Assembly (NCBI GenBank): GCA_030698395.1
Contig: JAUYKW010000027.1
Coordinates: 3,174-67,173 of the forward strand
Source: a bacterium
GTDB lineage: Bacteria > Patescibacteriota > Patescibacteriia > UBA9570
Direction of reading: 5' to 3'
Length of the DNA: 64,000 bases
Below, piece after piece: positions 1 through 64,000 of the stretch. Made by a program: the position numbers and the translations under genes. How positions within the stretch are numbered: the first letter of the stretch is position 1; every line of letters begins with the position of its first letter. A model generated the notes under the pieces. It saw only the letters and a list, made by a program, of their open reading frames with translations. It searched no databases and was not told where the DNA came from.

Positions 1-456
1 GCATTTGATGAAAGTGATGAAATTTTAGTCGAAAACTTTATTGATGGCAGAGAATTCACAGTTGGTGTAATTGGCACTCATAATAATATTCAAGTACTAC
101 CAGCAACAGAAATTATTCCAAATGTATCTAAGTTTTATGATTTTGCGGCTAAATATGATGAAGGTGGATCTACACATGTATGCCCAGCAGATTTAGACGA
201 AGAGACCACTGAAACATTACAGCGACTTGGTGAAAGAGCATTTCGAGTTTTAGGAGCTTCTGGAATGATGAGAGTTGATTTTATGTATGATGAATCAGAA
301 AAATTATTTTACTTCATTGAAGCAAATACAATTCCAGGTATGACTAATACGAGTCTACTTCCTGAAGCAGCTGCAGCAGCCGGGATAGAATTTTCTCAAC
401 TTTTAGATAAGTTAATTCAATTTGGTTTCGAGCGTTATCAAGAGGAGCAAGTATAA
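1..456 (+). CDS. ddl: D-alanine--D-alanine ligase, C-terminal fragment (5' end lies outside the window)
   Basis: Frame 1 is open from nt 1. The translation ...GVIGTHNNIQVLPATEIIP...STHVCPADLDEETTETLQRLGERAFRVLGASGMMRVDFMYDE...IEANTIPGMT matches the Ddl ATP-grasp C-terminal domain. Confidence 0.85.
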   Translation, partial: AFDESDEILVENFIDGREFTVGVIGTHNNIQVLPATEIIPNVSKFYDFAAKYDEGGSTHVCPADLDEETTETLQRLGERAFRVLGASGMMRVDFMYDESEKLFYFIEANTIPGMTNTSLLPEAAAAAGIEFSQLLDKLIQFGFERYQEEQV

Positions 457-458
457 AT

Positions 459-1592
459 ATGACCACTCCCCTATCATACATTGAATTGTCTAAAGACAAT
501 TTGTTATCAAATATTAATAATATAAAATCTATATTGCCAAAAAATATAGGACTGGGTTGTGTTGTAAAAGCAAATGCTTATGGCCATGGATATGCCGAAA
601 TTGTTAACATTATAAAATCCCATGTAGATTATTTATTAGTAGATGATTTTTCCGAGTTTAAAAAAATCCGTAATATAACCGATAAACCAATTATCCTTTT
701 AGGTTATGTATCTAAAGACGAATTATTGCAAACTATTGAACTAGATGGCATCTTGGCGGTTTATGATATCGAACGTCTTCCCTTGCTTGATAACCTTGCT
801 CACAGACTTAATAAAAGAGTTAAGATACACATAAAAATTGATGCACACTTAGGCAGACAAGGAATTCTAGTTGATGCTGTAGAAGATTTTATCGTGGAAT
901 TAAAAAAATATAAAAATATAGCTATTGACGGCGTATATGCGCACTTTGCAAACATAGAAGATACATCAGATGTAACTCACGCGGAAAAACAAATTAGTGA
1001 GTACAAAAGAGCAATTGAGATATTTCAAAGAAATGGATATGACAAAATTGAAAGCCACATATCTTCAACATCTGGGATACTAGCATACGAACAAAAATCA
1101 GGATCGTCATCATTAGTAAGATTTGGCATTGGATTATATGGCCTTTGGCCATCAGAAGGATTAAGAAACATTTATGGAAAAAATGGAGTTACACTTAAAC
1201 CTGTCATGCGTTGGATAACTCATGTTGCTCAAGTAAAAACACTGCCAGCAAATTATCCAATTGGATATGGTATTACTTTTGTCACCTCAAAGAAAACAAA
1301 AATTGCCATTATTCCTCAAGGTTATAGCGATGGCTACGATCGTTCATTATCAAACGTAGGTGAAGTACTCATTCATGGCACTAGATGTAGAGTGCTTGGC
1401 AGAGTATCAATGAATATATTTACGGTTGATGTAACACATTTACCGGACATTAAACCAGAAGATGAAGTTGTACTATTAGGCCAACAAGATAATGAAATAA
1501 TTTCAGCTGAAGAAATTGCACAAAAAATAAACACTATCAACTATGAAGTGGTAGCTAGAGTTTCTTGGGATTTGCCGAGGACTATCGTGTAA
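459..1592 (+). CDS. alr: alanine racemase
   Basis: 377 aa. PLP-lysine motif VVKANAYGHGY near the N-terminus. TIM-barrel plus beta C-terminal domain layout. Lies immediately after ddl. Confidence 0.85.
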   Translation: MTTPLSYIELSKDNLLSNINNIKSILPKNIGLGCVVKANAYGHGYAEIVNIIKSHVDYLLVDDFSEFKKIRNITDKPIILLGYVSKDELLQTIELDGILAVYDIERLPLLDNLAHRLNKRVKIHIKIDAHLGRQGILVDAVEDFIVELKKYKNIAIDGVYAHFANIEDTSDVTHAEKQISEYKRAIEIFQRNGYDKIESHISSTSGILAYEQKSGSSSLVRFGIGLYGLWPSEGLRNIYGKNGVTLKPVMRWITHVAQVKTLPANYPIGYGITFVTSKKTKIAIIPQGYSDGYDRSLSNVGEVLIHGTRCRVLGRVSMNIFTVDVTHLPDIKPEDEVVLLGQQDNEIISAEEIAQKINTINYEVVARVSWDLPRTIV

Positions 1593-2216
1593 ATGAGATA
1601 TCTCAAAGAACCCTTAGAAGAAATAACCGAAATTACTGCAAAAATGCAGTATTCTTTACGTAACTACCCAGGGTCAGTAAAACGTCCGTATCTCCGCTCA
1701 GAAGCGAAAAATAGGCTTCTAAAGGCTAATGAATATGCGCAAAAGACATATAATTCATCAATATTGATTTGGGATGCTTACCGCACATCTTTGTGTCAAG
1801 GTTTCTTGTTTTATAATTTCTATTCAACCCTAAAAAAAGATATTTCTAATGGCGCTCAGTTAGTACAGAACACATTAAAATTTGTTGCCTGGCCAGATGA
1901 TTACGCGCCTCATAAGAGCGGTGGAACTATAGACATGACCTTGATTGATATTAATGGAACTCCCCTCCCAATGGGCGGAGAATATGATGAGTTAACTGAA
2001 CGTTCGTTCACAGCTTATTATGAACGAGACAATTTAAGTTCTGCAGAAATAATTTACCGTGACAACCGTAGAAAAATTCAAGACGTAATGTTAAAAGTTG
2101 GTTTCATTAACTATGAAGAAGAATGGTGGCATTTTGAATACAAAACAAGACGCTATGCAAAGATGCACAACGAAACTGAAATATACGGTCCTATTAATGC
2201 AACTCCTAAGCCCTAA
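1593..2216 (+). CDS. ddpX: D-Ala-D-Ala dipeptidase, VanX/DdpX (M15D) family
   Basis: 207 aa. Zn-ligand spacing matches VanX: H-x6-D (HKSGGTID) and E-x-x-H (EWWH). The start codon abuts the alr stop. Confidence 0.65.
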   Translation: MRYLKEPLEEITEITAKMQYSLRNYPGSVKRPYLRSEAKNRLLKANEYAQKTYNSSILIWDAYRTSLCQGFLFYNFYSTLKKDISNGAQLVQNTLKFVAWPDDYAPHKSGGTIDMTLIDINGTPLPMGGEYDELTERSFTAYYERDNLSSAEIIYRDNRRKIQDVMLKVGFINYEEEWWHFEYKTRRYAKMHNETEIYGPINATPKP

Positions 2217-3480
2217 GCTCAGCCAAACCTTTCATGTAAGGATGTAAAACTTGAGGAAGCTTAACACTACCATCAGCTTGCTGGTGGATTTCTAACAAAG
2301 GTATTAACAATCTAGGTGAAGCAGCTAAAGTATTGTTTAAGGTCTGACAAAATTGTGTTTTACCATCATTATCTTTATACCTTAATTGTAAACGTCGCGC
2401 CTGAAAATCTCCCATCCAAGAACACGAGTGAGTTTCACCGTATCCATTTCGCGATGGCATCCATGTTTCAATATCACGTTTATATTTCTGAGGAGCTCCC
2501 ATTTCACCAGTGCATAGCTCCATTACTCGAAATGGTAAATCTAAGGTTTCCATAAATTCCTCAGAATTTTTCATAATTTCTTCAAAAAGCTCCATAGCAA
2601 TCATGTCATCATTCTGACATAATATCACTTGCTCCACCTTATTAAATTGTCGCAACCGATATAAACCTTTAGTATCTTTACCATAACTTCCTACTTCAGT
2701 TCTAAAGCATGGCGTCCAAGCAGTATATTTTTTTGGTAATTCCTCAACAGACAATGTTTCATCAGCGTGATATGCACATAAAGTAATCTCTGATGAACCA
2801 ATTAAATGCTGTTCCTTTTCTTTATCTAATGCACGGAATGTTTCATCTTTCATCCACGGAAAATAACCAGTTCCAAAAAAATAATCTTGATACGTCATCA
2901 ATGGTGTTACAAATTGGGTGAATCCCCTTTCTCGCAAAAAATCCAGCGCATATGTCATTAAAGCTATCTCTAACTGAGCGCCTGCTCCTTTTAGATAATA
3001 TCCTCTCGTTCCGGTAACTTTAACTCCCCTTTCCACATCAATTATTCCTAATTCATTACCTAAAGTTATATGATCTTTTGGTACAAAATCAAATTTTGGT
3101 ATTTCACCTACAGTTTTAATTTCAACATTATCGTTTTCATCTTTACCAACAGGAACCTTTGGATCTGGAATGTTAGGAATGTTTAACATTATTTCTCTAA
3201 ATTCTTGCTCAACTTTTCCAAAGATTCTCTCTAAGTCCTTCACTTCTAAAGCAATCTTTCTCATCAACTTTATTTTATCTCTTTTCAAATCATCAGGAGC
3301 AGTTGCAATTTCTTGATTGGCATTATGCTGCTCTGATTTAAGATCATCAATTCTTTTTTGTAATTTTCTCCTTTCAGCATCTACATCTAACAACTCCGTT
3401 ATGGAAACCTCAATATTCTTCTGCTCTGCAGCTTGTTTAACTAATTCAATATTTTCTCGAATAAATTTAATATCTAACAT
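2206..3480 (-). CDS. serS: seryl-tRNA synthetase
   Basis: 424 aa. N-terminal coiled coil, then class II core (FRTEVGSYGKDTKGLYRLRQFNKVE motif 2, GxGxG motif 3 region). Confidence 0.9.
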   Translation of the reverse strand: MLDIKFIRENIELVKQAAEQKNIEVSITELLDVDAERRKLQKRIDDLKSEQHNANQEIATAPDDLKRDKIKLMRKIALEVKDLERIFGKVEQEFREIMLNIPNIPDPKVPVGKDENDNVEIKTVGEIPKFDFVPKDHITLGNELGIIDVERGVKVTGTRGYYLKGAGAQLEIALMTYALDFLRERGFTQFVTPLMTYQDYFFGTGYFPWMKDETFRALDKEKEQHLIGSSEITLCAYHADETLSVEELPKKYTAWTPCFRTEVGSYGKDTKGLYRLRQFNKVEQVILCQNDDMIAMELFEEIMKNSEEFMETLDLPFRVMELCTGEMGAPQKYKRDIETWMPSRNGYGETHSCSWMGDFQARRLQLRYKDNDGKTQFCQTLNNTLAASPRLLIPLLEIHQQADGSVKLPQVLHPYMKGLAELRA

Positions 3481-3490
3481 AGGAGTAATT

Positions 3491-5566
3491 TTAGGCTAAT
3501 TCTAGATCCTCAGCAATGCCCTGCATCGCCTCTAAACATAATTCAATCGCCTGATCCAAATTAATTCCCAACATTTCATCACATTTTTTTATCATGTCTC
3601 GTTCAACACCTTTGGCAAATGATTTATCTTTAAATTTCTTCTTAATACTTTTAACTTCTACTGATGCAATTTTTTTGTCTGGCCTCACTAAAGTTGACGC
3701 TATTATTAAACCTGTTAGCTGCTCTAAACACTGTAAATTTTTAGACATGATAGTTTTAGCCTCGATACCATGGTGTTGATTATGTTCCCTGACAGCATCT
3801 ACAACAGCATCATGAACACCTTTCTTTTTTAACATTTCCGCACCTACTAAACTGTGTTCTTTTAATTCAACATCCTCATAATCAATATCATGTAATAATC
3901 CAGCTATACCCCATGCTTCAGGTGATTGTGCAGAAAAATGTTCAGCCATTTTCACCATCAATGCCTCTGTTGCCAACATATGTTTTCTTAAGTTTTCATC
4001 AGTAACCTCCTGAAACATATAATCTTTAGCATCAGCTCGTGATATTCCAGCGTCGAATTTCTGCAATGTGATGTCATTAGATATAACTACACTAGATTGA
4101 ACAGTCTCTTCGTTTATAATATGTTTAGGCCGCATCAATGGGAACATGACACATTCTTTAATAGGCTTGTCCATTAAAAATGAAAATAGCCTTTCACTTA
4201 CTCCAAATCCCGAAGTCGGAGGCATACCAACTTCCAACGCTTCTACAAAATCTTCATCATGCATTTGGGCTTCTGCATCACCAGCATCTCTTAGTTTAGC
4301 TTGTTCGTTAAACCGTGCTCGCTGATCAATCGGATCATTCAACTCTGTATAGCCGTTTCCAAGCTCACTTCCAGCAATCAACACTTGATACCTCTCTACT
4401 AATCTAGGATCATCAGCTTTACGTTTCGCTAAAGGAGAAACTTCCACTGGATGATTTACTAAAAATACTGGGCCGACAATACTTTTTCTACAATTCTTCA
4501 TTAAAGCATCAATTAATCTACCTCTTCCTACATCAGCCGAAATATCTATCTTATTTTTTTTACAAACACTCAATATCTCTTCATCAGTAGCATCTAAAAT
4601 ATCAATTTCTAATTGATCCTTAATAATTGTTGTGTAATCTACTTCTTGCCATTCTTGATCTAGATTTACATCGTTACCTTTTATTGAAAAACTCAATGTA
4701 CCAAACGCTTCATTAATTGCATATTTGTACATACGTTCAACTAACTTCATGCTGTCACGATAATTTGCATACGCCCAATAGAATTCCATTTGGGTATAAT
4801 CCTGTAAATGCTCTGGACTCATTCCTTCATTTCTAAATTGTCTGCCAATTTCAAATGTTTTTTCAAAACCACCCACCATCAATCTCTTCTGCCACAGCTC
4901 ACCCATAGATATTCGTAAATATAGGTCAATGTCCAAAGCATTGTGATGCGTTTTAAACGGCTCAGCATCAGCGCCTCCTGGCGTTACCTCCAACACTGGT
5001 GTTTCAACTTCTAAAAAATCTTCTTTTAGTAAGAAGCTTCTAATTGCATTCCAAAAAATACTCTTTTTTACAAACATCCCTCGTAGTTCTGGGTTCATCA
5101 GCATATCCACGTATCGTTTTCGATACCTCAACTCCTCATCCTGAATACCATGCCACTTATCGGGCAAAGGCTGTAATGCCTTACTTAACATTGTAATATC
5201 ACTAACAAGAATTGACTGTTCACCCTTTTTTGTAATGAACACTTTTCCCGTAACCTCGACAATATCACCAACGTCAAAAATTCTTAACTGCTTGTATTTA
5301 TCACCAAAATCTTCTTTGGCTAATGCAATTTGAATTTTTCCAGAAAAATCCTCTAATTGTGCAAATGACAGCTTGCCATGATCTCTAAGAAATCTAATTC
5401 TGCCACAAACTATAACTTCCTGATCATCGAGTTTATCAAAATTACTAAACACATCGTCCACCGTGTGGGTTCGATTACTTTCCGAAGGATAAGGATTTCC
5501 TATATCCGACAAGTATTCATTGTGTTTTTGAATACGAACTTCTTTTTCAGATTGATGATCTGTCAT
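3491..5566 (-). CDS. lysS: lysyl-tRNA synthetase (class II) fused to a C-terminal YqeK-like HD-domain hydrolase
   Basis: 691 aa. Residues 1 to about 495 carry the OB-fold anticodon domain and class II core, ending with the motif 3 region GFGVSERLFSFLMD...VMFPLMRP. The last ~195 aa carry H...AGLLHDIDYE...H..VGAEML...GVHDAVVDAVREHNQHHG, which matches the YqeK/HDIG signature (AGLLHDIGK; AIRYHTSG). Confidence 0.85.
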   Translation of the reverse strand: MTDHQSEKEVRIQKHNEYLSDIGNPYPSESNRTHTVDDVFSNFDKLDDQEVIVCGRIRFLRDHGKLSFAQLEDFSGKIQIALAKEDFGDKYKQLRIFDVGDIVEVTGKVFITKKGEQSILVSDITMLSKALQPLPDKWHGIQDEELRYRKRYVDMLMNPELRGMFVKKSIFWNAIRSFLLKEDFLEVETPVLEVTPGGADAEPFKTHHNALDIDLYLRISMGELWQKRLMVGGFEKTFEIGRQFRNEGMSPEHLQDYTQMEFYWAYANYRDSMKLVERMYKYAINEAFGTLSFSIKGNDVNLDQEWQEVDYTTIIKDQLEIDILDATDEEILSVCKKNKIDISADVGRGRLIDALMKNCRKSIVGPVFLVNHPVEVSPLAKRKADDPRLVERYQVLIAGSELGNGYTELNDPIDQRARFNEQAKLRDAGDAEAQMHDEDFVEALEVGMPPTSGFGVSERLFSFLMDKPIKECVMFPLMRPKHIINEETVQSSVVISNDITLQKFDAGISRADAKDYMFQEVTDENLRKHMLATEALMVKMAEHFSAQSPEAWGIAGLLHDIDYEDVELKEHSLVGAEMLKKKGVHDAVVDAVREHNQHHGIEAKTIMSKNLQCLEQLTGLIIASTLVRPDKKIASVEVKSIKKKFKDKSFAKGVERDMIKKCDEMLGINLDQAIELCLEAMQGIAEDLELA

Positions 5567-5572
5567 GAAAAT

Positions 5573-6040
5573 CTATGAAATCTTTTTTACTGTAAAATTT
5601 GTAACTCCTTTTGGAACTTTTATCTCAACAACATCTCCAACTTTACTACCTAACAAAGCTGCTCCCATTGGAGATTGATTTGAAATCTTACCGTCTATAG
5701 GATTGGCTTCATTGGAACCAACAATTTTAAAAACTTGAACTACACCTTCATTGTTCTCAGCATCAACAGTAGAACCAATTACAACCACACTTGATGTTGT
5801 TGGTTTTTCTATAATTTTTGCATTTCTAGCCTGTTCTTCCATATCAATAATTCTGGATTCAAGTAATCCCTGAGCTTCTTTGGCATCGCTATATTCTGCG
5901 TTCTCTGATAAATCTCCTAATTCTTTTGCACTTGCTATTCTACCAGCTATATCTTTACGCTCAGTTGTTTTTGCATATTCAATATCTCTTTTTAGCTTCT
6001 CTAAACCTTCTTCTGTTACATAAAAAGTCTTATCTTCCAT
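5573..6040 (-). CDS. greA: transcription elongation factor GreA
   Basis: 155 aa. N-terminal coiled coil with the conserved acidic tip (GDLSENAEY) and a C-terminal FKBP-like domain. Confidence 0.9.
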   Translation of the reverse strand: MEDKTFYVTEEGLEKLKRDIEYAKTTERKDIAGRIASAKELGDLSENAEYSDAKEAQGLLESRIIDMEEQARNAKIIEKPTTSSVVVIGSTVDAENNEGVVQVFKIVGSNEANPIDGKISNQSPMGAALLGSKVGDVVEIKVPKGVTNFTVKKIS

Positions 6041-6124
6041 GATCTTAAGTTATGAATAAATTTATTAATAATGCGTAGTATTCTAGTATAACTTATACGT
6101 ACTGTCAATCTTTTTTAAGTAATT

Positions 6125-8086
6125 TTACGGCTTATTTGAAAAATACTCCTCCAATACTCGTACAGCTATTGGCAATGCTGATTCTGTACCTTCCCCACCT
6201 TCCTCGACTAGCACAGTTAAGACTATTTCTGGATCATCATAAGGAGCAAATGAAGTAAACCAAGAATGAGTTTTGTCAGTTCCTCCTACCTGTGCTGTTC
6301 CAGTTTTACCTGCAACTGCCACAGAAAGAGAATTCATTCTTTTTGCACTTCCAGAAGTCACCGCTTGTCTCATTCCTTCACGTACCAACTGTACATTGTA
6401 TGAATTTATAAAACCACTATTCTTTACTTCACTTTCAATAAGATAATCAACATCTCCGGCCTGACTTTTTATTTGATCTACTAAACGTGGCTTATAAAGT
6501 GTTCCGCCATTTGCTATTACAGATGTAAATAATGCAACTTGCAAAGGTGTAACTAAAACGTCACCTTGGCCAATAGAAGTATTATAAGTATCACCAATGT
6601 ACCATGGTTCACCTTTCACGGTCTCCTTCCACTCTTTAGTTGGTAAGAAACCCGCAGCTTCCGCGGGTAAATCAATACCAGTAATGTCACTTAAACCAAA
6701 CTTGCTGGCATATTCATTTATTTTATCAATGCCCAAGCCACCCTCAATTTCTCTAGTTTCCTCATTGTATACACCACCACCTGCTAAATAGAAATATGTA
6801 TTTACAGATTCTGCCAATGCTTTTCTAACATCTGTTTGGCCATGACCTCCGGATTTCCAATCAGGGAAGAACCATTTATTTATTTGCACTCCGCCATTAC
6901 TTAAGACTGTCGTGTTAGCATCTACAACTCCTTCTTCTAATGCAGCTGCAGCTACAACTAATTTAAAAGTTGAACCAGACGGATATTCACCCATAACTGC
7001 TTTGTTAAAAAGTGGTTTGCGCTCATCATTGATGAGAGTCTGATAATCTTCATTATTTATACCTTTTATAAAAGAATTAAGATCGTATCCTGGAAAACTA
7101 ACTAAGGCTAAAATCTCTCCATTTTTGGGATTAATTGCAACTGCTGCACCACCTGGACTACCTATGTCTCGTGATGTTTCAGCTAAAGCGTCATATAAAG
7201 ATTTCTGCAATGCTACATCAATGGACAGGTCCAAATTACTACCAGGCAAAGGATCTTCTCTAGCAATTACTTCTATCTCGTTACCCAATGCATTAACTTC
7301 AACTTGTTTCTTGCCCTTCTTTCCTTTTAAGGGATTTTCATAAATATCTTCCAAACCATTTTTTCCTATCATATCTGAAAGTAAATAATCACCATCATCT
7401 ATTTTCTCAATATCACTCTCCCCAACTTTTCCAATATATCCCATAACATGAGATAGCTCTTCCGAATAAATGTATTCTCGTGATGCTTGAACCTCAACTT
7501 CAACTCCTGGTAAATTGCTTACTCGAGTTGAAAATGTTAAAGCCTTCTCATATGGCAGAAATTCTTCCAACACAAGAGGTTGCGCATATAATTTCTCTGC
7601 ATGCTCACTAACCTGCTTTTCTAGATCTGCTACAGACATTTCTAAAATATTAGCCGTTTGCTGTAACGTCTCATTATATAAATCTTTACTTTTTGGTAAA
7701 TTACTTGGAGTTATTGTAATAATGAAGTTTGGAATGTTTTTTACTAATTGTTCTCCATTTTTATCGTAAATAATTCCTCTAGATGCCGATAAATAATTAA
7801 TTCTAATTCTGTTGCCGTCCGCGATATCACGATAATCAGCACCCATCGCAATTTGTAAATAGGATACCCTAAATAATAGTACTGCCAAGCCAAAAGCAAA
7901 CACATACAATAGTCCTCGGACTCTGTTATGAGTGATTGCATCAGATAAAAATTCAGGAGTTTCAGTTTTATTTGGAATATCTACGTCAGCAACAACCTGA
8001 CCTTTATAACTAGAGGAAATTTTTTTATCCTTAATTGATTTATCAATAAATGGTGAAAATATATCGGACATACTAAATGAATACAA
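6125..8086 (-). CDS. mrdA: penicillin-binding protein 2 (class B transpeptidase)
   Basis: 653 aa. N-terminal TM, dimerisation domain, transpeptidase motifs STFK (SxxK), SVN and KTGT. Lies directly downstream of mreBCD. Confidence 0.8.
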   Translation of the reverse strand: MYSFSMSDIFSPFIDKSIKDKKISSSYKGQVVADVDIPNKTETPEFLSDAITHNRVRGLLYVFAFGLAVLLFRVSYLQIAMGADYRDIADGNRIRINYLSASRGIIYDKNGEQLVKNIPNFIITITPSNLPKSKDLYNETLQQTANILEMSVADLEKQVSEHAEKLYAQPLVLEEFLPYEKALTFSTRVSNLPGVEVEVQASREYIYSEELSHVMGYIGKVGESDIEKIDDGDYLLSDMIGKNGLEDIYENPLKGKKGKKQVEVNALGNEIEVIAREDPLPGSNLDLSIDVALQKSLYDALAETSRDIGSPGGAAVAINPKNGEILALVSFPGYDLNSFIKGINNEDYQTLINDERKPLFNKAVMGEYPSGSTFKLVVAAAALEEGVVDANTTVLSNGGVQINKWFFPDWKSGGHGQTDVRKALAESVNTYFYLAGGGVYNEETREIEGGLGIDKINEYASKFGLSDITGIDLPAEAAGFLPTKEWKETVKGEPWYIGDTYNTSIGQGDVLVTPLQVALFTSVIANGGTLYKPRLVDQIKSQAGDVDYLIESEVKNSGFINSYNVQLVREGMRQAVTSGSAKRMNSLSVAVAGKTGTAQVGGTDKTHSWFTSFAPYDDPEIVLTVLVEEGGEGTESALPIAVRVLEEYFSNKP

Positions 8087-8582
8087 ACCTCTGAAAAGCT
8101 GAAAAGAAACTCATAATAATATTTATAAAAATACATTGCAAAAAGATCCCTACCGATAAACTCAGTACCGAAACCACTGACATTGGATTAATGCCTATTA
8201 TTCCTAAGAAAAACAATCCATAATGAGCAATAGATAATACCCCAAAAACAGACATCAAACTTAAAGCACTAATAAAACTAATGGCCAATACTGATGTTTG
8301 TTTAACCCAAGTATCTCTTAAAAAATTAACTGCGATCACCAGCAATAAAGCAGCTATCATATAACTACCAAAAATAGTTGGACTAAAAATATCTAGAAAA
8401 AAACCTTGAATTATCCCCCAAATCAAAGCTTGCTTAAATTGTAATGCAAATGAAAAACTTATAATGTTAATCATTCCAAAACTTAACGTAAAGGCAAATA
8501 ATGAAATTGGTAATAAAACTGATATATCAATAACAGTTGCAAAAACCACGAAAACTATAATGAAGTAATGTTTTTTGCTCAT
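8073..8582 (-). CDS. mreD: rod shape-determining protein MreD (polytopic membrane protein)
   Basis: 169 aa, about 5 TM helices, located between mreC and pbp2. Assigned from synteny and hydrophobicity only. Confidence 0.5.
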   Translation of the reverse strand: MSKKHYFIIVFVVFATVIDISVLLPISLFAFTLSFGMINIISFSFALQFKQALIWGIIQGFFLDIFSPTIFGSYMIAALLLVIAVNFLRDTWVKQTSVLAISFISALSLMSVFGVLSIAHYGLFFLGIIGINPMSVVSVLSLSVGIFLQCIFINIIMSFFSAFQRFVFI

Positions 8583-8585
8583 AAA

Positions 8586-9389
8586 TTAATTAGGAATTAC
8601 TACGGATACAATTGAATTGGAACTATATCTTACTAATGGAGTAATTTTTGCTGTTTTAAATAGCTCACTTGCTTCATCATCTACGCTTTGAACAGTTCCT
8701 ATAATTAACCCTTGTGGTACATCTTTATCTTGTCCATTTGTAATTACAATACCTCCTACGTCTATCGGATTTTCTCTAAGAATATACTCCATTGCTAATC
8801 CTGTGCTAAATTCCCCATGCACTAATCCAGGAGTTCTGGCATCATTTTGTATCATGCCTTGTAATTGAATCAGATTACTAGTAATCAACGCTATCTCTGA
8901 ACGTTCTTCTTCAGTGGCGTAAACTATTCCTATTACTGCGCCTTCATTATATAAAACTGGATATCCCGTTTTTACTCCAGCAGATTCACCTTGGTTGATT
9001 GTTATAAGTTGGGTAGTTGTTCCTTGTCCAACTCTTGAAATAATTTTGGCTGGCAACATATTGAACTCGCTCTCATTAACAAATTTCAACTGATTCTCAT
9101 ATTCCTGATATTGGCTTAACTTGGTAGTCGCCTCACTATTTTGTAATGATAACTCAATGAGCTGATCTTTTAACCTACTGTTTTCTTCAATAATTGAAGA
9201 TTCATCTGTAGCAAAAGTTTTTGCATATGAATCGACATTACGAAACAAAACGCTTTGCACCGGCTGTAAAATATATGAAAAACCTTTTTCTAAAGGTTTT
9301 AAAATTCTAATATTATAAAAAAGTATCAACAGGAATATTATAATAACTGTGACTGATATCAAGCGAATGTGCTGACGTATAAAATTCAT
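8586..9389 (-). CDS. mreC: rod shape-determining protein MreC
   Basis: 267 aa. N-terminal TM, coiled coil, C-terminal beta-rich domain. Located directly downstream of mreB. Confidence 0.7.
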   Translation of the reverse strand: MNFIRQHIRLISVTVIIIFLLILFYNIRILKPLEKGFSYILQPVQSVLFRNVDSYAKTFATDESSIIEENSRLKDQLIELSLQNSEATTKLSQYQEYENQLKFVNESEFNMLPAKIISRVGQGTTTQLITINQGESAGVKTGYPVLYNEGAVIGIVYATEEERSEIALITSNLIQLQGMIQNDARTPGLVHGEFSTGLAMEYILRENPIDVGGIVITNGQDKDVPQGLIIGTVQSVDDEASELFKTAKITPLVRYSSNSIVSVVIPN

Positions 9390-9397
9390 AGAATAAC

Positions 9398-10447
9398 TTA
9401 GTTATCCTCTGTATCTGTATCAAATACAATTGATTTCGTAAGTGCGTCAATGTCTTCAAGTATCAAACCAGTACCCCGCGCCACAGCTGTTAATGGATCA
9501 TCTACTACTTTTACTGGAATATTTGTTTCAGCTGCAATTAATTCATCTAATCTCGGTAATAATGCTCCACCACCAGTTAATAATATACCTCTCTCATATA
9601 TGTCTGAGATTAATTCTGGGGGCGTACCTTCAATAGTAGCTTTTATATTATCAATAATTTCAGAAACTGTTCTAGCCATAGAGTCTCTTATACCAACACT
9701 GTTAATTTCAATTTCCTTTGGCAATCCAGTTAATAAATCTCTTCCTCTCACAGGAGTTGATATATTTTCCTCTAATGGTAGTGCTGATCCAATAGCTATT
9801 TTAACCTTCTCCGCAGTACGTTCACCAATTAATAAATTAAATTCATCACGACAATAATTCATAATATCTTGATTTAAGTCATCACCTGCAATCCTGAGAG
9901 ATTTCCAATTAACAACACCTCCTAATGAAATTACTGCTATTTCACTAGTACCCCCACCAATATCAATAACCATACTACCTGTTGATTCTTGAACAGGTAA
10001 TCTAGCACCAATAGCTGCTGCCATTGATTCCTCTACTAAAAGAACCTCTCTAGCTCCAGCACTCTTAGCAGCGTCTTCAACGGCTTTTCTTTCTACTTCA
10101 GTTACTCCAATTGGAATTGCAATTACAACTCTTGGTCTTGGTAATAATGAAAATGTTTCTCTATGAACCTTGTCGATAAAATGCTTTAACATTTTTTCAG
10201 TTACCTCAAAATCAGATACAACTCCATTTACTAACGGCCTCGTAGCCACAATATGAGCTGGAGTTTTACCTACCATATCTTGTGCATCTTGACCCACTGC
10301 CAATATTTGATCTGTCCTAATATTAATAGCAACGACCGATGGCTCGTTTATAACAATACCTTTATCCTTTACATATACCAAAGTATTTGCAGTTCCCAGA
10401 TCGATACCAATGTCCTTCGATACACTTCCAAATATCTTATTAAGCAT
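9398..10447 (-). CDS. mreB: rod shape-determining protein MreB (actin homologue)
   Basis: 349 aa. GIDLGTANTLVYV phosphate-1 motif, DIGGGTSEIAV phosphate-2 motif, LTGGGALL adenosine motif. Confidence 0.9.
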   Translation of the reverse strand: MLNKIFGSVSKDIGIDLGTANTLVYVKDKGIVINEPSVVAINIRTDQILAVGQDAQDMVGKTPAHIVATRPLVNGVVSDFEVTEKMLKHFIDKVHRETFSLLPRPRVVIAIPIGVTEVERKAVEDAAKSAGAREVLLVEESMAAAIGARLPVQESTGSMVIDIGGGTSEIAVISLGGVVNWKSLRIAGDDLNQDIMNYCRDEFNLLIGERTAEKVKIAIGSALPLEENISTPVRGRDLLTGLPKEIEINSVGIRDSMARTVSEIIDNIKATIEGTPPELISDIYERGILLTGGGALLPRLDELIAAETNIPVKVVDDPLTAVARGTGLILEDIDALTKSIVFDTDTEDN

Positions 10448-11666
10448 GTTTTTTTATCATTTCATTTAACGGTAATAGCTCAACTTCGTCACTACTTCTT
10501 GGTTTGTACTCAACTTTACCATCACTTTTCGAACCTACTACTAAGCGATATGGTAAACCGATCAAGTCAGCATCTTGCAATTTCTTACCTGCTGATAATT
10601 CACGATCGTCATACAGTACAGCAAAACCTGCTTTCTGTAAAGAGTCATATACCTCATCGCTTTGAACACTATTATTGTTCAAGTTAATCAGATGAAACTT
10701 GAATGGCGCAACTTCCTCTGGCCAAGCAATGCCTTTTTCATCATGATATATCTCTACAATAGTACCCATTAATCTACTCAATCCTATACCATAACAACCC
10801 ATTATCACATCATGGCTTTTACTCATATCATCATCATAATGCAATCCAAATGGTTCAGAATATTTTGTTTGTAATTTGAAAATGTTTCCTACCTCAATAG
10901 CAGATTCTTCCTGAAATTCATTGCCTTTGCATTCTGGGCAACTAGGTGTTTCATCCTTAATTTCTTTATTAATAGCCAATTGACAATTTTGACATACATA
11001 AATAATATCCTCACCAGATTCCGATACCGCTTGATATTCATGTGAGTACTTTGAAAAAGCACCACCAGATGCATAGGTTAAATGTGTTACATCCCTTAAA
11101 CCTACGCGAGAGAATATTTTACTATATGCCTCCATTGCTTTTTCGTAATAATCGTTCAAATCTGTCTCATTTGTATGAAATGAATAAAGATCCTTCATTA
11201 AGAATTCTCGCCCACGTAATAGACCAGCTTTAGGTCTTAATTCTTTTCTAAACTTAGTTTGAAACTGATAAACAGCAAATGGCAAGTCTTTATACGATGA
11301 AATATATTGCTGTACTAATGGTACGACAATTTCTTCATGAGTTGGCCCTAAAGTAAACTGCCTGTCACTGGTATCTTCCAACTTATACAAAATATCATCC
11401 ATTTCATCCCATCTACCGGTTTTTTGCCAATTACTTTTTGGATGTAAAGCTGGCATGAGAATTTCTTGACCATCTATTTCATTTATCTCTTCCCGAACAA
11501 TATCCTCAATTTTTTTCATTACAATTCTACCTAAAGGTAAAAAAGAATAAACCCCCGCCATTAATTTATCAATATATCCTGCTCTAATTAAATATTGAGC
11601 ATTAATACTTGTTTCATCCTTTGGTACATTTTTTAAGGTCTTTGTAAAAAGTTGTGATTGTTTCAT
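10440..11666 (-). CDS. proS: prolyl-tRNA synthetase, short form without INS editing domain
   Basis: 408 aa. Collinear with bacterial ProRS (LGPTHEE, FRKELRPKAGLLRGREFLMKD motif 2). A CxxC...CxxC zinc-ribbon insert (CQNCQ...CPECKG) sits where the INS domain would be. Confidence 0.85.
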   Translation of the reverse strand: MKQSQLFTKTLKNVPKDETSINAQYLIRAGYIDKLMAGVYSFLPLGRIVMKKIEDIVREEINEIDGQEILMPALHPKSNWQKTGRWDEMDDILYKLEDTSDRQFTLGPTHEEIVVPLVQQYISSYKDLPFAVYQFQTKFRKELRPKAGLLRGREFLMKDLYSFHTNETDLNDYYEKAMEAYSKIFSRVGLRDVTHLTYASGGAFSKYSHEYQAVSESGEDIIYVCQNCQLAINKEIKDETPSCPECKGNEFQEESAIEVGNIFKLQTKYSEPFGLHYDDDMSKSHDVIMGCYGIGLSRLMGTIVEIYHDEKGIAWPEEVAPFKFHLINLNNNSVQSDEVYDSLQKAGFAVLYDDRELSAGKKLQDADLIGLPYRLVVGSKSDGKVEYKPRSSDEVELLPLNEMIKKHA

Positions 11667-11669
11667 AAT

Positions 11670-12791
11670 TTAAAATAAATCAAGTAAATCTTTCAAAGTA
11701 ACTACCATTAATAATGTCAACAATAATATAAATCCTAGATTATGTACTACTGCTTCAATTTTTGGATTTATTGGTTTCCGTAATACAAATTCAAACAATA
11801 AGAATAATATTCTACCACCATCAAGTGCCGGAAAAGGAAATAAGTTAAATATAGCTAAATTAATAGATAGCAACGCGGCAAACTGAATGATATATACAAT
11901 ACCCAACTGTGTAGCTTCATGAGTTAATGAAGCAATACCAAGCGGACCAGCAATTGCTACGTTTGAAGCTTCGCCATCAAATAAACCAACAACTAAATTA
12001 ATAATGGCATACAAGATCATTCGAATCATCTCATATGTTTGAATAACTCCATGCCAAATTGCAGAATACCAAGGTAATCTCACGATTCCTGTTTCTGCTA
12101 AAAATACGCCAACTCCTAATGTATCGGTTTCTTCAAGAATCTCTGGAGTTACACTGTATTGGAAAATTTCATCGTTACCTCTAGAAATTTCTATATCAAC
12201 TGATGTACCAGATTCTAATCCCAACAAACTATTTGTAAAATCGGTAGAGTGATTAATTTCTATGTCATTAACTTTAGTTATTGCATCACCAATCTTAATA
12301 CCTTGGTGGCTCGCGGGTCCATTTTCTTGAACCTCAACTACTAACACTTCAGGATTCGTCACCGTTGCATTGCTTGGCAAATCAGAAATTGACGATGGCA
12401 TTCCTATCATAAATCCAACAGAAAACAAAAAGACTGCCAATACTATATTCATAAAAATACCAGCAAACAGAATTATAAATCTCTGCCACATTGGATGTGA
12501 GCTAAAATCATCAGATGATTTTTTATTCTTCTCATCACCAGCTGGAACAGGAGTATCCATTTGATCACCACCGATAACACCTTTTATCTTCACAAAACCA
12601 CCAACAGGTATCCAATTCAAAGAATAGAGTGTCTTGCCCTTTTTAATACCCGTTATTCTTGGAGGGAAACCAACACCAAATTCATCAACCCCTACCTTAA
12701 AAAATCTTGCCGCTACAAAATGTCCTAACTCATGTACAATTACTAACAATCCTAAGATTGTAATAAAAACCAATATTGATACAACGATCAT
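11670..12791 (-). CDS. rseP: site-2 protease RseP (M50 family)
   Basis: 373 aa. HELGHF (HExxH) in TM1, PDZ domain, NLFPFPALDGG (LDG) motif. Confidence 0.8.
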   Translation of the reverse strand: MIVVSILVFITILGLLVIVHELGHFVAARFFKVGVDEFGVGFPPRITGIKKGKTLYSLNWIPVGGFVKIKGVIGGDQMDTPVPAGDEKNKKSSDDFSSHPMWQRFIILFAGIFMNIVLAVFLFSVGFMIGMPSSISDLPSNATVTNPEVLVVEVQENGPASHQGIKIGDAITKVNDIEINHSTDFTNSLLGLESGTSVDIEISRGNDEIFQYSVTPEILEETDTLGVGVFLAETGIVRLPWYSAIWHGVIQTYEMIRMILYAIINLVVGLFDGEASNVAIAGPLGIASLTHEATQLGIVYIIQFAALLSINLAIFNLFPFPALDGGRILFLLFEFVLRKPINPKIEAVVHNLGFILLLTLLMVVTLKDLLDLF

Positions 12792-13321
12792 ATTGTGAGT
12801 ATCTCCTTCTCCTTTTTAATCCCTAAATCTTTAATGATTGTATTATAATCATCAACTAACTTTTGAATATCTTTTTGTTCTGCAAAAAAGTCATCTTCAG
12901 ATATCTCTTTATCATTTTTTTTAGTTTTTAGCTCGTGCATCAATTCTTCTCTAACTTTCTTTATCGACACATGAGCCTCTTCACATCTATCCTTTACCAC
13001 CTTAACAGTTTCTTTTCTTTTTTCTTCTGTCATCGGCGGAAAAACAACTCGAATTGTTGTTCCATCAACAACTGGACTAAATCCCTGATCTGCTTCATGT
13101 AGAGTTTTTTCGATATTTTTTATAATACTAGTATCCCAAGGTTGGATGACCAGACTCTGGGCACCCTGATTTGTTATAGAAGCTAATTGATTCAAGGGTG
13201 TCACTGAATCATACACAGACACATTAATATCATCCATAATGGCTGGAGAAACTCTACCAATATGCAAAGTTGCTAACTGCTTTTCTAAAAATTGAATTGT
13301 TGAATCAAATTTATCATTCAT
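12788..13321 (-). CDS. frr: ribosome recycling factor
   Basis: 177 aa, collinear with Frr. 4-nt overlap with rseP. Confidence 0.9.
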   Translation of the reverse strand: MNDKFDSTIQFLEKQLATLHIGRVSPAIMDDINVSVYDSVTPLNQLASITNQGAQSLVIQPWDTSIIKNIEKTLHEADQGFSPVVDGTTIRVVFPPMTEEKRKETVKVVKDRCEEAHVSIKKVREELMHELKTKKNDKEISEDDFFAEQKDIQKLVDDYNTIIKDLGIKKEKEILTI

Positions 13322-13331
13322 ATAGTTAATA

Positions 13332-14462
13332 TTACTTAATTAATCCCCCACTACTTTCAACAAGTTCTGTTCCGATATATATTACATTCGGAGCATCCTG
13401 ATCAATTAAAAATGATGTTACACTTCTTGTAGTTGGAAAAGATTCTAAGGTTTTCCAGGCGTTACCATTATCAGTTGAGACATGAATTTTCTTACCAACA
13501 ACGAAATAGATTGTCTCAGAGTCTTTTGGCGCTACTGTTAGATGTCTAATATTTTTATTTTGCTTATCTTTAAAACCAATTAATGTTGTAATATCTTCCC
13601 AATCTAAACCTTCGTTATAACTACGGAGAATGCCTCGTGATGTAACTATATAAACGATTCTAAAATCATTTGGATCGAGCGCAACATCATACACACGGCC
13701 CGCACCATCGAACTTCTCTTTAAAATCTTTGGCTAATAATTTATCCCATCCAGAGTTTGTACCTCCAGCTGTATCGATTTCTTCCTGCTCATCTAATTCA
13801 TCCGGAGTAACCAAAGCTTCCCCGCCATTAGTTGTTTTATATAATACTCCCTCGCTAGTAAGAGCATATATAATTCTAGTATTGTATGGTGCCATTAACA
13901 TCTCTACAACTGGATTTTCGATTTGTAAATGTAAATCCCAGTTTATTCCATAGTCATAACTTTTGATAATTGTCCCAGCAGAAGTCGAAGCATAAATACG
14001 TGATGTATCATAACTATCAACAACTATAACATTTACTTTTGAAGCCTTTACATCAGAATATACATTTTCCCAGGTTTCACCACCATCTACCGTTTTCATT
14101 ATTGTTGTATTTTTTGCAACGTATATTGTTTCAGGATTTTTTGGATCAAATGCAATACTGGTTACAGATCCATTATTAATTTGCGATTGCACCCAAGTTT
14201 CTCCTCCATCCAAAGTAGTATACATACCGTTACCATTTGTCCCAATATAAATGATATTTGAATCATTCGGATGCGCTACTGTAGTAGCAATATTTACATC
14301 ACTTATGGTTGTTTTCTTTCTTCCTTCCTGGCTAATAAAAGTTTTTTGCTCCCATGATTCACCACCATCATATGATTTAAAAACACCACCATCTGCTACT
14401 TCGCCGCAAGATGCTCCAATCAGAAGTAATAATGATAAAAGAATAAAATTATATTTAGTCAT
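13332..14462 (-). CDS. secreted BNR/Asp-box repeat beta-propeller protein (Ycf48/sialidase-like fold)
   Basis: 376 aa. N-terminal signal peptide (LLSLLLLIGASC). Seven S/TxDxGxTW-type Asp-box repeats (YDGGESWEQ, TLDGGETWVQ, TVDGGETWEN, SYDYGINWD, TTNGGEAL, SYNEGLDWED, STDNGNAWKT). Confidence 0.6.
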   Translation of the reverse strand: MTKYNFILLSLLLLIGASCGEVADGGVFKSYDGGESWEQKTFISQEGRKKTTISDVNIATTVAHPNDSNIIYIGTNGNGMYTTLDGGETWVQSQINNGSVTSIAFDPKNPETIYVAKNTTIMKTVDGGETWENVYSDVKASKVNVIVVDSYDTSRIYASTSAGTIIKSYDYGINWDLHLQIENPVVEMLMAPYNTRIIYALTSEGVLYKTTNGGEALVTPDELDEQEEIDTAGGTNSGWDKLLAKDFKEKFDGAGRVYDVALDPNDFRIVYIVTSRGILRSYNEGLDWEDITTLIGFKDKQNKNIRHLTVAPKDSETIYFVVGKKIHVSTDNGNAWKTLESFPTTRSVTSFLIDQDAPNVIYIGTELVESSGGLIK

Positions 14463-14468
14463 AATATG

Positions 14469-15455
14469 TTAACGGTATATTTTTAATAAAATCTGATCCA
14501 GTAAAATCTTTGCTTGAATTGGCTGGTTCAGCTTAATAGTATATTGATTAATTAATTCTAACGCTTTCATGCTATCATCCACAGAAGTTTTGCGTTGTAA
14601 GTCCTGTAATTCTTTCGTAGCGAATACATAACGAACCGAGTCGTTAACATTCATTTGTAACATTAAATTATCTCTACAAACATCTTCTAGTATTGAAAGA
14701 TAATTTATCAAATGCTCTCGTGAAACTGTTTTTGGCCAAATCTTCCTTCCAATAACTAATCGCTTGCTATATATTTTTTCAGTAAGCAATAATATCCACT
14801 GAATGATTTCTTCCTGATATGCAAGTTGTTTCCTCTTATCTAAGAATTTATGAGCTAAACCTGGAAGTCCCTGAATCACTTTAGTACTATCATCTGTGAG
14901 ATCATATGCTTTTCGCAATTCCTCTTTACTCACTAAATTCATTCTCATATGTGCACACCTTGAACGGATAGTAGGCAATATTTCATGACTATTCTCAGTC
15001 AGTAGAAAAAAGAAAATATTATCATTTGGTTCCTCAAGTACTTTCAGCAGAGCATTACTCGCCTCTCTAGTCATACAATCAGCTTGATGGATGACAATTA
15101 CTCTCTTTCCTGGTAAAAAACCAGACATATTTAAGCTAGATATCTCATCTCTCATTCTGCTAATAGAGATCCTTCCACTGCTTTCTGGAGAAATAACATT
15201 AACATTTGGATGATTATCTCGCTTCAACATCGAGCAAGAATTGCATAATCCCCTTTTTTTTCTTGCTAAACATGATAATTCGTCTTCTATCTGTGTACAC
15301 AACAAATCAGCAATTAAATTAGAAATGAGCGTTGTTTTGCCAATATGTTCAGGTCCGATAATTAAATTGGCATGATGAACTGTACCACTTTTTACTTGTT
15401 TTTGCAAGTAATGCTGTAAAAGATTGTTTCCTATTAATTCCTTGGTATATTCCAT
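14469..15455 (-). CDS. holB: DNA polymerase III delta-prime subunit
   Basis: 328 aa. AAA+ fold with GPEHIGKTT P-loop-like motif, Cys-rich CxxC zinc module (CNSCSMLKRDNHPNV), and SRC-like TIRSRC. Confidence 0.7.
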   Translation of the reverse strand: MEYTKELIGNNLLQHYLQKQVKSGTVHHANLIIGPEHIGKTTLISNLIADLLCTQIEDELSCLARKKRGLCNSCSMLKRDNHPNVNVISPESSGRISISRMRDEISSLNMSGFLPGKRVIVIHQADCMTREASNALLKVLEEPNDNIFFFLLTENSHEILPTIRSRCAHMRMNLVSKEELRKAYDLTDDSTKVIQGLPGLAHKFLDKRKQLAYQEEIIQWILLLTEKIYSKRLVIGRKIWPKTVSREHLINYLSILEDVCRDNLMLQMNVNDSVRYVFATKELQDLQRKTSVDDSMKALELINQYTIKLNQPIQAKILLDQILLKIYR

Positions 15456-15470
15456 GATGTCGTCATTATA

Positions 15471-16652
15471 TCAGTTCTCCGCATCTAATTCACTTTTTAG
15501 AGCTTTCCACGTTTTATCGGCACATTTTTGCCAAGAAAAAAACTTCACTCTTTCAAATCCAACATCCGACAGTTGCTTTCGATCTATTTCTGATAAATTA
15601 ATAGCTGAGTTCATTTTTGCAGCAATACTTTCAGGATCATGATGATTAAAATAGATACAGGCATCTTCACAAACTTCTTTTAGGGGCGGGATATCAGAAC
15701 AAACAACGGTTGTTCCTGTTGCAAGAGCCTCCAATATAGGTATACCAAATCCTTCATAATTAGTTGGAAAAATAAAAAGACTAGCATCGTTCATTAGTAC
15801 ATTCATTTTATCTTGTTCTACATATCCTAATTCTTGTACAACGTCATGCAAGTTATGTTTCAAAATTTCACTCTTAATATTTTCATATCCATTACCAGGA
15901 CTTCCGACTAAATATAATTGGTGATTCAATTTATATTTATTTCTCAATATATTAAATGCTTTGATTAAATTAACGATATTCTTTTTATGTTCAAGCCTTC
16001 CTATGTATAAAATATATTGTTTTTGATTATTTGTATCTGGCACTGGATGATACTCATGACTACTAAAACCATTATGCACTACCAATATCTTACTATCTTC
16101 AATTTGATATCTGGATTTTAATTCAGACTTAGTAAATTCTGATATAGTTATTATTTTACTTGCATGCTTAGCTGCAAAATTCATCGACCACCGATGGTAA
16201 TCTAATTCACTGGTACTATACTTACCAAACGTGAACACGCGAACTATAAAGTTAACTATTGAACCACCAATATATGAATTTGCATATAATTCTGGGCTGT
16301 TTTCAAATCCTAAATCATGTGCAACATAAACACTTCGCTTCGGATGAATTATAGGAATAGTATGTGCAGGAATAAAAAGGATATCAGGCCTAGACCAAAA
16401 ACGTAACATTGCTATAGACATCCTAATCTGCGTCCACATTAATTTAGGTGACCAACGGAGTACAACGTTTTCCCAATTTTTCGGTAATGGCAATAGATCT
16501 TCCAGTAAAGGCTCTTTTGTATACAAGATAACCTTATAATTGTCCTGGGGAATAATATCTTTTAATTGGTTTAATAAATTAAAAATATACCACTCCGTTC
16601 CAGTGCGCTTTTTTATGTTTGCGCGTGATGCATCAATGCCAATTACACGCAT
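15471..16652 (-). CDS. glycosyltransferase family 4 (GT-B, GT1-like)
   Basis: 393 aa. C-terminal EGFGIPILEALATG...E motif typical of GT4 retaining enzymes. Confidence 0.75.
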   Translation of the reverse strand: MRVIGIDASRANIKKRTGTEWYIFNLLNQLKDIIPQDNYKVILYTKEPLLEDLLPLPKNWENVVLRWSPKLMWTQIRMSIAMLRFWSRPDILFIPAHTIPIIHPKRSVYVAHDLGFENSPELYANSYIGGSIVNFIVRVFTFGKYSTSELDYHRWSMNFAAKHASKIITISEFTKSELKSRYQIEDSKILVVHNGFSSHEYHPVPDTNNQKQYILYIGRLEHKKNIVNLIKAFNILRNKYKLNHQLYLVGSPGNGYENIKSEILKHNLHDVVQELGYVEQDKMNVLMNDASLFIFPTNYEGFGIPILEALATGTTVVCSDIPPLKEVCEDACIYFNHHDPESIAAKMNSAINLSEIDRKQLSDVGFERVKFFSWQKCADKTWKALKSELDAEN

Positions 16653-16661
16653 GATATTATT

Positions 16662-17666
16662 TTATTTTGTTGAAAGAATTGATCGCTTGTATGAATCAAG
16701 ATTTTCTAATGCAACTCCTGTACCTTTCACAACATTTTGTAAAGGATCATCTGCAACGTACGCTGGAACATCTATTGCCCTGGATAACAACTCATCCAAA
16801 TTACTCAACAAACCAGAGCCTCCAGAAATTACCATGCCCTTATCTATTACGTCTGCGGATAATTCCGGTGGCGTCTCATGCAACACAGACTTTACGGCCT
16901 GTATTATGCCTTGTAATTCATCTTGAATAGCTTCAGTTATGTCATCAGATGTTACTTCTGTAGTTCGTGGCAATCCAGAAACCATATCTCTTCCTCTAAT
17001 TTCCATTGATAACTTATCACTTAATGGCAAAGCCGAACCGATCTTTATTTTTAACTCCTCTGCACTACGTTCTCCAATAGCTAAATTATATTTCTTTCTT
17101 ACATATTCCTGAATTGCACTATCAAATTTTGTACCACCAATTCTAACCGATGTGTTAGCGACAATACCTCCTAGAGAAATTACGGCAATCTCGCTGGTAC
17201 CTCCACCAATTTCAATAATCATATGTCCAGACGCAGATCCAATTGGAATACCTGCCCCAATTGCTGAAGCTATTGGCTGTTTAATAATGAATGCTGCTTT
17301 AGCACCAGCCTGTAAACACGCGTCAATAACTGCCCTTCTCTCAGTAGATGTAATACCAGCAGGAACTGCGATCATAACTTCAGGACTAATAAATCTTACA
17401 CCACCTAATGCCTTGTTTATAAAATAACGCAACATGCTTTCTGTGGTTTTATAATCAGCAATAACACCTTCCTTGAGCGGTCGTTTCGCTACAATTGTAT
17501 CCGGCGTTCTGCCAAGCATTTCTCGCGCTTCACCACCAACGGCCAAAACACGCTTATCATGTCCTATTGCAACAACAGATGGCTCATTAATAGCTATGCC
17601 TTTTTTTGGAACGTAAACAAGTGTATTAACTGTTCCTAAATCAATTCCTATTTTTTTTACAAACAT
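16662..17666 (-). CDS. MreB paralog (second actin-like rod-shape protein, Mbl-like)
   Basis: 334 aa. GIDLGTVNTLVYV, IEIGGGTSEIAV, ISGGSGLL. Clearly an MreB family member but divergent from the copy at 9398-10447. Confidence 0.8.
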   Translation of the reverse strand: MFVKKIGIDLGTVNTLVYVPKKGIAINEPSVVAIGHDKRVLAVGGEAREMLGRTPDTIVAKRPLKEGVIADYKTTESMLRYFINKALGGVRFISPEVMIAVPAGITSTERRAVIDACLQAGAKAAFIIKQPIASAIGAGIPIGSASGHMIIEIGGGTSEIAVISLGGIVANTSVRIGGTKFDSAIQEYVRKKYNLAIGERSAEELKIKIGSALPLSDKLSMEIRGRDMVSGLPRTTEVTSDDITEAIQDELQGIIQAVKSVLHETPPELSADVIDKGMVISGGSGLLSNLDELLSRAIDVPAYVADDPLQNVVKGTGVALENLDSYKRSILSTK

Positions 17667-19792
17667 TAACGAAAATCTATATTAATTTCTTTATCTGTAT
17701 TCAATTGACTACTAAAATGCAACTCATTATTGCCGATTTGTTCAATTTCGTCAATGGGCTTATAAACATCGATTTTCTTGCCTACATCAAAACTAAAGTT
17801 AAATGAAACATTATCCGTGCCCGGTTGTTTTTGCATAAATAACCCATATTTGTTGTCATTTATAGCATCTACAATATTACGTGGTAACTTATACTTCAAA
17901 GTAACCACCTCTTCTGTTTTAGGCTCAACTGAAATGAATCCTTCAAATATAGTTTTGTTTTTTTCTTCATCCTGAGTTACTTTTGCCGCCACAGGCTGAC
18001 CACCAAGAAATCTATCAGTTGTTAAGAAGCCATTAGTCTCGATTAGTTCGCTACCAGTAGGAACATAGATACGAGTGTACGTTCTATACCTAGTAGTAAA
18101 AAAATCAAATACTCCATCGTTATAATATCGAAGAGCCATGTCTACAATCACATCTTCTCCCTGTTGCGATACAGCATAATCAATATTTTTTGTCATCACG
18201 CGATCAGTTTTAAGAGCAGCTAAATTAGCATCAATAACCATTACATAATCACCCTCGTGTTCTTCAATGGAACCAGCCCAATCTAATTCCTCGATCAACT
18301 TTTGTGCTTTACTATCCTTAGAATAAATCATCACATGCTTCTCATCTAGATTATCCATCAACATTGACCATAAGTCCCTCCATTGAGATTTTGGTAAATT
18401 CATCATTTTAGACATCAATTCAGAAGCAAGTGTGCCAATCACAGCTTTGCGCTCAGAATCAGTTGCTCCTTCCTGACGATAACCAATTTCAACCTGATAT
18501 TGCAATTTCTCCGTAAGGTTTTCCTCGGTATATTCTTCTCCTTCTACTGTAATTGGTCCAGTAACCATTAACATTTGTTCAATTAGTTTTGGGGTGACTG
18601 AAATTACGCCATCTAAATTTTCAACTGGTCCATTTTCCAGATGATAAAATTCTTCTACTTTCTTAGCAGTAGTTGGAAAATCTGGATCCCAATTAGCATC
18701 ACGCATAAACCATTGCGTTGATCCTAAATATGTATGAAATGGTTCCGGTGGCGTAACAAATAATTCATCTTTAACTGGTACGTCCAAGTTGTATATATTA
18801 TCTGTTTTAAACTCTTGAATGTCAGCATTCTTTAAAATTAATATTCCATAAGTACCAATAAAACCACCAGTTGGTCGAAGCTCAGTATTGTTCTGAAGTA
18901 TAAACAAGTACGTCTTTTCATCTGGATATCCTAGAATTGTCGGTGCGATATCCAAAAATGGCAAAGCTTTATCTACGATCTGCTCTACTAATGGCAACTT
19001 CTCTCTAAGTGGAATTATTGCAACATCTAAAATGCTTATTACTCCCTCAGTAGGAATACTTTCCATAGCTATAAGTGCTTCAGCTAAATCATCTTGAGCA
19101 GATTGTAATCTATCAGGAGAATCTTCAATGGTTTGTAAAATTTGTTTTCTTTCTTTTTGTGTAATACTAGATACAGTTACTTCCTCAGACTCTACTACAC
19201 TAAATATATCATCAGCCACGTATGAAATTTCAACTAATGCTCCTGCAATTTTTATACCACCCACTAGTAAATTATCAACTGCTTTAAATTGAGTTGATAC
19301 TCCGGGTACCCATTTCATCCAAAATAAATTATCCGATGCCTCTTGAGCAAGTACTAAATGTTCTTGTGCACTACTCAAATCATTAATAGCAACTTTAAAA
19401 TTTTGATCAGTTAAATTTTGTTGAGCAGCTACAAAATCATCTTTTCCAGCAATAGCCTCTTCATACAAAACTTTCCCTTGACTATAAGCTTGAGCACCAA
19501 GTGCTGACAAAATAAATATTAATAGTACTGATATACTCAAAATAATCTTTATTCTTTTTTTTCGTTTACTTTTGACTACAATCTTTTTAACTGCTTTTAC
19601 TTCTTTTCCAACTTTAGTTTTTCTACTACGTAAACTTTTTTTTGGTGCCTTAATATCTTGGACAAGTTCTCCAGAATTTTTTTGCTTTTTTATACGAATC
19701 TTTTTTTGCTTTTTTGCTTTTAAATTCTGGCTAGTTGCCTGCGGAATTTTCTTTGAATCCGTCGAATTATTTATATCTGGTATCAACGTCAT
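17666..19792 (-). CDS. hypothetical membrane-anchored protein with polybasic N-terminal tail and large extracytoplasmic domain
   Basis: 708 aa. Residues 1 to about 90 are extremely Lys/Arg-rich (KKQKKIRIKKQKN...SKRKKRIK), followed by a single TM helix (IILSISVLLIFILSALGA) and a ~600-aa domain with no motif I can name. Sits in the glycan locus. Confidence 0.45.
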   Translation of the reverse strand: MTLIPDINNSTDSKKIPQATSQNLKAKKQKKIRIKKQKNSGELVQDIKAPKKSLRSRKTKVGKEVKAVKKIVVKSKRKKRIKIILSISVLLIFILSALGAQAYSQGKVLYEEAIAGKDDFVAAQQNLTDQNFKVAINDLSSAQEHLVLAQEASDNLFWMKWVPGVSTQFKAVDNLLVGGIKIAGALVEISYVADDIFSVVESEEVTVSSITQKERKQILQTIEDSPDRLQSAQDDLAEALIAMESIPTEGVISILDVAIIPLREKLPLVEQIVDKALPFLDIAPTILGYPDEKTYLFILQNNTELRPTGGFIGTYGILILKNADIQEFKTDNIYNLDVPVKDELFVTPPEPFHTYLGSTQWFMRDANWDPDFPTTAKKVEEFYHLENGPVENLDGVISVTPKLIEQMLMVTGPITVEGEEYTEENLTEKLQYQVEIGYRQEGATDSERKAVIGTLASELMSKMMNLPKSQWRDLWSMLMDNLDEKHVMIYSKDSKAQKLIEELDWAGSIEEHEGDYVMVIDANLAALKTDRVMTKNIDYAVSQQGEDVIVDMALRYYNDGVFDFFTTRYRTYTRIYVPTGSELIETNGFLTTDRFLGGQPVAAKVTQDEEKNKTIFEGFISVEPKTEEVVTLKYKLPRNIVDAINDNKYGLFMQKQPGTDNVSFNFSFDVGKKIDVYKPIDEIEQIGNNELHFSSQLNTDKEINIDFR

Positions 19793-20601
19793 GACTTATT
19801 ATTTGAGATTTTTTTATAGGTAATCCAGTCGTTTAAGTGTACTCTGGTAACATAATTAAGTAAACTGCCCAAACCACCCCAAATAGAGCTCTGAGCAGAC
19901 TCTCTTTTATGGTAATGGACTATCTCTACATCCGGATAATAGATCACTTTATAATCACTGTTTCGCAATCTATCGCATAACTCAAAGTCAGCAAAATACA
20001 GAAAAAATTTCTCATTAAAAGAGCCGACTTTTTCAATTGCAGATTTTCTTACAAATATACAAGCTCCTAAGATCCAATCCACTTCTCTTAAACTATTATG
20101 ATCAAAATCAGACATCAAATGACGATCTAGATCTCTTTGTGCAGGACCAAATTTCCCCAGTGGGGTGCGTCTATAAATTGGTGTAAATCTACCGTACGGA
20201 CGAAAACAGGATTTCTGAATTGTGCCATCACCATTTCGTAATTGTGGTCCAAGTAATCCAACATTTTGATGTTCGTCTAAATACATAATCATTTTCATAA
20301 TATCACTAGGCTTGGAAAAGATAATATCTGAATTCATAATCAATAGATACTCACCTTTTGCCTGAGCTATTCCTAAATTATTTCCATGAGCATGTCCGGT
20401 ATTTTTTGGATTGACAATTAATTTAATATTAGGATATAACTCCTCTACCATTTCAACGCTACCATCTTGTGATGCATTATCAATCACAATAATTTCATAT
20501 GGCAAAGTGATATTTAAATCTTGCAAATTCTTTATCACTAAACGCAATAAATGTTTAGTTTTATAATTTAAAATTATTATTGAAATTTTTACTGTATCCA
20601 T
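19789..20601 (-). CDS. glycosyltransferase family 2
   Basis: 270 aa. N-terminal ISIIILNYKT...DNASQDGS GT-A motif and DxD-type region. Confidence 0.75.
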   Translation of the reverse strand: MDTVKISIIILNYKTKHLLRLVIKNLQDLNITLPYEIIVIDNASQDGSVEMVEELYPNIKLIVNPKNTGHAHGNNLGIAQAKGEYLLIMNSDIIFSKPSDIMKMIMYLDEHQNVGLLGPQLRNGDGTIQKSCFRPYGRFTPIYRRTPLGKFGPAQRDLDRHLMSDFDHNSLREVDWILGACIFVRKSAIEKVGSFNEKFFLYFADFELCDRLRNSDYKVIYYPDVEIVHYHKRESAQSSIWGGLGSLLNYVTRVHLNDWITYKKISNNKS

Positions 20602-21560
20602 TGTCTTATAGATTGTTTATTACTTGAAACTCGTTTTGCACGCATCTTTGGTATTCCTTTTATGGTTTCTAATATGTAGCTCAGAGTAGACCATTCTCTT
20701 ATCAATACATAGAATAATTTAACAAACTCATATGGAATAATTGCCCAACTGTCTAAAATAAAACTTTTTAAATCTTCATTTTTTATTAATGTCCAAATAT
20801 GATTACGATATGAATAACCTCTGATTATCGCCGGTTTATTAGATCTACTTGCTAAACTAGTTTTTTGAATAGTTCGCGCATGATATGCCACTGCTTGAGG
20901 TTGATACCACACTTGAAAACCTGCTCGATGCATTCTCCAACTCGCATCAACATCTTCTTTGTATGCTATAAAATCAGCATCAAAGAAATTATCACCATAT
21001 TTAACAGATTCAATTGCATGCCTTGATACCATCATTAGTGCACCTGTGATACCAAAGACTTCTTCCATTAAATCATATTGCCCTTTATCAATATCATTCT
21101 CTCCCCTATTAAGAACATTCCTTGATCTCTCCATAATCAAACCAGCGCTGTCAACTATACTTTGATCATCCTGCTTAGTCAATTTTAATAACTTGCCACC
21201 AACCATACCAGCATCGGGTTGTTTTTTAAATACCTCCACTAATAGTTCAACATGATTATTTTTCAAGACAACATCATCATTGCAAAAAATAACATAATCT
21301 CCCTTTGCCACCTTAATTCCTTGATTATTACCCTTGGCATACCACTCATTTGTTTTATTCGCAATCAAGTTAGTTGGCTGTAAAATACTTTGTCCTTCAA
21401 TCCACTCTACAGTACCATCTTGAGAATCGTTATCAACCACAATAATTTCAATATCAGAATAAGTTTGCGCTGCCAACGATGTGAACAACGCAGGCAAATG
21501 CTTTTTGCTGTTATAGCTTAAAACTATAATACTAACTAGTGGTTGTCTGCTGTTTTCCAT
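20589..21560 (-). CDS. glycosyltransferase family 2
   Basis: 323 aa. VSIIVLSYNSKKHL...VDNDSQDGT GT-A signature. Confidence 0.75.
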   Translation of the reverse strand: MENSRQPLVSIIVLSYNSKKHLPALFTSLAAQTYSDIEIIVVDNDSQDGTVEWIEGQSILQPTNLIANKTNEWYAKGNNQGIKVAKGDYVIFCNDDVVLKNNHVELLVEVFKKQPDAGMVGGKLLKLTKQDDQSIVDSAGLIMERSRNVLNRGENDIDKGQYDLMEEVFGITGALMMVSRHAIESVKYGDNFFDADFIAYKEDVDASWRMHRAGFQVWYQPQAVAYHARTIQKTSLASRSNKPAIIRGYSYRNHIWTLIKNEDLKSFILDSWAIIPYEFVKLFYVLIREWSTLSYILETIKGIPKMRAKRVSSNKQSIRQWIQ

Positions 21561-23007
21561 AATAATCTATAATAACCGTAGTAAATAATAGCCACCCAAT
21601 ACCCAAAGGATGATTCAAATATGGAGTTAACGCGTGTATCACCACTAACGCTATTAATCCAAATACAATTCCAAATACAATATTTCTATCTGCAAGACTT
21701 TCAGTAGTTGCTATTTCATATCCTCGCACTATTAATAATAATATTAAGATGCCATATACCGCCGTGCCTGCGACTCCAAGTTTTAACCACATATCTAAAT
21801 AGCCCCATTCGAAAGCATAGGTGGTATACATGCCATCTGGATTGTTTTCTAAAGCACGCTGATCTTGGGTTGCATATGTAACCGTAGTTCCAAAACCTGA
21901 ACCTAGTAATGGATGTTCTAAATTTTTCTCCAGCAAAGGTTTGATTAGCGCCATTCTTGAACCACCGCCAGCTTCTGCGGTTGGATCTTGTGTTCTCTCC
22001 GTAAGTAAGCTGGTAGCACCAACCCCAGATCCGGAGCCACCTGGAAGTGAAACATTTACAACTCCTAGAACTAATAAATAACCGACACAAAAAAGCAATA
22101 ACATTGATGCGTAAAGCAACGATACTTTCTTTAAGGAAATGCGATATTTAACAATCAAAAAAAGTGCTAACCCACAAAGAGTAATAAGAATCGCCACCCA
22201 GAAACTTCTAGAATAACTTAAGAAGATTAATGTAATAGAAATTTCCAAAAAAATAAAATACTCCCAACGAAACTTTTTCAATAAAAAAGATAAACTTAAC
22301 AATAATGCGTATATTACATAAATATGACTCTGAAAAAATATTCGATAAAACCCATTATCCTTTAAGGTAATTTCTCCAATCCTAAAATCTCTTATCCATT
22401 GATAAAGAGCTGGCAAGTAATGTTGAAAACTAGTTTGATGCGAAAATAAAAATAAAATTAATAAAGTTTGCATTGCAAGTATAGTAATCCCTGCAAACAC
22501 AACCATGATTATTTTCAATATTTGTTCTCTATGTCTGATCGCCTGAGTAAATGGAAAAATCAAGCCAATAAATAAATACCCATTCCAATCAAAGAATATA
22601 TTAGATAAATCATTACCCATTAAATAACCAACAAGAACTCCAATTATCAAAAAAGTTATCAAAGCAACGTACCACTTCCAAAATTGCGAATGAAAGAAAT
22701 ATATTTTTTTGCTTCGTGCTACATCTATCAACCAAGCCAACATTACCACTAGAAATAAAGCTAATCGTAATGAAAGGTTAAATGAACCAATTGGTATACT
22801 CAACATATAACCATGTGACCCAACCACTAACTCAGCTATAATTGCATACACTCCATACTCTAATTTTTTTATACTAATTACTAGTATTAAAACAACAATA
22901 ACAATTAGAGATATATTCCTAAACTGCTCGTAGTTATATCCCAGCCATGATACTAATTCTAATGCTAGTAAAGCAACTGCAATTTTAGCGTAAAATTTGC
23001 GTAACAT
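21532..23007 (-). CDS. O-antigen polymerase/ligase-like polytopic membrane protein (Wzy/WaaL family)
   Basis: 491 aa, 10 or more TM helices with a large Gly/Ser-rich external loop (GGSGSGVGATS...AEAGGGSR). Located between GT genes. Confidence 0.5.
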   Translation of the reverse strand: MLRKFYAKIAVALLALELVSWLGYNYEQFRNISLIVIVVLILVISIKKLEYGVYAIIAELVVGSHGYMLSIPIGSFNLSLRLALFLVVMLAWLIDVARSKKIYFFHSQFWKWYVALITFLIIGVLVGYLMGNDLSNIFFDWNGYLFIGLIFPFTQAIRHREQILKIIMVVFAGITILAMQTLLILFLFSHQTSFQHYLPALYQWIRDFRIGEITLKDNGFYRIFFQSHIYVIYALLLSLSFLLKKFRWEYFIFLEISITLIFLSYSRSFWVAILITLCGLALFLIVKYRISLKKVSLLYASMLLLFCVGYLLVLGVVNVSLPGGSGSGVGATSLLTERTQDPTAEAGGGSRMALIKPLLEKNLEHPLLGSGFGTTVTYATQDQRALENNPDGMYTTYAFEWGYLDMWLKLGVAGTAVYGILILLLIVRGYEIATTESLADRNIVFGIVFGLIALVVIHALTPYLNHPLGIGWLLFTTVIIDYYGKQQTTTS

Positions 23008-23827
23008 ATGAGAAAAAAATACTTATTGGTTGGACAATGGCAATCCATAAATAACTAAGTAAGGAATTATTTTTTTTGAAATAATAACGCATACTATGAT
23101 TAAATATTTTCTGTGCTTTCGGCTTGCGTAACTGTTTAAAGCTAGCTCCTTTTACATGAATACATTTTACTTCAGGCGTATATAAGACATCATAACCCTC
23201 ATTCTGTAAACGTTTTTGTAAATCCACTTCCTCAAACCAAGCAAAAAAAGTTTCATCAAACGATCCAAATTTATCTAATAATTTCTTTGGCATCAACATA
23301 AATGCTCCCATAACTTGATCCACCGCCTGTTCTTTTGAATAATCAAACTTCTTTTGCATATATCCACTAATTAACCATGGAAAAATATGATGCATTTTTA
23401 ACAATATTGCAGTCTGATCAAAAGCAGTTGGAAAAGCACGAATCGAATCTTGTTGACTCCCGTCTGGATTAACTAATCTGCAACCAATCATACCAATATT
23501 CCTTGTTTCACTATCATACTTAGATACTAATCGCTGTAAAATATTATCCTGTATCTCAGTATCATCGTTGAGAAACAAAATATACCTTCCTTTTGCTCTT
23601 GATAAAGCTTGGTTATTTGCGGCACCAAAGCCTCTATTTTTTTTGTTTCTAATCAAATGTGTCTGCTGAAAATCTTTAGCTACCATATCTGCCGACCCAT
23701 CATGAGAATCATTATCTACAACAAAAACCTCATAATCAAGACCTGTTGTATATTTATAAATAGAAGCTAAACAATCACGCAAATGATCACGTACATTCCA
23801 AGAAACTATTATTATTGATAAATCCAT
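22985..23827 (-). CDS. glycosyltransferase family 2
   Basis: 280 aa. LSIIIVSWNVRDHL...VDNDSHDGS GT-A signature. Confidence 0.75.
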   Translation of the reverse strand: MDLSIIIVSWNVRDHLRDCLASIYKYTTGLDYEVFVVDNDSHDGSADMVAKDFQQTHLIRNKKNRGFGAANNQALSRAKGRYILFLNDDTEIQDNILQRLVSKYDSETRNIGMIGCRLVNPDGSQQDSIRAFPTAFDQTAILLKMHHIFPWLISGYMQKKFDYSKEQAVDQVMGAFMLMPKKLLDKFGSFDETFFAWFEEVDLQKRLQNEGYDVLYTPEVKCIHVKGASFKQLRKPKAQKIFNHSMRYYFKKNNSLLSYLWIAIVQPISIFFSYVTQILR

Positions 23828-23900
23828 AACTTCAGAACTATACCAATATTATACGTAAAAATCAACCCTTATTTATTGGATCAATACGCTATTTTGTAGC

Positions 23901-24968
23901 TTAAGAACCACTTAATAATTTTGCAATACGTTGCGCTTTTATATGCCAATCATGCTCGTTTTTTACCCATTGTTGTGCCTGAGCACCTAGGCGCTTTGCC
24001 CTATCTGGCTTACTTAATAAACGTTGAATAGCGTCTGCAATTTTTTGAGAATCATCAGGATTTACCAAAATACCTGTTTTGCCGTCTAATATCGCATCTG
24101 TCATACCAGCTGTATTTCCACCAATGGCTAACTTGCCAAAAGAATTTGCTTCCAAAACTGTTATACCAAAACCTTCAAAATCTTGTTTATTTATAATTCG
24201 TGATGGCATAACAAAAAATTCACATCGATTATATAATTCTGCAACTTCAGCATCGGTTAAACCCTCCATAACATGGACCCTATGTTGTAGCTGTAACTTA
24301 GTTGCCAGATCAATTAAATTTTCCTTATAAGATCCAGATCCAGCAATAACATAGTGTACATGATCAAAAGACTCCGACAATAATGACATTGCTTCGATTG
24401 CTTTATCAAACCCCTTACGCTGCACTAATCTTCCTACTGATAAAAAGAAATTTTTTGGTAGCTGTTTATTTACCCTTTCTGATACTTTTCCAAGTTTTCT
24501 TGGTGTAATACTTGGTCCTGGTGGAATAATAGAAATTTTACTATGCATTCTACCTGGAATCAAATTCTTAATTTGCTGTTCAGTAAAATCTGATATAGTA
24601 ATAATCTTATCTGCTCTCCTTAAAATAAATTTCAATAAAATCTTTTTTCTAATAAACTTCTGTGGTACCGCTATGTCCATTCCGTGTATAAATACTGCGA
24701 ATGGTTTTCTCAAAAATAATGATGCACAAACAACTGCCGTGCCAATTGGCAAAATCTGTCCAGCTAACAAATAATCAACTTTATTAACTTTTGCTTCTTT
24801 AATGATAGCCCAAATACTTTTAATCCACGGATTCAATAATTGATTACGTGAATTATCTAATACATGATATTCATTATTTGATGCATTCTGTACTAAATGA
24901 TAATAATAGTTAGCAACTCCCCCAACATCAGGTGGGTACTCAGCAGTTACCAATAAAATTTTATTCAT
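23901..24968 (-). CDS. glycosyltransferase family 4
   Basis: 355 aa. EGFGITVLEANSFGKLAIGG...DG C-terminal GT4 motif. Confidence 0.75.
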   Translation of the reverse strand: MNKILLVTAEYPPDVGGVANYYYHLVQNASNNEYHVLDNSRNQLLNPWIKSIWAIIKEAKVNKVDYLLAGQILPIGTAVVCASLFLRKPFAVFIHGMDIAVPQKFIRKKILLKFILRRADKIITISDFTEQQIKNLIPGRMHSKISIIPPGPSITPRKLGKVSERVNKQLPKNFFLSVGRLVQRKGFDKAIEAMSLLSESFDHVHYVIAGSGSYKENLIDLATKLQLQHRVHVMEGLTDAEVAELYNRCEFFVMPSRIINKQDFEGFGITVLEANSFGKLAIGGNTAGMTDAILDGKTGILVNPDDSQKIADAIQRLLSKPDRAKRLGAQAQQWVKNEHDWHIKAQRIAKLLSGS

Positions 24969-24989
24969 AATCTGTATTAATGCCTGGTA

Positions 24990-26438
24990 TTATGCACCAG
25001 GAACGAACACCTTTTTTAATTGCTTTATTTCTGCATTAGTTATGCCTTTCAACAAATATATAACAATAGCATAAATTACAACACCAATCGGAATCAATGC
25101 TAAGACACTAATTTCTCTTAATAGATATAGTACTAAAGCCATTACTGAAGCAGCAATTATACTTTTTATTAATCTATATATAATTGGCTTTTTTTTGAAT
25201 TTAATAACAGCATGAACTCTTGGTATACCCAAGGCAACTAATACTATAGAACTAATAACCGCTGATGCTGCAGCTCCTAAGTATGTATACTGCGGGATCA
25301 AGAAAATATTCAAAATAATATTCAATAACAATGCTATACCCATATTTAAAGTATTTATGGTTTGCTTATTAGCTGCATTCAATAAATTTCCAATTGGATA
25401 ATTCACAAACAGAAATACAATGCCGATCATAAATATTTGCAATGCTGGTATAGCAGCAGGATGTCCAGGAAAAGCTAATCCAATAATTTTTGGTGCTAAC
25501 ATACCTATTCCAATTGACATTGGTACACTTAGCAATATCAAATACTGAGTTGTTTGTTCAAAAATCTCTCTTAATTTATTATGTGAATCTATAAACGCCT
25601 TACTCATCGCTGGAAAAAATGCTGTAGCAAAAGCACCTGGAATGATTGTAAGAGTCACGGTTAATTTTAAAGCAATATTATACCAAGCTACGAACCTGTC
25701 ACCAGCTAAATACTCCAACATCACAGTATCAATGGAACCATTAAGTTTAAAGAAAATATCTGCTAATGCAAATGGAGCAGCTACTTTTAATAATGGCATG
25801 AATTGAGATCTGTCCCACTTAATTTTTGGTTTAATCTTCGCTTTTGTAATTACGACGTAAACTGCATAAATAAAGTATACAAAACTAGCCAATGCAATTA
25901 CCAGTACCAAAGCTTTTGCCTGCATACCTAAATACAAAACAACAGTACCTACAGTAACAACTACTGTCTGATATATTATCTGTCCCAGTGCTTCGTATTG
26001 CATCTTTTGTAAAGCCCGGAGTGTTGCAAGAAAAATCGATCGAAACGTATCAAATATAATTACCAATGCAGATAAATATACCAGTTGAACTGTATAGTTC
26101 GGCATATCCTTCGATAAATTTAGTAAGTAAAACACGGAAAACATCACCACTAATGACAATATTGATAATACAATCTTAAATCCTAAAATATACTCTAATT
26201 GGTCTTTGATAGATTCTTTTTTCTTTGCTCCCTCGCGCGTTAATACAGGGACCAAACCAAAATTCATGATAATAACAAAAATTCCAGCAAAACTCAGAGC
26301 AAAAGTATATCTGCCCAATATAACATCGGAGAATTGAGCTGCGACGTATATGTAAAAACCAAAAGCTAAGATCTTTTGGACAATCGATGATAAGGTTAAA
26401 TATGTTGTATTTTTTGCAATTTTTGCTGCGACAGACAT
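24990..26438 (-). CDS. MOP-superfamily polysaccharide flippase (Wzx-like)
   Basis: 482 aa, about 12 to 14 TM helices, typical Wzx/PST topology. First gene of the glycan block. Confidence 0.7.
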   Translation of the reverse strand: MSVAAKIAKNTTYLTLSSIVQKILAFGFYIYVAAQFSDVILGRYTFALSFAGIFVIIMNFGLVPVLTREGAKKKESIKDQLEYILGFKIVLSILSLVVMFSVFYLLNLSKDMPNYTVQLVYLSALVIIFDTFRSIFLATLRALQKMQYEALGQIIYQTVVVTVGTVVLYLGMQAKALVLVIALASFVYFIYAVYVVITKAKIKPKIKWDRSQFMPLLKVAAPFALADIFFKLNGSIDTVMLEYLAGDRFVAWYNIALKLTVTLTIIPGAFATAFFPAMSKAFIDSHNKLREIFEQTTQYLILLSVPMSIGIGMLAPKIIGLAFPGHPAAIPALQIFMIGIVFLFVNYPIGNLLNAANKQTINTLNMGIALLLNIILNIFLIPQYTYLGAAASAVISSIVLVALGIPRVHAVIKFKKKPIIYRLIKSIIAASVMALVLYLLREISVLALIPIGVVIYAIVIYLLKGITNAEIKQLKKVFVPGA

Positions 26439-26450
26439 TAGCGCAAGCTG

Positions 26451-26861
26451 TTAACGCTTAGACCATTGTGGCGCTCGTCTGGCTCGTTTTAATCCAGGTT
26501 TCTTTCTTTCTTTACGTCTGGGATCACGTGTTAAAAAACCTGCTTTTTTTAACACATCACGTAAATCTGCATCAATCTGTAATAATACTCTAGATATTCC
26601 ATGACGAATGCTTTCTGCTTGTGATTTCTTTCCTCCACCAATCACCTTAACAGTAATTTTACCTGTGCCTAATAAATTCGTTAGCTTTAATGCACTCTGT
26701 GCAATTGCTCTAGTTTCTCTAGTATCAAAATATTTTTTTACATCTTTTTCATTTACAAGAAACTCACCTTCGCCATTTTTGTAATATCGAACACGTGCTA
26801 CGGCAGTTTTCCGACGACCCACAGCATATAAATAATTCCGTTTTTCTTTTAAATCAGACAT
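26451..26861 (-). CDS. rpsI: 30S ribosomal protein S9
   Basis: 136 aa, ends ...KRARRAPQWSKR, the canonical S9 C-terminus. Confidence 0.9.
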   Translation of the reverse strand: MSDLKEKRNYLYAVGRRKTAVARVRYYKNGEGEFLVNEKDVKKYFDTRETRAIAQSALKLTNLLGTGKITVKVIGGGKKSQAESIRHGISRVLLQIDADLRDVLKKAGFLTRDPRRKERKKPGLKRARRAPQWSKR

Positions 26862-26865
26862 CTTT

Positions 26866-27204
26866 TTACGTTATTTTTAATCTTTTAATCATTTCTGAAC
26901 GAATTTTATTCTTGGGCAACATGTTATAAACCGCGGTATGAAGAATTTTTTCTTTTGTCATATCTTTAGCTTTTGTTTTCTTCAAACCACCTGGATATAA
27001 TGAATGATTATAATAAATTTTATTTTCTGCGAATTTCTTGCTTACTTTAAGATGCTTCACATTTTCAATTATCACTTCATCTCCACAATCTGTATACGTT
27101 TGATAACTTGGCTTATGTTTGCCCATCAACAACACAGCTATCTCAGTAGCTAGCCTTCCTGGAACCTTATTTGTTGCATCAATTGTATGAATCTCACGTT
27201 CCAT
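26866..27204 (-). CDS. rplM: 50S ribosomal protein L13 (short form)
   Basis: 112 aa. IDATNKVPGRLATEIAVLLMGKHKP matches the L13 N-terminal region. Paired with rpsI as in the rplM-rpsI operon. Confidence 0.85.
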   Translation of the reverse strand: MEREIHTIDATNKVPGRLATEIAVLLMGKHKPSYQTYTDCGDEVIIENVKHLKVSKKFAENKIYYNHSLYPGGLKKTKAKDMTKEKILHTAVYNMLPKNKIRSEMIKRLKIT

Positions 27205-27206
27205 AA

Positions 27207-27698
27207 TTATTTTGCGCTATCTTTAATTTTTTCAATCTTTTTTGTATCTTTACTTGTGGTTGCTTTAACTGGTTTCTTATCAGTTTTCTTTGGTGCAACA
27301 ACTTTCTTATCAACTTTCTTCTTTGTATTATTTTTCATCTTGTCTCTATCAACAAGCTCTAAATATACAATCTCTGCTCCATCTCCAACTCGTCTTCCAA
27401 TAGCTGTTATTCTTGTATAACCACCTTTTCTATCTTTTAATATTGGCGTTATTACATCAATTAATTCCTCAACAGCCTTTTCATTATTCAAACGTTTCAT
27501 TAAATAACGCTTACTATGTAAATCCCGTACCTTAGCTTTTGTAACCAGCTTTTCAAAACTTGGTCTAAAATACTTTGCTTTAGCTTTAGTAGTTTTTATT
27601 CTTTTACTTGTAATCAAACTAATAACCTGCGTCTTATATAAAGCCGTTCGTGCTGCCTTTTTTCGATCTAATGTTTTTGTTGTTTTCTTATGACGCAT
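27207..27698 (-). CDS. rplQ: 50S ribosomal protein L17 with lysine-rich C-terminal extension
   Basis: 163 aa. N-terminus MRHKKTTKTLDRKKAARTAL is canonical L17. The last ~45 aa are K-rich low complexity. Confidence 0.85.
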   Translation of the reverse strand: MRHKKTTKTLDRKKAARTALYKTQVISLITSKRIKTTKAKAKYFRPSFEKLVTKAKVRDLHSKRYLMKRLNNEKAVEELIDVITPILKDRKGGYTRITAIGRRVGDGAEIVYLELVDRDKMKNNTKKKVDKKVVAPKKTDKKPVKATTSKDTKKIEKIKDSAK

Positions 27699-27706
27699 AT
27701 TATCGA

Positions 27707-28498
27707 TTATTTTTCTGTATCGGTAGCTTCATCATCTTTTTCTTCTTCAACTTCTTCAGTTGCTTGATCTTCTTCAACATCTTCTTCAATTTCCTCTTTA
27801 ATTGTTTCTTCTGCGGTTGTTGCATTCCCTAACAATGTAAAATGATCCACCAAAATCTGAGATGCTTGAACAAACGCCTCTTCCGGACTCATCGTTCCAT
27901 CTGTAGTAATATCTAAAGTTAATTTATCATAATTTGTCATCTGCTCTACACGTACATGCTCAGTTTTGAAGTTTACAGTCCTAATAGGAGTATAAACGGC
28001 ATCTATAGCCATAAAACCAACATCTAGAACCTCTTTTTCACGAGCTTCGATCGGTACATAACCTCTGCCTTTTTCTACGATCACAGTCATGTCCATGCTT
28101 GCAGCTGCATCAGTTAATGTACAAATAACTAGCTTTGGATTAGCTACCTCAACTTCATTATTTTTTTCAAAATCACCTACGGTTATTTTTTTCTTACCTG
28201 TAACACTCAATTTCAACTCAACAGCTTCATCTGTATGCATGTTAAATTTAACTTGTTTCAAATTTAATAAAATATCAACTACATCCTCTTTCAAATAATC
28301 AGCAGTTGAGAATTCATGGTCAATACCTTTTATTTTTACAGATGTAATTGCTGCACCAGGTAATGAAGACAATAAAACTCTGCGCATTGAATTTCCTAGC
28401 GTAGTTCCGTATCCAGGGTAACAAGGTGTGATGGTAAACTGAGCCTGATTAGTATCAGTACTTAGATATGAAATATTGCTTGGTAATTGAATCTCCAT
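27707..28498 (-). CDS. rpoA: DNA-directed RNA polymerase alpha subunit, NTD only plus acidic tail
   Basis: 263 aa. The alpha-NTD dimerisation/assembly domain is clear (TLGNSMRRVLLSSLPGAAI...). The C-terminal 35 aa are Glu/Asp-rich (EEIEEDVEEDQATEEVEEEKDDE) and no alpha-CTD is present. Confidence 0.85.
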   Translation of the reverse strand: MEIQLPSNISYLSTDTNQAQFTITPCYPGYGTTLGNSMRRVLLSSLPGAAITSVKIKGIDHEFSTADYLKEDVVDILLNLKQVKFNMHTDEAVELKLSVTGKKKITVGDFEKNNEVEVANPKLVICTLTDAAASMDMTVIVEKGRGYVPIEAREKEVLDVGFMAIDAVYTPIRTVNFKTEHVRVEQMTNYDKLTLDITTDGTMSPEEAFVQASQILVDHFTLLGNATTAEETIKEEIEEDVEEDQATEEVEEEKDDEATDTEK

Positions 28499-28516
28499 AA
28501 TTCTAAATGATAGTTG

Positions 28517-29128
28517 TTAACGTGAATAATACTCAACGATTAAATTAACTGCGATGCCTTGCTCCACGTCTGCATTTGTTGGATCCGCAACAATTTTAAG
28601 AATAAATTTCTCTTTATCAACATCAATCCATCCTGGTGCTTCATGCATCTTAATATTTGCAGGCAATTCTAAAAAATATCTACTTTTTTGACTTGATTCT
28701 TTCAATTCTATTACATCTCCTGCCTTCATATCTCGCGATGGAACATTACATGGTTTCCCATTAACTAAGAAATGAGCATGTGTTACAAGTTGCCGCGCTT
28801 GTCTTCTTGTACTTCCTAGACCAGCACGATAAACGACATTATCAAATCTTTTTTCTAAAGTATTAAGTAATATATCACCAGTATTACCTGATTTATTACT
28901 AGACTTTAAGTAATAGTTTCTGAATTGTTTCTCTAGAATGCCATACAATATCTTAGCTTTCTGTTTTTCACGTAGTTGTAATCCGTATTCTGTTAATCTA
29001 CGACGTCTTGCATTACCATGTTGTCCTGGTGGATAGTTACGTCTAATAACTGCACATTTCTCTGTACCACAAACACTCTCTCCGATTCTTCTACATTGTT
29101 TACATTTAGGTTTTAAATTTCTAGCCAT
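28517..29128 (-). CDS. rpsD: 30S ribosomal protein S4
   Basis: 203 aa. N-terminal Cys4 zinc module (CKQCRR...CGTEKC) and S4 domain. Confidence 0.9.
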   Translation of the reverse strand: MARNLKPKCKQCRRIGESVCGTEKCAVIRRNYPPGQHGNARRRRLTEYGLQLREKQKAKILYGILEKQFRNYYLKSSNKSGNTGDILLNTLEKRFDNVVYRAGLGSTRRQARQLVTHAHFLVNGKPCNVPSRDMKAGDVIELKESSQKSRYFLELPANIKMHEAPGWIDVDKEKFILKIVADPTNADVEQGIAVNLIVEYYSR

Positions 29129-29137
29129 ATATTTCTA

Positions 29138-29524
29138 TTATACTCTGCGTGGTTTTTTAGGCCGACATCCATTATGTGGAATTGGCGTAATATCTCTAAT
29201 TTTTGAAATCGAATATCCCATTGCATTAATTGCTCTTAAAGCACCATCGCGTCCACTTCCAATACCGTTTATAAAAACGCTGACATTTTTTAACCCAATA
29301 TCACCAATCTTTTCTGCTGTTTCCCGTACAACAACACCTGCTGCATATGGAGTGGCCTTCTTTGGCCCTTTAAACCCATATTGCCCTGAGCTTCCTTGTG
29401 CTAACGTATTACCACCTTCATCAGTAAAAGTAATGATAGTGTTATTATAAGATGAAAATACGTAAACTCGTCCTGTACTAACGGACAACTTTTTCTTTTT
29501 CTTTTTCTTTTTTACTTCGGCCAT
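29138..29524 (-). CDS. rpsK: 30S ribosomal protein S11
   Basis: 128 aa, ends ...HNGCRPKKPRRV (canonical S11). Confidence 0.9.
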   Translation of the reverse strand: MAEVKKKKKKKKLSVSTGRVYVFSSYNNTIITFTDEGGNTLAQGSSGQYGFKGPKKATPYAAGVVVRETAEKIGDIGLKNVSVFINGIGSGRDGALRAINAMGYSISKIRDITPIPHNGCRPKKPRRV

Positions 29525-29542
29525 AATAATATATAATTTATT

Positions 29543-29935
29543 TTATGTTTTCTGAGCTGCTACTTTTCTACCTGAACCCATTGTTCTTCTAACATTTCCT
29601 CGTACAGTTCTAGAATTTGTTTTCGTTGATTGTCCTCTTGAAGGAAGCTTCTTTGTGTGTCGAGTACCTCTATAAGCACCACTTTCTTTTAGTCTTTTTA
29701 CATTTGCAAGAACCTCTCTTCGTAAGTCCCCTTCAATAGCTACATTATTTTCTTGAATATGAGCTGTAATCTTACTAACTTCGTCTTCAGTTAAGTCTTT
29801 CGCCTTTACGTTAAGATCAATATCTACAGCAGACAAAATCTCTTTAGAACGGGTTAAGCCGATACCAAAAATATATGTGAGCGCAATTTCTGCTCTCTTA
29901 TTTGCCGGTAATGTTACACCTGATATTCTAGCCAT
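29543..29935 (-). CDS. rpsM: 30S ribosomal protein S13
   Basis: 130 aa. MARISGVTLPANKRAEIALTYIFGIG N-terminus. Confidence 0.9.
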   Translation of the reverse strand: MARISGVTLPANKRAEIALTYIFGIGLTRSKEILSAVDIDLNVKAKDLTEDEVSKITAHIQENNVAIEGDLRREVLANVKRLKESGAYRGTRHTKKLPSRGQSTKTNSRTVRGNVRRTMGSGRKVAAQKT

Positions 29936-29936
29936 A

Positions 29937-30050
29937 TTATCCCTGACGTTGTTTATGTTTAGGTAGTTTGCAAATTACAACAACTCGACCTTGTCTGCGT
30001 GTGACAGTACAATCCTTACACATTTTTTTTACTGAAGCTCTAACTTTCAT
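29937..30050 (-). CDS. rpmJ: 50S ribosomal protein L36
   Basis: Not in the ORF track (37 aa). Minus-strand translation [37 protein letters not shown] is canonical L36. ATG at 30048-30050, TAA at 29937-29939. 4-nt overlap with infA. Confidence 0.85.
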
Positions 30051-30316
30051 GAATATCTATATGTAATTCTACCTTTTGTTAAATCGTACGGAGTCATTTC
30101 CAATTTCACTTTATCTCCAGGCAATACTTTTATCCGATATCGCTTCATTTTTCCTGATAAAATTCCCAATACGGGCTCTCCATTTTCCAACGTCACTCTG
30201 CACATATAATTGGGTAACAGCTCTGTAACTTCACCCTCAATCTCTATAAAGCCTTTTTTTGTAGCTTTCGCCTGAAGTTTGTCTGAATAGTTCGCTTTGT
30301 CTTTTTTGTTAGACAT
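30047..30316 (-). CDS. infA: translation initiation factor IF-1
   Basis: 89 aa S1-like OB fold (…[16 protein letters not shown]…[10 protein letters not shown]). Sits in the canonical infA-rpmJ-rpsM-rpsK-rpsD-rpoA-rplQ order. Confidence 0.9.
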
Positions 30317-30418
30317 TAAAAAAATTGTATCTACTACTAATTGTTATGTAGATGGATTAGTTTTGCTGGCTATATTGTCAATTTCACCCCTAATTCTTGT
30401 AGTCAGACAGCAAGCGCT

Positions 30419-30447
30419 ATTATACGAAGATGTTTGAATAGTGTCAA
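30419..30447 (-). promoter_or_regulatory. sigma70-type promoter, perfect consensus TTGACA-17 nt-TATAAT, reading toward infA
   Basis: On the minus strand, TTGACA (plus 30442-30447) is followed by a 17-nt spacer and TATAAT (plus 30419-30424), with an A/T-rich UP-like stretch upstream. It sits about 100 nt upstream of the infA start, in the 207-nt gap between alaS and infA. Confidence 0.5.
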
Positions 30448-30523
30448 TAATAAAGCTTCAATTAACTGTGGATAAGTAATAAAAGTCACAAAAAATTACT
30501 CACTGCTATATAATATTACTGAT

Positions 30524-32305
30524 CTACTCGTCTTCAGTATCCGCTTTTACAACCGCTTTAATTCGCCTTACACCAGCACTACAAGCTTTTTCTTTTAGTA
30601 TTTTAAACTTACCAACTTCTTTAGTGTTATTTACATGAGGTCCACCACAAAATTCCTTAGAAAAGTCCCCTATAATGTAGACTTTCACACGATCTGCGTA
30701 CTTCTCATCAAATAAGCCAATAGCTCCCATTTTTTTTGCTTCATCAACAGTCATTATCTTATAATGTACATCTAGCCCTTCCTGAATTTTTTCATTTACC
30801 ATATCTTCGACGGCCTTTACCTGTTCATCAGTAAGTTTGTCTGGATGAGAAAAATCAAAACGAACTCTCTCTGGCGTGATGTTAGACCCTCTTTGCAAGA
30901 CATGCTCACCCAATACTCTTCGCAATGATTCCTGCAGTAAATGAGTTGCCGTATGTCCTCTAATAGTCTCCCAAGATGCATCTGCCAATCCACCTTTAAA
31001 GCGTTTCTGGGCACCAGCTCGAGATGTTTCCTGATGTTGCAGATAAAACTCATCAAAACCTTCTTCATCTATCACAATACCTTTTTCTGCTGCTAGTTCT
31101 TTTGATATCTCTAATGGAAACCCATATGTATCGAACAAATGAAAAGCATGTTCACCTGGCATGATATCATTTGCTTTTAAATGCTTAGTTAACTTCTGAA
31201 ACTGTTTTTCACCAGATTTTAAAGTTTTTTCAAACTTTTCTTCTTCATTAACAATCTCCATTTTAATTTCAGATCTATTTTTTTCCAACTCTGGATAAAA
31301 CTCACCGTACTCAGCGATGACAATATCAGCAATATCTTGTAAAAAGAAATCTGTAATTCCTAATTTCCTGCCATGTCTAACCGATCGTCTAATTAATCTT
31401 CTTAATACATAACCTTGATCAACATTTGATGGGCTTACACCATCGGCAATAATAAAAGTTGCGGCCCGCATGTGATCACAGATAATTTCTTTTGATGTAT
31501 CTTCATGATAAACTGCCAATTCAGTTATCTTATCCATTATTGGCACAAAAAGATCAGTTGTATATACCTCCTCCTTACCGTTCAATATAGCAGTTACCCG
31601 TTCCAATCCCATGCCAGTATCAACATTCTTTTGTTTTAATGGTGCATATGTTCCATCCTCAAGTTTATTGAACTCCATAAAAACATCATTCCAAATTTCT
31701 ACATACTTACCACAAGAACAACTCGGCTCGCAAGTAGGGCTACATTCTTGTAATCCAGTATCATAAAACATTTCAGTATCTGGTCCACATGGTCCTGTTG
31801 CACCAGCCGGACCCCACCAATTTTCTGATTTTGGATAATAATATATATGATCACCAGGCACGCCAAGATTTCGCCAAATCCGTGCAGATTCTTCATCTCG
31901 AGGTGCATCATCATCGCCTGCAAATACACTAACAGACAACTTACTCTTTGGGATATTTAGCCATTCTTCGCTAGTAAGAAATTCATAACTCATTGCAATC
32001 GCTTCTTCCTTAAAATAGTCACCCAACGACCAATTTCCCAACATTTCAAAAAATGTCAGATGCCATCTATCCCCCACTTCTTCGATATCGCCTGTTCTAA
32101 TGCATTTCTGAACATTCGTTAATCTTACTCCGGCTGGATGTGTTTCTCCCATTAAATAAGGGATTAAAGGATGCATTCCGGCAGTTGTAAATAATACCGT
32201 AGGATCATGCTCCGGAATTAAAGACGCTGAACCAATTGTTGAATGTTCTTTCTGTGAAAAAAATGCTAAATATTTGCTACGAATTTCTTTAGATGTAATG
32301 CTCAT
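30524..32305 (-). CDS. alaS: alanyl-tRNA synthetase, catalytic plus editing domains, no C-Ala domain
   Basis: 593 aa. N-terminal class II AlaRS core (FTTAGMHPLIPYL...), editing-domain HxxxH (GHTATHLL) and CxxxH (FCGGPHV) motifs. Ends after the editing domain. Confidence 0.85.
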   Translation of the reverse strand: MSITSKEIRSKYLAFFSQKEHSTIGSASLIPEHDPTVLFTTAGMHPLIPYLMGETHPAGVRLTNVQKCIRTGDIEEVGDRWHLTFFEMLGNWSLGDYFKEEAIAMSYEFLTSEEWLNIPKSKLSVSVFAGDDDAPRDEESARIWRNLGVPGDHIYYYPKSENWWGPAGATGPCGPDTEMFYDTGLQECSPTCEPSCSCGKYVEIWNDVFMEFNKLEDGTYAPLKQKNVDTGMGLERVTAILNGKEEVYTTDLFVPIMDKITELAVYHEDTSKEIICDHMRAATFIIADGVSPSNVDQGYVLRRLIRRSVRHGRKLGITDFFLQDIADIVIAEYGEFYPELEKNRSEIKMEIVNEEEKFEKTLKSGEKQFQKLTKHLKANDIMPGEHAFHLFDTYGFPLEISKELAAEKGIVIDEEGFDEFYLQHQETSRAGAQKRFKGGLADASWETIRGHTATHLLQESLRRVLGEHVLQRGSNITPERVRFDFSHPDKLTDEQVKAVEDMVNEKIQEGLDVHYKIMTVDEAKKMGAIGLFDEKYADRVKVYIIGDFSKEFCGGPHVNNTKEVGKFKILKEKACSAGVRRIKAVVKADTEDE

Positions 32306-32421
32306 AATGGTCAGATTCTACCAAAAAATTAACTCTTCGTCTAGCTATACTAATATCGCAAAAATAGATGCCGTAAGTAATTTACTAATAAAGTATTGTA
32401 AATTATAAAAGAATTATAATA

Positions 32422-32562
32422 TTATTTTGAACATTTATCCGCACAAGATCTTTTCCTGCAACAACAATTCTTTTTGCATAACTTCAATAATATCAAAACT
32501 CCAAATAGTATTGCGCCCGCACTCAATAAACCTGTTTTATTTTTTTTTGATAATTCTTTCAT
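32422..32562 (-). CDS. small single-TM protein with Cys-rich basic tail (46 aa), translationally coupled to mnmA
   Basis: Not in the ORF track. Minus-strand [49 protein letters not shown]. Its ATG (32560-32562) overlaps the mnmA TGA stop as ATGA. Confidence 0.35.
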   Translation of the reverse strand: MKELSKKNKTGLLSAGAILFGVLILLKLCKKNCCCRKRSCADKCSK

Positions 32563-33665
32563 GAAGATATATTTAATTCTCGTTTTTTAATCTCTGCTCC
32601 ACCTATTACTGTAGCACCATCATAGAACACTGCAAACTGCCCAGGAGTAACAGCACGTTCTGCTTCATGTAAAAGAACTTTGCTACCATCAATAGTACAA
32701 GGCACATCCGGAGAACGATAGCGCACCTTTACAGTACAATCAAACTTATCTGCTGGTCTATTTCCTGCTATCCAAAAATCATCCTCAATTGTAAACCAAG
32801 TTGATAACAAACTAGGATGATCGGTGCCCTGACAAATTATTAAAGTATTATTTTTAATATCTTTTTCCACTACAAAATATGGTCCTGTACCACCTATTTC
32901 CAATCCATACCGCTGTCCAATAGTATAATACGCCAACCCTTTATGTTCGCCCATATTTTTTCCCTCCACAGTAATCATGGATCCCGGTTTATGCGGTACG
33001 TATTGCTCCAAAAAAGTCCGAAATTCAATATCTCCAATAAAACATAATCCTTGACTATCCTTTTTATCAGCAACCGGCAAATTATAAGCCTGAGCTGCTT
33101 TTCTTACGTCTGTTTTCTGCATATGCCCAATTGGGAACAAAATTTTTGATAGCTGTTCTTGAGTAAGATGATAAATAAAATATGTTTGATCTTTATTTGC
33201 ATCTGCTCCCCTTTTCAATTGCCACATACCACTCTCGTTCTGTGAAACTTGAGCATGATGACCTGTTGCTACCTTATCAAATCCAGCTACCTCTGCTTTT
33301 TTTAAAAATGACTTAAATTTTATTTCAGTGTTGCACATTACATCAGGATTAGGTGTTTTTCCTTTTTTATACTCAGATAAAAAATACTCAAACACCTTAT
33401 CTCTATATTCTCGTTCAAAATTTATAATTTCACATGGTATGTTTAGAGTTTTACAAATTTCCTGTACATCTTCATATTCTTCTAACCAAGGACACTCATC
33501 TTTTCGATAGTTTACTTCTCCTACATCGGTCCAATTTTTCATATAATATCCAGTCACATCATAACCTTGCTCCACCAATATTGCGGCTGCCACGGCAGAG
33601 TCCACGCCGCCACTAAGAGCGACTGCAACCTTATTGTGATTTCTATTATCGTGTGCTATAGTCAT
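32559..33665 (-). CDS. mnmA: tRNA-specific 2-thiouridylase MnmA
   Basis: 368 aa. PP-loop SGGVDSAV near the N-terminus, catalytic Cys residues, C-terminal beta-barrel. Confidence 0.9.
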
Positions 33666-33674
33666 ACGCGTACT

Positions 33675-34571
33675 ATGACTAAAAAGAATACAACTGTAAA
33701 GAAAAATACCCTCAAGCTAAAAGCTGGATTAGCTCAAATGCTTAAAGGTGGAGTGATTATGGATGTAGTAACTCCAGAACATGCAAAGATAGCTGAGGAT
33801 GCTGGAGCAGTTGCAGTAATGGCCCTAGAACGTGTACCAGCTGATATCAGAGCCACTGGTGGTGTTGCCAGAATGAGTGATCCAAAGTTGATTAAGCAAA
33901 TCATGAAAACAGTCTCTATTCCAGTAATGGCAAAGGTAAGAATTGGCCATTTCGTAGAGGCACAAATACTTGAATCACTAGGTGTAGACTACATTGATGA
34001 ATCAGAAGTTTTAACACCAGCAGACAATGATTATCATATTAACAAAAATATATTCGACGTCCCTTTTGTATGCGGATGCAGAAATCTAGGCGAGGCTTTA
34101 AGACGAATTAATGAAGGAGCTGCCATGATTAGAACAAAGGGTGAAGCTGGAACTGGCAATATTGTGGAAGCTGTAAAACATATCAGAACATTATCCGAAG
34201 GTATTGAGGCTATTCAACACATGAATGAATCGGGGTTAAAAAAGATGGCCGTAGAAATGCGTGTACCTGTTGAATTATTAAAACAGGTAAAAAAACTAGG
34301 TAGATTACCTGTTGTTAACTTCGCAGCTGGCGGTATAGCAACTCCGGCAGACGCTGCTTTAGCAATGCAATTGGGAGTTGATGGAGTATTTGTAGGTAGT
34401 GGAATATTCAAATCAAAAAATCCAACTAAAAGAGCAATGGCAATTGTAGAAGCAACAACTCATTATCAAGATCCAGATATTCTTGCAAAAATATCTGAGA
34501 ACCTAGGAGCACCTATGACCGGCATCGACATGGATGATGTTGCAGTCAAAATGGCAGAACGAGGAAACTAG
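33675..34571 (+). CDS. pdxS: pyridoxal 5'-phosphate synthase, lyase subunit PdxS
   Basis: Start is the ATG at 33675 (MTKKNT...). The track ORF from 33567 carries a 36-aa non-homologous leader that overlaps mnmA. Protein [13 protein letters not shown]...[20 protein letters not shown] is canonical PdxS. Confidence 0.9.
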
Positions 34572-34572
34572 T

Positions 34573-35154
34573 ATGTCAAAACCTATCGTTGGTGTACTAG
34601 CCTTACAAGGCGACTTCGTAGAGCATGTGGAAATTTTACATTCCTTAAATATTCCAACACAAGAAGTGCGGAATATAAGTGATGCAAACATGACCGCTGG
34701 TTTAATAATTCCTGGGGGTGAAAGTACCGCCATCGGAAAATTATTAAAATCAACAAAACTAGACAAGTGGATAAAAAATAATGCAACTAACGGTTATCCA
34801 GTCTTTGGAACTTGTGCTGGATGCATTTTGATAGCCCAAGATGTAGATTCAGAATATTCATTAAAACTAATCGATATTACTGTCAGCCGTAACGCATATG
34901 GCAGACAATTAGATTCGTTCGAAACTATACTTACTGGTACAAAATTAAAAAATGTACATGGTATATTTATTAGAGCTCCTAAGATAACTAAAGTTAGTAG
35001 CACTGTTAACATTCTATTAAAATACAAAAAAGAACCAGTTTTGGTTCAACAAGATAATATCTTAGCCGGTACCTTCCATCCAGAACTCTCAACAAACGCC
35101 GTAGTCCATGAGTATTTTGCTAAACTAGTAAAAAAATTTAATTACCACGAATAG
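34573..35154 (+). CDS. pdxT: pyridoxal 5'-phosphate synthase, glutaminase subunit PdxT
   Basis: Start is the ATG at 34573 (MSKPIVGVLALQGDFVEH...), 2 nt after the pdxS stop. Class I GATase with catalytic Cys in GTCAGC. Confidence 0.85.
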   Translation: MSKPIVGVLALQGDFVEHVEILHSLNIPTQEVRNISDANMTAGLIIPGGESTAIGKLLKSTKLDKWIKNNATNGYPVFGTCAGCILIAQDVDSEYSLKLIDITVSRNAYGRQLDSFETILTGTKLKNVHGIFIRAPKITKVSSTVNILLKYKKEPVLVQQDNILAGTFHPELSTNAVVHEYFAKLVKKFNYHE

Positions 35155-36404
35155 TTATTGAATGCCCACTTCATTAGGCGTTCAGTTTCGGAAAATCTCG
35201 TCCATGGAGATGGCGAGCCAAAAAGTACGGTTATAACCTCCCTATCACCATCTTTCGCTTTCAATGCCAAACAATAAAGCGCCTCATCAAGATATCCCGT
35301 TTTACTACCTGTGATATATAAATCACTAGTCCTCATCAATTCATTTGTATTCTTAAAACTGTGCACTTCACCAGTATTCCTCGTGACAAAACTATATGAG
35401 GACGCCGCTGTATGTTCAAGCATCTGAGGTGACTTCATTATCAGGCGTACGAATTTAGCATAATCTGCAACAGTAGACTGATTCAAAGGATCTAATCCAG
35501 ATGGATCAGCAAAGGTTGTATTCTCTAAACCAAGTTCTTGAGCTTTAAGATTCATCATACCCACAAACTCTTCCTTGGAATATCCCGCATGATATACCAA
35601 AGCGTAAGCAGCATTATTTGCCGACCCTACAGTCATAGCGTACATCAAATCGTTCATAGATAAAATTTCTCCATTATTCATGCGTAAACGTGCGCCAATT
35701 TGATCAAATTGTGAATAATAAGTAACTTCTCTATCCAAATCCACATTATTTGAAAATAATACGTAAGCTGTCATCAGCTTTGTTAAAGATGCAATTGATC
35801 TTTTTTCCGTGGTATTTTTACCGTATAATTCTTCACCTGTAGCTTCATCAATAGCAATTACTGCTACGGCATTTATATCGCCTAAATCTTGATATTCGCT
35901 CTTTTTTATTGGTCCAATTGAATATCTTAAATCATCAAATACACCAACTATTGAGTATGGAAAATGCCACGCTGCCCTGACTCTGTTATTCACAGTATCT
36001 AAATATGTTGGCAAAGCAATCCACTCTTCCAGTGTGCCATCATAGTAATACACATTACGCTTATGCTCTGGATCCTCTGAGTAATCAAATGATAGCCAAA
36101 TTGGTTTATCAAAATATCCAACATTTTCAAAATCTATTTGATACAAAAACACATCAGATGCTGGCTCTAAATAGCTTGGTAATTCTGGATAAACAGCCTT
36201 TTTTCGTAACCAAAAGGGTGCCTCTCCTATAAAAGTATTAGGTTGTATTCCAACTGAAGCAGACTCTAACTGCAAGGTATAACCACGTGTCATAGTTTCT
36301 TCATCAAGAAAAACCTTATTGCTAAGTTGCTTTGCCGAAGCAGAAACTGGTAATACCAAAAGAACAAATGCAAAACTTAATGTTGCTATTTTAAACTTAA
36401 TCAT
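35142..36404 (-). CDS. D-alanyl-D-alanine carboxypeptidase (S11, PBP5/6-like) with extra N-terminal domain
   Basis: 420 aa. Signal peptide, about 170-aa N-terminal domain, then SxxK (SLTK), SxN (SANN) and KTG (KTGY) motifs. Confidence 0.75.
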   Translation of the reverse strand: MIKFKIATLSFAFVLLVLPVSASAKQLSNKVFLDEETMTRGYTLQLESASVGIQPNTFIGEAPFWLRKKAVYPELPSYLEPASDVFLYQIDFENVGYFDKPIWLSFDYSEDPEHKRNVYYYDGTLEEWIALPTYLDTVNNRVRAAWHFPYSIVGVFDDLRYSIGPIKKSEYQDLGDINAVAVIAIDEATGEELYGKNTTEKRSIASLTKLMTAYVLFSNNVDLDREVTYYSQFDQIGARLRMNNGEILSMNDLMYAMTVGSANNAAYALVYHAGYSKEEFVGMMNLKAQELGLENTTFADPSGLDPLNQSTVADYAKFVRLIMKSPQMLEHTAASSYSFVTRNTGEVHSFKNTNELMRTSDLYITGSKTGYLDEALYCLALKAKDGDREVITVLFGSPSPWTRFSETERLMKWAFNNYSW

Positions 36405-37168
36405 TATCCTGCAGAATTATTTGGATCGTATCCGTTATTGATTTCACTGCCATCCTCATGACCATCACCATCGGTATCTACCTTTAATGGATCGGTTTTA
36501 TGAGTTTTTACTTCATCATAATCTGTTATTCCGTCACCATCAGTGTCTGGAACATTTTCATCAGTTCCATATTTCTTTTCATCAATATCACGTAAACCAT
36601 CACCATCGGTATCCCGTTCATGTAAGGGTACATTTGTAACATCAGTCGTAGTGTCATCTTCAGAAACTGGCGTCTCCTCAGTTGTATTTTCCTCAATAAC
36701 AGCTTCCTCATCCTTCTGTTCTTCTTTAATATTTTCTTCTGTAGTTGTTGTAGTGGTTCCGTTAGAAAATGGATCCAATGATAAATAAAGCCAAATCCCA
36801 CCACCCACCAAAAGACCAACCACTATTAATACAACAAATAACATTATCAACTTCTGTGTCGCTGATAAAGTTTCTCGCTTAAACATATCCGATACTGCTT
36901 GATCTGGTTGTTCAAAAGTACCTGGTGGGCTAATGGATGCACCAGCATCGTTGTTTAATCCTGCAAATCCAGTTGATGGTTTTGATGGATGCTGCGGAGT
37001 TGTTGGCGGAGGTTGTGGTCCTAAAGATTGCGGTGGCATATATGCGGCTTGCCCCGGCGGAGATAGAGGTTGTGCTACCGCAGGTTGCTGCGGAGTTGTT
37101 GGCGGAGGTTGTGTTGTTGGTGGTACTGGCCCACCTGATTGCCCTCCGTCTGACGCATCTTCAAACAT
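36404..37168 (-). CDS. Pro/Thr-rich single-pass membrane protein with C-terminal thrombospondin type-3-like Ca-binding repeats
   Basis: Start is taken at the second Met (37168, MFEDASDGG...) so that it does not overlap the divergent kinase start. N-terminal PPTTQPPPTTPQ low complexity, TM (IMLFVVLIVVGLLVGGGIWL), poly-Thr/Glu linker, then 3 DTDGDGxxDxDE repeats. Confidence 0.5.
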   Translation of the reverse strand: MFEDASDGGQSGGPVPPTTQPPPTTPQQPAVAQPLSPPGQAAYMPPQSLGPQPPPTTPQHPSKPSTGFAGLNNDAGASISPPGTFEQPDQAVSDMFKRETLSATQKLIMLFVVLIVVGLLVGGGIWLYLSLDPFSNGTTTTTTEENIKEEQKDEEAVIEENTTEETPVSEDDTTTDVTNVPLHERDTDGDGLRDIDEKKYGTDENVPDTDGDGITDYDEVKTHKTDPLKVDTDGDGHEDGSEINNGYDPNNSAG

Positions 37169-37190
37169 GAAAAAAGTATAGCACAGATTG

Positions 37191-38861
37191 ATGTTTTGGT
37201 ATATAATTAATTCGATGGCAAAAAAACAAGGAGGCATCCTACAAAACCTTAAACTAACACAGAAAATATTCTTTATTTTTGTGTTAATGATTATCTTGGT
37301 GATTAATTCATGGGCATTTACTTTAACGACGGTACTAGATTTTCAAGAAAGTTTTTCCAAAGTAGAAACCTACGCATTTCCAAGTATTATTAAAACTTCA
37401 CAATTGAAAGATCATTTGCACATTGCATTGCTCGGTGTCTATAATTATATAAATACTGGTGATGAAGCGAGTAAACTAGTATACCAAGAGCAATTTACAG
37501 AAGCTATCAGAGCAGAATATGATTTGTTTCAGTTATCGGAAACATCAACAGATTTCATTTTCACACAACAATTTAACGAAAAATTATTAGCGATCTACAA
37601 TACAACTGATGAACTTGTAACTACATATGAGTTTGACCCTACATCTTCTGATGTTACAGAAAAATTAAGCCAATTGAATGGTTTAAGAGATGATTTTAAT
37701 ACATTTTTAAAGGATGAAATAACTACCCAAGTTGAACAACAAATTACCAATGCTAATGAGGGCATTAATTCTACAGTACAACAAATCCAATACTATTTAA
37801 TTGGTGTAGCAGTAATAGTTCTACTAATTATCATATTTATCTTGATTTTCATATCAAATAATATTACGAAGCCAGTAGCAATCTTAACTAAAGCAGCAGA
37901 AGAATTTGGTAAAGGTAAATTCGAAAAGGTTGAGATTAAGCATAATGATGAGCTGGGTCTATTTGCTAAGACGTTCAACAAAATGGCAAAAGATATTCAA
38001 TCTAGCCAAAAAGCATTGCAAGAAGAATTAGAAAAAACCAAAGAGCTAGATAGACAAAAATCTGAATTTCTTTCTGTGGCTGCTCATCAACTACGTACAC
38101 CTATGGCTGGTATCAGATGGGCCTCACAAATGCTATACGACGGAGACATGGGGAAACTTAACGAAGAACAAAAGCATCATCTAGGTGCAGGTTTGGATAA
38201 CATTAATAGAATGATCAAGTTAATTAATGATTTACTTGATGTCACAAAAATTGAAGAGCAAAAATTCAACTATACTTTTGTAAAAAGTGATATTACTTTA
38301 GCTGTTCAAGAAATTATAGACAGACTACAAGACCAAGCCAATGCCAAAAAGGTTAAAGTAACTCTAGATGCACCAAAAACATCTTTGTTGATTGAATTTG
38401 ATAAAGAAAAAATGGATATGGCATTGAACAACCTACTTGATAACGCAATAAAATACAGTAAACCAAGTGGACATGTTGACATTTCAATAAAAAAATCTAA
38501 GGATGGAATTGAATGTACGGTTCAAGATGATGGAATTGGAATTCCAGATAAGTCTCAAAATGAAGTATTTACGAAATTTTTTAGAGCTCCAAACGCTATG
38601 AAAGTATTCGCTGATGGCAGTGGACTCGGACTATATATGTTACAAGATATTATACATAAACATGAAGGTAATATCTCGTTTAAATCTAAAGAAGGTGAAG
38701 GCACTTCGTTTACTTTTTACTTACCAAAAACTCAACTTATATCGAAAAACAACATCAAAGCAAAGATGCTTGTAAGTGACGAAAATCAGACAGAAAAAAA
38801 ATCTACTGACGACTCAGAAAATTCAGAAAGCACTGAAGAAAAAGTCGAAGAAGAGAGCTAA
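37191..38861 (+). CDS. sensor histidine kinase (orphan, no adjacent response regulator)
   Basis: About 555 aa. Two TM segments flank a ~150-aa sensor domain. HAMP domain. HisKA H-box SVAAHQLRTP. HATPase N-box (DNAIKYS), G1 (DDGIGIP) and G2 (GSGLGL). Start is the ATG at 37191 or 37215. Confidence 0.75.
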   Translation: MFWYIINSMAKKQGGILQNLKLTQKIFFIFVLMIILVINSWAFTLTTVLDFQESFSKVETYAFPSIIKTSQLKDHLHIALLGVYNYINTGDEASKLVYQEQFTEAIRAEYDLFQLSETSTDFIFTQQFNEKLLAIYNTTDELVTTYEFDPTSSDVTEKLSQLNGLRDDFNTFLKDEITTQVEQQITNANEGINSTVQQIQYYLIGVAVIVLLIIIFILIFISNNITKPVAILTKAAEEFGKGKFEKVEIKHNDELGLFAKTFNKMAKDIQSSQKALQEELEKTKELDRQKSEFLSVAAHQLRTPMAGIRWASQMLYDGDMGKLNEEQKHHLGAGLDNINRMIKLINDLLDVTKIEEQKFNYTFVKSDITLAVQEIIDRLQDQANAKKVKVTLDAPKTSLLIEFDKEKMDMALNNLLDNAIKYSKPSGHVDISIKKSKDGIECTVQDDGIGIPDKSQNEVFTKFFRAPNAMKVFADGSGLGLYMLQDIIHKHEGNISFKSKEGEGTSFTFYLPKTQLISKNNIKAKMLVSDENQTEKKSTDDSENSESTEEKVEEES

Positions 38862-38871
38862 AAAAATAATA

Positions 38872-39468
38872 CTAATTTAATTTTGCTAAGGTTATTTTAG
38901 CAAAATAGTCAAATTCAATATTCAATTTATCTCCTTTATTTACTGCTCCAAGAGTAGTGTTTTTTTGTGTAAAAGGAATGATCTTTACTGAAAAAATATC
39001 GTTATTAACATCCACAATCGTTAAATTTACTCCATCAATAGTAACACTTCCCTTTCTAATTAGATAATCGCTATATTTTGTAGGCACTTTCACTTCTAAG
39101 AATAGTTCACTCTTATTTGCATCTACATTATCAACTGTTCCCGCAACATCAATATGACCTGTGACAAAAGATCCTGAAATCTTTTTTTGTAAAGTAAGTG
39201 GACTTTCTGCATTTATTCTATCTCCAACACTAAGCAGACTCACTGTACTAACCTGCTGAGTCTCGTGCATATATTCAACTTTAATAACATCATCACTAAT
39301 ATCAGTTATTGTAGAACATACACCATTTAGCATGATACTATCGCCAATCCTATACTTCACCAATAATGGCTTTGACAATACTAACTCAAGAACTTCTGAA
39401 TCATCATCAGCTTTTAAAACAGAACCTTCTTTAACTAAAATAATTTCTTCTACAATTCCTGTAAACAT
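38872..39468 (-). CDS. ribE: riboflavin synthase
   Basis: 198 aa. MFTGIVEEI N-terminus and duplicated lumazine-binding barrel (second repeat begins GHIDVAGTV). Confidence 0.85.
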   Translation of the reverse strand: MFTGIVEEIILVKEGSVLKADDDSEVLELVLSKPLLVKYRIGDSIMLNGVCSTITDISDDVIKVEYMHETQQVSTVSLLSVGDRINAESPLTLQKKISGSFVTGHIDVAGTVDNVDANKSELFLEVKVPTKYSDYLIRKGSVTIDGVNLTIVDVNNDIFSVKIIPFTQKNTTLGAVNKGDKLNIEFDYFAKITLAKLN

Positions 39469-39836
39469 GATTTTACTTCGTTAATATCATTCGTAATAGC
39501 AAAAATTAGATCCTTAACATCAGAGAATTTTTGATAATCGCGTATTTTTTGCAACAGTTCTACCGATATTTCCTGCCCATAAAGATCACTATCAAAATCA
39601 AGAATATGTGCTTCTAATCTAATTTCATTATCACTAAATATTTCTACTGGTCCAATAAAAATTGCTGCTGGAAGCCGGTCATCCCCAACTGTAACTATTC
39701 CTGCAAAAACTCCAGTGGGGACACTTTTATCTACATCAATATTAACTGTAGGAAAGCCAAGCTCTCTACCTTTGCCAAGATTCCTCCTAACAATACCGGA
39801 ATAACTGATAATAGCTGTTATTTTTTTACAGGCTTT
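39450..39836 (-). CDS. riboflavin kinase domain ORF with no canonical start codon
   Basis: Not in the ORF track. Minus-strand frame is open from the TAA at 39837-39839 to the TAG at 39450-39452. It encodes ...YSGIVRRNLGKGRELGFPTVNIDVD...GVFAGIVTV...AAIFIGPVEIF...EAHILDFDSDLYGQEISVELLQKIRDYQKF, the RibF C-terminal riboflavin-kinase signature (GxxxGRxLGFPTaN). There is no in-frame ATG, GTG or TTG. It overlaps the ribE start by 19 nt and the upstream gene end by 19 nt. Confidence 0.5.
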   Translation of the reverse strand, partial: KACKKITAIISYSGIVRRNLGKGRELGFPTVNIDVDKSVPTGVFAGIVTVGDDRLPAAIFIGPVEIFSDNEIRLEAHILDFDSDLYGQEISVELLQKIRDYQKFSDVKDLIFAITNDINEVKSCLQEL

Positions 39837-40234
39837 TTAGCTCCACTTGATTTCTTTGATGCTGTTTTTTTTGCTACAATTTTCTTTGCAGATGTTGATC
39901 CTTTCTTCAATTCTTTATTAACATCTGCCCAGTGACTTTTTAAATCTTTTTTTAAAGAAGTAACTGTAGTTTCCGCAACTTTCTTCTTCTCTGCATATTC
40001 ATCAACAATTTGATCAACAATTTCATCATATTTTTTCTTTGACATATCTCTTGCCTTACTAACCTTATGCGATATATCTTTTGATAATTCTGATGCCGTC
40101 TGCTTTATCTTAACTGCAGCTTTTTTCCCTTGTTTTGTTTGCGTAAAAAAATAAGTAGCTGCTCCTGCTGCTAGCAATGCTCCAACTGCGGTACCTGCTG
40201 CAACTTTAACTTTCTTTTGAATATTGTGTCCCAT
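39818..40234 (-). CDS. small lysine-rich protein with N-terminal hydrophobic segment
   Basis: 138 aa. MGHNIQKKVKVAAGTAVGALLAAGAATYFF then K/E-rich helical low complexity, ending ...GAKKPVKK. Its TAA stop is preceded by an A7 run. Confidence 0.4.
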   Translation of the reverse strand: MGHNIQKKVKVAAGTAVGALLAAGAATYFFTQTKQGKKAAVKIKQTASELSKDISHKVSKARDMSKKKYDEIVDQIVDEYAEKKKVAETTVTSLKKDLKSHWADVNKELKKGSTSAKKIVAKKTASKKSSGAKKPVKK

Positions 40235-40273
40235 ATTTTTTTTACTTAAATGTATTAATATAAGTAATGATAG

Positions 40274-41620
40274 CTAAAGTTCAACTTCCTGTCCATATTC
40301 TGGAACATCAGTAATAACACCTAATGTTTTTGTAATAGTGTCTGCCAACTCTAACGCACCTGCTTCCTCACCATGGGTTAGCCAAATTTTAGATATTTCT
40401 GGCTTATTATGAGTTAACCACTTCATAAGCTGATCTTTATCAGCATGAGCAGAATATGCACCGATTGGTCGGATTTTTGCTTTAACAGTATATTCCTGTT
40501 TTTCGATCACAACTACTTTTTCTCCATCTAATAACTTTCTACCTAAAGATCCTTCTACCTGATATCCAATGATTAATATTTGAGTTTTATAATCAGATAA
40601 GTATCGTTTCAAATGATGTCTTATTCTTCCTCCCTGCATCATACCTGACGCAGCCATTATTATTTTTGGTGCTTTTACATTGTTAATTTTTATTGAATCC
40701 TTTACTGTCTCCGTCATTTGTAAACCGGGAAAATCAAATAAATCATCACCGGAATCTAGCAAATATTTAGCTTCTTTGTTGAAGAGATGATTATATTTTG
40801 GATACAGTCGAGTTGCTTTGATTGCTAACGGGCTGTCTACAAATATTGGCACTTTTGGAATATCCTCATTTTCTACTAAACTGTTTAATTCATATAGAAC
40901 TTCCTGGGTACGCTCTAAAGAAAATGCTGGTATTAATAATACACCACCCATTGTTATAGTCTCGTATATCGCTGATTTTAATAATAGTGATCTATCTCTG
41001 GAGGCTTCATGCTTTCTTGCTCCATAAGTTGATTCCATAACCACATAATCCACTTGTTCCAAGTACTCAGTTTCTTTTAACAACGGAACTGGTGGATTCC
41101 CTATATCGCCTGAAAAAACTATAGTCTTACCGCCAGCAGTAATATATATAGATGAAGATCCCAAAATGTGTCCAGCGTCATAAAACTCTAAACTAAAGGG
41201 TCCTAAACTAATTTTTTGATGATATTCAACGCCTTGGAATTTTTGTACCGTGCTAATGACATCTTCTTCATCATACAACGGTTCATGTCCATGTTCCTCT
41301 GCCTCCGACTGAATAACGTGCACGCTATCACCTAACATCAACTCAATAAAAGATAGTGTTGCATGCGTAGCTACAATTTCTCCATTAAAACCCTCCTTTA
41401 CTAACTTAGGGACTCTACCACAATGATCAACATGCGCATGTGTGATAGCTATATAATCAACATCTTTTGGATCGAATGGAAATGGCGCTAAATTATCTTT
41501 TTCTGAAAAATGAGCGCCTTGTATCATTCCACAATCAATTAATAATTTAGAACCTTCATGTTCTAGTAAGTAGCAAGATCCTGTTACCATTCGGCATGCG
41601 CCAAAAAAAGATAATTTCAT
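40274..41620 (-). CDS. MBL-fold beta-CASP family metallo-hydrolase (RNA-metabolising nuclease type)
   Basis: 448 aa. HAHVDHCG (HxHxDH) motif, beta-CASP insert, C-terminal His motif. Confidence 0.75.
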   Translation of the reverse strand: MKLSFFGACRMVTGSCYLLEHEGSKLLIDCGMIQGAHFSEKDNLAPFPFDPKDVDYIAITHAHVDHCGRVPKLVKEGFNGEIVATHATLSFIELMLGDSVHVIQSEAEEHGHEPLYDEEDVISTVQKFQGVEYHQKISLGPFSLEFYDAGHILGSSSIYITAGGKTIVFSGDIGNPPVPLLKETEYLEQVDYVVMESTYGARKHEASRDRSLLLKSAIYETITMGGVLLIPAFSLERTQEVLYELNSLVENEDIPKVPIFVDSPLAIKATRLYPKYNHLFNKEAKYLLDSGDDLFDFPGLQMTETVKDSIKINNVKAPKIIMAASGMMQGGRIRHHLKRYLSDYKTQILIIGYQVEGSLGRKLLDGEKVVVIEKQEYTVKAKIRPIGAYSAHADKDQLMKWLTHNKPEISKIWLTHGEEAGALELADTITKTLGVITDVPEYGQEVEL

Positions 41621-42180
41621 ATTTGTTGTGATAAATATTTACAAAACTTTCTAACTGCTTTTGATCTGTGATCATATTGTTGTTTTTCTGCAATGGTCAT
41701 TTCAGCAAATGTTCTAGTATCTCCAGCAGGAATAAAGATATTATCATACGGCATTTTATACTTAATTTTTCCCCGAACACGATTCGTCAACTTCCCAGTA
41801 ACTTTTCCACTAAATAACATAGGTTCAGATCTTGCAGATTTTTTATATGCAATATAACTCGCAAAAAAAGCTGATTGATTATTCTTTATTAATTTTAATA
41901 ACCCTGAAAACCCCAAGCTTGCAAACATAAATCTAGAATAAACACCTGGAAAATGTTTATAACCTTTAAAAAAAATACCAGCATCATCAACTATCACTGG
42001 TTTTTTAACTATCTTATATGCTTGCTCAATTTTATCTTTTATAACCTCTTCCAAACTATCAGCTTGAATTTCTGGAATATCAAACGAACGACTAACCAAC
42101 TTAATATTATATTCAGCTAATGCTGATCCAATTTCCTCTAATTTACGAGGATTACTGGTAACCAGAGTAATCTCCTTCAT
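41617..42180 (-). CDS. rdgB: non-canonical purine NTP pyrophosphatase (Ham1/RdgB family)
   Basis: 187 aa, collinear with RdgB: TSNPRKLEE (SxNxxK), DDAG, PGVYSRF, C-terminal YDNIFIP...EKQQYDHR. Confidence 0.8.
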   Translation of the reverse strand: MKEITLVTSNPRKLEEIGSALAEYNIKLVSRSFDIPEIQADSLEEVIKDKIEQAYKIVKKPVIVDDAGIFFKGYKHFPGVYSRFMFASLGFSGLLKLIKNNQSAFFASYIAYKKSARSEPMLFSGKVTGKLTNRVRGKIKYKMPYDNIFIPAGDTRTFAEMTIAEKQQYDHRSKAVRKFCKYLSQQI

Positions 42181-42184
42181 GAAT

Positions 42185-42955
42185 TTAATAAAACTGCTTC
42201 GAGCAGATTTGACAAAATCCTAAAGGCACCCGATTTTCTCCTAAACCAATATTATATTGACGATACTTCTTACCTTTAAAATATACAATATGAGTAGAAC
42301 GATGTGATTGCTTAATAACTACAGACTCTCCTTTATCAATGCGGAGAAATTTTTTCGCATTATCTGCTACTACCAGACCAGGACCTCGATTTACTTTCAC
42401 TTTAACTTCCGTATCTGATGCTATAACTAAGTGCCCTATAATATTTACAGTATTATTAAAAGCAACACCTAAACCTTCTTGAAAAGTACTTTGTGTTACG
42501 CTCTGATAATAACCAGTGCTACCAAGTGGTGTGGCCACAATTAATCCATCTCCTAAGTATTCACCGCCATATGGTTCGCCGTTCAAGGATACACTATACC
42601 TTAAGCTAGTATTGATTGTAGCGTGACCAACGATAATATCGTTTAAGCCATATAAAATTGAACCTTTACTAGCAGCTTCCAATAACGGATGCTCTCTTAA
42701 ATAATACTTACCTCTACTAAGTAAACTTAAGATTGTTTCACGAGTAACCCTTGCACAATTGTGACACACTCTACTGTGTCTAATCATTACCTTTGGTACT
42801 CCCGGATATTCCCGCTCAGCATACAATAAAGTTCCATCTCCACCGTAGCACAAAATAAAATCAGGATTACTTTTTACAATCTTAATATTAGAAAACTTAT
42901 TCCTAATTATTTTACCAAGTTCTTTACCCTCTAATCCTGTAATTATTACACGCAT
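42185..42955 (-). CDS. nadK: NAD+ kinase
   Basis: 256 aa. GGDGTLL motif (YGGDGTLLYA), NDIIV, conserved C-terminal beta domain. Confidence 0.8.
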   Translation of the reverse strand: MRVIITGLEGKELGKIIRNKFSNIKIVKSNPDFILCYGGDGTLLYAEREYPGVPKVMIRHSRVCHNCARVTRETILSLLSRGKYYLREHPLLEAASKGSILYGLNDIIVGHATINTSLRYSVSLNGEPYGGEYLGDGLIVATPLGSTGYYQSVTQSTFQEGLGVAFNNTVNIIGHLVIASDTEVKVKVNRGPGLVVADNAKKFLRIDKGESVVIKQSHRSTHIVYFKGKKYRQYNIGLGENRVPLGFCQICSKQFY

Positions 42956-42979
42956 AGTAGAGTTAGTATATCATTATTA

Positions 42980-44143
42980 TTAATATTTTTCTATAAACTC
43001 TGTCATTCGTTTTAAAGCCTCTTGAACATTCTCCAATGAACTTGCAAATGATAATCGAACAAAACTATCACGACCAAAATACTTTCCAGGAACCAATGCA
43101 ACGCCAAATTCAGTTAATAAAGTCTCACAAAAAATTTCTGAATCTTCAGTGATCTCGCTAATGTCAAGAAAACAATAAAAAGCTCCAGCGGGATCCGTTA
43201 ATGAAATTTTATTATTTGCATCTACCCATTCAATAACTACTTTGCGCCGACGTGCCAATTCAAGCAAGATGTTATCCAAAGAATCTGGCTTCATATTCAA
43301 CGCAGGCAAACTGGCAAACTGAGCTATGTTACATACATTTCCCGTTAGATGAGATTGCAACACTGTCATCGCATCAATAACGTTCTCAGGTCCAGCTGCA
43401 AAACCAACTCTCCATCCTGTCATTGATCCTGATTTAGATACACCATTTATTACAATAGTTCTTTCTGGATATATTTTTGCAAATGATATGAATTTTGAAT
43501 CATCATAAAGTAACTTGCTATATATTTCATCGCTAATAACCCAAAGATTGTGTTCACGTGCAAAATCAGCAATTTTTTCTAACTGTTCCAAATCGTAAAC
43601 TGCCCCTGTAGGATTATTTGGGTAATTTAATATGATACCGACAGTTTTTTCTGTTACAGCAGTATTAAAAGCATCAATGTCTAACTGAAAATCATCTGTG
43701 GTCTCTACTGCTATTACTACACCATCTGCTAACTTAATTTGCTGAGAATAACTTACCCATCCTGGTACAGGTACCAAGACCTCGTCTTCCGAATTAATTA
43801 ACACTTGCAAACAACTATATAATGCTTGCTTTGCACCATTTGTAATAATAATCTGGTTATCGTTGAAATCTAAATCGTAATTATTAGATAAAAAATTACA
43901 CACAGCAGAACGAACCTGAGGTAATCCCTGTGGTTTTGAATAATGATTATTATTTGCATCTATCGCATCCTTAGCAGCGTCTAGTACTTCATTTGATGTT
44001 TCAAAATCAAGCTCTCCAGCTGTAAGATTTATCACATCTTGCCCCTGCTGTGCCAAATCTTTTGCTAGAGAATCCAAAAGAATTGTCTGTGACGCCTTAA
44101 TACCAGTGATCCGGCCGGCTGGCTTAATCATAAAGCTCTTCAC
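42980..44143 (-). CDS. PLP-dependent aminotransferase class I (aspartate/aromatic type)
   Basis: 387 aa. NYPNNPTG and SKSGSMTGWRVG (PLP-lysine) motifs. Confidence 0.8.
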   Translation of the reverse strand: MKSFMIKPAGRITGIKASQTILLDSLAKDLAQQGQDVINLTAGELDFETSNEVLDAAKDAIDANNNHYSKPQGLPQVRSAVCNFLSNNYDLDFNDNQIIITNGAKQALYSCLQVLINSEDEVLVPVPGWVSYSQQIKLADGVVIAVETTDDFQLDIDAFNTAVTEKTVGIILNYPNNPTGAVYDLEQLEKIADFAREHNLWVISDEIYSKLLYDDSKFISFAKIYPERTIVINGVSKSGSMTGWRVGFAAGPENVIDAMTVLQSHLTGNVCNIAQFASLPALNMKPDSLDNILLELARRRKVVIEWVDANNKISLTDPAGAFYCFLDISEITEDSEIFCETLLTEFGVALVPGKYFGRDSFVRLSFASSLENVQEALKRMTEFIEKY

Positions 44144-45728
44144 GCTTTTCTCGGATATAACCTAACCAATCCTCAAATACTTCTATAATTAATTTAAATG
44201 GTGCTTCGATAATAACATCTAATATAAATACAAATACATTTATCTTTGAAAAATTTACCGACAACCAATGTCCTGCTCTGATAACTGGAATTGCAAAAAA
44301 ATCTATTGTAGCGCTAATAATATTATCCTTCCTATCAACCACTACTAGATCTTTCGCTAACTGCCTTACTCTGAAGCCAAAAAAGCTTACGAGAGTTAAG
44401 AATAATACAAATAGCAACATACCAAGCCAGTTAAACCCAATCATGAATAACAATAATAAAATTCCACCGAATGTCACGAAATAAGCCAAAACGTAAAAGA
44501 GTTTAAATAGCAAACTCGTAAACCCACTTCGAGCAGCTTTTGGTTTAACCTGGTATTTAATATCCTTATCCGGATAACTATATATCAAGTCTTTTACACC
44601 CTCCTTGATTTTTTCTGTATTTTCTTTTGCAGGTATGTGTACAACTAAAGCAATGATGAATAAGAGTGTTGGATGGAAAATTACATTTATCGCAATTGGA
44701 ATGTAATTGAGATGACCAAGAATAAATAGATCATAAGGTAATTCAATTATCAAAGCCAACATCATTTTTGTAATTATAATATATATAATACTCCTAATAC
44801 TAGTTCTTCTTAATTTAGATTTTACTGTTTTATACTTTTCCGTTGCAGCTTCTTCTACTTCATCTTCTAATCTTTCTACATCTTGCAATAAGTCTAATGG
44901 ATCATCATGTTTAGAAAGAACATCAGCTAAAATAAGGAATAAAATATTTACCTTTTTCAATTGTCTAATCAACCGATCTTGTAATGGATGATTAATTTGT
45001 TTTTCAATTGTTGCCTTAACGTTTAGAACATTTTTCGCTACTCGATTTATGGTATCTTCTTTATTATCTTTCCAGTCAGGATAAAAATATTTCAACAAAT
45101 GATAACTAGTCAAATCAAAATCATATTGAGCATAGGTTCGTAATGTTGCAGAATAAATCTGTACCTTCCGCTCATCTGCAGTAATATTTTTTGATTTAAT
45201 TTCAACTCTTTCCAACATAGTAAGGTAAACAAATTCAAGCATACCTTGTTTTTGCCAAGAAAATGAAAGTAAATCTTCCAATTCGCAAGCTAACATTGTA
45301 AGAGTCCAATCAAATACCCCTTCTCGTTGTTCTTGTTCTAATGGCGGAATAGCCTTATTAAGAAACCTTGCATACTTGGTTATAACTTTTGTTACATCAT
45401 CAACGATAGATTCTGGATATGAATTATTCTGGATATACCCTCCTCTAATTAATTCTGATAGTAAGGGTCCTGAAATCAATGCTGGATCTTCCCCTGGAAT
45501 AAATTTTCTACGTAATATTCTCTCTATTGCAGATTTAATAATCAAATTCTCTTCTTGATAATCAACTGAATTTCTAATTTTCTCATAAAAAAAAGCCAAC
45601 CTACCAATAGCCTCACTTATCTTTAGCTTTGATACGTTTACACGAGCTTCCTCCTCGTGTGTTTCTTTATTGTAGCTTTTTATAAGCCTTTGTACTGCTA
45701 CTGGAACAGTGTAATGAGTATCTGACAT
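44124..45728 (-). CDS. hypothetical protein with ~300-aa soluble N-terminal domain and C-terminal polytopic membrane domain
   Basis: 534 aa. No motif I can assign. 5 to 6 predicted TM helices in the last 230 aa. 20-nt overlap with the aminotransferase gene. Confidence 0.4.
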   Translation of the reverse strand: MSDTHYTVPVAVQRLIKSYNKETHEEEARVNVSKLKISEAIGRLAFFYEKIRNSVDYQEENLIIKSAIERILRRKFIPGEDPALISGPLLSELIRGGYIQNNSYPESIVDDVTKVITKYARFLNKAIPPLEQEQREGVFDWTLTMLACELEDLLSFSWQKQGMLEFVYLTMLERVEIKSKNITADERKVQIYSATLRTYAQYDFDLTSYHLLKYFYPDWKDNKEDTINRVAKNVLNVKATIEKQINHPLQDRLIRQLKKVNILFLILADVLSKHDDPLDLLQDVERLEDEVEEAATEKYKTVKSKLRRTSIRSIIYIIITKMMLALIIELPYDLFILGHLNYIPIAINVIFHPTLLFIIALVVHIPAKENTEKIKEGVKDLIYSYPDKDIKYQVKPKAARSGFTSLLFKLFYVLAYFVTFGGILLLLFMIGFNWLGMLLFVLFLTLVSFFGFRVRQLAKDLVVVDRKDNIISATIDFFAIPVIRAGHWLSVNFSKINVFVFILDVIIEAPFKLIIEVFEDWLGYIREKREELYD

Positions 45729-45785
45729 TGTTATATCATAGCATTTTTAAAGCATTTTGTCCAGTTTAAAGCCTATTAAGCCTAT

Positions 45786-48700
45786 TTATTGGCATTTTTT
45801 TATAATTTTATCCAGCATTTTTTTTCTAGATTCATTCCAAGATAACAACACTGGAAATACTAATAGCGTACCTAATGTAGAGAAAATTAATCCCGCAATT
45901 AAACTAGTTCCTAAGCCTCTCCAAAAAAGATCATTGAGTGTAAGTGGTAAAATACCAAATACTGTCGTAATAGAAGTTGATAAAATTGGTTTGAATCTCG
46001 CTTTTCCAGTTTCTATCATTGATTTAGTAGTAGACCACTTCTCATTCTTTGCACTTATTCTATTAAAATAATCAACAAAAACAATTGCATCATTAACCAC
46101 AATTCCAACCAAAGCGATGATGCCTAAACCGGAAACCATATTTATTGATTCGTTGATAAAACTCAAGGCTGGAAATACACCAATCATTGCTAATGGAATC
46201 GTAAATAATATTAATCCTGGTTGGATGAAAGAGTTAAATTGATACACCAAAATCAAATACACAGCTATAACAGCTATAATAAAAACTAATAATAAATTAT
46301 TATAATTTTCATTCATAGATGCTGTGAATCCGCCATATGAAACATCTTCAGCTGACAAATTAAACTCTTCTAAATGTTCTTCAGTTAAGTAATCTTTTAC
46401 TAATTGTTCTATATCTTTTGAATCTGTATCATCTGACACTCGAGCGGACACCTTCGCAACTCGTAACTCATCTAATCTTTGAATTTGTTGCAAACTTTCT
46501 ACCTCAGTAATATCTGCTACCTTATCTAAGGTTACATCTTCTAGCGGCGTAGAAAAAAGCACTAACTCACGAGCATCCGCCAAAGAATTTTTTGATTCTT
46601 CATCTAATGCAAGAATTACATCATCTGAAACTCCGTCAGTTCCTATGCTAATTTTGCCAACTTGCGTTTCACTAAAAGCCAGATTCACCATCATACTTAC
46701 ACTCGCATTATCTAGATTGTATTTCTCTAACTCTTCTTCATTAAAATCTATTTCGTAATCAGTCATCATGGCGTCACTCCAAGAATTTTTAACCTGTACA
46801 ACGCCCATTTCATTTTCTAAAAACTCAGTTAAATCCGCAGAAGCATCTGTAAGACCATCCATATCATCCCCTCGTAATTCAACAATGACATCAAAAGGAT
46901 CTGTCGGTGGTCCAATCGACACGGATTCTGCAGTAACGACTATCCCCTGTTCTGCTAGAGATTTTGTTACGCTAGCAATCTCCTCTTCTAATTTATCGCC
47001 CAGAGCATAAATATCTGGACCATCTGGTCTATTGGTTGGTTCACTAAATATAACGGATACGCTATTTTCTTCATATATAAAATAACTATGAAAATGTTCC
47101 GTGCCAACTGCTTTATCTAAAACGGAAATAGTCGCAGCCTTTTTTTCATCAGCTGAAATTTGCTTAGGAAAATCAAAATTTAATTTAACTTCCACATTAT
47201 CAACTTTTGGAAATTGTTCGAACGGTAACTCCTGGCCAAAACTTAATACACTTACAGCAATTAACGTAACGCCAGTTAATACCAACATTGCTTTAGTCCA
47301 CCACTTGGCAAAAAGATGCGTAATAATTAAGCCATAAATATCTTCAAGGAAATCAACCAATTTTTGACCATAAAATATAATTACTGGAAGCACAAACATT
47401 TTTTGCAGAACAGACAACTTTCGTTTCTTCCTTTGCTCCTTAGTTTCTTCCTTCATCAAAAAAATGGACAATACCGGTGTTATGGTAATAGCCAAGAAAA
47501 ATGATGCTATCAACATTATTATGATGGTATAAGGAATGAATCGTAAAAACGCACCAACAACTCCTGAAATATTAGCAAAAGGTATAAACACTACGAGTGT
47601 TGTTAAAGTAGCTGCAGTTACCGGCGGACCAAGCTCTTTCATAGCAGAAGCTACTGCCAACTTCTTATTTTGGCCATTTTCTATATTATGAGTTACTCCT
47701 TCAGCAATAACAATTGCATTATCTACAATAATTCCTAATACCAATAACATTGCAAACAAAGTAAGAATGTTTATCGTATATCCTAAGGCGAATAAAGCTG
47801 CTAGCGTAATCAAAAATGCTAGCGGAATAATCGTAGCCACGATAATACCAGTTCGGAAATTAATAAACAGCATCAGAACTAACAGAATCAAAAATAAACC
47901 ATACCAACCATTTGTAAGTAAGTCACCTATTTGTTTTTCAACATATTTAGAGTTATCAAATACAGGTGCTAAATCTACATTATTTGGTAATATCTTATCT
48001 GCATTAATATGTTCCGCTTCCGCTGCAATATCTTCAGAAATACTTATTGCATCACCTTTATCACCCGTATAAATTATTAACATTACCGCCGATTTTGACT
48101 CCGGTATATCATTGAGTAAATATCCAGCATGATTTACTTGATCCTCATCGTAAGTTCTCATGCTAATTGAAGCGATATCCGATAATACAACATCCTGAAT
48201 TTGGACATCTTCAAAATCTGACAATTTTGTTACATTTGATGTAAAAATTAAGTTCATGTCCTGACCATCATCTACCGCAAGAACACCACCTGGAATACTC
48301 AATAAGGTAGATTGTAATACTTGTTGAACCTCAGTCAATGTTAAACCCTTGTCCTTTAATTTCTCTTCATTTAGAGCAATGACAATTTCATTCTTTATTT
48401 CAGGCGATATATCAATTTTATCTATACCAGCTGAGGCGGTTAAAAAATGTTCTCTAACAAGCTCTGCTTCGTTCTGTAATTCCGAAATATTTGTAGTGTC
48501 ACTACCAAGCGCATAGATTAGCAAAGGGCCGATGGGATCCTCAGTCTTTACCTCAATCTTGGCATCACTAGTTAATCCAATTTCTTTTATATTCTTTTCG
48601 ATCTCGTCAATAGCCACATCTACCTGATCCACCTCTTGCATTTCAACTCCTAACCAACCACCATTATCATATGAAATTGATCTTAAATATTTTAGTCCAT

Positions 48701-48929
48701 CTAAATCCCCAATAGATTGCTCAATAGGTATTACAACTTCTTTTTCAACATCATTAGAAGCAGCTTGCGGATATGTTACATATATTGAGATGTAATTAGA
48801 TGATATTTGCGGAAAATCCTGACGATAGTTATTTGTAGCACCAAAAATACCAACTGCAATTATTGCAATAACTAATAATATTGTTGTTTTGTATCGATTA
48901 ATAAAAAAATTTGACCACTTTCCAATCAT
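45786..48929 (-). CDS. RND/MMPL-superfamily transporter (12-TM, two large extracytoplasmic loops)
   Basis: 1047 aa. Duplicated 6-TM plus large-loop architecture typical of AcrB/MMPL. No adjacent membrane-fusion or outer-membrane partner. Confidence 0.75.
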   Translation of the reverse strand: MIGKWSNFFINRYKTTILLVIAIIAVGIFGATNNYRQDFPQISSNYISIYVTYPQAASNDVEKEVVIPIEQSIGDLDGLKYLRSISYDNGGWLGVEMQEVDQVDVAIDEIEKNIKEIGLTSDAKIEVKTEDPIGPLLIYALGSDTTNISELQNEAELVREHFLTASAGIDKIDISPEIKNEIVIALNEEKLKDKGLTLTEVQQVLQSTLLSIPGGVLAVDDGQDMNLIFTSNVTKLSDFEDVQIQDVVLSDIASISMRTYDEDQVNHAGYLLNDIPESKSAVMLIIYTGDKGDAISISEDIAAEAEHINADKILPNNVDLAPVFDNSKYVEKQIGDLLTNGWYGLFLILLVLMLFINFRTGIIVATIIPLAFLITLAALFALGYTINILTLFAMLLVLGIIVDNAIVIAEGVTHNIENGQNKKLAVASAMKELGPPVTAATLTTLVVFIPFANISGVVGAFLRFIPYTIIIMLIASFFLAITITPVLSIFLMKEETKEQRKKRKLSVLQKMFVLPVIIFYGQKLVDFLEDIYGLIITHLFAKWWTKAMLVLTGVTLIAVSVLSFGQELPFEQFPKVDNVEVKLNFDFPKQISADEKKAATISVLDKAVGTEHFHSYFIYEENSVSVIFSEPTNRPDGPDIYALGDKLEEEIASVTKSLAEQGIVVTAESVSIGPPTDPFDVIVELRGDDMDGLTDASADLTEFLENEMGVVQVKNSWSDAMMTDYEIDFNEEELEKYNLDNASVSMMVNLAFSETQVGKISIGTDGVSDDVILALDEESKNSLADARELVLFSTPLEDVTLDKVADITEVESLQQIQRLDELRVAKVSARVSDDTDSKDIEQLVKDYLTEEHLEEFNLSAEDVSYGGFTASMNENYNNLLLVFIIAVIAVYLILVYQFNSFIQPGLILFTIPLAMIGVFPALSFINESINMVSGLGIIALVGIVVNDAIVFVDYFNRISAKNEKWSTTKSMIETGKARFKPILSTSITTVFGILPLTLNDLFWRGLGTSLIAGLIFSTLGTLLVFPVLLSWNESRKKMLDKIIKKCQ

Positions 48930-48940
48930 ATTGCAAACAC

Positions 48941-49396
48941 CTACGTTAGCTCTTCAACTTGATCAATATAATGCCAGATGATTTCAAGATGATCAAAGGC
49001 AATCTCTTTTTCTGATGGTAATTTATTAATATCAAACCATTTAACTTCAGAAACTTCTTCGGAATCTGGTTCAGAAACTTTTTTGATAAGTTTAATTACA
49101 AAAGCAAATGAAATATTTTGTCGATCATCAGATTTTCTATTTGGCTTATCTATGATTGTTAACAAATCCTCTACTACGCTAGTATAGCCAACTTCTTCTA
49201 ATACTTCACGCATTACTGCTTCTGATGTTGTTTCACCGTGTTCAACAAAACCACCAGGCAAAGACCATTTTCCATTCTCGCGCAATTTATCTGCACGTTT
49301 TGTGAGTAGGATTTTATTTTTATCTATAATTACAGCATCAACAACTGCGTGTCTAAGCTGAGCAATATCCCCTTTTTCGAATTTACATTCAATCAT
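48941..49396 (-). CDS. NUDIX hydrolase
   Basis: 151 aa. Nudix box GGFVEHGETTSEAVMREVLEEVG (Gx5Ex7REUxEExGU). Confidence 0.8.
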   Translation of the reverse strand: MIECKFEKGDIAQLRHAVVDAVIIDKNKILLTKRADKLRENGKWSLPGGFVEHGETTSEAVMREVLEEVGYTSVVEDLLTIIDKPNRKSDDRQNISFAFVIKLIKKVSEPDSEEVSEVKWFDINKLPSEKEIAFDHLEIIWHYIDQVEELT

Positions 49397-49436
49397 ACCG
49401 CGCTATTCTAACACAGTCGTATATTTTTTCCTATGC

Positions 49437-50741
49437 TCATATCTTCCTGTTCAATACGCATACAGATTCTACATGTGGTGTGCACGGAAAGAAGTTATAT
49501 AGCTTAATAAATTCAACCTCATATGATTCCGCTAGCAATTTTATATCTCTTGCCTGTGTGGATAAATTGCATGACATATATATTATTCTAACTGGCTTCT
49601 CATCTATAATAGTATCGATTACATTTTTATGTAAACCCGCTCGCGGTGGATCCACTATCACAACATGTTCTGAAGTAATAATTTCAGTCATATTTTCAGC
49701 TTCCGTCAGATGTACCTCGGCGTTACTAATCCCGTTGCTTATAATATTTTTTTTTGCGAATTCAACTGCTTCCTCATTATTCTCAACTAATATTGCTTTT
49801 TGATAATGCTCATGTAAAGGCAAGCTAATAGCTCCAACACCAGAATAATAATCAATCACATCTCTAGATTTATCTAAATACTTACTAACATCTTGCAAAG
49901 CTTGATTAAAAACTGGGATATTAACTTGAAAAAAACCTAATAATCCAAAATCCAGATTTGTATCATTAATTGATGCCGAAAGAAAATCTTGACCCTCACT
50001 GTACATTATCTCTGTTGGAACAGATGCTGGACTTTTTGGATTTGAAAAATAAATATGAAATCCAAGTAATTTATCATTCAATTTTGGATAATCACTAAAA
50101 TCAACTTTATCTTTACAAAATAACGCTGCAATAGCTTCTCCCTTGCCATTACTACGAATAATCAAAGATTTTAATTGATATCTTGTTAATGATTGCGCAT
50201 TAATCCACTTCAAAATATAGTCAGCGCTCTCATTAATTACAGGCTCAGCCAACACAGATCCTGCTACTGGCTCTTTATATTTCATTCCTCTCTGAAAAAA
50301 CGATAATGATACTCCAGTTCCTCTCTCATCATCTTCGTTAAACTCAAAAAAACTGAACTCTATTTTATTTCTGTATCCTACTTGTTGATCATCATTATAA
50401 TAAATATCCAAATCTATTAAATCCAGACCGCCAAGATAATTATACGTTTCGAGTGCCATGGTTTTTTTAAACTCATTCTCTTTCTCAAATGTCATAATAG
50501 ACCAAGGACAACTTGATAAGAAATGTTTCTCTGCAGGCTCAACTCTATATTCTGCTGGTTTGATAATTGTTTTAGCTACAGCCTCGAACACACCTTTTCT
50601 TTTCTTGATGATTTCAGCCTCAACTTGCTCTCCAGGCAATGCATTCCAAACAAAAATAGTCCTATCCTCATAATGTGATATACCTTGCCCACCAAATACA
50701 AGTTTATCTATTGTTAGATTTACTTTATCATTTACACGCAT
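49437..50741 (-). CDS. TRAM-domain SAM-dependent RNA (uracil-5)-methyltransferase, RlmD/TrmA family
   Basis: 434 aa. N-terminal TRAM fold, then a C-terminal Rossmann methyltransferase domain with DPPRAGL motif. Confidence 0.7.
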   Translation of the reverse strand: MRVNDKVNLTIDKLVFGGQGISHYEDRTIFVWNALPGEQVEAEIIKKRKGVFEAVAKTIIKPAEYRVEPAEKHFLSSCPWSIMTFEKENEFKKTMALETYNYLGGLDLIDLDIYYNDDQQVGYRNKIEFSFFEFNEDDERGTGVSLSFFQRGMKYKEPVAGSVLAEPVINESADYILKWINAQSLTRYQLKSLIIRSNGKGEAIAALFCKDKVDFSDYPKLNDKLLGFHIYFSNPKSPASVPTEIMYSEGQDFLSASINDTNLDFGLLGFFQVNIPVFNQALQDVSKYLDKSRDVIDYYSGVGAISLPLHEHYQKAILVENNEEAVEFAKKNIISNGISNAEVHLTEAENMTEIITSEHVVIVDPPRAGLHKNVIDTIIDEKPVRIIYMSCNLSTQARDIKLLAESYEVEFIKLYNFFPCTPHVESVCVLNRKI

Positions 50742-50743
50742 AG

Positions 50744-51262
50744 TTAGATTAATTTAGAAATGATTGCTTGGCAGAATGCTGGCAAATCATCTGGCTTACG
50801 AGAAGTTATTATATTACCATCAACGACAACTTCTTCATCTGAATAAATTCCGCCAGCATTAATTATGTCATCTGCAATTGCATCATAACAAGTACATTTT
50901 TTTCCCTGAATTATTCCTGCTGAAGCAAGCATCCATGCCCCATGACAGATTGATGCAACTAATTTACCAGCGGTATTCATATCTTTCACAAAATCTATCA
51001 TATCTCGATTCTTTCTCATCAAATCTGGAGCAAAACCACCTGGTATTAACACGGCATCAAATTCATCTATTTTTGCTTCCTTAATATCAATATCGCTTTC
51101 TACTGGATATCCATACTTACCCTTATACTTGTGAGCTTTTTTTATACCCACAATGACTGGTTTAATCCCTTCTTCACGTAGCCGATAGAATGGATACCAT
51201 AGCTCTAAATCCTGATATAGATCCTCAACTAATATTGCTACACGTTTATTTGATGATTCCAT
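50744..51262 (-). CDS. DJ-1/PfpI family protein
   Basis: 172 aa. Nucleophile elbow ICHGAWML. Confidence 0.8.
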   Translation of the reverse strand: MESSNKRVAILVEDLYQDLELWYPFYRLREEGIKPVIVGIKKAHKYKGKYGYPVESDIDIKEAKIDEFDAVLIPGGFAPDLMRKNRDMIDFVKDMNTAGKLVASICHGAWMLASAGIIQGKKCTCYDAIADDIINAGGIYSDEEVVVDGNIITSRKPDDLPAFCQAIISKLI

Positions 51263-51294
51263 AATTATTTATATAAATTAACTTATATATAATA

Positions 51295-52290
51295 TCACAA
51301 CTCTCTAATTGCGTGTTCAATCCTACGAGTTGCATCTTCATATGACTCTGATTTATCTACAAAATACAAAGGCTTGCCGAATTTTATTGATACTGAGTGT
51401 CTTTTAGAGAAAATGCTCTTTTTTGAACCATAGATAAATGCTGTTCCTTTTATTCTAACCGGAATAATTGGCACATTCATTAAAGATGCCATTAAACCAG
51501 CCCCTCTCTTAAATTCATTCATTGTATCGGAATGACTAACTCTACCTTCTGGAAACAAAGCCACAGACCAACCTCTGTCTAATAGAGCCCCCGTATAATT
51601 GAAACCAGATTTAATATCTTCATTTTCTTTACGAGGAAAAGGAAATGCATTAAAAAAAAGTTGTATTGCTGGCAGATATTTTCTAAATTCTCCAAAAATA
51701 GAATCCTTTGCAGCTGCATAGGCTAATCTATTTCTTACTTTTATATTCAATGCTGCCGATAAAAAAATACCATCAAATAGACTAATGTGATTAGACATGA
51801 TTATTACCGGATATTTCACGTCCTTAAAATTATCTTGATCTGCAACTTCTAATTTCGTCACTAATCTCATTAAAGGAAAGAAAAAAAAGCTCTGGCCCAC
51901 ATATCTTATTATCCTAGCAAATAGGCTTAATGGCCATTCCTTTATTTTTAATCTTTTTTCAACAGGATTCGCTACGTTAATTAAAGCCAATAAATCAGTA
52001 ACACTTGTTTTTGCTGTAATGTTAACTTCCGGAACTGTTACACCGAACACATCTTCAATTCTAGTAACCAATTCTATTCGTAAAATAGAATCTAACTGCA
52101 AATCACGCACTAATACTGTATCAGATGCAATATCTTTAGCATTAGTATCTGTAATTGCCGCTAGTAATGCAACTAGCTGGGGCAATTGTTCATCTTTCTG
52201 CATGGATACGTTTAATGATTTCACCTTTTTTAACTTTTCTGGTAGCTGATCGAGGAAAATCTTCCTCTTTCCAAACTGACCAGTTTGCAA
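51295..52290 (-). CDS. acyl-carrier-protein domain fused to PlsC-type lysophospholipid acyltransferase
   Basis: N-terminal ~80 aa carry an ACP-like DLQLDSILRIEL (DSL phosphopantetheine site). C-terminal domain carries the HxxxxD acyltransferase motif (NHISLFDG) and PEGR-like FPEGRVS. True start may be the ATG at 52203, which reduces the overlap with the ligase gene to 11 nt. Confidence 0.65.
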   Translation of the reverse strand: MQTGQFGKRKIFLDQLPEKLKKVKSLNVSMQKDEQLPQLVALLAAITDTNAKDIASDTVLVRDLQLDSILRIELVTRIEDVFGVTVPEVNITAKTSVTDLLALINVANPVEKRLKIKEWPLSLFARIIRYVGQSFFFFPLMRLVTKLEVADQDNFKDVKYPVIIMSNHISLFDGIFLSAALNIKVRNRLAYAAAKDSIFGEFRKYLPAIQLFFNAFPFPRKENEDIKSGFNYTGALLDRGWSVALFPEGRVSHSDTMNEFKRGAGLMASLMNVPIIPVRIKGTAFIYGSKKSIFSKRHSVSIKFGKPLYFVDKSESYEDATRRIEHAIREL

Positions 52291-53752
52291 TCTGCTGATA
52301 TGACGCTAACTGCTCATTCGTTCTTTGTACCAATTCCTCTGAGGTAGAATTATTATCTTTCTCAAACAGCAATACAGCATGTATTTCTACTCGTCCAGAT
52401 TCTTTCTCTAAACCAATCACACAACTGTCTTTAATTTCCGATAACTCATTAAGTTTTTGTTCGATATCCTCAGGAAAAACATTTTGCCCCCCTGGACCAA
52501 GAATCATATATCGTTTACGCCCGTTGATATAAATATAACCATCAGAATCTATCTTTCCAAGATCGTCTGTTTTAAACCACCCATCTTCAGTAAATGCTTC
52601 TTTTGTTTTTTCTGTGTTCTTATAATATCCTTGAAAAACACTTGGGCCTTTCACTAAAATTTCACCATCATCTGCAATTTTAACTTCAACACCTGATAAG
52701 ACTTTACCAATAGAACCCCTACGATGTGCCATTAACGTATTCATTGATACTACTGGTGACGTTTCCGTGAGTCCATATCCCTGCAATAAGGTTATCCCTA
52801 ACGCATTCCACTTATCTTCAAGTTTTGGATCTAAAGGTGCGCCACCAGAAGCTACGATACGTAACTTACCACCGAATGATTTGTGCACAGAACTAAATAA
52901 CAACCTTTGTAGTAGTCTAATTTTTATGGTATTAGATATCTTCATCATTTTCTGCATTAATTCTTTTTTCCCATCTTCCTCTGCCTTAGCCTCTATCTTA
53001 GACATTACAATACTTAAAAACTCAGGAACCCCAAGCATCTTTGTAACGTGATGCTCCTTCAAAAGATCACTAATAGCAGTAGGCACGTGAGCATAAACAA
53101 TTTTTGCAGATTTATAGCAAGGCAACAAAAAACCTATTACCTGCTCATAAATATGACTGAGTGGTAAAATAGATAAAAATACATCGGTATCGTCAACAGG
53201 AATTGCTTCAGAAACAGCTATAACATTTGATATTACATTTTTATGACTCAACAACACTCCTTTTGGATCTCCCGTAGTTCCAGAAGTATACATAATGATT
53301 GCAATGTCTTCCTCAGTTGCCGTTACTGGGACAAACTCATTGTCTTTGTATGATTCAATAGTTTGCTGTAAATCTTCGACTTGATAAACTGCCAATTCAT
53401 CAGTAATATCTTCTGTAAATTTATTATTTGAAAAAATTATTTTTGCCTCAGTTTGTTTAGCAATCTTATTAATCATCTCTCCTGTACTTTGGGTATTTAA
53501 AGGAACTAATACTGAACCATTTAATAAACAGCCCCAATATACACATAGCCAATTGGGAGAATTTGGAGCCAATAACAAAACTTTATCTCCTACACCAATG
53601 TCTTGTTCTTTCAAAAATACTGCGGTACTTTTTGCCATCTTGTAAATATCCTGATATGACAGTTCAACATTTCTATAACCAACTTTAATAATGGCTGCTG
53701 TTTTATCTGGGGTTTGTTTTGCAGAATTAATTATGAAATCTGTAAGTATCAT
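52190..53752 (-). CDS. AMP-forming acyl-CoA/acyl-ACP synthetase (fatty-acid ligase)
   Basis: 520 aa. AMP-binding motif YTSGTTGDPKGV and motif II region (GYGLTETS). Confidence 0.8.
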   Translation of the reverse strand: MILTDFIINSAKQTPDKTAAIIKVGYRNVELSYQDIYKMAKSTAVFLKEQDIGVGDKVLLLAPNSPNWLCVYWGCLLNGSVLVPLNTQSTGEMINKIAKQTEAKIIFSNNKFTEDITDELAVYQVEDLQQTIESYKDNEFVPVTATEEDIAIIMYTSGTTGDPKGVLLSHKNVISNVIAVSEAIPVDDTDVFLSILPLSHIYEQVIGFLLPCYKSAKIVYAHVPTAISDLLKEHHVTKMLGVPEFLSIVMSKIEAKAEEDGKKELMQKMMKISNTIKIRLLQRLLFSSVHKSFGGKLRIVASGGAPLDPKLEDKWNALGITLLQGYGLTETSPVVSMNTLMAHRRGSIGKVLSGVEVKIADDGEILVKGPSVFQGYYKNTEKTKEAFTEDGWFKTDDLGKIDSDGYIYINGRKRYMILGPGGQNVFPEDIEQKLNELSEIKDSCVIGLEKESGRVEIHAVLLFEKDNNSTSEELVQRTNEQLASYQQIANWSVWKEEDFPRSATRKVKKGEIIKRIHAER

Positions 53753-53758
53753 AATTAA

Positions 53759-54115
53759 TTAGTCATTTAATAAAAAAACTGCTGATGCTATTGCATAGTC
53801 ACCATCATGACTAATTGATATATCATGCGATAAAATTTCCGCTTCACCTTCATATTTCAAAATAGGATGGCCAGTTTTGCTGTAACGAATTCCTATTTGT
53901 TTCCAATTCCCTGCTTCTAATCCCAGTGCTTTAATTACCGCTTCTTTGGCGGCAAAAACACCTGCCAAATGCTGTGCAGAATTTGATACAGTCAATTCTT
54001 CCACTTGAAATATCTTATCTAGAAAATCTTGTCCCGAATTTTTTTTTGATTTTTCAAATTTCTTTATGTGTACAATGTCACAACCTGTTTTGATTTTCAT
54101 GTATGTATTATGCAC
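53759..54115 (-). CDS. acpS: holo-ACP synthase (4'-phosphopantetheinyl transferase)
   Basis: 118 aa. GCDIVHIKKF (GxDxxE/H) and FAAKEAVIKALG motifs. Confidence 0.8.
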   Translation of the reverse strand: MHNTYMKIKTGCDIVHIKKFEKSKKNSGQDFLDKIFQVEELTVSNSAQHLAGVFAAKEAVIKALGLEAGNWKQIGIRYSKTGHPILKYEGEAEILSHDISISHDGDYAIASAVFLLND

Positions 54116-54137
54116 TATTTATATAAAATTCACAAAC

Positions 54138-54167
54138 AAAAAAGAGGCCTAACTTGGCCCCTTTTTT
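54138..54167. terminator. weak intrinsic terminator-like hairpin flanked by A6 and T6, downstream of the major pilin gene
   Basis: AAAAAAgaGGCCtaacttGGCCccTTTTTT. A 4-bp GGCC/GGCC stem with a 6-nt loop, symmetric A/T runs, in the 66-nt gap between pilin and acpS. Confidence 0.3.
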
Positions 54168-54181
54168 GTTCTTATATAGGG

Positions 54182-54712
54182 TTATCGTGAACTTACAATC
54201 TCACTTGTATTTTCCGATTCACATGATCTAATTCGTAAAATCCCAGTAGTTTCTTTTTGGATGGTATAGCCTGTAGTTGCTGCTGTCCAAGTTCCAAGAC
54301 CATCAGGACTAATTGGTATGTCTCCAATGTAACCTTGAGTTATAATATCATCACCTCCGGTAGTTAAATCCAAACAAACTGCTTGCGTAGGGTTTGTATC
54401 ACAGAAATCAGTTACAGTTGTAGCTGTTGCTCCACTAGCACAAGAACCAATTAAGTAAACTTCACCTGCAGTCGCGCCATTAACTGCTGAATTGTAATAT
54501 CCGCCATTATCAACCTGATCCACTTTAAGTGCAGACAAAACTTCACTGGCTTGTGCTGCTCTTTTTGAATCTCTAGAATCAGCTAATCTCGATAAAGGAT
54601 CCAAGGCAACAAATAGAATCACAGCCAAAATTGCAATAATCGCCACTACGATTAAAAGCTCGATTAATGTGAAACCTTCATTTTTTTTATTTAATTCTTG
54701 TCGAATGTTCAT
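54182..54712 (-). CDS. type IV pilin (major pilin candidate)
   Basis: 176 aa. Class III signal ...NKKNEG|FTLIELLIVVAIIAILA with Glu at +5. Two Cys near the C-terminus. Confidence 0.75.
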   Translation of the reverse strand: MNIRQELNKKNEGFTLIELLIVVAIIAILAVILFVALDPLSRLADSRDSKRAAQASEVLSALKVDQVDNGGYYNSAVNGATAGEVYLIGSCASGATATTVTDFCDTNPTQAVCLDLTTGGDDIITQGYIGDIPISPDGLGTWTAATTGYTIQKETTGILRIRSCESENTSEIVSSR

Positions 54713-54758
54713 AATATATACATTGAAAACTATTTTTTATTAAAACCAGATTACTTAT

Positions 54759-54787
54759 ATTATATTATATTTAATAACTTACGTCAA
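54759..54787 (-). promoter_or_regulatory. sigma70-like promoter TTGACG-17-TATAAT upstream of the pilin gene
   Basis: On the minus strand, TTGACG (plus 54782-54787) is followed by a 17-nt spacer and TATAAT (plus 54759-54764), about 45 nt upstream of the pilin ATG. It overlaps the pilM stop. Confidence 0.4.
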
Positions 54788-56025
54788 TTTGAAGCATTTT
54801 TAATCACCCAGATAATAGCAGCAATTGACAAGCCACCAACAATAATTACAACTAGCATAACTAATTGCTTTTTTGTTTTTTTATCCACTCCCGAACTAAT
54901 TACTGAAATTTTAGTACCTGATCTTTCTTTTGTCTTAATCTTTTTTTCTTTTAATTCTGATTCACTCAATCTTAAATCTACTGATTGTTTTTGATATTTC
55001 GCATCAGTAGGATACATAGCTAATCCAACTGCTTCCACATACATTGATGCCTGATCCCCTTGCGGTATGCTAATTTCAGGAATCTGCCCTTCGGTTTGTC
55101 TTTGCGCTAAATAATTAGAGAGAAACTCCGTTAAACCTGGCAACTGAGCACTTCCACCTGTTAAGAATAATTCCTGCGGCATATGTTGATACAAACTATA
55201 ATATTTTTGCAGACTACTAGTAATCTTTTCTGCTAATGGTTGGACAATATTGATCATGTCAGGTGACTCCAGGCCGAATGAAATTTTTTGCGCTTCAGCT
55301 GCTTCAAACGATCCACCAATTTTTTGTGCTAATTGTGTGGTCCATACAAATCCACCAGTTAATATCGTTTCACTAATAATTGGCTGGCCTTGATAAAAAA
55401 ATGTTAACACAGTCTTTGTTCCTCCAATATCTGCAACTGCCATAGATGATTGTTGAAACTCAGAATCTCGATCTGCAAGAATTCCTCTCATAATACCTAA
55501 TACTTCTGGTTCTATGGCAAGAACCTCTATGCCAACTTCCTTAAAAAACAGTTGCCAATTTTTCACAATCTGTTTATCTACGCCAAATATAGTATAGTTT
55601 TCTGATCCGTCTGCCAGCACATTCTTTAACCATACAATATGTAAATTTTCATCTTCTATTAAAAATGTTGCTCGAGCTTGGTCACGTAAAACTTCCTCTA
55701 GTTTCTCACCAGTTAAATCCTGACCATCATTCTGAATATTATAATTTAAAGAATATACTAAGGAATCAGGAAAACTCACAACCGCCTTTCTGCTCTCTGC
55801 TGGTTGAGGCGATGCATTATCTAATAAAGATTGAAATATATTATTCAAACCTTCACGATTTTTAATTCTTCCTTGGACAATTACATCTCTAGCTAACTCT
55901 GCTCTAGCATAACTAACCATATTAAAGCTAGATCTAGCTTTACTAAGTTCAACGATTTCGATAGATGTATCAGCTATATCTATACCAAGGTATGATTTCA
56001 TTGTTTTTAGGGATTTAATTGCCAA
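54784..56025 (-). CDS. pilM: type IV pilus assembly protein PilM (actin-like ATPase) with C-terminal basic linker plus TM helix
   Basis: 413 aa. Actin/FtsA-like fold (GIDIADTSIEIVEL, DIGGTKTVL, LTGGSAQLPGL). The last ~40 aa are KKTKKQLVMLVVIIVGGLSIAAIIWV, a PilN-like membrane anchor without a periplasmic domain. Confidence 0.7.
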   Translation of the reverse strand: MAIKSLKTMKSYLGIDIADTSIEIVELSKARSSFNMVSYARAELARDVIVQGRIKNREGLNNIFQSLLDNASPQPAESRKAVVSFPDSLVYSLNYNIQNDGQDLTGEKLEEVLRDQARATFLIEDENLHIVWLKNVLADGSENYTIFGVDKQIVKNWQLFFKEVGIEVLAIEPEVLGIMRGILADRDSEFQQSSMAVADIGGTKTVLTFFYQGQPIISETILTGGFVWTTQLAQKIGGSFEAAEAQKISFGLESPDMINIVQPLAEKITSSLQKYYSLYQHMPQELFLTGGSAQLPGLTEFLSNYLAQRQTEGQIPEISIPQGDQASMYVEAVGLAMYPTDAKYQKQSVDLRLSESELKEKKIKTKERSGTKISVISSGVDKKTKKQLVMLVVIIVGGLSIAAIIWVIKNASN

Positions 56026-56414
56026 CTAGTTAAAGAAACATCTCCACCAGATACTACTGTAACAGCTTCTACTGTTGCATAATAATCACTTATATTTCCA
56101 ATAGAATTGATTGCCCGTTCAGTACCCCCATCAGACGTAACCGTTATTGTACAAGAATTACCACCTATACTCAAGACCTGAGTACCAGCTCCGACTGCCC
56201 AATTTTCATCATAGCGCAATCTGCGTAATACTTCCTCTGTACAACTATCCGCTAATACTATGGCAGATTCTGTTTCACCAGCAGAATAACTTAAGTCCAA
56301 CTCGCCAATTCCTAACAAACTAATTGATAAAGCTATTGTAGTTGTAACAGACGCAATTATAACAATTGCTATTAATGCTGCTGCTCCAGAGTGATCAAAT
56401 AAATATATTTTCAT
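56007..56414 (-). CDS. pilin-like/PilX-like small protein (no canonical E+5)
   Basis: 135 aa. Hydrophobic N-terminus MKIYLFDHSGAAALIAIVIIASV... Lies between pilin-like genes. Confidence 0.4.
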   Translation of the reverse strand: MKIYLFDHSGAAALIAIVIIASVTTTIALSISLLGIGELDLSYSAGETESAIVLADSCTEEVLRRLRYDENWAVGAGTQVLSIGGNSCTITVTSDGGTERAINSIGNISDYYATVEAVTVVSGGDVSLTSWQLNP

Positions 56415-56917
56415 CTTCTTACGGATACTGCAGTTTGATAAGTTTGACTAGTTGCATACTCAGCACTATCCGTACCACTATATTGCAATGTCATTTGAAC
56501 ACGAACATTTTCCACTCGACCATTACCTGTTAAATTTGTAAATTGTAGATTTGTTACACTCACCAGTGTGGGCATCACAATAATTGGTCCGGTAGCTCCT
56601 TCAGTAATTTGTATTTGACCATTATCAGCTGTAAGTTCTATTACTGTTGGGTTCTTTGCCACGTCAGCCATTGATAGTTCTAACACGCCGGGATCTGAAC
56701 TAAAAGTACTTCCTCCTAAATTTACTCCGGATGAACCACGAATTGCATCTGTTATGTACTCCATTGCAAATCTAGCATTAGCGTTTATTTCCTGATGCAC
56801 CGCTGCTTTGGACCTAGCCTGAAACATAGTTAAGGAAAAACTGATAAAAGCTACAACAACAGCGCTAGTAAGGGCTACGTATATCAACAACTCAATTAAA
56901 GTAAAACCTTTTTTCAT
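56411..56917 (-). CDS. minor pilin/pseudopilin
   Basis: 168 aa. MKKG|FTLIELLIYVALTSAVV class III signal. Confidence 0.7.
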   Translation of the reverse strand: MKKGFTLIELLIYVALTSAVVVAFISFSLTMFQARSKAAVHQEINANARFAMEYITDAIRGSSGVNLGGSTFSSDPGVLELSMADVAKNPTVIELTADNGQIQITEGATGPIIVMPTLVSVTNLQFTNLTGNGRVENVRVQMTLQYSGTDSAEYATSQTYQTAVSVRR

Positions 56918-56918
56918 G

Positions 56919-59900
56919 TTAGCGATAATTTATTATTACATCTTCTAAAATTGGCGTAGAAATTCCATCGCCTGTAAATTCTGCACGATACTGCACCCAT
57001 TGATTACCATTTAAAGCTGTAGGAGGTAACATACCATTTTGATCTGTAAAATAAGTTCCTGCACCTGTAGCACCAAACCAAGATGTCCATGTTCCTGGAG
57101 CGCCAGTTACATCTGGTGCAGTGCGCAATTGGAATTGTATTGTACAACTAGGCGAACATGCAGGTAATACCTCTGACCATTCAATCACTTGCAAAGGTGA
57201 AGTGTCCGTCATGTCAAAAGCAGATGAAGTTAGTGTGCCTGAGGTAGTATAGGTGCCAGTGCTCGTACGGGTAAACTTCATGAATAAACCAGCATCACCA
57301 ACAGTCCAACCCTCTGTACTATCTCCTCTTGAAATGTCATTTAAATTCGTCGTAGTTGGAGATGTAAATAACGCCCAATCAATTCCATTATAAACCATTA
57401 ACGTACCTGCATCACCAACGGCCCAGCCATCATTCGTTGCTATCATATCAATACCATTCAAATTGTTAGTAGTTTGTGAAATTCTAGACACCCAACTAAT
57501 ACCATTCCAGTAAATTATCACACCACCATCGCCCATCGCCCACGCATCACTGCTACTAACCATGTAAACCGCATTAAGATTATTTCCAGTTGGAGATGTA
57601 ACTGTACTCCATGCAGAGCCATTCCACTGTACAATTGTTCCTGCAGCGCCAACAGCCCAACAATCCGAACTCGATATACAATCAACGTCATTTAGGATAT
57701 TACCCGTGGGAGATGTTGCCGTAGACCAACTAGTACCATTCCAAGTAGCTATTGTTCCAGCATCACCAACTACATAAGCTACAGAGCTATTTACAGCTTC
57801 TACACCATTTAGACCATTACCGGTTGGCGATGTAACTGTACTCCAAGTACCAGTACTATACTGCACAATCGTACCTAACGCACCTACTGCCCAACCATTA
57901 TTTACATCTATAAATGTAAGATCGTATATATTATTGCTTGTCGGTGAGGTGTCAGACGTCCAGGCAACGCCATCAAAACTAAACAACGTACCAACGTTAC
58001 CTCCGGCATATCCTACAGTAGATGAAATCATATCTACAGCATTTAAGTTTTGAGTTGTTGGATTGTTATAGTTCACCGTAAGTTCTTCCAATACTGAGGT
58101 GAAATTAGCATCGGTTGTTGTGAATGTAACAAAATACTGTAAATACCTACCGTTAGGAGAAATTATTGGTTCCCCGCTTGGATTTGAATAAGCACCAGAG
58201 TATGCAGACCAACTTGCATCTGGTACAGCCACCTCACCAGTACGGGAATCGATTGATAGATTGGTTGCTGGGTTAGTGGTGTCTTCCACCCAAGAAATCC
58301 AATCCCATGTTGCTCCTGCACTGCCACTATCTATAATTGAAGATTCAAATGTACCAGTTAAAAAATAAAGATTACTGTACTGAATAAATGTAGATTGAGC
58401 ACCTGCAGCCCATACATTGGTGCTAGCTACCATATTTACAGTATACATATTTTTTGCGGTGGGAGATGTTACAGTAGCCCAAGCAGATCCATTCCATTGT
58501 AGTAAAGCACCACCTGCACCAACGGCCCAAGCATCAGATGCATTTAGTATAAAAATGTCATACAAAGCACTACCAGTTGGCGAGGTTACAGTAGCCCAAG
58601 CAGATCCATTCCACTGAATAATTACACCATCTGCACCAACGGCCCAGCAATTGTTTGAAACGGAACAATGAACCCCATTGAGGGCGCTACCAGTTGGAGA
58701 AGTTACAGTAGCCCAGGCAGATCCATTCCATTGGATAATTACTCCACCCGCGCCAACCGCCCAGCAATCCGAAGTTGATACACAATGAACCCCATTGAGG
58801 GCGCTACCAGTTGGAGAAGTTACAGTAGCCCAGGCAGATCCATTCCATTGGATAATTACTCCACCCGCGCCAACCGCCCAACCATCGCTACTAGATACCA
58901 TTGAAACGCTACTTAAAAGACTGCCAGTAGGAGATGTTTGAGTAGCCCAGGTACTGCCATTGTAATATATTATTGTACCTGACTGACCAACTGCCCAGCA
59001 GTTAGCTGTATCGGCACAATTAACTCCCTGTAAATTACTAGTTGTCGGTGAAATTACACCAAGCCAATCCACACCATTATATTCATAAATCGTTCCTCTG
59101 TTAGCTACAGCCCAGCCATCGCTGGCATCAATCATATCCAAACTATTTACATCTTCGTTGCCTAATGATGATGTTAAATCAGACCAAACGGAACTATTGT
59201 ATCGTACCAACAAAGGTTGCTTATTTTTACCACCCACTGAATGAACATCAATAGCAGATAACGCTTCAATATCTTTAAGGGTATCTATAGCAACTGCAGG
59301 AGTAACATCATTCCAAGTAGTTCCGTTCCATTCAAGAATTTTTCCGGTTCCTGTTGTTCCGCCAGATATATATCCAGAACTAGCTGAAAGCATGGATACT
59401 CCGTATAAAATTCTGGTTGTAGGACTAGATTGAGTAAACCAAGTAGAGCCATTGTAATAAATAATTTCACCACCAGCTCCAGCTGACCAACAATTAGATG
59501 TATCATAGCAATCAATTCCATTCAACTGCTTTGTAGTTGGTGAGCTAAAAGAACTCCAACTTGTGCCATTCCATTGTAATATTTCGCCTTGCCAGCCAAC
59601 TGCCCAGCCATCTGACGCTGATACAAAATCCACTCCAAAAAGGTTTCTGGAAGTAGGCGAACTAAAACTAGTCCAAATAGCACCGTTCCATTTCAAAATT
59701 GTTCCGCCATCACCCACTATCCAACCATCACTTGCCGAAATCATTTTTATTGCGTTTAAATCGGATGTTGTACCAGAAGTAACAGTAGACCATGTGACTC
59801 CGTTCCAATGTATTATGACTCCACTTACGCCAATGGCCCATATATTATTAGCCGACACTATGTCAATTGATAATAACTCTGTAGACACTCCACTGCTAAC

Positions 59901-60788
59901 ACCGGTCCAACTGGTTCCATTCCACTTCAGAATGGCACCATTATCTCCAACAGCGTAGCCTAAAGAGGTAGATAAAAAATCCAATCCATTCATAGATTCC
60001 TGAGTTATAACATCGCCAGTTGGAGCAAATACACCCCAGTCAACAGATTGACTAATGGTTATGCTTGCATCGGCTCCAATACCATTTATCTGCGTGTCCG
60101 TTAGTGTTCCAGCGCCAAAGTCTGTATCAGATGTATGTGTAGCATTACTGCCACCACCAGGTATCCATTGATCAAGATTTCCTGACGAAACACCAGTTAA
60201 ACTAATTTGTCCAGCCCTTGTGAAGTCTATATTGCCATCACCTGAATCATACATAGTTGCATCAGACCAGATGGATTGTCCAGAACCGCCAGACCAATCC
60301 GTCTGTGTCCATTCATCTGCATCCCAATTAGTTATATAGCCAATATACTCTTCACTACTTGTTTGGCCTACTGTATTTTCCCATGAAACTGTTACCATAA
60401 TTTGCTTGCTATGAATATCCAAAGTATCACCACCTACACCGCAAGTTACAATATCAAAACTTACATTTCTACATACATCAGCAAAAGAAATTGTTCTCGT
60501 AAAATTACCGATAATTTCACTTGTACCTTCACCATCAAATACCCATTCACTCCCAGAAACAGAAACCGAAGATTGATCATATTCTACGCGATTCCAAGAA
60601 TCATCATGAATCGCGCGCACGGCCTCATAGCCTTCTCTTGCTAAAGCAGTTGCTTCTGCTCTCTGCTGTCCACCGATAGTTCCAGCAAAGCTACCTAGAA
60701 TTGTAGAAACCAAAGCGCCAGCTATAAATGCAAAAATTGCTAGAGCTAATAAAATTTCTACAACTGATTGTCCGGAACGATTTTTCAT
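56919..60788 (-). CDS. giant pilin-like protein: prepilin N-terminus plus about 20 beta-propeller blades plus two paralogous ~90-aa modules
   Basis: 1289 aa. N-terminus MKNRSG|QSVVEILLALAIFAFIAGALV is a class III signal with E+5. From about aa 250 there are ~39-aa repeats of the form WAVGxxGxIIxWNGxxWxxVTSPTxxxLNGV (two runs of 14 and 6 blades). Each run is followed by a related module ending ...LEELTVNYN or ...LEDVIINYR. Confidence 0.7.
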   Translation of the reverse strand: MKNRSGQSVVEILLALAIFAFIAGALVSTILGSFAGTIGGQQRAEATALAREGYEAVRAIHDDSWNRVEYDQSSVSVSGSEWVFDGEGTSEIIGNFTRTISFADVCRNVSFDIVTCGVGGDTLDIHSKQIMVTVSWENTVGQTSSEEYIGYITNWDADEWTQTDWSGGSGQSIWSDATMYDSGDGNIDFTRAGQISLTGVSSGNLDQWIPGGGSNATHTSDTDFGAGTLTDTQINGIGADASITISQSVDWGVFAPTGDVITQESMNGLDFLSTSLGYAVGDNGAILKWNGTSWTGVSSGVSTELLSIDIVSANNIWAIGVSGVIIHWNGVTWSTVTSGTTSDLNAIKMISASDGWIVGDGGTILKWNGAIWTSFSSPTSRNLFGVDFVSASDGWAVGWQGEILQWNGTSWSSFSSPTTKQLNGIDCYDTSNCWSAGAGGEIIYYNGSTWFTQSSPTTRILYGVSMLSASSGYISGGTTGTGKILEWNGTTWNDVTPAVAIDTLKDIEALSAIDVHSVGGKNKQPLLVRYNSSVWSDLTSSLGNEDVNSLDMIDASDGWAVANRGTIYEYNGVDWLGVISPTTSNLQGVNCADTANCWAVGQSGTIIYYNGSTWATQTSPTGSLLSSVSMVSSSDGWAVGAGGVIIQWNGSAWATVTSPTGSALNGVHCVSTSDCWAVGAGGVIIQWNGSAWATVTSPTGSALNGVHCSVSNNCWAVGADGVIIQWNGSAWATVTSPTGSALYDIFILNASDAWAVGAGGALLQWNGSAWATVTSPTAKNMYTVNMVASTNVWAAGAQSTFIQYSNLYFLTGTFESSIIDSGSAGATWDWISWVEDTTNPATNLSIDSRTGEVAVPDASWSAYSGAYSNPSGEPIISPNGRYLQYFVTFTTTDANFTSVLEELTVNYNNPTTQNLNAVDMISSTVGYAGGNVGTLFSFDGVAWTSDTSPTSNNIYDLTFIDVNNGWAVGALGTIVQYSTGTWSTVTSPTGNGLNGVEAVNSSVAYVVGDAGTIATWNGTSWSTATSPTGNILNDVDCISSSDCWAVGAAGTIVQWNGSAWSTVTSPTGNNLNAVYMVSSSDAWAMGDGGVIIYWNGISWVSRISQTTNNLNGIDMIATNDGWAVGDAGTLMVYNGIDWALFTSPTTTNLNDISRGDSTEGWTVGDAGLFMKFTRTSTGTYTTSGTLTSSAFDMTDTSPLQVIEWSEVLPACSPSCTIQFQLRTAPDVTGAPGTWTSWFGATGAGTYFTDQNGMLPPTALNGNQWVQYRAEFTGDGISTPILEDVIINYR
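58439..58906. repeat. 117-nt (39-codon) tandem repeats inside the giant pilin gene; the two central copies are near-identical
   Basis: 58673-58789 and 58790-58906 share an identical stretch of about 91 nt (ccccattgagggcgctaccagttggagaagttacagtagcccaggcagatccattccattggataattactccacccgcgccaaccgccca). Copies at about 58556 and 58439 are roughly 80 to 85% identical. They encode ...WAVGAGGVIIQWNGSAWATVTSPTGSALNGVHC... blades. Confidence 0.7.
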
Positions 60789-60789
60789 A

Positions 60790-61242
60790 TTAATAAACTG
60801 CTCCCAAGCTTGTTACTGTTATATAAACTGATTGTACATCTGATGTTATCGTTACAGTTCCTGGATTATCCGGTAAAGCAGATCCTGCAGTAAAATTTAC
60901 TCCTGATAACCCAGAGATTTCAATGTTACCTTTCATTTGAGTTGTTATGTCATATGCTGTATCTCTAGTTGCATAACTAGTCCCCTGGTATAAAGTAAAG
61001 TTTGTTAAAGTAAAATTTACCCCATGTGCCGTACTGTTCTTTTTTCCTTTTGCCCGTTGATGCGCAACGCGAAGTGATTGCACAATTTCTTGTCTGGTTT
61101 GTTCTACTTGAGCTGTGTCCTGACTAGATCCATACAATCCCCCAATTCCAAATATCATTATACTTAAAATAGCAATCACAATTAATAACTCTACGAGTGT
61201 AAAGCCACGTTTATTGCTGTGTAATATTGCCAGTAATTTCAT
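60790..61242 (-). CDS. minor pilin/pseudopilin (GspH/PilV-like)
   Basis: 150 aa. ...SNKRG|FTLVELLIVIAILSIMIF class III signal. 32-nt overlap with the pilC 3' end. Confidence 0.7.
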   Translation of the reverse strand: MKLLAILHSNKRGFTLVELLIVIAILSIMIFGIGGLYGSSQDTAQVEQTRQEIVQSLRVAHQRAKGKKNSTAHGVNFTLTNFTLYQGTSYATRDTAYDITTQMKGNIEISGLSGVNFTAGSALPDNPGTVTITSDVQSVYITVTSLGAVY

Positions 61243-62323
61243 AAATTGGAGTAATGATAGATATTGCCAATGCGGCCACTACTAATCCTATAAAAATTAG
61301 CATAACAGGTTCGAGTGCTGTTGATAAAGATTTTGTAGTATTATCCAATTCATCATCAAAAAAGTCTGCAAGATAATTGAGATTTTCTTCTATCCTACCG
61401 GATTTCTCTCCTACACTCACTAATCTACTAACAATTTTTGGAAAAATATCCTCATGAAATGCTATATGTTCTGAGACCGATGCACCTCGTTTTACATGTT
61501 TTGTAATGTCTGTAATTGCTTGCTTAAAATAATAATTACTTACAGTATTATGAGTAATCTTTAAAGCATTATCAATTGTTAAACCACTTTTTAATAACAA
61601 ACTTAATGTTCTACAAAATTGAATAAGATTTGTATATTTCACAACTCCCTTAACGATGGGTATCCGTAGCACTATCCAATGAACAACTGGTTGGGAAAAT
61701 TTTTGCCTAATTACCCAAGCCAAAAAACTTCCACCAACTACAACAACTAGAAAAACTTCAATTCCATATTGATCAAAAAAGTTTGATAACCATAAAAGAA
61801 TTCTCGTACTTAAAGGTAACTCTATGCGCAATCCAGAAAAGAAACCGCTTAATTGAGGTAAAACAAAAAGTGCGAAAGAAAATCCTAATATTCCGGCAGC
61901 CCCTAAAACGGTTATTGGATAGATTAAAGCTCCCTTTATTTTATCTCTTAACTCCTTATCTTTTTTTAACTGACTAGCAATATAGGTAAAATTTTGTTCT
62001 AGTGTTCCAGACTCTTCGCCAATTTTAACCATATTTACATATAGTTCTGAAAATACTTTTGGAAATTTTGCTAAAGCATCTGATAATTTCTGTCCAGTTT
62101 CTATTGTTTTCAAAACTTTTATTAGGACTCGACGCATTTTTCCTGAAGATTGATCTACAGTAATTCTAATAGTTTCAACAATCGGAATACCAGAAGCAAG
62201 CATTATTGCACAATATTTTGCAAACAACATCTTTTGCTCTATATTGATTTTACCAATAGTTACTTCATTTTGAAATAAATTTTTTTCAACTAGCGTATCT
62301 TGTTTATTTTTTTTTATAGCCAT
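61211..62323 (-). CDS. pilC: type IV pilus/T2SS platform protein PilC (GspF family)
   Basis: 370 aa. Duplicated GspF cytoplasmic domains and 3 TM segments. Confidence 0.85.
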   Translation of the reverse strand: MAIKKNKQDTLVEKNLFQNEVTIGKINIEQKMLFAKYCAIMLASGIPIVETIRITVDQSSGKMRRVLIKVLKTIETGQKLSDALAKFPKVFSELYVNMVKIGEESGTLEQNFTYIASQLKKDKELRDKIKGALIYPITVLGAAGILGFSFALFVLPQLSGFFSGLRIELPLSTRILLWLSNFFDQYGIEVFLVVVVGGSFLAWVIRQKFSQPVVHWIVLRIPIVKGVVKYTNLIQFCRTLSLLLKSGLTIDNALKITHNTVSNYYFKQAITDITKHVKRGASVSEHIAFHEDIFPKIVSRLVSVGEKSGRIEENLNYLADFFDDELDNTTKSLSTALEPVMLIFIGLVVAALAISIITPIYEITGNITQQ

Positions 62324-62324
62324 A

Positions 62325-63971
62325 TTATTGGGTTACGCGTAATACTTCTTTTAATGTTGTAGATCCATTTAAAGCTTTTTGCACGCCGTCATCCAACATT
62401 GTGCTCATACCATTACGACGAGCTGCATTCATTATTTTTGATGAGTCTGCTCTCTCCACTACCAAACTTCTTATCTCATCAGTCATTTCTAAAATTTCAA
62501 ATACGCCGACTCTACCCCGATAGCCAGTATTCACACAATTATTACACCCAGCTCCATAAAATGCAGACATAGTTGCTGGATCTTCAATTCCTGCTTTCTT
62601 TAAAGTTTCTAATAACTTAGGTTGATGATTAATGAAGTCAATCGTCTCTTGTAATGGTGGTCCTGAACGAATACAAGAAGAACAAATCTTCCGCAATAAA
62701 CGTTGTGCAATAATGATCCGCACTGTTGAAGCAACTAAAAATGGCTCTACTCCCATATCTATCAATCTTGGTATGGCAGTTGCTGCATCATTTGTATGTA
62801 ATGTAGAGAGTACGAGGTGTCCAGTTAAAGCCGAATTAACAGCAATGCCAGCTGTCTCCTCATCTCTTATTTCACCAACCATCATGATGTCTGGATCTTG
62901 TCGTAAAAGAGATCTTAACCCATCAGCGAAAGTAAGATTTGTTTTTGTGTTGACTTGCACTTGGGTTACACCTTCAATATCATATTCAACTGGATCTTCA
63001 ACTGTTGAAATGTTAACTTCCCGCCGATTTAAAATTTTTAAAATTGCATATAATGATGTAGTTTTTCCACATCCTGTTGGTCCGGTAGATAAAATCATGC
63101 CATGTGGATTTGCAATTGCATCTCGTACGATCTCCATATGTTCCTCACCCATGCCTAAATTTTCCAATGTATATGATCTAGCAACATCACTTAAAATACG
63201 CATAACAGTTTTTTCACCGGATGTGCTAGGCAAGATTGAAACTCTAATATCTATCGTTGTATCACCGTCAACTTCAAATTGTAATTTACCATCTTGAGCA
63301 GATCTATGCTCATCGGTTCTTAATTTTGCTAATATTTTTATCCTAGTGGTCAACAGCTCTAATACATTCTTATTCATGCGGACAATATCATGTAAAATAC
63401 CATCAACTCTTAATCTAATAACTACTTCATCATCAAATGGTTCTACGTGAATATCAGATGCTTTATTATGATAAGCATATGAAATAATTTCATCTACGAT
63501 CTCTACAATCAGATCTTCATTTTCCAGTAACGCATCGGGATTTGCTAAAACGCTTTTGATGCTTTCTCCAATACTACTTTCATAAGATCCGGTAGCCATC
63601 TCAATATCCACTTTGGAAGCGAAGAACAAATCCGCATGTAAACCAGTTTTCTTTTCTACCATACGAACAATCTCCATATCGGTAGGGTCGGCCATAGCAA
63701 TTTTTATACTAGCATCTGTCATTTCATAAGCAATTACCTGTCGTTTTTTTGCTACAAATTCCGGTATTACAGACAATGCCTCTTTAGAAATAGTATGCTG
63801 TGATAAGTTAACAAATCTATAACCATAAAATTCAGCAATTAACTTACCTAACTGTGCATCTGTCAGCCACCCTTTGTTAGTTATGAATTCCCCAATATCT
63901 AAGTCTGAATTTTTTTGAACAGCTAAAGTTATCTCCGCGTACTGTACATCTGTAATGAATCCAGGCTCAAC
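62325..63971 (-). CDS. pilB: type IV pilus assembly ATPase PilB (GspE family)
   Basis: Walker A GPTGCGKTT, Asp box, His box, and a CxxC...CxxC tetracysteine (CSSC...CNNC). The track ORF starts at an internal TTG (63776). The same frame is open up to the TAG at 63972-63974, and the extra 65 aa (LSLEFITDVQYAEITLAVQKNSDLDIGEFITNKGWLTDAQLGKLIAEFYGYRFVNLSQ...) are a typical GspE N-terminal domain. Start is probably the TTG at 63969-63971, giving about 549 aa. Confidence 0.8.
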   Translation of the reverse strand, partial: VEPGFITDVQYAEITLAVQKNSDLDIGEFITNKGWLTDAQLGKLIAEFYGYRFVNLSQHTISKEALSVIPEFVAKKRQVIAYEMTDASIKIAMADPTDMEIVRMVEKKTGLHADLFFASKVDIEMATGSYESSIGESIKSVLANPDALLENEDLIVEIVDEIISYAYHNKASDIHVEPFDDEVVIRLRVDGILHDIVRMNKNVLELLTTRIKILAKLRTDEHRSAQDGKLQFEVDGDTTIDIRVSILPSTSGEKTVMRILSDVARSYTLENLGMGEEHMEIVRDAIANPHGMILSTGPTGCGKTTSLYAILKILNRREVNISTVEDPVEYDIEGVTQVQVNTKTNLTFADGLRSLLRQDPDIMMVGEIRDEETAGIAVNSALTGHLVLSTLHTNDAATAIPRLIDMGVEPFLVASTVRIIIAQRLLRKICSSCIRSGPPLQETIDFINHQPKLLETLKKAGIEDPATMSAFYGAGCNNCVNTGYRGRVGVFEILEMTDEIRSLVVERADSSKIMNAARRNGMSTMLDDGVQKALNGSTTLKEVLRVTQ

Positions 63972-64000
63972 TAATATATTTTTCCATTGATCAATGGTAA

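Follow-up and report, generated by a model that had tools for sequence, protein, structure and literature searches.

A common type IV pilus operon of Patescibacteria carries a giant modular pilin, a likely host adhesin

Much of bacterial diversity belongs to the Patescibacteria (CPR bacteria), most of which live on the surface of other cells; how they recognize a host has been worked out for no more than a few oral Saccharibacteria. Type IV pili are near-universal in the group, CPR cells have been observed with pili, and the homologous systems of TM7x make real filaments (PMC11623550). In this saccharibacterium, Nanosynbacter lyticus, the minor pilin PilX2 carries a seven-bladed propeller and is needed for host binding, not for filament extrusion (Grossman et al. 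2024, PMC11623550). Modular pilins, which bear an added functional domain, were catalogued in 2021, many of them from CPR taxa; examples are PilB-vWA and PilC-lectin of S. sanguinis (Raynaud et al., PMC8179133).

The locus described here lies in a 64-kb window, by which we mean the whole stretch of DNA analyzed, and comprises eight pilus genes, all on the minus strand and in one direction (Table 1). The open reading frames and their Pfam matches place these in the order PilB, PilC, H-like pilin, giant pilin, J-like pilin, K-like pilin, PilM and major pilin, in agreement with a sequence-only reading of the same DNA that had proposed a co-directional type IV pilus module. That reading had spoken of four pilin-like genes; the count is five, made up of four minor pilins and the major pilin. 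Because the same order recurs in ~65 of 80 species-representative loci, drawn from Magasanik-, Uhr-, Ryan-, Falkow-, Berkel-, Komeili-, Buchanan-, Dojka- and Paceibacteria, the locus is the common, standard type IV pilus operon of Patescibacteria. The giant's place between the H-like and J-like pilins is fixed in these ~65 loci. We consider it likely that a CPR bacterium with a monoderm-type envelope here encodes its core type IVa-like pilus, with the giant modular tip pilin as the host adhesin.

Table 1. Features of the pilus locus, in window coordinates. A slash in a leader separates positions -1 and +1.
Feature	Coordinates	Strand	Evidence
PilB-type assembly ATPase	62325..>64000	-	T2SSE E=6e-126 and MshEN; frame open to base 63998
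PilC/GspF platform protein	61211..62323	-	two T2SSF, E=2.4e-56; three hydrophobic segments
Minor pilin, GspH/FimU-like, 150 aa	60790..61242	-	N_methyl E=1.9e-9; leader MKLLAILHSNKRG/FTLVE
Giant modular minor pilin, 1289 aa	56919..60788	-	PSII_BNR E=2.7e-17; weak N_methyl E=0.0021
Giant residues 1-158, class III signal MKNRSG/QSVVE and pilin module	60315..60788	-	long N-terminal helix, beta-sheet, two conserved Cys
Giant residues 160-198, conserved junction motif WTQTDWSGGSGQSIWSD...GQISL	60195..60311	-	among the family's most conserved stretches
Giant residues 262-805, fourteen 39-aa blades	58374..60005	-	blade motif count; PSII_BNR E=2.7e-17
Giant residues 806-908, internal beta-rich module	58065..58373	-	weaker copy of the C-terminal module
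Giant residues 909-1172, third seven-bladed Ycf48-like propeller	57273..58064	-	phmmer and Foldseek
Giant residues 1177-1289, conserved C-terminal beta-rich module	56922..57260	-	family-wide conservation
Minor pilin at GspJ/PilW position, 168 aa	56411..56917	-	N_methyl E=2.9e-5; leader MKKG/FTLIE
GspK/PilX-like minor pilin, 135 aa	56007..56414	-	N-terminal hydrophobic helix; HSG/AAALI
PilM with C-terminal membrane anchor	54784..56025	-	PilM_2 E=3.9e-23 on residues 14-307
Predicted sigma-70-like promoter of major pilin gene	54759..54787	-	TTGACG-17-TATAAT, 11/12, consensus match only
Major pilin	54182..54712	-	N_methyl E=1.7e-9; leader MNIRQELNKKNEG/FTLIE
Predicted intrinsic terminator 3' of major pilin gene	54134..54171	-	16-bp stem, 6-nt loop, T-run

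By its T2SSE match the ATPase belongs to the PilB-family hexameric assembly ATPases of type IVa pili; the NCBIfam model for PilB, TIGR02538, scores best, at 514 bits against an equivalog cut-off of 675, and GspE reaches 510 bits, also below its cut-off. The platform protein scores 273 bits with GspF and 247 bits with PilC, both under the equivalog cut-offs, and the HMM scores do not separate PilB and PilC from GspE and GspF. The visible part of PilB (557 aa, compared with 550-608 aa in orthologues) leaves a few N-terminal codons beyond the window end; because its frame stays open to that end, the window includes neither the PilB start nor any of the DNA upstream of it.

Within the window, phmmer found no second T2SSE protein (PilT) and no class III proteins beyond the pilus set, motif scans found no A24-like protein (PilD), and ten membrane or unassigned ORFs gave no Pfam match to PilT, PilD, PilN/O or secretin families. 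The sequence-only reading had remarked on the lack of these components, and as far as these scans reach it was correct for the window. Because the window ends within PilB, however, absence of PilT and PilD from the genome cannot be inferred, and in relatives PilT-like, histidine-kinase and response-regulator genes lie just upstream of PilB; one relative (L002) has a 365-aa T2SSE gene upstream, and another (L037) has a PilD-like ORF upstream of the operon. A separate PilN or PilO is found neither in the operon here nor in the ~65 related operons.

PilM matches PilM_2, the family by which we assign it to type IVa pili, and reaches E=5.4e-20 with TIGR01175, below the cut-off; its likely start codon is the ATG at 56001 (MKSYLGIDI) rather than the TTG at 56025. 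Its single hydrophobic segment, residues 390-408 of 413 (54802..54858), is followed by five residues, so that PilM has its own C-terminal anchor in an operon without a separate PilN, as had been noticed before. Ahead of this segment lies SVDLRL (residues 348-353; 54967..54984), a degenerate PilN-type motif; in the alignment it falls opposite INLLP of two orthologues, L052 and L060. In most orthologues of PilM a transmembrane helix is found at approximately residues 365-440, and in two the canonical PilN motif INLLP precedes the helix. PilM is probably tethered by the remnant of a fused PilN, consisting of its N-terminal motif and transmembrane helix, and would link PilB to PilC with no need for a PilN/O scaffold in the periplasm. 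Direct tethering of PilM to the membrane suggests that a pilus machine can be greatly reduced and still suffice.

Class III motifs are present in 68/71, 70/80, 62/63 and 79/82 orthologues of the four pilins that have Glu+5, the first of these sets belonging to the GspH/FimU-like pilin and the third to the pilin at the GspJ/PilW position. Because Gly-1 and Glu+5 are conserved in homologues (~88-98% of orthologues), the N-termini are real class III signals, as first proposed. The 135-aa pilin, for which no Pfam or NCBIfam match was found, has Gly-1 and lacks Glu+5; BLAST returned 48 orthologues whose N-termini share G/(V/I/A)AALLT... without Glu+5, a systematic absence that it has in common with GspK. 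The GspH/FimU-like pilin has GspH as its top NCBIfam match (3.3e-9, below cut-off), and the J-type label of the 168-aa pilin comes from gene order only. The H, I, J and K labels as a whole rest on gene order, together with one weak GspH match, one fold match and the missing Glu+5, not on family-level scores.

The major pilin is the best-conserved pilin, 51-57% identical to its orthologues, and relatives' loci hold one to four tandem copies of it. It matches GspG weakly in NCBIfam. Consensus scans located both the promoter and the terminator that the sequence-only reading had assigned to this gene, the latter as the sole terminator-like site within 53900..56200.

The largest gene encodes, as that reading had recognized, a prepilin leader fused to a multi-propeller ectodomain. 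The N_methyl score is 18 bits (Pfam cut-off 21.2) and position +1 is Gln instead of Phe; in a family alignment of 29 sequences Glu+5 is invariant and Gly-1 occurs in at least 90%. The pilin module matches GspI/GspK by fold, although NCBIfam pseudopilin models (TIGR01707 gspI and the GspK models) gave no match at E<=0.01. In the junction motif region that follows, model confidence is low: pLDDT stays under 50 for residues 159-183 and is 52-59 further on. In other phyla, surface proteins that are not pilins have the same motif after their signal peptide.

In all, the giant contains 21 blades of 39 aa, matched to Ycf48 by sequence and by fold. Residues 262-805 probably form two seven-bladed Ycf48/BNR-like propellers. 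Within the gene, a 117-nt tandem repeat spans 58462..58951 (core 2.7 copies, 90% matched); the near-identity of these blade repeats indicates recent duplication. For the third propeller, phmmer against the PDB finds Ycf48 (5ojr) at 6.8e-7 over residues 958-1174, and the model of a natural short homologue, P0043, matches Ycf48 with a Foldseek E of 7e-15 and a TM of 0.73. The C-terminal module has 8 invariant and 10 nearly invariant columns. It weakly matches the equivalent internal position in homologues, and the region equivalent to the internal module is all-beta in the P0043 model. A class III signal and pilin module joined to propellers, domains not peculiar to type IV pili, make the giant a modular type IV pilin.

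Homologues of the giant fall into 551 clusters at E<=1e-30, reach 2299-2414 aa and share the N-terminal GspI/GspK-like pilin module and the C-terminal beta-rich module. These two ends are 53-62% identical between homologues whose middles are unrelated; the C-terminal module, for instance, is 62% identical to that of P0065. It stands at the extreme C-terminus in 45 homologues, and is found there in 48/67 orthologues. The cargo between the ends is exchanged across the family: propellers occur in 19/67 orthologues of the giant, and among other orthologues the middle contains Laminin_G_3/ConA-like, Pentaxin, DUF4082 or DUF2341 domains. Two pairs of loci show that the giant evolves much faster than the pilus machinery. 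Between L050 and L057, PilB is 93% and the giant 56% identical; between L028 and L030, PilB is 75% identical and the giant is alignable at its end modules only.

We propose a model where PilB, as the ATPase, and PilC, as the platform, polymerize a separately promoted, highly expressed major pilin. The four minor pilins (150, 1289, 168 and 135 aa, in GspH-I-J-K order) would prime assembly and then sit at the filament tip, the GspI/K-like module anchoring the 1289-aa subunit in the tip complex. From there, three Ycf48-like seven-bladed propellers and the beta-rich modules would be displayed as an adhesin, most plausibly for glycans or proteins of the host-cell surface; PilX2 of TM7x is the experimental precedent for such a role. 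Tip location, adhesin function, ligand and the priming role of the minor pilins are what we infer, and the three-propeller tip subunit probably grips the host cell.

Could the pilus instead serve mainly in DNA uptake, with the giant, like ComZ in Thermus, as a DNA receptor at the tip or as a scaffold? CPR bacteria lack nucleotide synthesis, and the pilus would then capture DNA for them. The competence models, however, score far below those for PilB/GspE and GspF, with ComGA at 247 bits (cut-off 300) for the ATPase and ComGB at 151 bits (cut-off 240) for the platform protein, PilM is present here and is not part of Com systems, and the family's cargo consists of propellers and ConA/LamG-type lectin folds, not of known DNA-binding modules. 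We therefore regard a dedicated competence pilus as unlikely, while noting that the two are not exclusive, since adhesion and DNA uptake could be tasks of a single pilus.

Contacts between the subunits of a filament depend on Glu+5; anchoring does not. This residue weighs on a further possibility, that the giant is a surface adhesin outside the filament, its pilin-like helix acting as a membrane anchor or export signal near the pilus base. The sub-threshold N_methyl score, Gln at +1 and a junction motif shared with non-pilin surface proteins would all fit such a protein. Family-wide conservation of Gly-1 and of a Glu+5 that serves filament contacts speaks for a filament subunit instead, as do the gene's fixed place inside the minor-pilin block in ~65 genomes and the retained GspI/K-like globular fold, and we find a non-filament adhesin quite improbable. 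Least probable of all is that the genes build a pseudopilus of the type II secretion kind, in which a GspG-like major subunit and a GspH-I-J-K tip make up a short piston that pushes proteins through the wall: near-equal GspE and PilB scores, a GspF score above that of PilC, the H-I-J-K order of the minor pilins, a fold closest to GspK/GspI and the weak GspG match of the major pilin point that way, but neither GspC, GspD, GspL, GspM nor a secretin was found in the operon, the scanned window ORFs or ~65 related loci, PilM is of T4aP type, CPR pili have been observed and the homologous TM7x systems form real filaments (PMC11623550), and a 1289-aa ectodomain has no obvious role on a periplasmic piston.

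It is tempting to speculate, and we do so tentatively, that the family of giants is the host-range determinant of non-Saccharibacteria CPR: a fixed tip frame of pilin module, junction motif and C-terminal module, into which receptor-binding cassettes are recombined and rapidly diversified, carried by a minimal PilB/PilC/tethered-PilM machine without PilN/O. If this were true, the hosts of uncultivated CPR could be predicted, by type, from the cargo. The proposed solution, in which the tip subunit is itself the adhesin, would be built into a conserved operon across many CPR lineages other than Saccharibacteria, and the conserved ends with their fast-evolving middle offer a concrete candidate, open to sequence searches, for what determines host specificity in lineages not yet cultivated.

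Several known proteins resemble the giant in part. PilY1/PilC of diderm type IVa pili is likewise a large adhesin with a beta-propeller; it goes with the tip complex of minor pilins, is encoded in their operon and has modular, variable parts. For the giant, adhesin function and tip location are inferred. PilY1 is a non-pilin without a class III signal and with a single PilY1-type propeller, whereas the giant holds its propellers within the pilin polypeptide; an identity as PilY1/PilC is rejected, since Pfam reports PSII_BNR and N_methyl only, with no PilY1/Neisseria_PilC domain, and the class III signal is present. The propellers share the seven-bladed fold of Ycf48/HCF136 and a weak sequence similarity. 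The giant is not Ycf48/HCF136 itself, scoring 66.9 bits with NCBIfam (cut-off 326) and having three tandem propellers in a non-photosynthetic, extracellular context; to our knowledge, Ycf48-type propellers are not established lectins.

Compared with the T2SS tip pseudopilins GspH-I-J-K and the core minor pilins of T4aP, FimU-PilV-PilW-PilX, the giant, 168-aa and 135-aa proteins lack a family-level sequence match in NCBIfam. The extra part of GspK is a small alpha-domain inserted in the sheet, whereas the giant continues for more than 1,100 residues beyond its pilin module, and type II secretion has a secretin and GspCLM, none of which was found in this locus. The large minor pilins CofB and TcpB of type IVb pili and ComZ of Thermus carry bulky extra beta-domains and are thought to sit at the tip, initiate assembly or bind ligands. 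They belong to other pilus classes, their extra domains are unrelated to those of the giant and they are far smaller.

A close likeness is to the TM7x pilus, from the same superphylum. Both have a T4aP-like machine, a small major pilin (highly expressed in TM7x), minor pilins with similarity to T2SS pseudopilins and one large modular minor pilin. TM7x has separate PilM, PilN and PilO as well as PilT and PilD in its locus; within the window the locus here has PilM with its own anchor, and the scans found none of the other four. PilX2 bears one RCC1-type propeller (PilX1 bears a jelly-roll), compared with three Ycf48/BNR-type propellers and a conserved C-terminal module in the giant, a comparison made by description only. 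Among modular pilins, the "most extreme case" of Raynaud et al. 2021 measures 860 aa (PMC8179133), against 1289 aa for the giant and the still longer members of its family, and the giant has conserved modules at both ends and an exchangeable middle rather than a simple C-terminal graft. The suggestion that this architecture marks an undescribed surface system does not stand, as the same operon is found across Patescibacteria and both TM7x PilX2 (PMC11623550) and modular pilins (PMC8179133) were already published. The locus reveals no new kind of surface system; the giant is a large, uncharacterized case of an already described pilin design.

The giant pilin, a 1289-aa modular minor pilin, lies within eight co-directional genes, all on the minus strand between 54182 and 64000. 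We consider it quite probable that they encode a T4aP-like pilus whose priming or tip complex includes this modular pilin, presenting three propellers as a host-attachment adhesin; its tip location, ligand and retractility are what we infer. All genes of the pilus locus described by the sequence-only reading were found as described, with Pfam families assigned to all but the 135-aa protein. The PilB frame is still open at the final base of the window, with 557 residues visible against 550-608 aa in orthologues, so the operon's real 5' end and its upstream neighbours lie beyond the window. A promoter close to consensus (TTGACG-17-TATAAT) precedes the major pilin gene, and the hairpin after the gene is the sole terminator-like one in the scanned stretch. 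That reading had also remarked that secretin, PilN/O and prepilin peptidase were missing, and when ten membrane or unassigned ORFs of the window were scanned with Pfam, neither a secretin nor PilN/O nor an A24 peptidase turned up; GxGD(F/V)K(L) regular expressions, a weak test for PilD, matched nothing in the window. Since the window ends within PilB, these absences carry little weight. Neither a second T2SSE ATPase nor an additional class III protein occurs within the window. GC content is raised over the giant gene (0.40-0.42 against 0.32-0.37 elsewhere in the window), which may reflect only its Gly/Ala/Trp/Ser/Thr-rich composition.

Features of the pilus locus and of other window genes mentioned in the text (window coordinates; residues are those of the giant pilin unless stated)
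Feature	Position	Strand	Assignment
PilB	62325..>64000	-	Pfam T2SSE 6e-126, MshEN
PilC	61211..62323	-	Pfam T2SSF, two stretches
150-aa pilin	60790..61242	-	Pfam N_methyl 1.9e-9
Giant pilin, 1289 aa	56919..60788	-	Pfam weak N_methyl 0.0021, PSII_BNR 2.7e-17
Giant, junction motif	residues 160-198, 60195..60311	-	strongly conserved WTQTDWSGGSGQSIWSD...GQISL
Giant, first propeller array	residues 262-805		fourteen 39-aa blades
Giant, internal beta-rich module	residues 806-908
Giant, third propeller	residues 909-1172		seven more blades
Giant, C-terminal beta-rich module	residues 1177-1289
Giant, 117-nt tandem repeat	58462..58951	-
168-aa pilin	56411..56917	-	Pfam N_methyl
135-aa protein	56007..56414	-	no Pfam match
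PilM	54784..56025	-	Pfam PilM_2 3.9e-23, PilM residues 14-307
Major pilin promoter	54787..54759
Major pilin, 176 aa	54182..54712	-	Pfam N_methyl 1.7e-9
Hairpin	54171..54134
Raised GC	56001..60000
RND transporter and preceding membrane protein	44124..48929	-	AcrB family, E=8e-144
TSP3-repeat protein, 277 aa	36404..37237	-	bacterial TSP3 repeats
Histidine kinase	37188..38861	+	HAMP-HisKA
Predicted lipoprotein, 376 aa	13332..14462	-	Sortilin-Vps10 / PSII_BNR / BNR Asp-box repeats (5e-24, 7e-13)

A T2SS is one alternative, and HMM scores do not tell PilB from GspE and favour GspF over PilC: the ATPase scores 514 bits with the PilB model and 510 with GspE, and the platform protein 273 with GspF and 247 with PilC, all below the curated cut-offs. 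What argues for a T4aP-like pilus is the presence of PilM, the finding of no GspC/D/L/M and no secretin, a separately promoted major pilin whose paralogues are expanded in relatives, and the filaments published for the Saccharibacteria strain TM7x. For a competence system, the ComGA and ComGB models score much lower and below their own cut-offs. DNA uptake may be an additional function.

The class III motif, scored as [G/A/S]xxxxE followed by a hydrophobic stretch across 80 species-representative genomes, is present in 68 of 71 orthologues of the 150-aa pilin, 70 of 80 of the giant, 62 of 63 of the 168-aa pilin and 79 of 82 of the major pilin. Gly-1 and Glu+5 are thus conserved in homologues of four pilins, so the prepilin leaders proposed from the sequence withstand the refuting test that the sequence-only reading had set for them. 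When the N-terminal 215 residues of 29 giant sequences are aligned, Glu+5 is invariant and at least 90% have Gly-1; the main subfamily also shares two conserved cysteines throughout. Orthologues of the 135-aa protein keep Gly-1 and the hydrophobic helix and consistently lack Glu+5, a hallmark of GspK/PilX-type capping pilins among T2SS and T4P minor pilins. By structure, the pilin module of the giant matches GspK (3ci0_K, score 8.4), XcpV/GspI (5bw0_B, 8.3), EpsI (2ret_A, 8.0), XcpX (6.5), the Thermus competence pilins 6qvf (6.5) and 5g25 (6.1) and the Streptococcus sanguinis modular pilin PilB (5.7); the giant, the 168-aa and the 135-aa protein all lack a family-level NCBIfam match. The minor pilins run from an H-like pilin (best NCBIfam GspH, 3e-9) through the giant and another pilin to the one without Glu+5, and from this gene order we infer a GspH-I-J-K-like priming and tip set in which the giant takes the I position. 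A PilY1-type accessory protein was rejected on the conserved class III signal, the pilin fold and the lack of a PilY1 domain. The N-termini of the 150-aa and 168-aa pilins also give weak NCBIfam matches to 'Verru_Chthon cassette' proteins A, C and D, the profile of protein A having 1296 positions, a hint that Verrucomicrobia-type genomes have a further cassette of four genes, one of them for a giant prepilin-type protein.

The 21 blades of the giant imply three seven-bladed propellers, and they match Ycf48 by sequence (PDB 5ojr, 6.8e-7). The homologue P0043, a natural 730-aa family member made up of pilin, junction, beta-module, one propeller and C-module, gave a model (mean pLDDT 86) whose propeller can be superposed on that of Ycf48 (Foldseek E=7e-15, TM 0.73). 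Within the gene for the giant, a tandem repeat with a 117-nt unit encodes three nearly identical 39-aa blades (WAVGAGGVIIQWNGSAWATVTSPTGSALNGVHC). Because its copies are 90% matched (core of 2.7 copies), recent duplication or gene conversion of several blades is indicated; the repeat may also be liable to assembly collapse. The junction, about 40 aa with the consensus W(T/I/V)QTDWSGGSGQxxWSD...GQxxL, is among the best-conserved parts of the family, yet is modelled by AF2 with low confidence. We considered whether junction and C-terminal module form one split jelly-roll holding the cargo, and rejected this, as the junction motif occurs alone in non-pilin proteins that have no C-terminal module. 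These are large surface proteins of Fibrobacterales, Actinomycetes, Dojkabacteria, Nitrospirota and other records (L076-L082), in which the motif directly follows the signal peptide in several cases and is internal in two, with unrelated domains thereafter. Elsewhere in the window, a 376-aa predicted lipoprotein forms a second, free-standing surface protein with a propeller, its repeats being broadly of the type found in the pilin cargo.

The ends of the giant are fixed and its middle is exchangeable. Against the homologue P0065 (817 aa) only residues 6-205 (53% identity) and 1177-1289 (62%) align, and likewise only the end regions align with P0092 (1318 aa); the middles are unrelated. The C-terminal module forms the very end of the protein in 45 of the homologues listed and in 48 of 67 species-set orthologues, whose lengths range from 274 aa (contig-truncated) to 2299 aa. 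At least five propeller blades occur in 19 of the 67, and among 20 orthologues with four or fewer blade motifs, five carry Laminin_G_3/ConA-like lectin domains; Laminin_G_2, Pentaxin, DUF4082 and DUF2341 are also found in these 20. The giant diverges far faster than the pilus machinery in three pairs of related loci: PilB is 93% identical and the giant 56% between L050 and L057, the values are 86% and 55% between L069 and L073, and between L028 and L030, with PilB at 75%, the two end modules alone align. A profile of the N-terminal module matched 551 clusters (50% identity) at E<=1e-30 and 4390 at E<=1e-10 among 1.84 billion representatives; among the matches listed the module is nearly always N-terminal, in proteins of up to 2414 aa. 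Fixed ends with a fast, swapped middle are the pattern expected for a receptor-binding subunit under diversifying pressure. To go further and see the giant family as an exchangeable determinant of host range, carried by a minimal pilus machine, is a tentative and rather doubtful step.

Among the candidates scored, the giant has 397 homologues at E<=0.001, and every full-length homologue with a source organism name is from Patescibacteria (CPR). Scanning one genome per species for the N-terminal module, with seven closer sequences as query, gave 80 loci from Magasanik-, Uhr-, Ryan-, Falkow-, Berkel-, Komeili-, Buchanan-, Dojka-, Campbell- and Paceibacteria, among others. About 65 of the 80 have the gene order of the window (PilB, PilC, 150-type, giant, 168-type, 135-type, PilM, major pilin), with one to four major pilin paralogues at the operon end. 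Judged by this identical order, the locus is the common pilus operon of non-Saccharibacteria CPR and no peculiarity of the window genome, whose organism has no close relative among the representatives (PilB about 51% identical at best). Source names of the homologues, gene content and low GC are the basis for assigning the window to Patescibacteria. Upstream of PilB, in the stretch equivalent to that beyond the window end, relatives carry variable genes: single-domain response regulators and a PAS histidine kinase directly upstream in L008 (4666..6482) and L001 (3277..3615), a PilT-like 365-aa ATPase with a kinase and two regulators in L002 (991..6571), and in L037 a PilD-like five-helix protein with a GDVKL motif, the only regular-expression candidate in the 80 loci. 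The two-component genes beside PilB point to pilus assembly that may be regulated. In L031 a second, inverted partial cluster (PilB of 405 aa, PilC and an H-like pilin on the opposite strand) adjoins the main operon on its upstream side, a sign that the pilus machinery may be duplicated in some CPR genomes. Many related contigs (L005, L009, L013-L015 and others) are titled 'uncultured Gammaproteobacteria' or 'Candidatus Saccharibacteria' despite a CPR-type operon; the source records were probably mislabelled automatically.

The membrane anchor that had been noticed in PilM is confirmed as one hydrophobic segment, residues 390-408 of 413, and its reading can be refined. In most of about 50 PilM orthologues a transmembrane helix lies around residues 365-440 and leads into an extracellular tail, whose length varies from 3 to about 290 residues; a minority have no helix. 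A PilN/PilO-like nature of the long tails was rejected: in the three scanned with Pfam there is no PilN or PilO domain, and two end in SH3_3, a family that includes cell-wall-binding domains. The SH3_3-ending tails, seen after the helix in PilM orthologues of 663-707 aa (L013, 14786..16777; L048, 15076..17199), suggest that some lineages may fasten the pilus base to their cell wall; the window PilM has lost the SH3-bearing tail. Between PilM domain and helix stand SDINLLP in L052 and L060, KSDLAFSL in L008 and, at the equivalent position, QSVDLRL in the window. INLLP-type motifs are the canonical N-terminal PilN motif bound by PilM in PilM-PilN structures. From the SDINLLP sequences, the anchor is best read as what remains of a PilM-PilN fusion, cut down here to motif and helix.

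Two other gene pairs of the window deserve mention. One encodes a 1047-aa AcrB-family RND transporter and, ahead of it, a four-helix membrane protein of 534 aa that Pfam does not match; an RND pump is surprising if, as presumed, the organism has no outer membrane. Elsewhere, a protein with thrombospondin type 3 calcium-binding repeats adjoins a histidine kinase.

T4P have been described as near-universal in Patescibacteria, and the TM7x minor pilins resemble T2SS pseudopilins (PMC11623550). Of these, PilX1 bears a jelly-roll and PilX2 a seven-bladed propeller, and deletion of pilX2 halves host binding with the filament still present (PMC11623550). Raynaud et al. defined modular pilins, more than 1,200 in 264 architectures, with CPR taxa, including Magasanik-, Falkow- and Wolfebacteria, as six of 15 top-architecture representatives; PF13385 lectin modules are prominent among them, and the extreme cited is an 860-aa Falkowbacteria protein (PMC8179133). 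The concept of a large adhesin displayed as an integral pilin, which the sequence-only reading took for an undescribed system, is therefore already published, including a CPR propeller case; that reading stands as description and only in part as interpretation. Our literature search, which cannot prove absence, found no mention of this particular family, whose N- and C-terminal modules are conserved around cassette-like cargo, of a giant that keeps its position within an H-I-J-K-like block in many CPR classes, of a triple Ycf48-type propeller or of a PilM-PilN remnant as sole alignment component. The propeller of TM7x PilX2 is single and of the RCC1 type, whereas the giant carries three of the Ycf48 type.

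Follow-up and report, generated by a model that had tools for sequence, protein, structure and literature searches.

A probable modular minor pilin of Patescibacteria type IV pili with predicted propellers nested in jelly rolls: a candidate host-recognition subunit

Patescibacteria (CPR) are ultrasmall bacteria that are thought to rely on attaching to other cells as hosts; type IV pili occur in nearly all of them and are often essential. Modular type IV pilins, for example Streptococcus sanguinis PilB (with a vWA module) and PilC (with a ConA-like lectin), are described as widespread, with 264 architectures that include CPR examples (PMC8179133, PMC9934059). In TM7x (Nanosynbacter lyticus, Saccharibacteria), host binding drops by half when the minor pilin PilX2, which bears a propeller, is deleted; the PilX2 propeller has seven blades, PilX1 has a jelly roll missing from domain databases, and both proteins carry a non-canonical prepilin signal missed by predictors (PMC11623550). 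The 1289-residue protein described here joins an N-terminal pilin module to at least one further module from outside type IV pilus biology, as in the modular pilins of Raynaud et al. (2021). We consider it probable that the protein belongs to the modular minor pilins of type IV pili and that it would sit at the pilus tip and there display a payload able to bind the host. Because modular pilins and the propeller-bearing, host-binding PilX2 have already been published, it is an elaborate member of the modular pilins and not a new kind of system; the original prediction, which called such a pilin unusual, overstated the case, as the family also proves to be large and Patescibacteria-wide. What the family provides is a specific candidate for the subunit that recognizes the host, and one that sequence searches can follow.

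Set beside PilX1 and PilX2 by description, the protein is likewise a Patescibacterial minor pilin with a predicted lollipop module, a large extra domain and a non-canonical signal. PilX2, however, adds one RCC1-type propeller at the C-terminus, whereas the 1289-residue protein appears to hold three propellers of Ycf48/PSII_BNR type nested in two jelly rolls. As in S. sanguinis PilB and PilC, a small pilin module would display a grafted binding module on the filament, but in those proteins the module follows the pilin through a short linker, whereas here it seems to have entered a jelly-roll loop by recursive insertion, and the payload (~1130 residues) is far larger.

The gene lies within the window, by which we mean the whole 64-kb stretch of DNA analysed, among the following genes:

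62325-63776, minus strand: PilB ATPase (T2SSE, E 6e-126)
61211-62323, minus strand: PilC platform protein (T2SSF, E 2.4e-56)
60790-61242, minus strand: minor pilin 1, 150 residues, G↓FTLVE (the arrow marks the predicted cleavage site throughout), GspH/ComGD-like
56919-60788, minus strand: coding sequence of the 1289-residue modular minor pilin, an open reading frame with an ATG start, stop codon included
56411-56917, minus strand: minor pilin 3, 168 residues, G↓FTLIE
56007-56414, minus strand: fourth small pilin-like protein, 135 residues, …HSG↓AAALI…, no Glu+5
54784-56025, minus strand: PilM-like protein with a C-terminal transmembrane segment
54182-54712, minus strand: likely major pilin, G↓FTLIELLIV

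The order PilB, PilC, pilin, 1289-residue protein, pilin, pilin, PilM, major pilin runs on one strand with 1-nt gaps, and gaps of 1 nt also flank the 1289-residue gene where it is squeezed between two prepilin-type genes. Filament machinery therefore adjoins it in the form of PilB, PilC, PilM and four other prepilin-type genes, and the gene itself is the second in a four-gene minor-pilin cassette with H-I-J-K order. The cassette order is kept in distant Patescibacteria loci, in which the second slot encodes 162, 1064, 1301 or 1353 residues, and PilC lies upstream in 76 of the 83 fetched loci. The 135-residue protein returned no Pfam or NCBIfam match; by its position and missing Glu+5 it may be likened to GspK, PilX and ComGG. 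Searched with Rfam, the window yielded no match and hence no rRNA or tRNA marker for taxonomy.

The best, weak HMM matches of the minor pilins are to ComGD, ComGE, GspH and GspI, and a motif scan of the 64-kb window found neither a second, PilT-type Walker A nor a gene for the PilT retraction ATPase. Both observations would suit a cassette whose product is a short filament, pseudopilus or competence-type (Com/T2SS-like), with the payload capturing DNA or another substrate for uptake. We regard this as unlikely: PilT may be encoded elsewhere in the genome, the payloads in the same slot of relatives are lectin- or adhesion-type domains, and TM7x mutants in T4P-2 pilins, propeller-bearing pilX2 included, kept wild-type competence (PMC11623550).

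The translated reading frame, whose N-terminus is MKNRSGQSVVEILLALAIFAFIAGALV as given in the original prediction, divides as follows:

60771-60788, minus strand: leader peptide MKNRSG, residues 1-6, ending in Gly(-1); predicted cleavage site G↓Q, from the sequence and the family-wide G(-1)/E(+5)
60315-60770, minus strand: mature pilin module, residues 7-158; a hydrophobic alpha1 helix that includes Glu+5 leads into a small beta-sheet domain closing in YIGYITNW
60180-60314, minus strand: putative outer jelly roll (JR-B), N-terminal half, residues 159-203; family signature WTQTDWSGGSGQ...GQISL, continuous with the C-terminal half in P0124 and A3, both minimal forms
60021-60179, minus strand: putative inner jelly roll (JR-A), N-terminal half, residues 204-256 (…THTSDTDFGAGTLTDTQINGIGADASITISQ…), from spliced alignment to P0043
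59148-59990, minus strand: predicted propeller 1, blades 1-7, residues 267-547
58371-59147, minus strand: predicted propeller 2, blades 8-14, residues 548-806, taking in the near-identical blades 10-12
58044-58370, minus strand: JR-A, C-terminal half (module A of the original prediction), residues 807-915, ending LEELTVNYN
57264-58043, minus strand: predicted propeller 3, blades 15-21, residues 916-1175
56922-57263, minus strand: JR-B, C-terminal half (module B), residues 1176-1289, ending LEDVIINYR, the conserved C-terminus of the whole family

An exact search of public assemblies returned no record of this protein, and the closest relative is 47% identical. Cysteine pairs occur as C-x5-C in blades and at 106/116 and 1211/1215, and Gly, Ala, Ser and Thr make up 44% of the protein; both features fit an extracellular pilin-like protein.

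The N-terminus, MKNRSG↓QSVVEILLALAIFAFIAGALV, has the make-up of a class III signal, the kind covered by PF07963 and TIGR02532, with a short basic leader, Gly(-1), Glu+5 and then ~20 hydrophobic residues. At +1 it has Gln (MKNRSG↓QSVVE), where Phe is canonical. The prepilin motif is visible in 116 of 136 family representatives, and in these the +5 residue is Glu in 111, Asp in four and Gly in one, while Gln occupies +1 in 57 and Phe in 33; variants of the canonical G↓FSLIE account for a quarter of the family. Gln at +1 in about half of the family may be the reason that such subunits escape signal predictors. NCBI lists relatives under the name 'prepilin-type N-terminal cleavage/methylation domain-containing protein'. 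With the Pfam model N_methyl (PF07963; gathering cut-off 21.2 bits), the full-length protein scores 18.0 bits, the 159-residue domain taken alone 21.6 bits, and several relatives 22.3-23.4 bits. An ordinary Sec signal peptide, on a generic secreted repeat protein that lies in a pilus operon by chance, would have a precedent in the propeller-only homologues of other phyla, which carry Sec-type signals. It is nevertheless highly improbable, and we reject it, because it is contradicted by the conserved G(-1)/E(+5), the canonical variants, the conserved cassette synteny and the pilin fold of a modelled homologue. A predicted class III (prepilin) signal, as first proposed, is thus well supported. 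A scan of the 64-kb window for the prepilin peptidase motif (G[GAM]GDxK) found none, so that processing is proposed from motif and gene neighbourhood only.

Residues 1-155 of the 1289-residue protein are represented by the homologue P0124 (47% identical here), on which the pilin fold was modelled. In this model (pLDDT 86.7), a helix at residues 10-64 followed by a sheet makes up a lollipop fold, with GspI as nearest structural match; Cys106 and Cys116 of the module are conserved. Against the curated minor-pilin models TIGR01707, TIGR02523 and NF041013, the protein scored 18.8 bits for ComGE (cut-off 49) and 13.4 for gspI (cut-off 44.35), and relatives scored 22.7 bits for PilV (cut-off 52.2). 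As these scores fall well under the cut-offs, we call the module 'of GspI class', that is, predicted to be of the GspI/PilV/ComGE class by position and fold and a non-member by sequence model. Like GspI/XcpV/EpsI (T2SS), PilV (T4aP) and ComGE (Com pilus), it is encoded by the second gene of a four-gene cassette and has Glu+5; unlike the 1289-residue protein, these comprise 100-140 residues without extra domains. When a profile built from 24 minimal members of the family was searched against all PDB sequences, it gave marginal N-terminal pilin matches only (E ~0.3) and no solved-structure relative.

The pilin-like N-terminus might also act as a membrane anchor only, on a cell-surface adhesin outside any filament, like the archaeal binding proteins with class III signals. 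The ~120-kDa ectodomain is indeed far wider than a pilus shaft, and the TM7x authors remarked on the non-canonical signal of large minor pilins (PMC11623550). We judge an anchor quite unlikely in view of the constant place of the gene in the cassette of four minor pilins, a place that a bare 162-residue pilin of the same family fills in some genomes, which argues for a core structural (priming) role of the pilin module.

The two modules that end in LEELTVNYN and LEDVIINYR were originally taken to be paralogues of ~90 residues, each closing a duplicated propeller-plus-module unit. Their paralogy is borne out (residues 807-915 and 1176-1289; 27% identity, E 2e-4), whereas their size is ~110 residues each and the duplication gives way to another arrangement. 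JR-B is unbroken in the minimal ~318-residue relatives (P0124, A3), and when residues 204-256 and 807-915 are spliced together they align unbroken to residues 205-357 of P0043 (E 2e-25). From these alignments to contiguous forms, the architecture is better described as a nested insertion: JR-B would be split by an insert that holds JR-A, and JR-A itself by the 14-blade array of propellers 1 and 2, with propeller 3 placed after JR-A. The jelly roll would accordingly be an insertion scaffold, the loop after the second strand of JR-B carrying ~970 residues in what appears to be recursive domain insertion carried to an extreme. How the split halves pack is likewise read from sequence alignment to the contiguous forms. 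Run on their own against Pfam, the jelly-roll modules matched no family, even with E allowed to reach 10.

A word-indexed search with the N-terminal 251 residues retrieved 13 proteins only; family size was instead taken from an exhaustive search of representatives, which gave at least 221 clusters. Lengths in the examined set range from ~300 residues (25 minimal forms) up to 2414, and the JR-B signature occurs in at least 144 GTDB species genomes. Blade number varies among homologues, a check that had been proposed at the outset, and other relatives carry Laminin_G_3 (ConA-like lectin), H_lectin, MAM or DUF4082 domains in the same slot. It is conceivable, and we put it forward tentatively, that the jelly roll behind the pilin is a dedicated 'payload slot' that takes whole binding domains recursively at one loop (~198-205 of the 318-residue form), so that, by exchanging or multiplying the cassettes of one core minor pilin, Patescibacteria vary the pilus tip and hence host range. 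Bare pilin (~160 residues), pilin plus jelly roll (~320) and the forms of 730, 1000, 1300, 1400 and 2100 residues would then be one series. The conserved anchor of pilin and split jelly roll makes the family findable in any genome, and its hypervariable payload can be set against host range.

Lectin- and adhesion-type payloads in the same slot favour a role as tip adhesin, and together with the analogy to PilX2 they make this function, already suggested by the original prediction, the best supported. By established pilin biology, the preprotein would be inserted through Sec and prepilin peptidase would remove the six-residue leader after Gly6. The alpha1 helix with its Glu+5 would then dock with the H-, J- and K-like minor pilins in a priming complex on PilC/PilM, which PilB-driven polymerization of the major pilin beneath it would push outward to become the pilus tip. 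There the ectodomain may bind a ligand on the host-cell surface, glycan or protein, and would thereby give the pilus its adhesin or host-recognition element. Like the PilY1/PilC tip adhesins of T4aP, the protein would be a large, propeller-containing component of a minor-pilin tip complex with a part in adhesion. PilY1, however, is a non-pilin with a different, modified propeller family, whereas here the propellers are covalently part of the minor pilin, and a Pfam scan of the full protein did not return the PilY1/PilC C-terminal propeller signature.

That scan returned only PSII_BNR and N_methyl. The 39-residue repeat unit matches PSII_BNR (PF14870) with 63.4 bits (E 2.7e-17; cut-off 27 bits), and Ycf48 sequences in the PDB match the protein at E 6.8e-7, in keeping with the blade type first proposed. 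Of the ~14 and ~6 blades counted originally (about 20), the 14 stand (residues 267-806) and the second run comprises seven (residues 916-1175), for a total of 21. Structure prediction yields closed seven-bladed propellers, and the 21 blades are thus modelled as three of them; blades 7, 14 and 21, which close each seven, are the most divergent (5-31% identity to other blades). Asp-boxes are absent from the protein, as had been noted, and a shorter W-N-G-x-x-W takes their place, where the closest homologues P0001 and P0003 have degenerate Asp-boxes, T-x-N/D-G-G-x-T-W. With Ycf48/HCF136, a PSII assembly factor, and with BNR/Asp-box propellers such as GH74, it shares the blade sequence family PF14870 and the seven-bladed fold; it differs in its shortened Asp-boxes, its three propeller copies and its predicted extracellular place in a non-photosynthetic organism. 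The Ycf48 equivalog NF010237, a single propeller of ~330 residues, gives 66.9 bits where 326 are required, and the protein is not a Ycf48 orthologue but shares a common repeat family only.

In Foldseek searches, ranks 2, 3 and 5-7 are GH74 xyloglucanases (E ~1e-17), which have two seven-bladed Asp-box propellers and a catalytic Asp pair in the cleft that separates them. Such matches could point to tandem propellers that form a pilus-delivered enzyme, a glycanase resembling GH74 that attacks polysaccharide of the host wall, but identity is only 12-14% and the sequence profiles match the non-enzyme PSII_BNR/Ycf48, which makes an enzyme very unlikely. Within the second propeller of the proposed binding payload, blades 10-12 are near-identical, with 74-85% identity in protein and 70-86% in DNA, and TRF identifies a 117-bp DNA tandem repeat of 2.7-4.2 copies at 58462-58951 that covers them.

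An ATG-initiated minus-strand ORF, 56919..60788, encodes the 1289-aa protein, whose N-terminus reads MKNRSGQSVVEILLALAIFAFIAGALV; a 1-nt gap separates its gene from the flanking gene on either side. The surrounding genes, all on the same strand, form a type IV filament operon.

Genes of the type IV filament operon (window positions)
62325-63776, minus strand: PilB (T2SSE, E 6e-126)
61211-62323, minus strand: PilC (T2SSF, E 2.4e-56)
60790-61242, minus strand: 150-aa prepilin (G|FTLVE; best weak matches GspH/ComGD)
56919-60788, minus strand: the 1289-aa protein
56411-56917, minus strand: 168-aa prepilin (G|FTLIE)
56007-56414, minus strand: 135-aa pilin-like protein (…HSG|AAALIAIVII…, without Glu+5)
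54784-56025, minus strand: PilM (PilM_2, E 3.9e-23)
54182-54712, minus strand: 176-aa canonical pilin, likely the major subunit

Neither PilD nor a second ATPase was found within the 64-kb window. The 135-aa protein matches nothing in Pfam or NCBIfam, and 19 fetched loci retain its gene behind that of the third pilin; it resembles GspK, PilX and ComGG in position and in the missing Glu+5, but is far smaller than GspK. The operon order recurs in distant Patescibacteria, where the homologue of the 1289-aa protein always takes second place in a set of four small pilin genes between PilC and PilM, at sizes of 162 aa (P0130), 1064 aa (P0087, carrying Laminin_G_3), 1301 aa (P0001) and 1353 aa (P0014, from Uhrbacteria). 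PilC lies upstream of the family gene in 76 of 83 fetched loci. The window PilM homologue has a C-terminal transmembrane segment (…LVMLVVIIVGGLSIAAIIWVI…), which looks like a fusion to a PilN-like anchor; its counterparts in related loci are much longer, reaching 652 aa in L002 (10127-12085, with SH3-type domains) and 883 aa in L003 (11099-13750). One or two response-regulator genes precede PilB in L001, L002 and L003, joined in the latter two by a histidine kinase gene, which suggests two-component control of the pilus; the window itself ends just upstream of PilB.

The 1289-aa protein opens with a short, basic, Gly-ending leader, after which come Q-S-V-V-E and a hydrophobic helix. The motif (K/R/S)G|(Q/F)S(L/I)(L/I/V)E is present in every pilin-module-bearing protein among the top 120 homologues and in 116 of 136 further cluster representatives, the remainder appearing N-terminally truncated. 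Across these 116, position +5 is Glu in 111, Asp in 4 and Gly in 1, and position +1 is Gln in 57 and Phe in 33; the window protein (60771-60788) has Gln. The full-length protein stays under the 21.2-bit cut-off of Pfam N_methyl, at 18.0 bits; its 159-aa domain taken alone reaches 21.6 bits, and relatives reach 22.3-23.4. Some relatives are labelled 'prepilin-type N-terminal cleavage/methylation domain-containing protein' by NCBI or 'pseudopilin PulG' by JGI. The conserved G(-1)/E(+5) arrangement and the N_methyl matches in relatives bear out the prepilin N-terminus of the original prediction, and we regard pilin identity as near certain. A Sec signal at this N-terminus is extremely unlikely; ordinary Sec signals do occur on propeller-only homologues from other phyla, which makes the propeller a mobile extracellular module and the pilin anchor a family-specific feature.

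The repeats, when anchored on the W-N-G motif, follow a strict 39-aa period, residues 267-806 holding 14 blades and residues 916-1175 seven; the earlier count of about 14 thus stands, and that of about 6 becomes seven. Pfam PSII_BNR scores 63.4 bits (cut-off 27), and solved Ycf48 structures match by sequence (E 6.8e-7). Asp-boxes are absent from the window protein, as originally noted; its W-N-G-x-x-W occupies the position of degenerate Asp-boxes (T-x-N/D-G-G-x-T-W) in the closest relatives. An AlphaFold2 model of residues 156-1289, built from 39 aligned homologues, has four-stranded blades throughout (mean pLDDT 88.4), and its best Foldseek matches are two- or three-propeller, seven-bladed proteins (GH74 xyloglucanases, Aip1, BT4663 and DDB1; E 1e-15 to 1e-21). 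Blades 7, 14 and 21 diverge most, model confidence drops at blades 6-7, and blade runs in homologues are grouped in sevens, the divergent closing blade often being missed by the blade HMM, which then reports 6 or 13 for 7 or 14. Together, these features indicate that the protein, as modelled, has three closed seven-bladed propellers, answering the count for which structure prediction had been proposed. The GH74 matches also raise an enzymatic payload, which we consider very improbable. Blades 10-12 share 74-85% protein identity, and a 117-bp DNA tandem repeat (58462-58951, residues ~613-776, blades 10-13) has 2.7-4.2 copies with 78-90% match, which indicates that blades within propeller 2 recently underwent duplication or gene conversion; short-read assembly could have got the copy number of this repeat wrong.

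The two modules identified earlier are indeed paralogous (module A, 807-915, and module B, 1176-1289; 27% identity, E 2e-4). Throughout the family, module B forms the conserved C-terminus. In 25 of 136 representatives, the minimal forms of ~300-330 aa, it continues without interruption from a post-pilin segment bearing the signature WxQTDWSGG...GxxxL. In phmmer searches of long forms, the minimal 318-aa P0124 matches separately, by residues ~5-200 at the N-terminus and ~200-318 at the extreme C-terminus, which makes the family's variable part an insertion in a single loop of this jelly roll. Residues 204-256 of the window protein spliced to 807-915 align unbroken to residues 205-357 of the 730-aa P0043 (E 2e-25), and also to P0002 residues 1557-1715 (E 1e-30). 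Judged from sequence, module A is the C-half of a split jelly roll with its N-half at 204-256. The modules thus appear as jelly-roll halves in a nested architecture, replacing the duplicated propeller-plus-module unit initially proposed; the physical packing of split halves as single domains rests on these alignments.

Predicted domain order of the 1289-aa protein (JR-A, inner jelly roll; JR-B, outer)
7-158: pilin
159-203: JR-B N-half
204-256: JR-A N-half
267-806: propellers 1 and 2
807-915: JR-A C-half
916-1175: propeller 3
1176-1289: JR-B C-half

When 1.84 billion representatives were searched exhaustively with P0124, 221 clusters matched at E <= 1e-30 and, at the looser E <= 1e-10, 699, with lengths of 258 to 2414 aa among the best 150 representatives. 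The signature and pilin domain occur together in at least 144 GTDB species genomes, including Falkow-, Magasanik-, Uhr-, Ryan-, Berkel-, Dojka-, Vogel-, Sung-, Buchanan-, Komeili-, Campbell- and Nomurabacteria, Microgenomates and Paceibacteria. Only ~16 of 111 long representatives have propeller blades; in others the payload is Laminin_G_3 (ConA-like lectin), H-type lectin, MAM, DUF4082 or a domain without a family. Payloads of a binding type are seen in paralogous family members. The variation in blade number that the note proposed to look for was found among homologues.

Jelly-roll (JR) and propeller architectures of homologues (numerals, blades)
JR-7-JR: ~730 aa
7-JR-7-JR: ~1000 aa
14-JR-7-JR: ~1300 aa, the window type
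7-JR-7-JR-7-JR: ~1400 aa; larger ones also exist

The window pilin domain and bare-pilin relatives match ComGE, GspI, XpsI and PilV HMMs weakly, all far under curated cut-offs, and the protein is of the GspI/PilV/ComGE class by position and fold, not a family member by sequence model. A competence or pseudopilus role, to which the ComGE and GspI matches would point, is unlikely, and a membrane-anchored adhesin outside any filament is likewise rather improbable. The protein has 44% Gly/Ala/Ser/Thr and paired cysteines, typical of exposed pilins. The best overall explanation, which we consider probable, is a modular minor type IV pilin acting as a tip adhesin of Patescibacteria. By established type IV filament biology, the preprotein would be inserted by Sec and cleaved by PilD after Gly6; it would then join the other three minor pilins in a priming complex and be carried to the pilus tip by polymerisation of the major pilin below it; there the ~120-kDa ectodomain would bind a host-surface ligand. 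This predicted tip-adhesin function is likely. The nearest experimental precedent is in TM7x, whose minor pilin PilX2 has a seven-bladed RCC1-type propeller and is required for normal host binding and competitive fitness, and whose PilX1 has a jelly roll absent from domain databases; SignalP recognises neither as a PilD substrate (PMC11623550). A non-canonical +1 residue, such as Gln, could by analogy be the reason. The modular-pilin concept was put forward for PilB and PilC of S. sanguinis and includes CPR examples (PMC8179133). Modular minor pilins, a propeller at the pilus tip and Patescibacterial T4P adhesins are already known, and some relatives are annotated prepilin-type; in the literature searched, we found no description of a GspI-class pilin with a split jelly roll and single insertion hot-spot, of recursive jelly-roll/propeller nesting or of a triple Ycf48-type propeller payload.

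Window GC is ~34%, and PilC of the nearest relatives is only ~50% identical. GC reaches 0.40-0.42 at 56000-60000 versus 0.32-0.36 elsewhere; the increase falls on the repeat gene, rich in Gly/Ala/Ser/Thr/Trp codons, so it probably reflects composition and is no sign of transfer. An Rfam scan of the 64 kb gave no family at gathering score, and hence no call of a tRNA, rRNA or riboswitch. Three genes lie immediately downstream of the pilus operon (51295-54115, minus strand), encoding in order a 118-aa protein, a 520-aa AMP-binding enzyme (YTSGTTGDPKGV motif) and, overlapping, a 331-aa protein that combines a carrier-like segment (…LQLDSILRIELV…) with the acyltransferase H(x)4D motif NHISLFDG; as read by eye, they may form an acyl-activation and transfer unit. 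Nearly all window genes lie on the minus strand, and GC skew is strongly negative throughout.

Follow-up and report, generated by a model that had tools for sequence, protein, structure and literature searches.

Two nearly identical neighbouring repeat units within a giant modular minor-pilin gene probably owe their likeness to recent short-tract, non-reciprocal gene conversion, or to an equivalent copy-number-neutral exchange, with blade number left unchanged. The gene lies at positions 56919-60788 on the minus strand of the window (the whole 64,000-nt stretch of DNA analysed here) and was recognised from the list of open reading frames and its translation of 1289 aa. The tract with its edges, the blade count, the modelled fold and the operon are shown directly; we infer the mechanism of conversion, a role as adhesin and a selective constraint on the number of blades.

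The encoded protein comprises, in order, a prepilin N-terminus, a pilin/N-terminal region of about 260 aa, 14 blades, a β-sandwich of about 95 aa, seven blades and a C-terminal β-sandwich of about 105 aa. Its 21 Ycf48-like blades, each of 39 aa, are read as three seven-bladed propellers (7+7+7). Blade HMM matches delimit 14 contiguous 117-nt units (58344-60005, minus strand; aa 262-815), seven for propeller 1 and seven for propeller 2, and propeller 3 as blades 15-21 (57240-58058, minus strand; aa 911-1183). The six-frame blade scan places the matched units themselves at 58377-60005 (14) and 57273-58058 (seven). The near-identical repeats are housed in propeller 2 (blades 8-14; 58344-59162, minus strand; aa 543-815), which was defined through an AF2 model and its PDB matches. 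At the junction of propellers 2 and 3, a 95-aa gap in the blade run, all-β in the model, marks the β-sandwich insert (58059-58343, minus strand). With 14 contiguous units and seven further ones, the array is far bigger than the first-pass annotation had it. Degenerate closing blades occur at numbers 7, 14 and 21, and in the first array the blade HMM scores are lowest at 7 and 14. Pfam PSII_BNR (PF14870) matches six stretches of the protein, at 63.4 bits against a cut-off of 27, and the AF2 model of aa 200-1289 has a mean pLDDT of 90.8. The GC bump at 56-60 kb is an excess in GC2 (0.54) which mirrors amino-acid composition; GC-biased conversion and foreign origin were both ruled out as its source, GC3 (0.27) being at genome level.

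The earlier description of a giant pilin gene held good: the gene is pilin-like and lies between pilins in a PilB/PilC/PilM operon. The protein opens with MKNRSG/QSVVEILLALAIFAFIAGALV, a short basic leader to Gly, Glu at +5 and then a hydrophobic helix of about 20 residues; the class III (prepilin) signal read from the translation, MKNRSG/QSVVEILLALAIFAFIAG with Gly at -1 and Glu at +5, is encoded at 60711-60788 (minus strand). The resulting prepilin motif is G/QSVVE, and the consensus of an alignment with 39 family members keeps G-x-S-x-x-E. Pfam N_methyl (PF07963) gave 18.0 bits, under its cut-off of 21.2, and NCBIfam TIGR02532 no match at E≤0.01; several homologues carry PF07963 or the NCBI name prepilin-type N-terminal cleavage/methylation protein.

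The neighbourhood is that of pilus assembly, in the order PilB-PilC-pilin-giant gene-pilin-PilM-pilin, all on the minus strand, and the same layout recurs at five homologue loci (L001, L043, L044, L046 and L047). It begins with a PilB-type assembly ATPase (62325-63776; Pfam T2SSE, E=6e-126) and a PilC-type platform protein (61211-62323; Pfam T2SSF, E=2.4e-56). Directly upstream of the giant gene is a small pilin of 150 aa (60790-61242; Pfam N_methyl, with TIGR02532 at 31 bits, over cut-off) and directly downstream a pilin-like protein of 168 aa (56411-56917; Pfam N_methyl, 23.9 bits), followed by a PilM-type protein (54784-56025; Pfam PilM_2, E=3.9e-23) and a candidate major pilin of 176 aa (54182-54712; Pfam N_methyl, with TIGR02532 at 31.5 bits). 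The giant gene most probably encodes a modular minor pilin for a type IV pilus, in a genome likely to belong to Patescibacteria. To go by other pilins of modular build, its product is probably a tip adhesin.

Propeller 2 taken alone (aa 538-820) models as a closed seven-bladed Ycf48-like ring (AF2; pLDDT 94.8, pTM 0.90), in which DSSP assigns seven sets of four strands. Foldseek with the full 1090-residue model returned only low TM-scores to multi-propeller proteins because domain orientations differ, and the propeller-2-only model was substituted in the structure search. Its best PDB matches are Ycf48 (5OJR/2XBG; TM 0.77) and 7BIG (TM 0.84), the latter titled as a 7-bladed designer protein. 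A PDB sequence search also found Ycf48 chains, at E=5e-6. The giant pilin does not qualify as a functional Ycf48 orthologue, the NCBIfam Ycf48 equivalog NF010237 scoring 66.9 bits against a cut-off of 326 and the operon consisting of pilus genes.

Inspection of the two adjacent units at 58673-58789 and 58790-58906 bears out the near-identity first reported for them: 104 of 117 positions match and the first 91 are identical. Equally, flanking copies of the same period are more diverged (74% and 55-69% identity), and the repeats keep to the minus-strand reading frame of the gene, each 117-nt unit encoding one 39-aa blade. Tandem Repeats Finder reports period 117 at 58570-58880 (2.7 copies, 90% matches) and at 58462-58951 (4.2 copies, 78% matches), and the near-identical region consists of the repeats covering blades 3-5 of propeller 2. 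At an offset of 117, the exact identity run is 99 nt (58665-58763 = 58782-58880). The first copy of this tract, WAVGAGGVIIQWNGSAWATVTSPTGSALNGVHC (58782-58880, minus strand; aa 637-669), encodes strands B-D of blade 10 and the start of blade 11, and the second, an exact 99-nt match (58665-58763, minus strand; aa 676-708), strands B-D of blade 11 and the start of blade 12. The offset alignment spans 234 nt and has 45 differences; 200,000 reshufflings of these produced no run as long as 99, the longest being 62 by site and 85 by codon; the identity of the tract is well past chance expectation. An older and shorter identity tract is present in blades 12 and 13 (58468-58613, minus strand), where 29 nt are exact (58585-58613 = 58468-58496).

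The two copies of the 99-nt tract are separated by an 18-nt non-identical spacer (58764-58781, minus strand; aa 670-675, VSTSDC), which forms the strand A/B hairpin of blade 11; of a C-x5-C pair, the first Cys precedes the spacer and the second closes it. Compared with the corresponding stretch in blade 12 (58647-58664, SVSNNC), 12 of its 18 nt are different, and compared with that in blade 10 (58881-58898), 7 of 18; these differences were counted from the codon listing and the sequence, and strand positions were taken from DSSP on the model. The notion that the spacer is a hypervariable loop spared by conversion was ruled out, columns 11-16 being no more variable than other surface columns by column entropy over 1714 blades. 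A diversity-generating retroelement was likewise set aside as unlikely: mismatches in the spacer involve every type of base, and the neighbours scanned included no reverse transcriptase.

Codon by codon, the two halves of the blades tell different histories. Blades 10 and 11 have no differences in codons 17-39 and 23 nucleotide differences in codons 1-16. Blades 11 and 12 have none in codons 1-10, followed by the 12 of 18 nt in codons 11-16 and, in the 23 codons 17-39, by nine synonymous and one non-synonymous codon differences. Thus blades 11 and 12 are the same in DNA in the N-part and blades 10 and 11 in the C-part, where, as judged by eye from the codon listing, blades 12 and 13 have choices of synonymous codon in common that set them apart from 10 and 11; the blade genealogies of the two parts are incongruent. 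Among paralogous blades with the same residues, 30-62% of codons differ synonymously, so that protein identity alone does not yield DNA identity. The median identity over all 21 blades is 39%, with the motif WAVGxxGxIxxWNGSxW strongly kept throughout. For comparison, blades 10-13 show 61-84% mutual identity, as against 44-51% to their positional counterparts in the homologue P0001 and 31-42% in P0003, and the protein of blade 18 is 69-74% identical to blades 10-12. Blades 3, 4, 8, 14, 15, 20 and 21 still pair with their positional partner in P0001. The likeness that marks recently amplified (highly repetitive) propellers sensu Pereira & Lupas is found in blades 10-13, only four of the seven in propeller 2.

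We propose that neighbouring blade-coding repeats became misaligned by one unit and underwent short-tract homologous recombination, by which 99 nt, spanning strands B-D of one blade and the start of the next, would have been copied onto the register next to it, leaving intact the spacer hairpin and the rest of the sequence on either side. The outcome would be homogenised sequence with an unchanged number of blades, kept at seven per propeller by the need for ring closure. After slippage or unequal crossing-over, identity would be expected to extend over 117 bases or more; the tract has 99, with sharp edges, and conversion fits best. The identical final sequence would also result if a duplication had been offset by a 117-nt deletion in a different register. 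The tract ends themselves are probably arbitrary.

The closest relative in the protein database has 47% identity to the giant pilin, no record of the exact protein was found there, and scans of genome and metagenome contigs gave nothing above 38% identity. The relatives make up a conserved family of very large pilins with one to four Ycf48-like propellers, in pilus operons probably of Patescibacteria. Blade runs in a set of 120 homologues go up in sevens (7, 14, 21 and 28), arranged as 7+7, 7+7+7, 14+7, 14+7+7 or 2+7+5+7; in 72 of the 114 blade-bearing proteins the number is a multiple of seven, and in 89 of 114 a multiple of seven or one short of it. Repeat number accordingly appears restricted within the family. 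In P0001-P0004, the homologues closest to the giant pilin, the 14+7 layout is the same, which argues that the copy number as assembled is correct. An unbroken count of 7+7+7 speaks against variation in blade number and against collapse of the assembly alike.

Exact DNA tracts also link non-adjacent blades in different propellers: P0035 has such tracts of 164, 159 and 130 nt, and P0020 has one of 339 nt. Slippage is thereby ruled out as their source; P0014 and P0034 have shorter ones. In neither P0001 nor P0003, the nearest two homologues, is there an exact tract of at least 24 nt, from which it follows that the process making such tracts is not universal. All sequences compared appear to be metagenome-derived, and metagenome assemblers may merge slightly different repeat copies, which would inflate the lengths of exact tracts in the homologue MAGs as well as in the giant pilin gene.

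The first-pass annotation had taken the units for a recent tandem duplication and a candidate hotspot of blade-number variation. Their near-identity does reflect a recent recombination event; a simple tandem duplication is not what the tract, shorter than the 117-nt period and sharply edged, describes. The idea of a hotspot holds for mutation, the 99-nt direct repeat being a substrate for deletion or duplication of one blade; for variation that is retained, it finds no support. It is unlikely that one blade was recently duplicated in tandem and in frame, through slippage or unequal crossing-over, at a locus which actively expands and contracts to give size or antigenic variation of the adhesin. 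Misaligned direct repeats are subject to both RecA-dependent and RecA-independent deletion or duplication. Perfect copies only 18 nt apart, in frame as these are, make a good substrate, and for Helicobacter cagY in-frame recombination of repeats is documented to give variant surface proteins (PMC2194252). Such a duplication is contradicted by an identity run that stops short of 117 nt beside a spacer 12 of 18 nt away from the next, by exactly three sevens with their degenerate closers, and by the 14+7 layout of P0001-P0004 in a family quantised in sevens, propeller 2 itself being predicted to close as a seven-bladed ring. An assembly artefact, in which slightly different copies were merged by bubble popping or polishing, or identical units collapsed so that the true count is higher, is improbable. 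The repeat is of short-read size, the compared sequences are seemingly all from metagenomes, and the same problem was raised for highly repetitive propellers by Pereira & Lupas (PMC9218822); but an X-Y1-X-Y2 layout with distinct 18-nt spacers is a unique path through the assembly graph, and a collapsed unit would break the 21-blade count, the arrangement common to P0001-P0004 and the modelled closed propeller.

Selection for a nucleic-acid signal or extreme codon preference might in principle hold ancient paralogous blades identical in DNA with no recent recombination, and conservation of the WAVGxxGxIxxWNGSxW motif in all blades is in keeping with this. The idea is hardly tenable and is effectively refuted by blades 12, 13 and 18, which have diverged at synonymous positions: other same-residue pairs differ synonymously at 30-62% of codons, and blade 12, of nearly the same peptide, carries nine synonymous changes. 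GC3 of the gene is ordinary for the genome. Programmed shuffling, in which frequent intragenic conversion among blade 'cassettes' diversifies the binding surfaces of a pilus adhesin, is very unlikely, despite mosaic exact tracts that arise independently in several homologues, also between propellers, and despite a probable host-contact role suggested by likeness to PilX2 (PMC11623550). Spacer columns do not exceed other surface columns in variability, such tracts are missing from the nearest homologues, neither a recombinase nor a reverse transcriptase was noted in the vicinity of the gene, and no silent cassettes exist elsewhere in the window, where a six-frame blade-HMM scan and fuzzy tract search for a pilS-like silent blade donor matched only the giant gene. 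The sole other match of these searches was weak, to an unrelated stand-alone propeller ORF at 13332-14462. It is a speculative and very unlikely extension that triple-propeller Patescibacteria pilins reshuffle the binding surface of a tip adhesin by recurrent conversion among 14-28 blades, within and between propellers at constant blade number; if true, blade conversion would be an intragenic analogue of pilE/pilS-type variation, tuning host range in episymbionts.

If copy-number-neutral conversion is indeed responsible, even so striking a repeat in a surface protein need not act as a copy-number switch: the 7+7+7 arithmetic, together with the outline of the identical stretch, speaks for homogenisation, not expansion. 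The family supplies natural cases of blade-level exchange for research on propeller evolution, and its very large propeller pilins are, by analogy, plausible host-contact adhesins.

PilY1/PilC, the tip adhesin of type IVa pili, is associated with the pilus, has a seven-bladed propeller and probably sits with minor pilins at the tip. The giant pilin resembles it in being pilus-associated and bearing such propellers, but PilY1 is itself no pilin and its propeller belongs to a different family (IPR008707); Pfam and NCBIfam scans of the giant pilin gave no PilY1-family match. With the photosystem II assembly factor Ycf48/HCF136 (2XBG, 5OJR) the giant pilin has in common the seven-bladed fold, blades of about 39 aa and detectable sequence similarity, yet the likeness is of fold and repeat type only, three tandem propellers being here fused to a pilin in an organism which shows no photosynthesis context.

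Closer precedents are the modular type IV minor pilins, namely Streptococcus sanguinis PilB/PilC (PMC8179133) and Saccharibacteria PilX2, whose heptabladed propeller is needed for host binding (PMC11623550). As in these, an N-terminal pilin module precedes a bulky grafted module and the gene lies among minor pilins beside PilB/PilC/PilM; PilX2 is, moreover, a Patescibacteria pilin with a seven-bladed propeller. Where PilX2 has RCC1 repeats and one propeller, however, the giant pilin, with its recognisable G/QxxxE motif, has three Ycf48/BNR-like propellers and β-sandwich domains. Helicobacter pylori cagY offers a parallel in its many direct DNA repeats within the gene of a surface-exposed protein, with products that stay in frame; in cagY, repeat number and arrangement vary between isolates (PMC2194252), whereas the giant pilin appears constrained to sevens.

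Highly repetitive β-propellers, the Asp-box/PSII-like lineage included, are continuously amplified or homogenised from single blades (Pereira & Lupas 2022, PMC9218822). The giant pilin is like them in having adjacent blades near-identical in DNA and others diverged, a blade number that still suits a closed propeller, lineage-specific events independent in homologues, and the same assembly caveat. It differs in that its propellers ride on a type IV pilin and that only about 2.5 blades share the exact tract, which is shorter than the blade unit and so indicates partial conversion inside an old seven-bladed ring and not fresh amplification of a whole propeller. The giant pilin is an ordinary new case of known kinds, the modular minor pilin and the highly repetitive β-propeller.

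The near-identical 117-nt units that the first-pass annotation described inside the giant minor-pilin gene (56919-60788, minus strand; 3870 nt, 1289 aa) were confirmed: 58673-58789 and 58790-58906 share 104 of 117 positions, among them all of positions 1-91. Tandem Repeats Finder reports two arrays of period 117 here, at 58570-58880 (2.7 copies, 90% matches) and 58462-58951 (4.2 copies, 78% matches). The longest exact run at an offset of 117 is 99 nt (58665-58763 = 58782-58880), a length never reached in 200,000 shuffles of the 45 differences in the 234-nt offset alignment, which gave maxima of 62 nt (site shuffling) and 85 nt (codon shuffling). Conservation of the protein cannot account for the identity of the DNA, since codons for the same residues in a pair of blades normally differ in 30-62% of cases. 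The repeat is real and of recent origin.

With an HMM made from the clear repeats, 21 blade units of 39 aa were detected in the protein: blades 1-14 lie contiguously at aa 262-815 and, after an insert of ~95 aa, blades 15-21 at aa 911-1183. The weakest-scoring are blades 7, 14 and 21, matching the expected position of closing blades. Pfam PSII_BNR (Ycf48) scores 63 bits on the protein, and a PDB sequence search matches propeller 2 (blades 8-14) to Ycf48 chains at E=5e-6. An AlphaFold2 model of aa 200-1289 (mean pLDDT 90.8) resembles, by Foldseek, multi-propeller proteins such as GH74 xyloglucanases, Aip1 and DDB1. Modelled alone, blades 8-14 (aa 538-820) form 7 x 4 strands (pLDDT 94.8, pTM 0.90), with top PDB matches to Ycf48 (TM 0.77) and 7BIG, titled a 7-bladed designer protein (TM 0.84). 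The giant protein is therefore a modular pilin bearing three seven-bladed propellers, and the four units first noticed are its blades 10-13, i.e. blades 3-6 of propeller 2. Two homologous beta-sandwich domains of ~95-105 aa follow propellers 2 and 3 (58059-58343 and 56922-57239, minus strand), with the family consensus SGTFxS...RYxQYR...TPxLxxVxxxY; most homologues also have one after propeller 1, where the giant pilin and its four closest homologues (P0001-P0004) do not.

For comparison of blades, the 39 codons were split into N (codons 1-10), V (11-16) and C (17-39) parts, V being the strand A/B hairpin, whose last residue is the second Cys of a C-x5-C pair. Blades 10 and 11 have identical C parts (0/69 nt differ) and 23 differences in the 48 nt of N+V. 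Blades 11 and 12 have identical N parts (0/30 nt), 12/18 differences in V and 10 in C, these last comprising nine synonymous codons and one non-synonymous. The 99-nt tract is a single contiguous piece, the C part of one blade plus the N part of the next, present in two adjacent registers, and on both flanks divergence is at or near old-paralogue level. A codon listing read by eye shows blades 10 and 11 to be identical in the C part and blades 12 and 13 to share synonymous codons unlike theirs, a genealogy in conflict with that of the N part, where blades 11 and 12 are identical. C-x5-C pairs surround the strand A/B hairpin in blades 5, 9, 11, 12 and 18 (aa ~427-433, 591-597, 669-675, 708-714 and 1037-1043, respectively; gene on the minus strand), possibly as disulfide staples; the repeat's non-identical 18-nt spacer coincides exactly with the x5-C stretch of such a pair.

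Gain of one unit by slippage or unequal crossing-over duplicates exactly one period, so that identity at offset 117 would be expected to extend over 117 nt or more. With a run of only 99 nt and the remaining 18 nt highly diverged, the simple recent tandem duplication envisaged earlier does not account for the sequence. The simplest history would be a single event in which a short tract was transferred non-reciprocally between repeats paired one unit out of register, with copy number unchanged. The same sequence would result from a duplication and then a 117-nt deletion in another register, but that route requires two events with particular endpoints. Blades 10-13 are mutually 61-84% identical, and identity between blades 10-12 and blade 18 of propeller 3 is 69-74%. 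The identity of blades 10-13 to their positional counterparts is only 44-51% in P0001 and 31-42% in P0003; blades 3, 4, 8, 14, 15, 20 and 21 still find their best match in the positional counterpart in P0001. In P0035, blades that belong to different propellers and lie 987-1221 nt apart share exact tracts of 164, 159 and 130 nt; P0020 has an exact tract of 339 nt at offset 477, and P0014 and P0034 have tracts of 50-74 nt; the DNA of P0001 and P0003 contains no exact tract of at least 24 nt. Homogenisation is recurrent and lineage-specific. Slippage cannot produce tracts shared by non-adjacent blades, which fit homologous exchange between blade units without any change in their total number.

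Database searches found no strain variants or close orthologues of the giant pilin, and as its nearest relative is only 47% identical, variation in blade number was assessed at family level. The top homologues have blade runs of [7,7], [7,7,7], [14,7], [14,7,7] or [2,7,5,7], with ~95-aa domains between. Totals are a multiple of 7 in 72 of the 114 blade-bearing proteins, and a multiple of 7 or one short in 89, the one-short totals fitting missed degenerate closing blades. The 14+7 layout is common to P0001-P0004. The runs in sevens and this shared layout argue that single-blade gains and losses are not retained and that the copy number assembled here is right; the proposed hotspot for blade-number variation is unsupported. 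Single units are known to be deleted or duplicated at direct repeats of 99 nt, and variants of this kind must therefore arise at some low rate. Work from the Lupas laboratory reportedly indicates that designed and natural propellers of identical blades can tolerate differing blade numbers, which makes a variant of 6 or 8 blades conceivable. The best explanation of the repeat is copy-number-neutral gene conversion within a structurally constrained seven-bladed propeller of a giant minor pilin. In P0007, P0008, P0010, P0021, P0022, P0024 and P0047, runs of [2,7,5,(7)] with gaps of ~45 and ~95 aa suggest a seven-bladed propeller and its beta-sandwich nested in another propeller after blade 2 of the latter.

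Collapse of the assembly at the repeat, suspected in the first-pass annotation, is unlikely. Metagenome assemblers can merge slightly different repeat copies, and exact tracts could consequently be overlong, both here and in homologue MAGs; the same caveat has been raised for repetitive propellers (PMC9218822).

The giant pilin begins MKNRSG|QSVVEILLALAIFAFIAG, a prepilin-type leader with Gly-1 and Glu+5. It scores 18.0 bits with Pfam N_methyl, just under the 21.2-bit cut-off, and NCBIfam TIGR02532 has no match in it at E<=0.01; the G-x-S-x-x-E motif is kept in the family consensus, and several homologues are annotated as prepilin-type N-terminal cleavage/methylation proteins. The operon, on the minus strand, runs PilB (62325-63776), PilC (61211-62323), a 150-aa pilin (60790-61242), the giant gene, a 168-aa pilin-like protein, a 135-aa ORF, PilM (54784-56025) and a 176-aa pilin, an order common to five homologue loci from other assemblies (L001, L043, L044, L046 and L047). 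A response-regulator gene, often preceded by sensor kinases, lies directly upstream of pilB in 5/5 of these, a context seen only in the homologue loci as the window ends (64000) just upstream of pilB. Named homologues are from Patescibacteria or Candidatus Uhrbacteria. GC in the window is 32-37%, rising locally to 40-42% at 56001-60000, and is 42% in the giant gene; the excess arises at second codon positions (GC2 = 0.54), i.e. from amino-acid composition, the blades being rich in Gly/Ala/Ser/Thr/Trp, while GC3 (0.27) does not depart from the genome level, and the gene therefore looks native.

Elsewhere in the window, all on the minus strand, the sole other blade-like match is a stand-alone 376-aa Sortilin-Vps10/PSII_BNR/BNR propeller protein at 13332-14462, unrelated to the pilus operon. 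The pilus genes are followed directly downstream by a putative acyl-activation and transfer module (51295-54115), made up of a 4'-phosphopantetheinyl transferase (53759-54115), an AMP-binding enzyme (52190-53752) and a carrier-protein-acyltransferase fusion (51295-52290). A 1047-aa AcrB/RND-family transporter (45786-48929; Pfam ACR_tran, E=8e-144) is present in this genome, whose pilin homologues are from Patescibacteria; the adjoining 534-aa ORF (44124-45728) has no Pfam match. The long series of glycosyltransferases (GT1, GT2, GT4) at 14469-26438, together with a polysaccharide flippase, a DUF4012 protein and MreB, is consistent with a cell-envelope polysaccharide locus.

Highly repetitive propellers, including those of the Asp-box/PSII-like lineage, are described as reflecting a process that continues in all propeller lineages (PMC9218822). 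Modular minor pilins form a widespread, diverse group, some of them from candidate phyla (PMC8179133). Identity as a Ycf48 orthologue was rejected, the giant pilin scoring 67 bits against the NCBIfam cut-off of 326 bits. PilX2, a minor pilin of the Saccharibacterium TM7x, has a heptabladed propeller and is required for efficient host binding (PMC11623550). Whereas the PilX2 propeller is of the RCC1 type, those of the giant pilin are Ycf48-like, three in number and accompanied by beta-sandwich domains. The giant pilin belongs to both known kinds, the highly repetitive propellers and the modular minor pilins.
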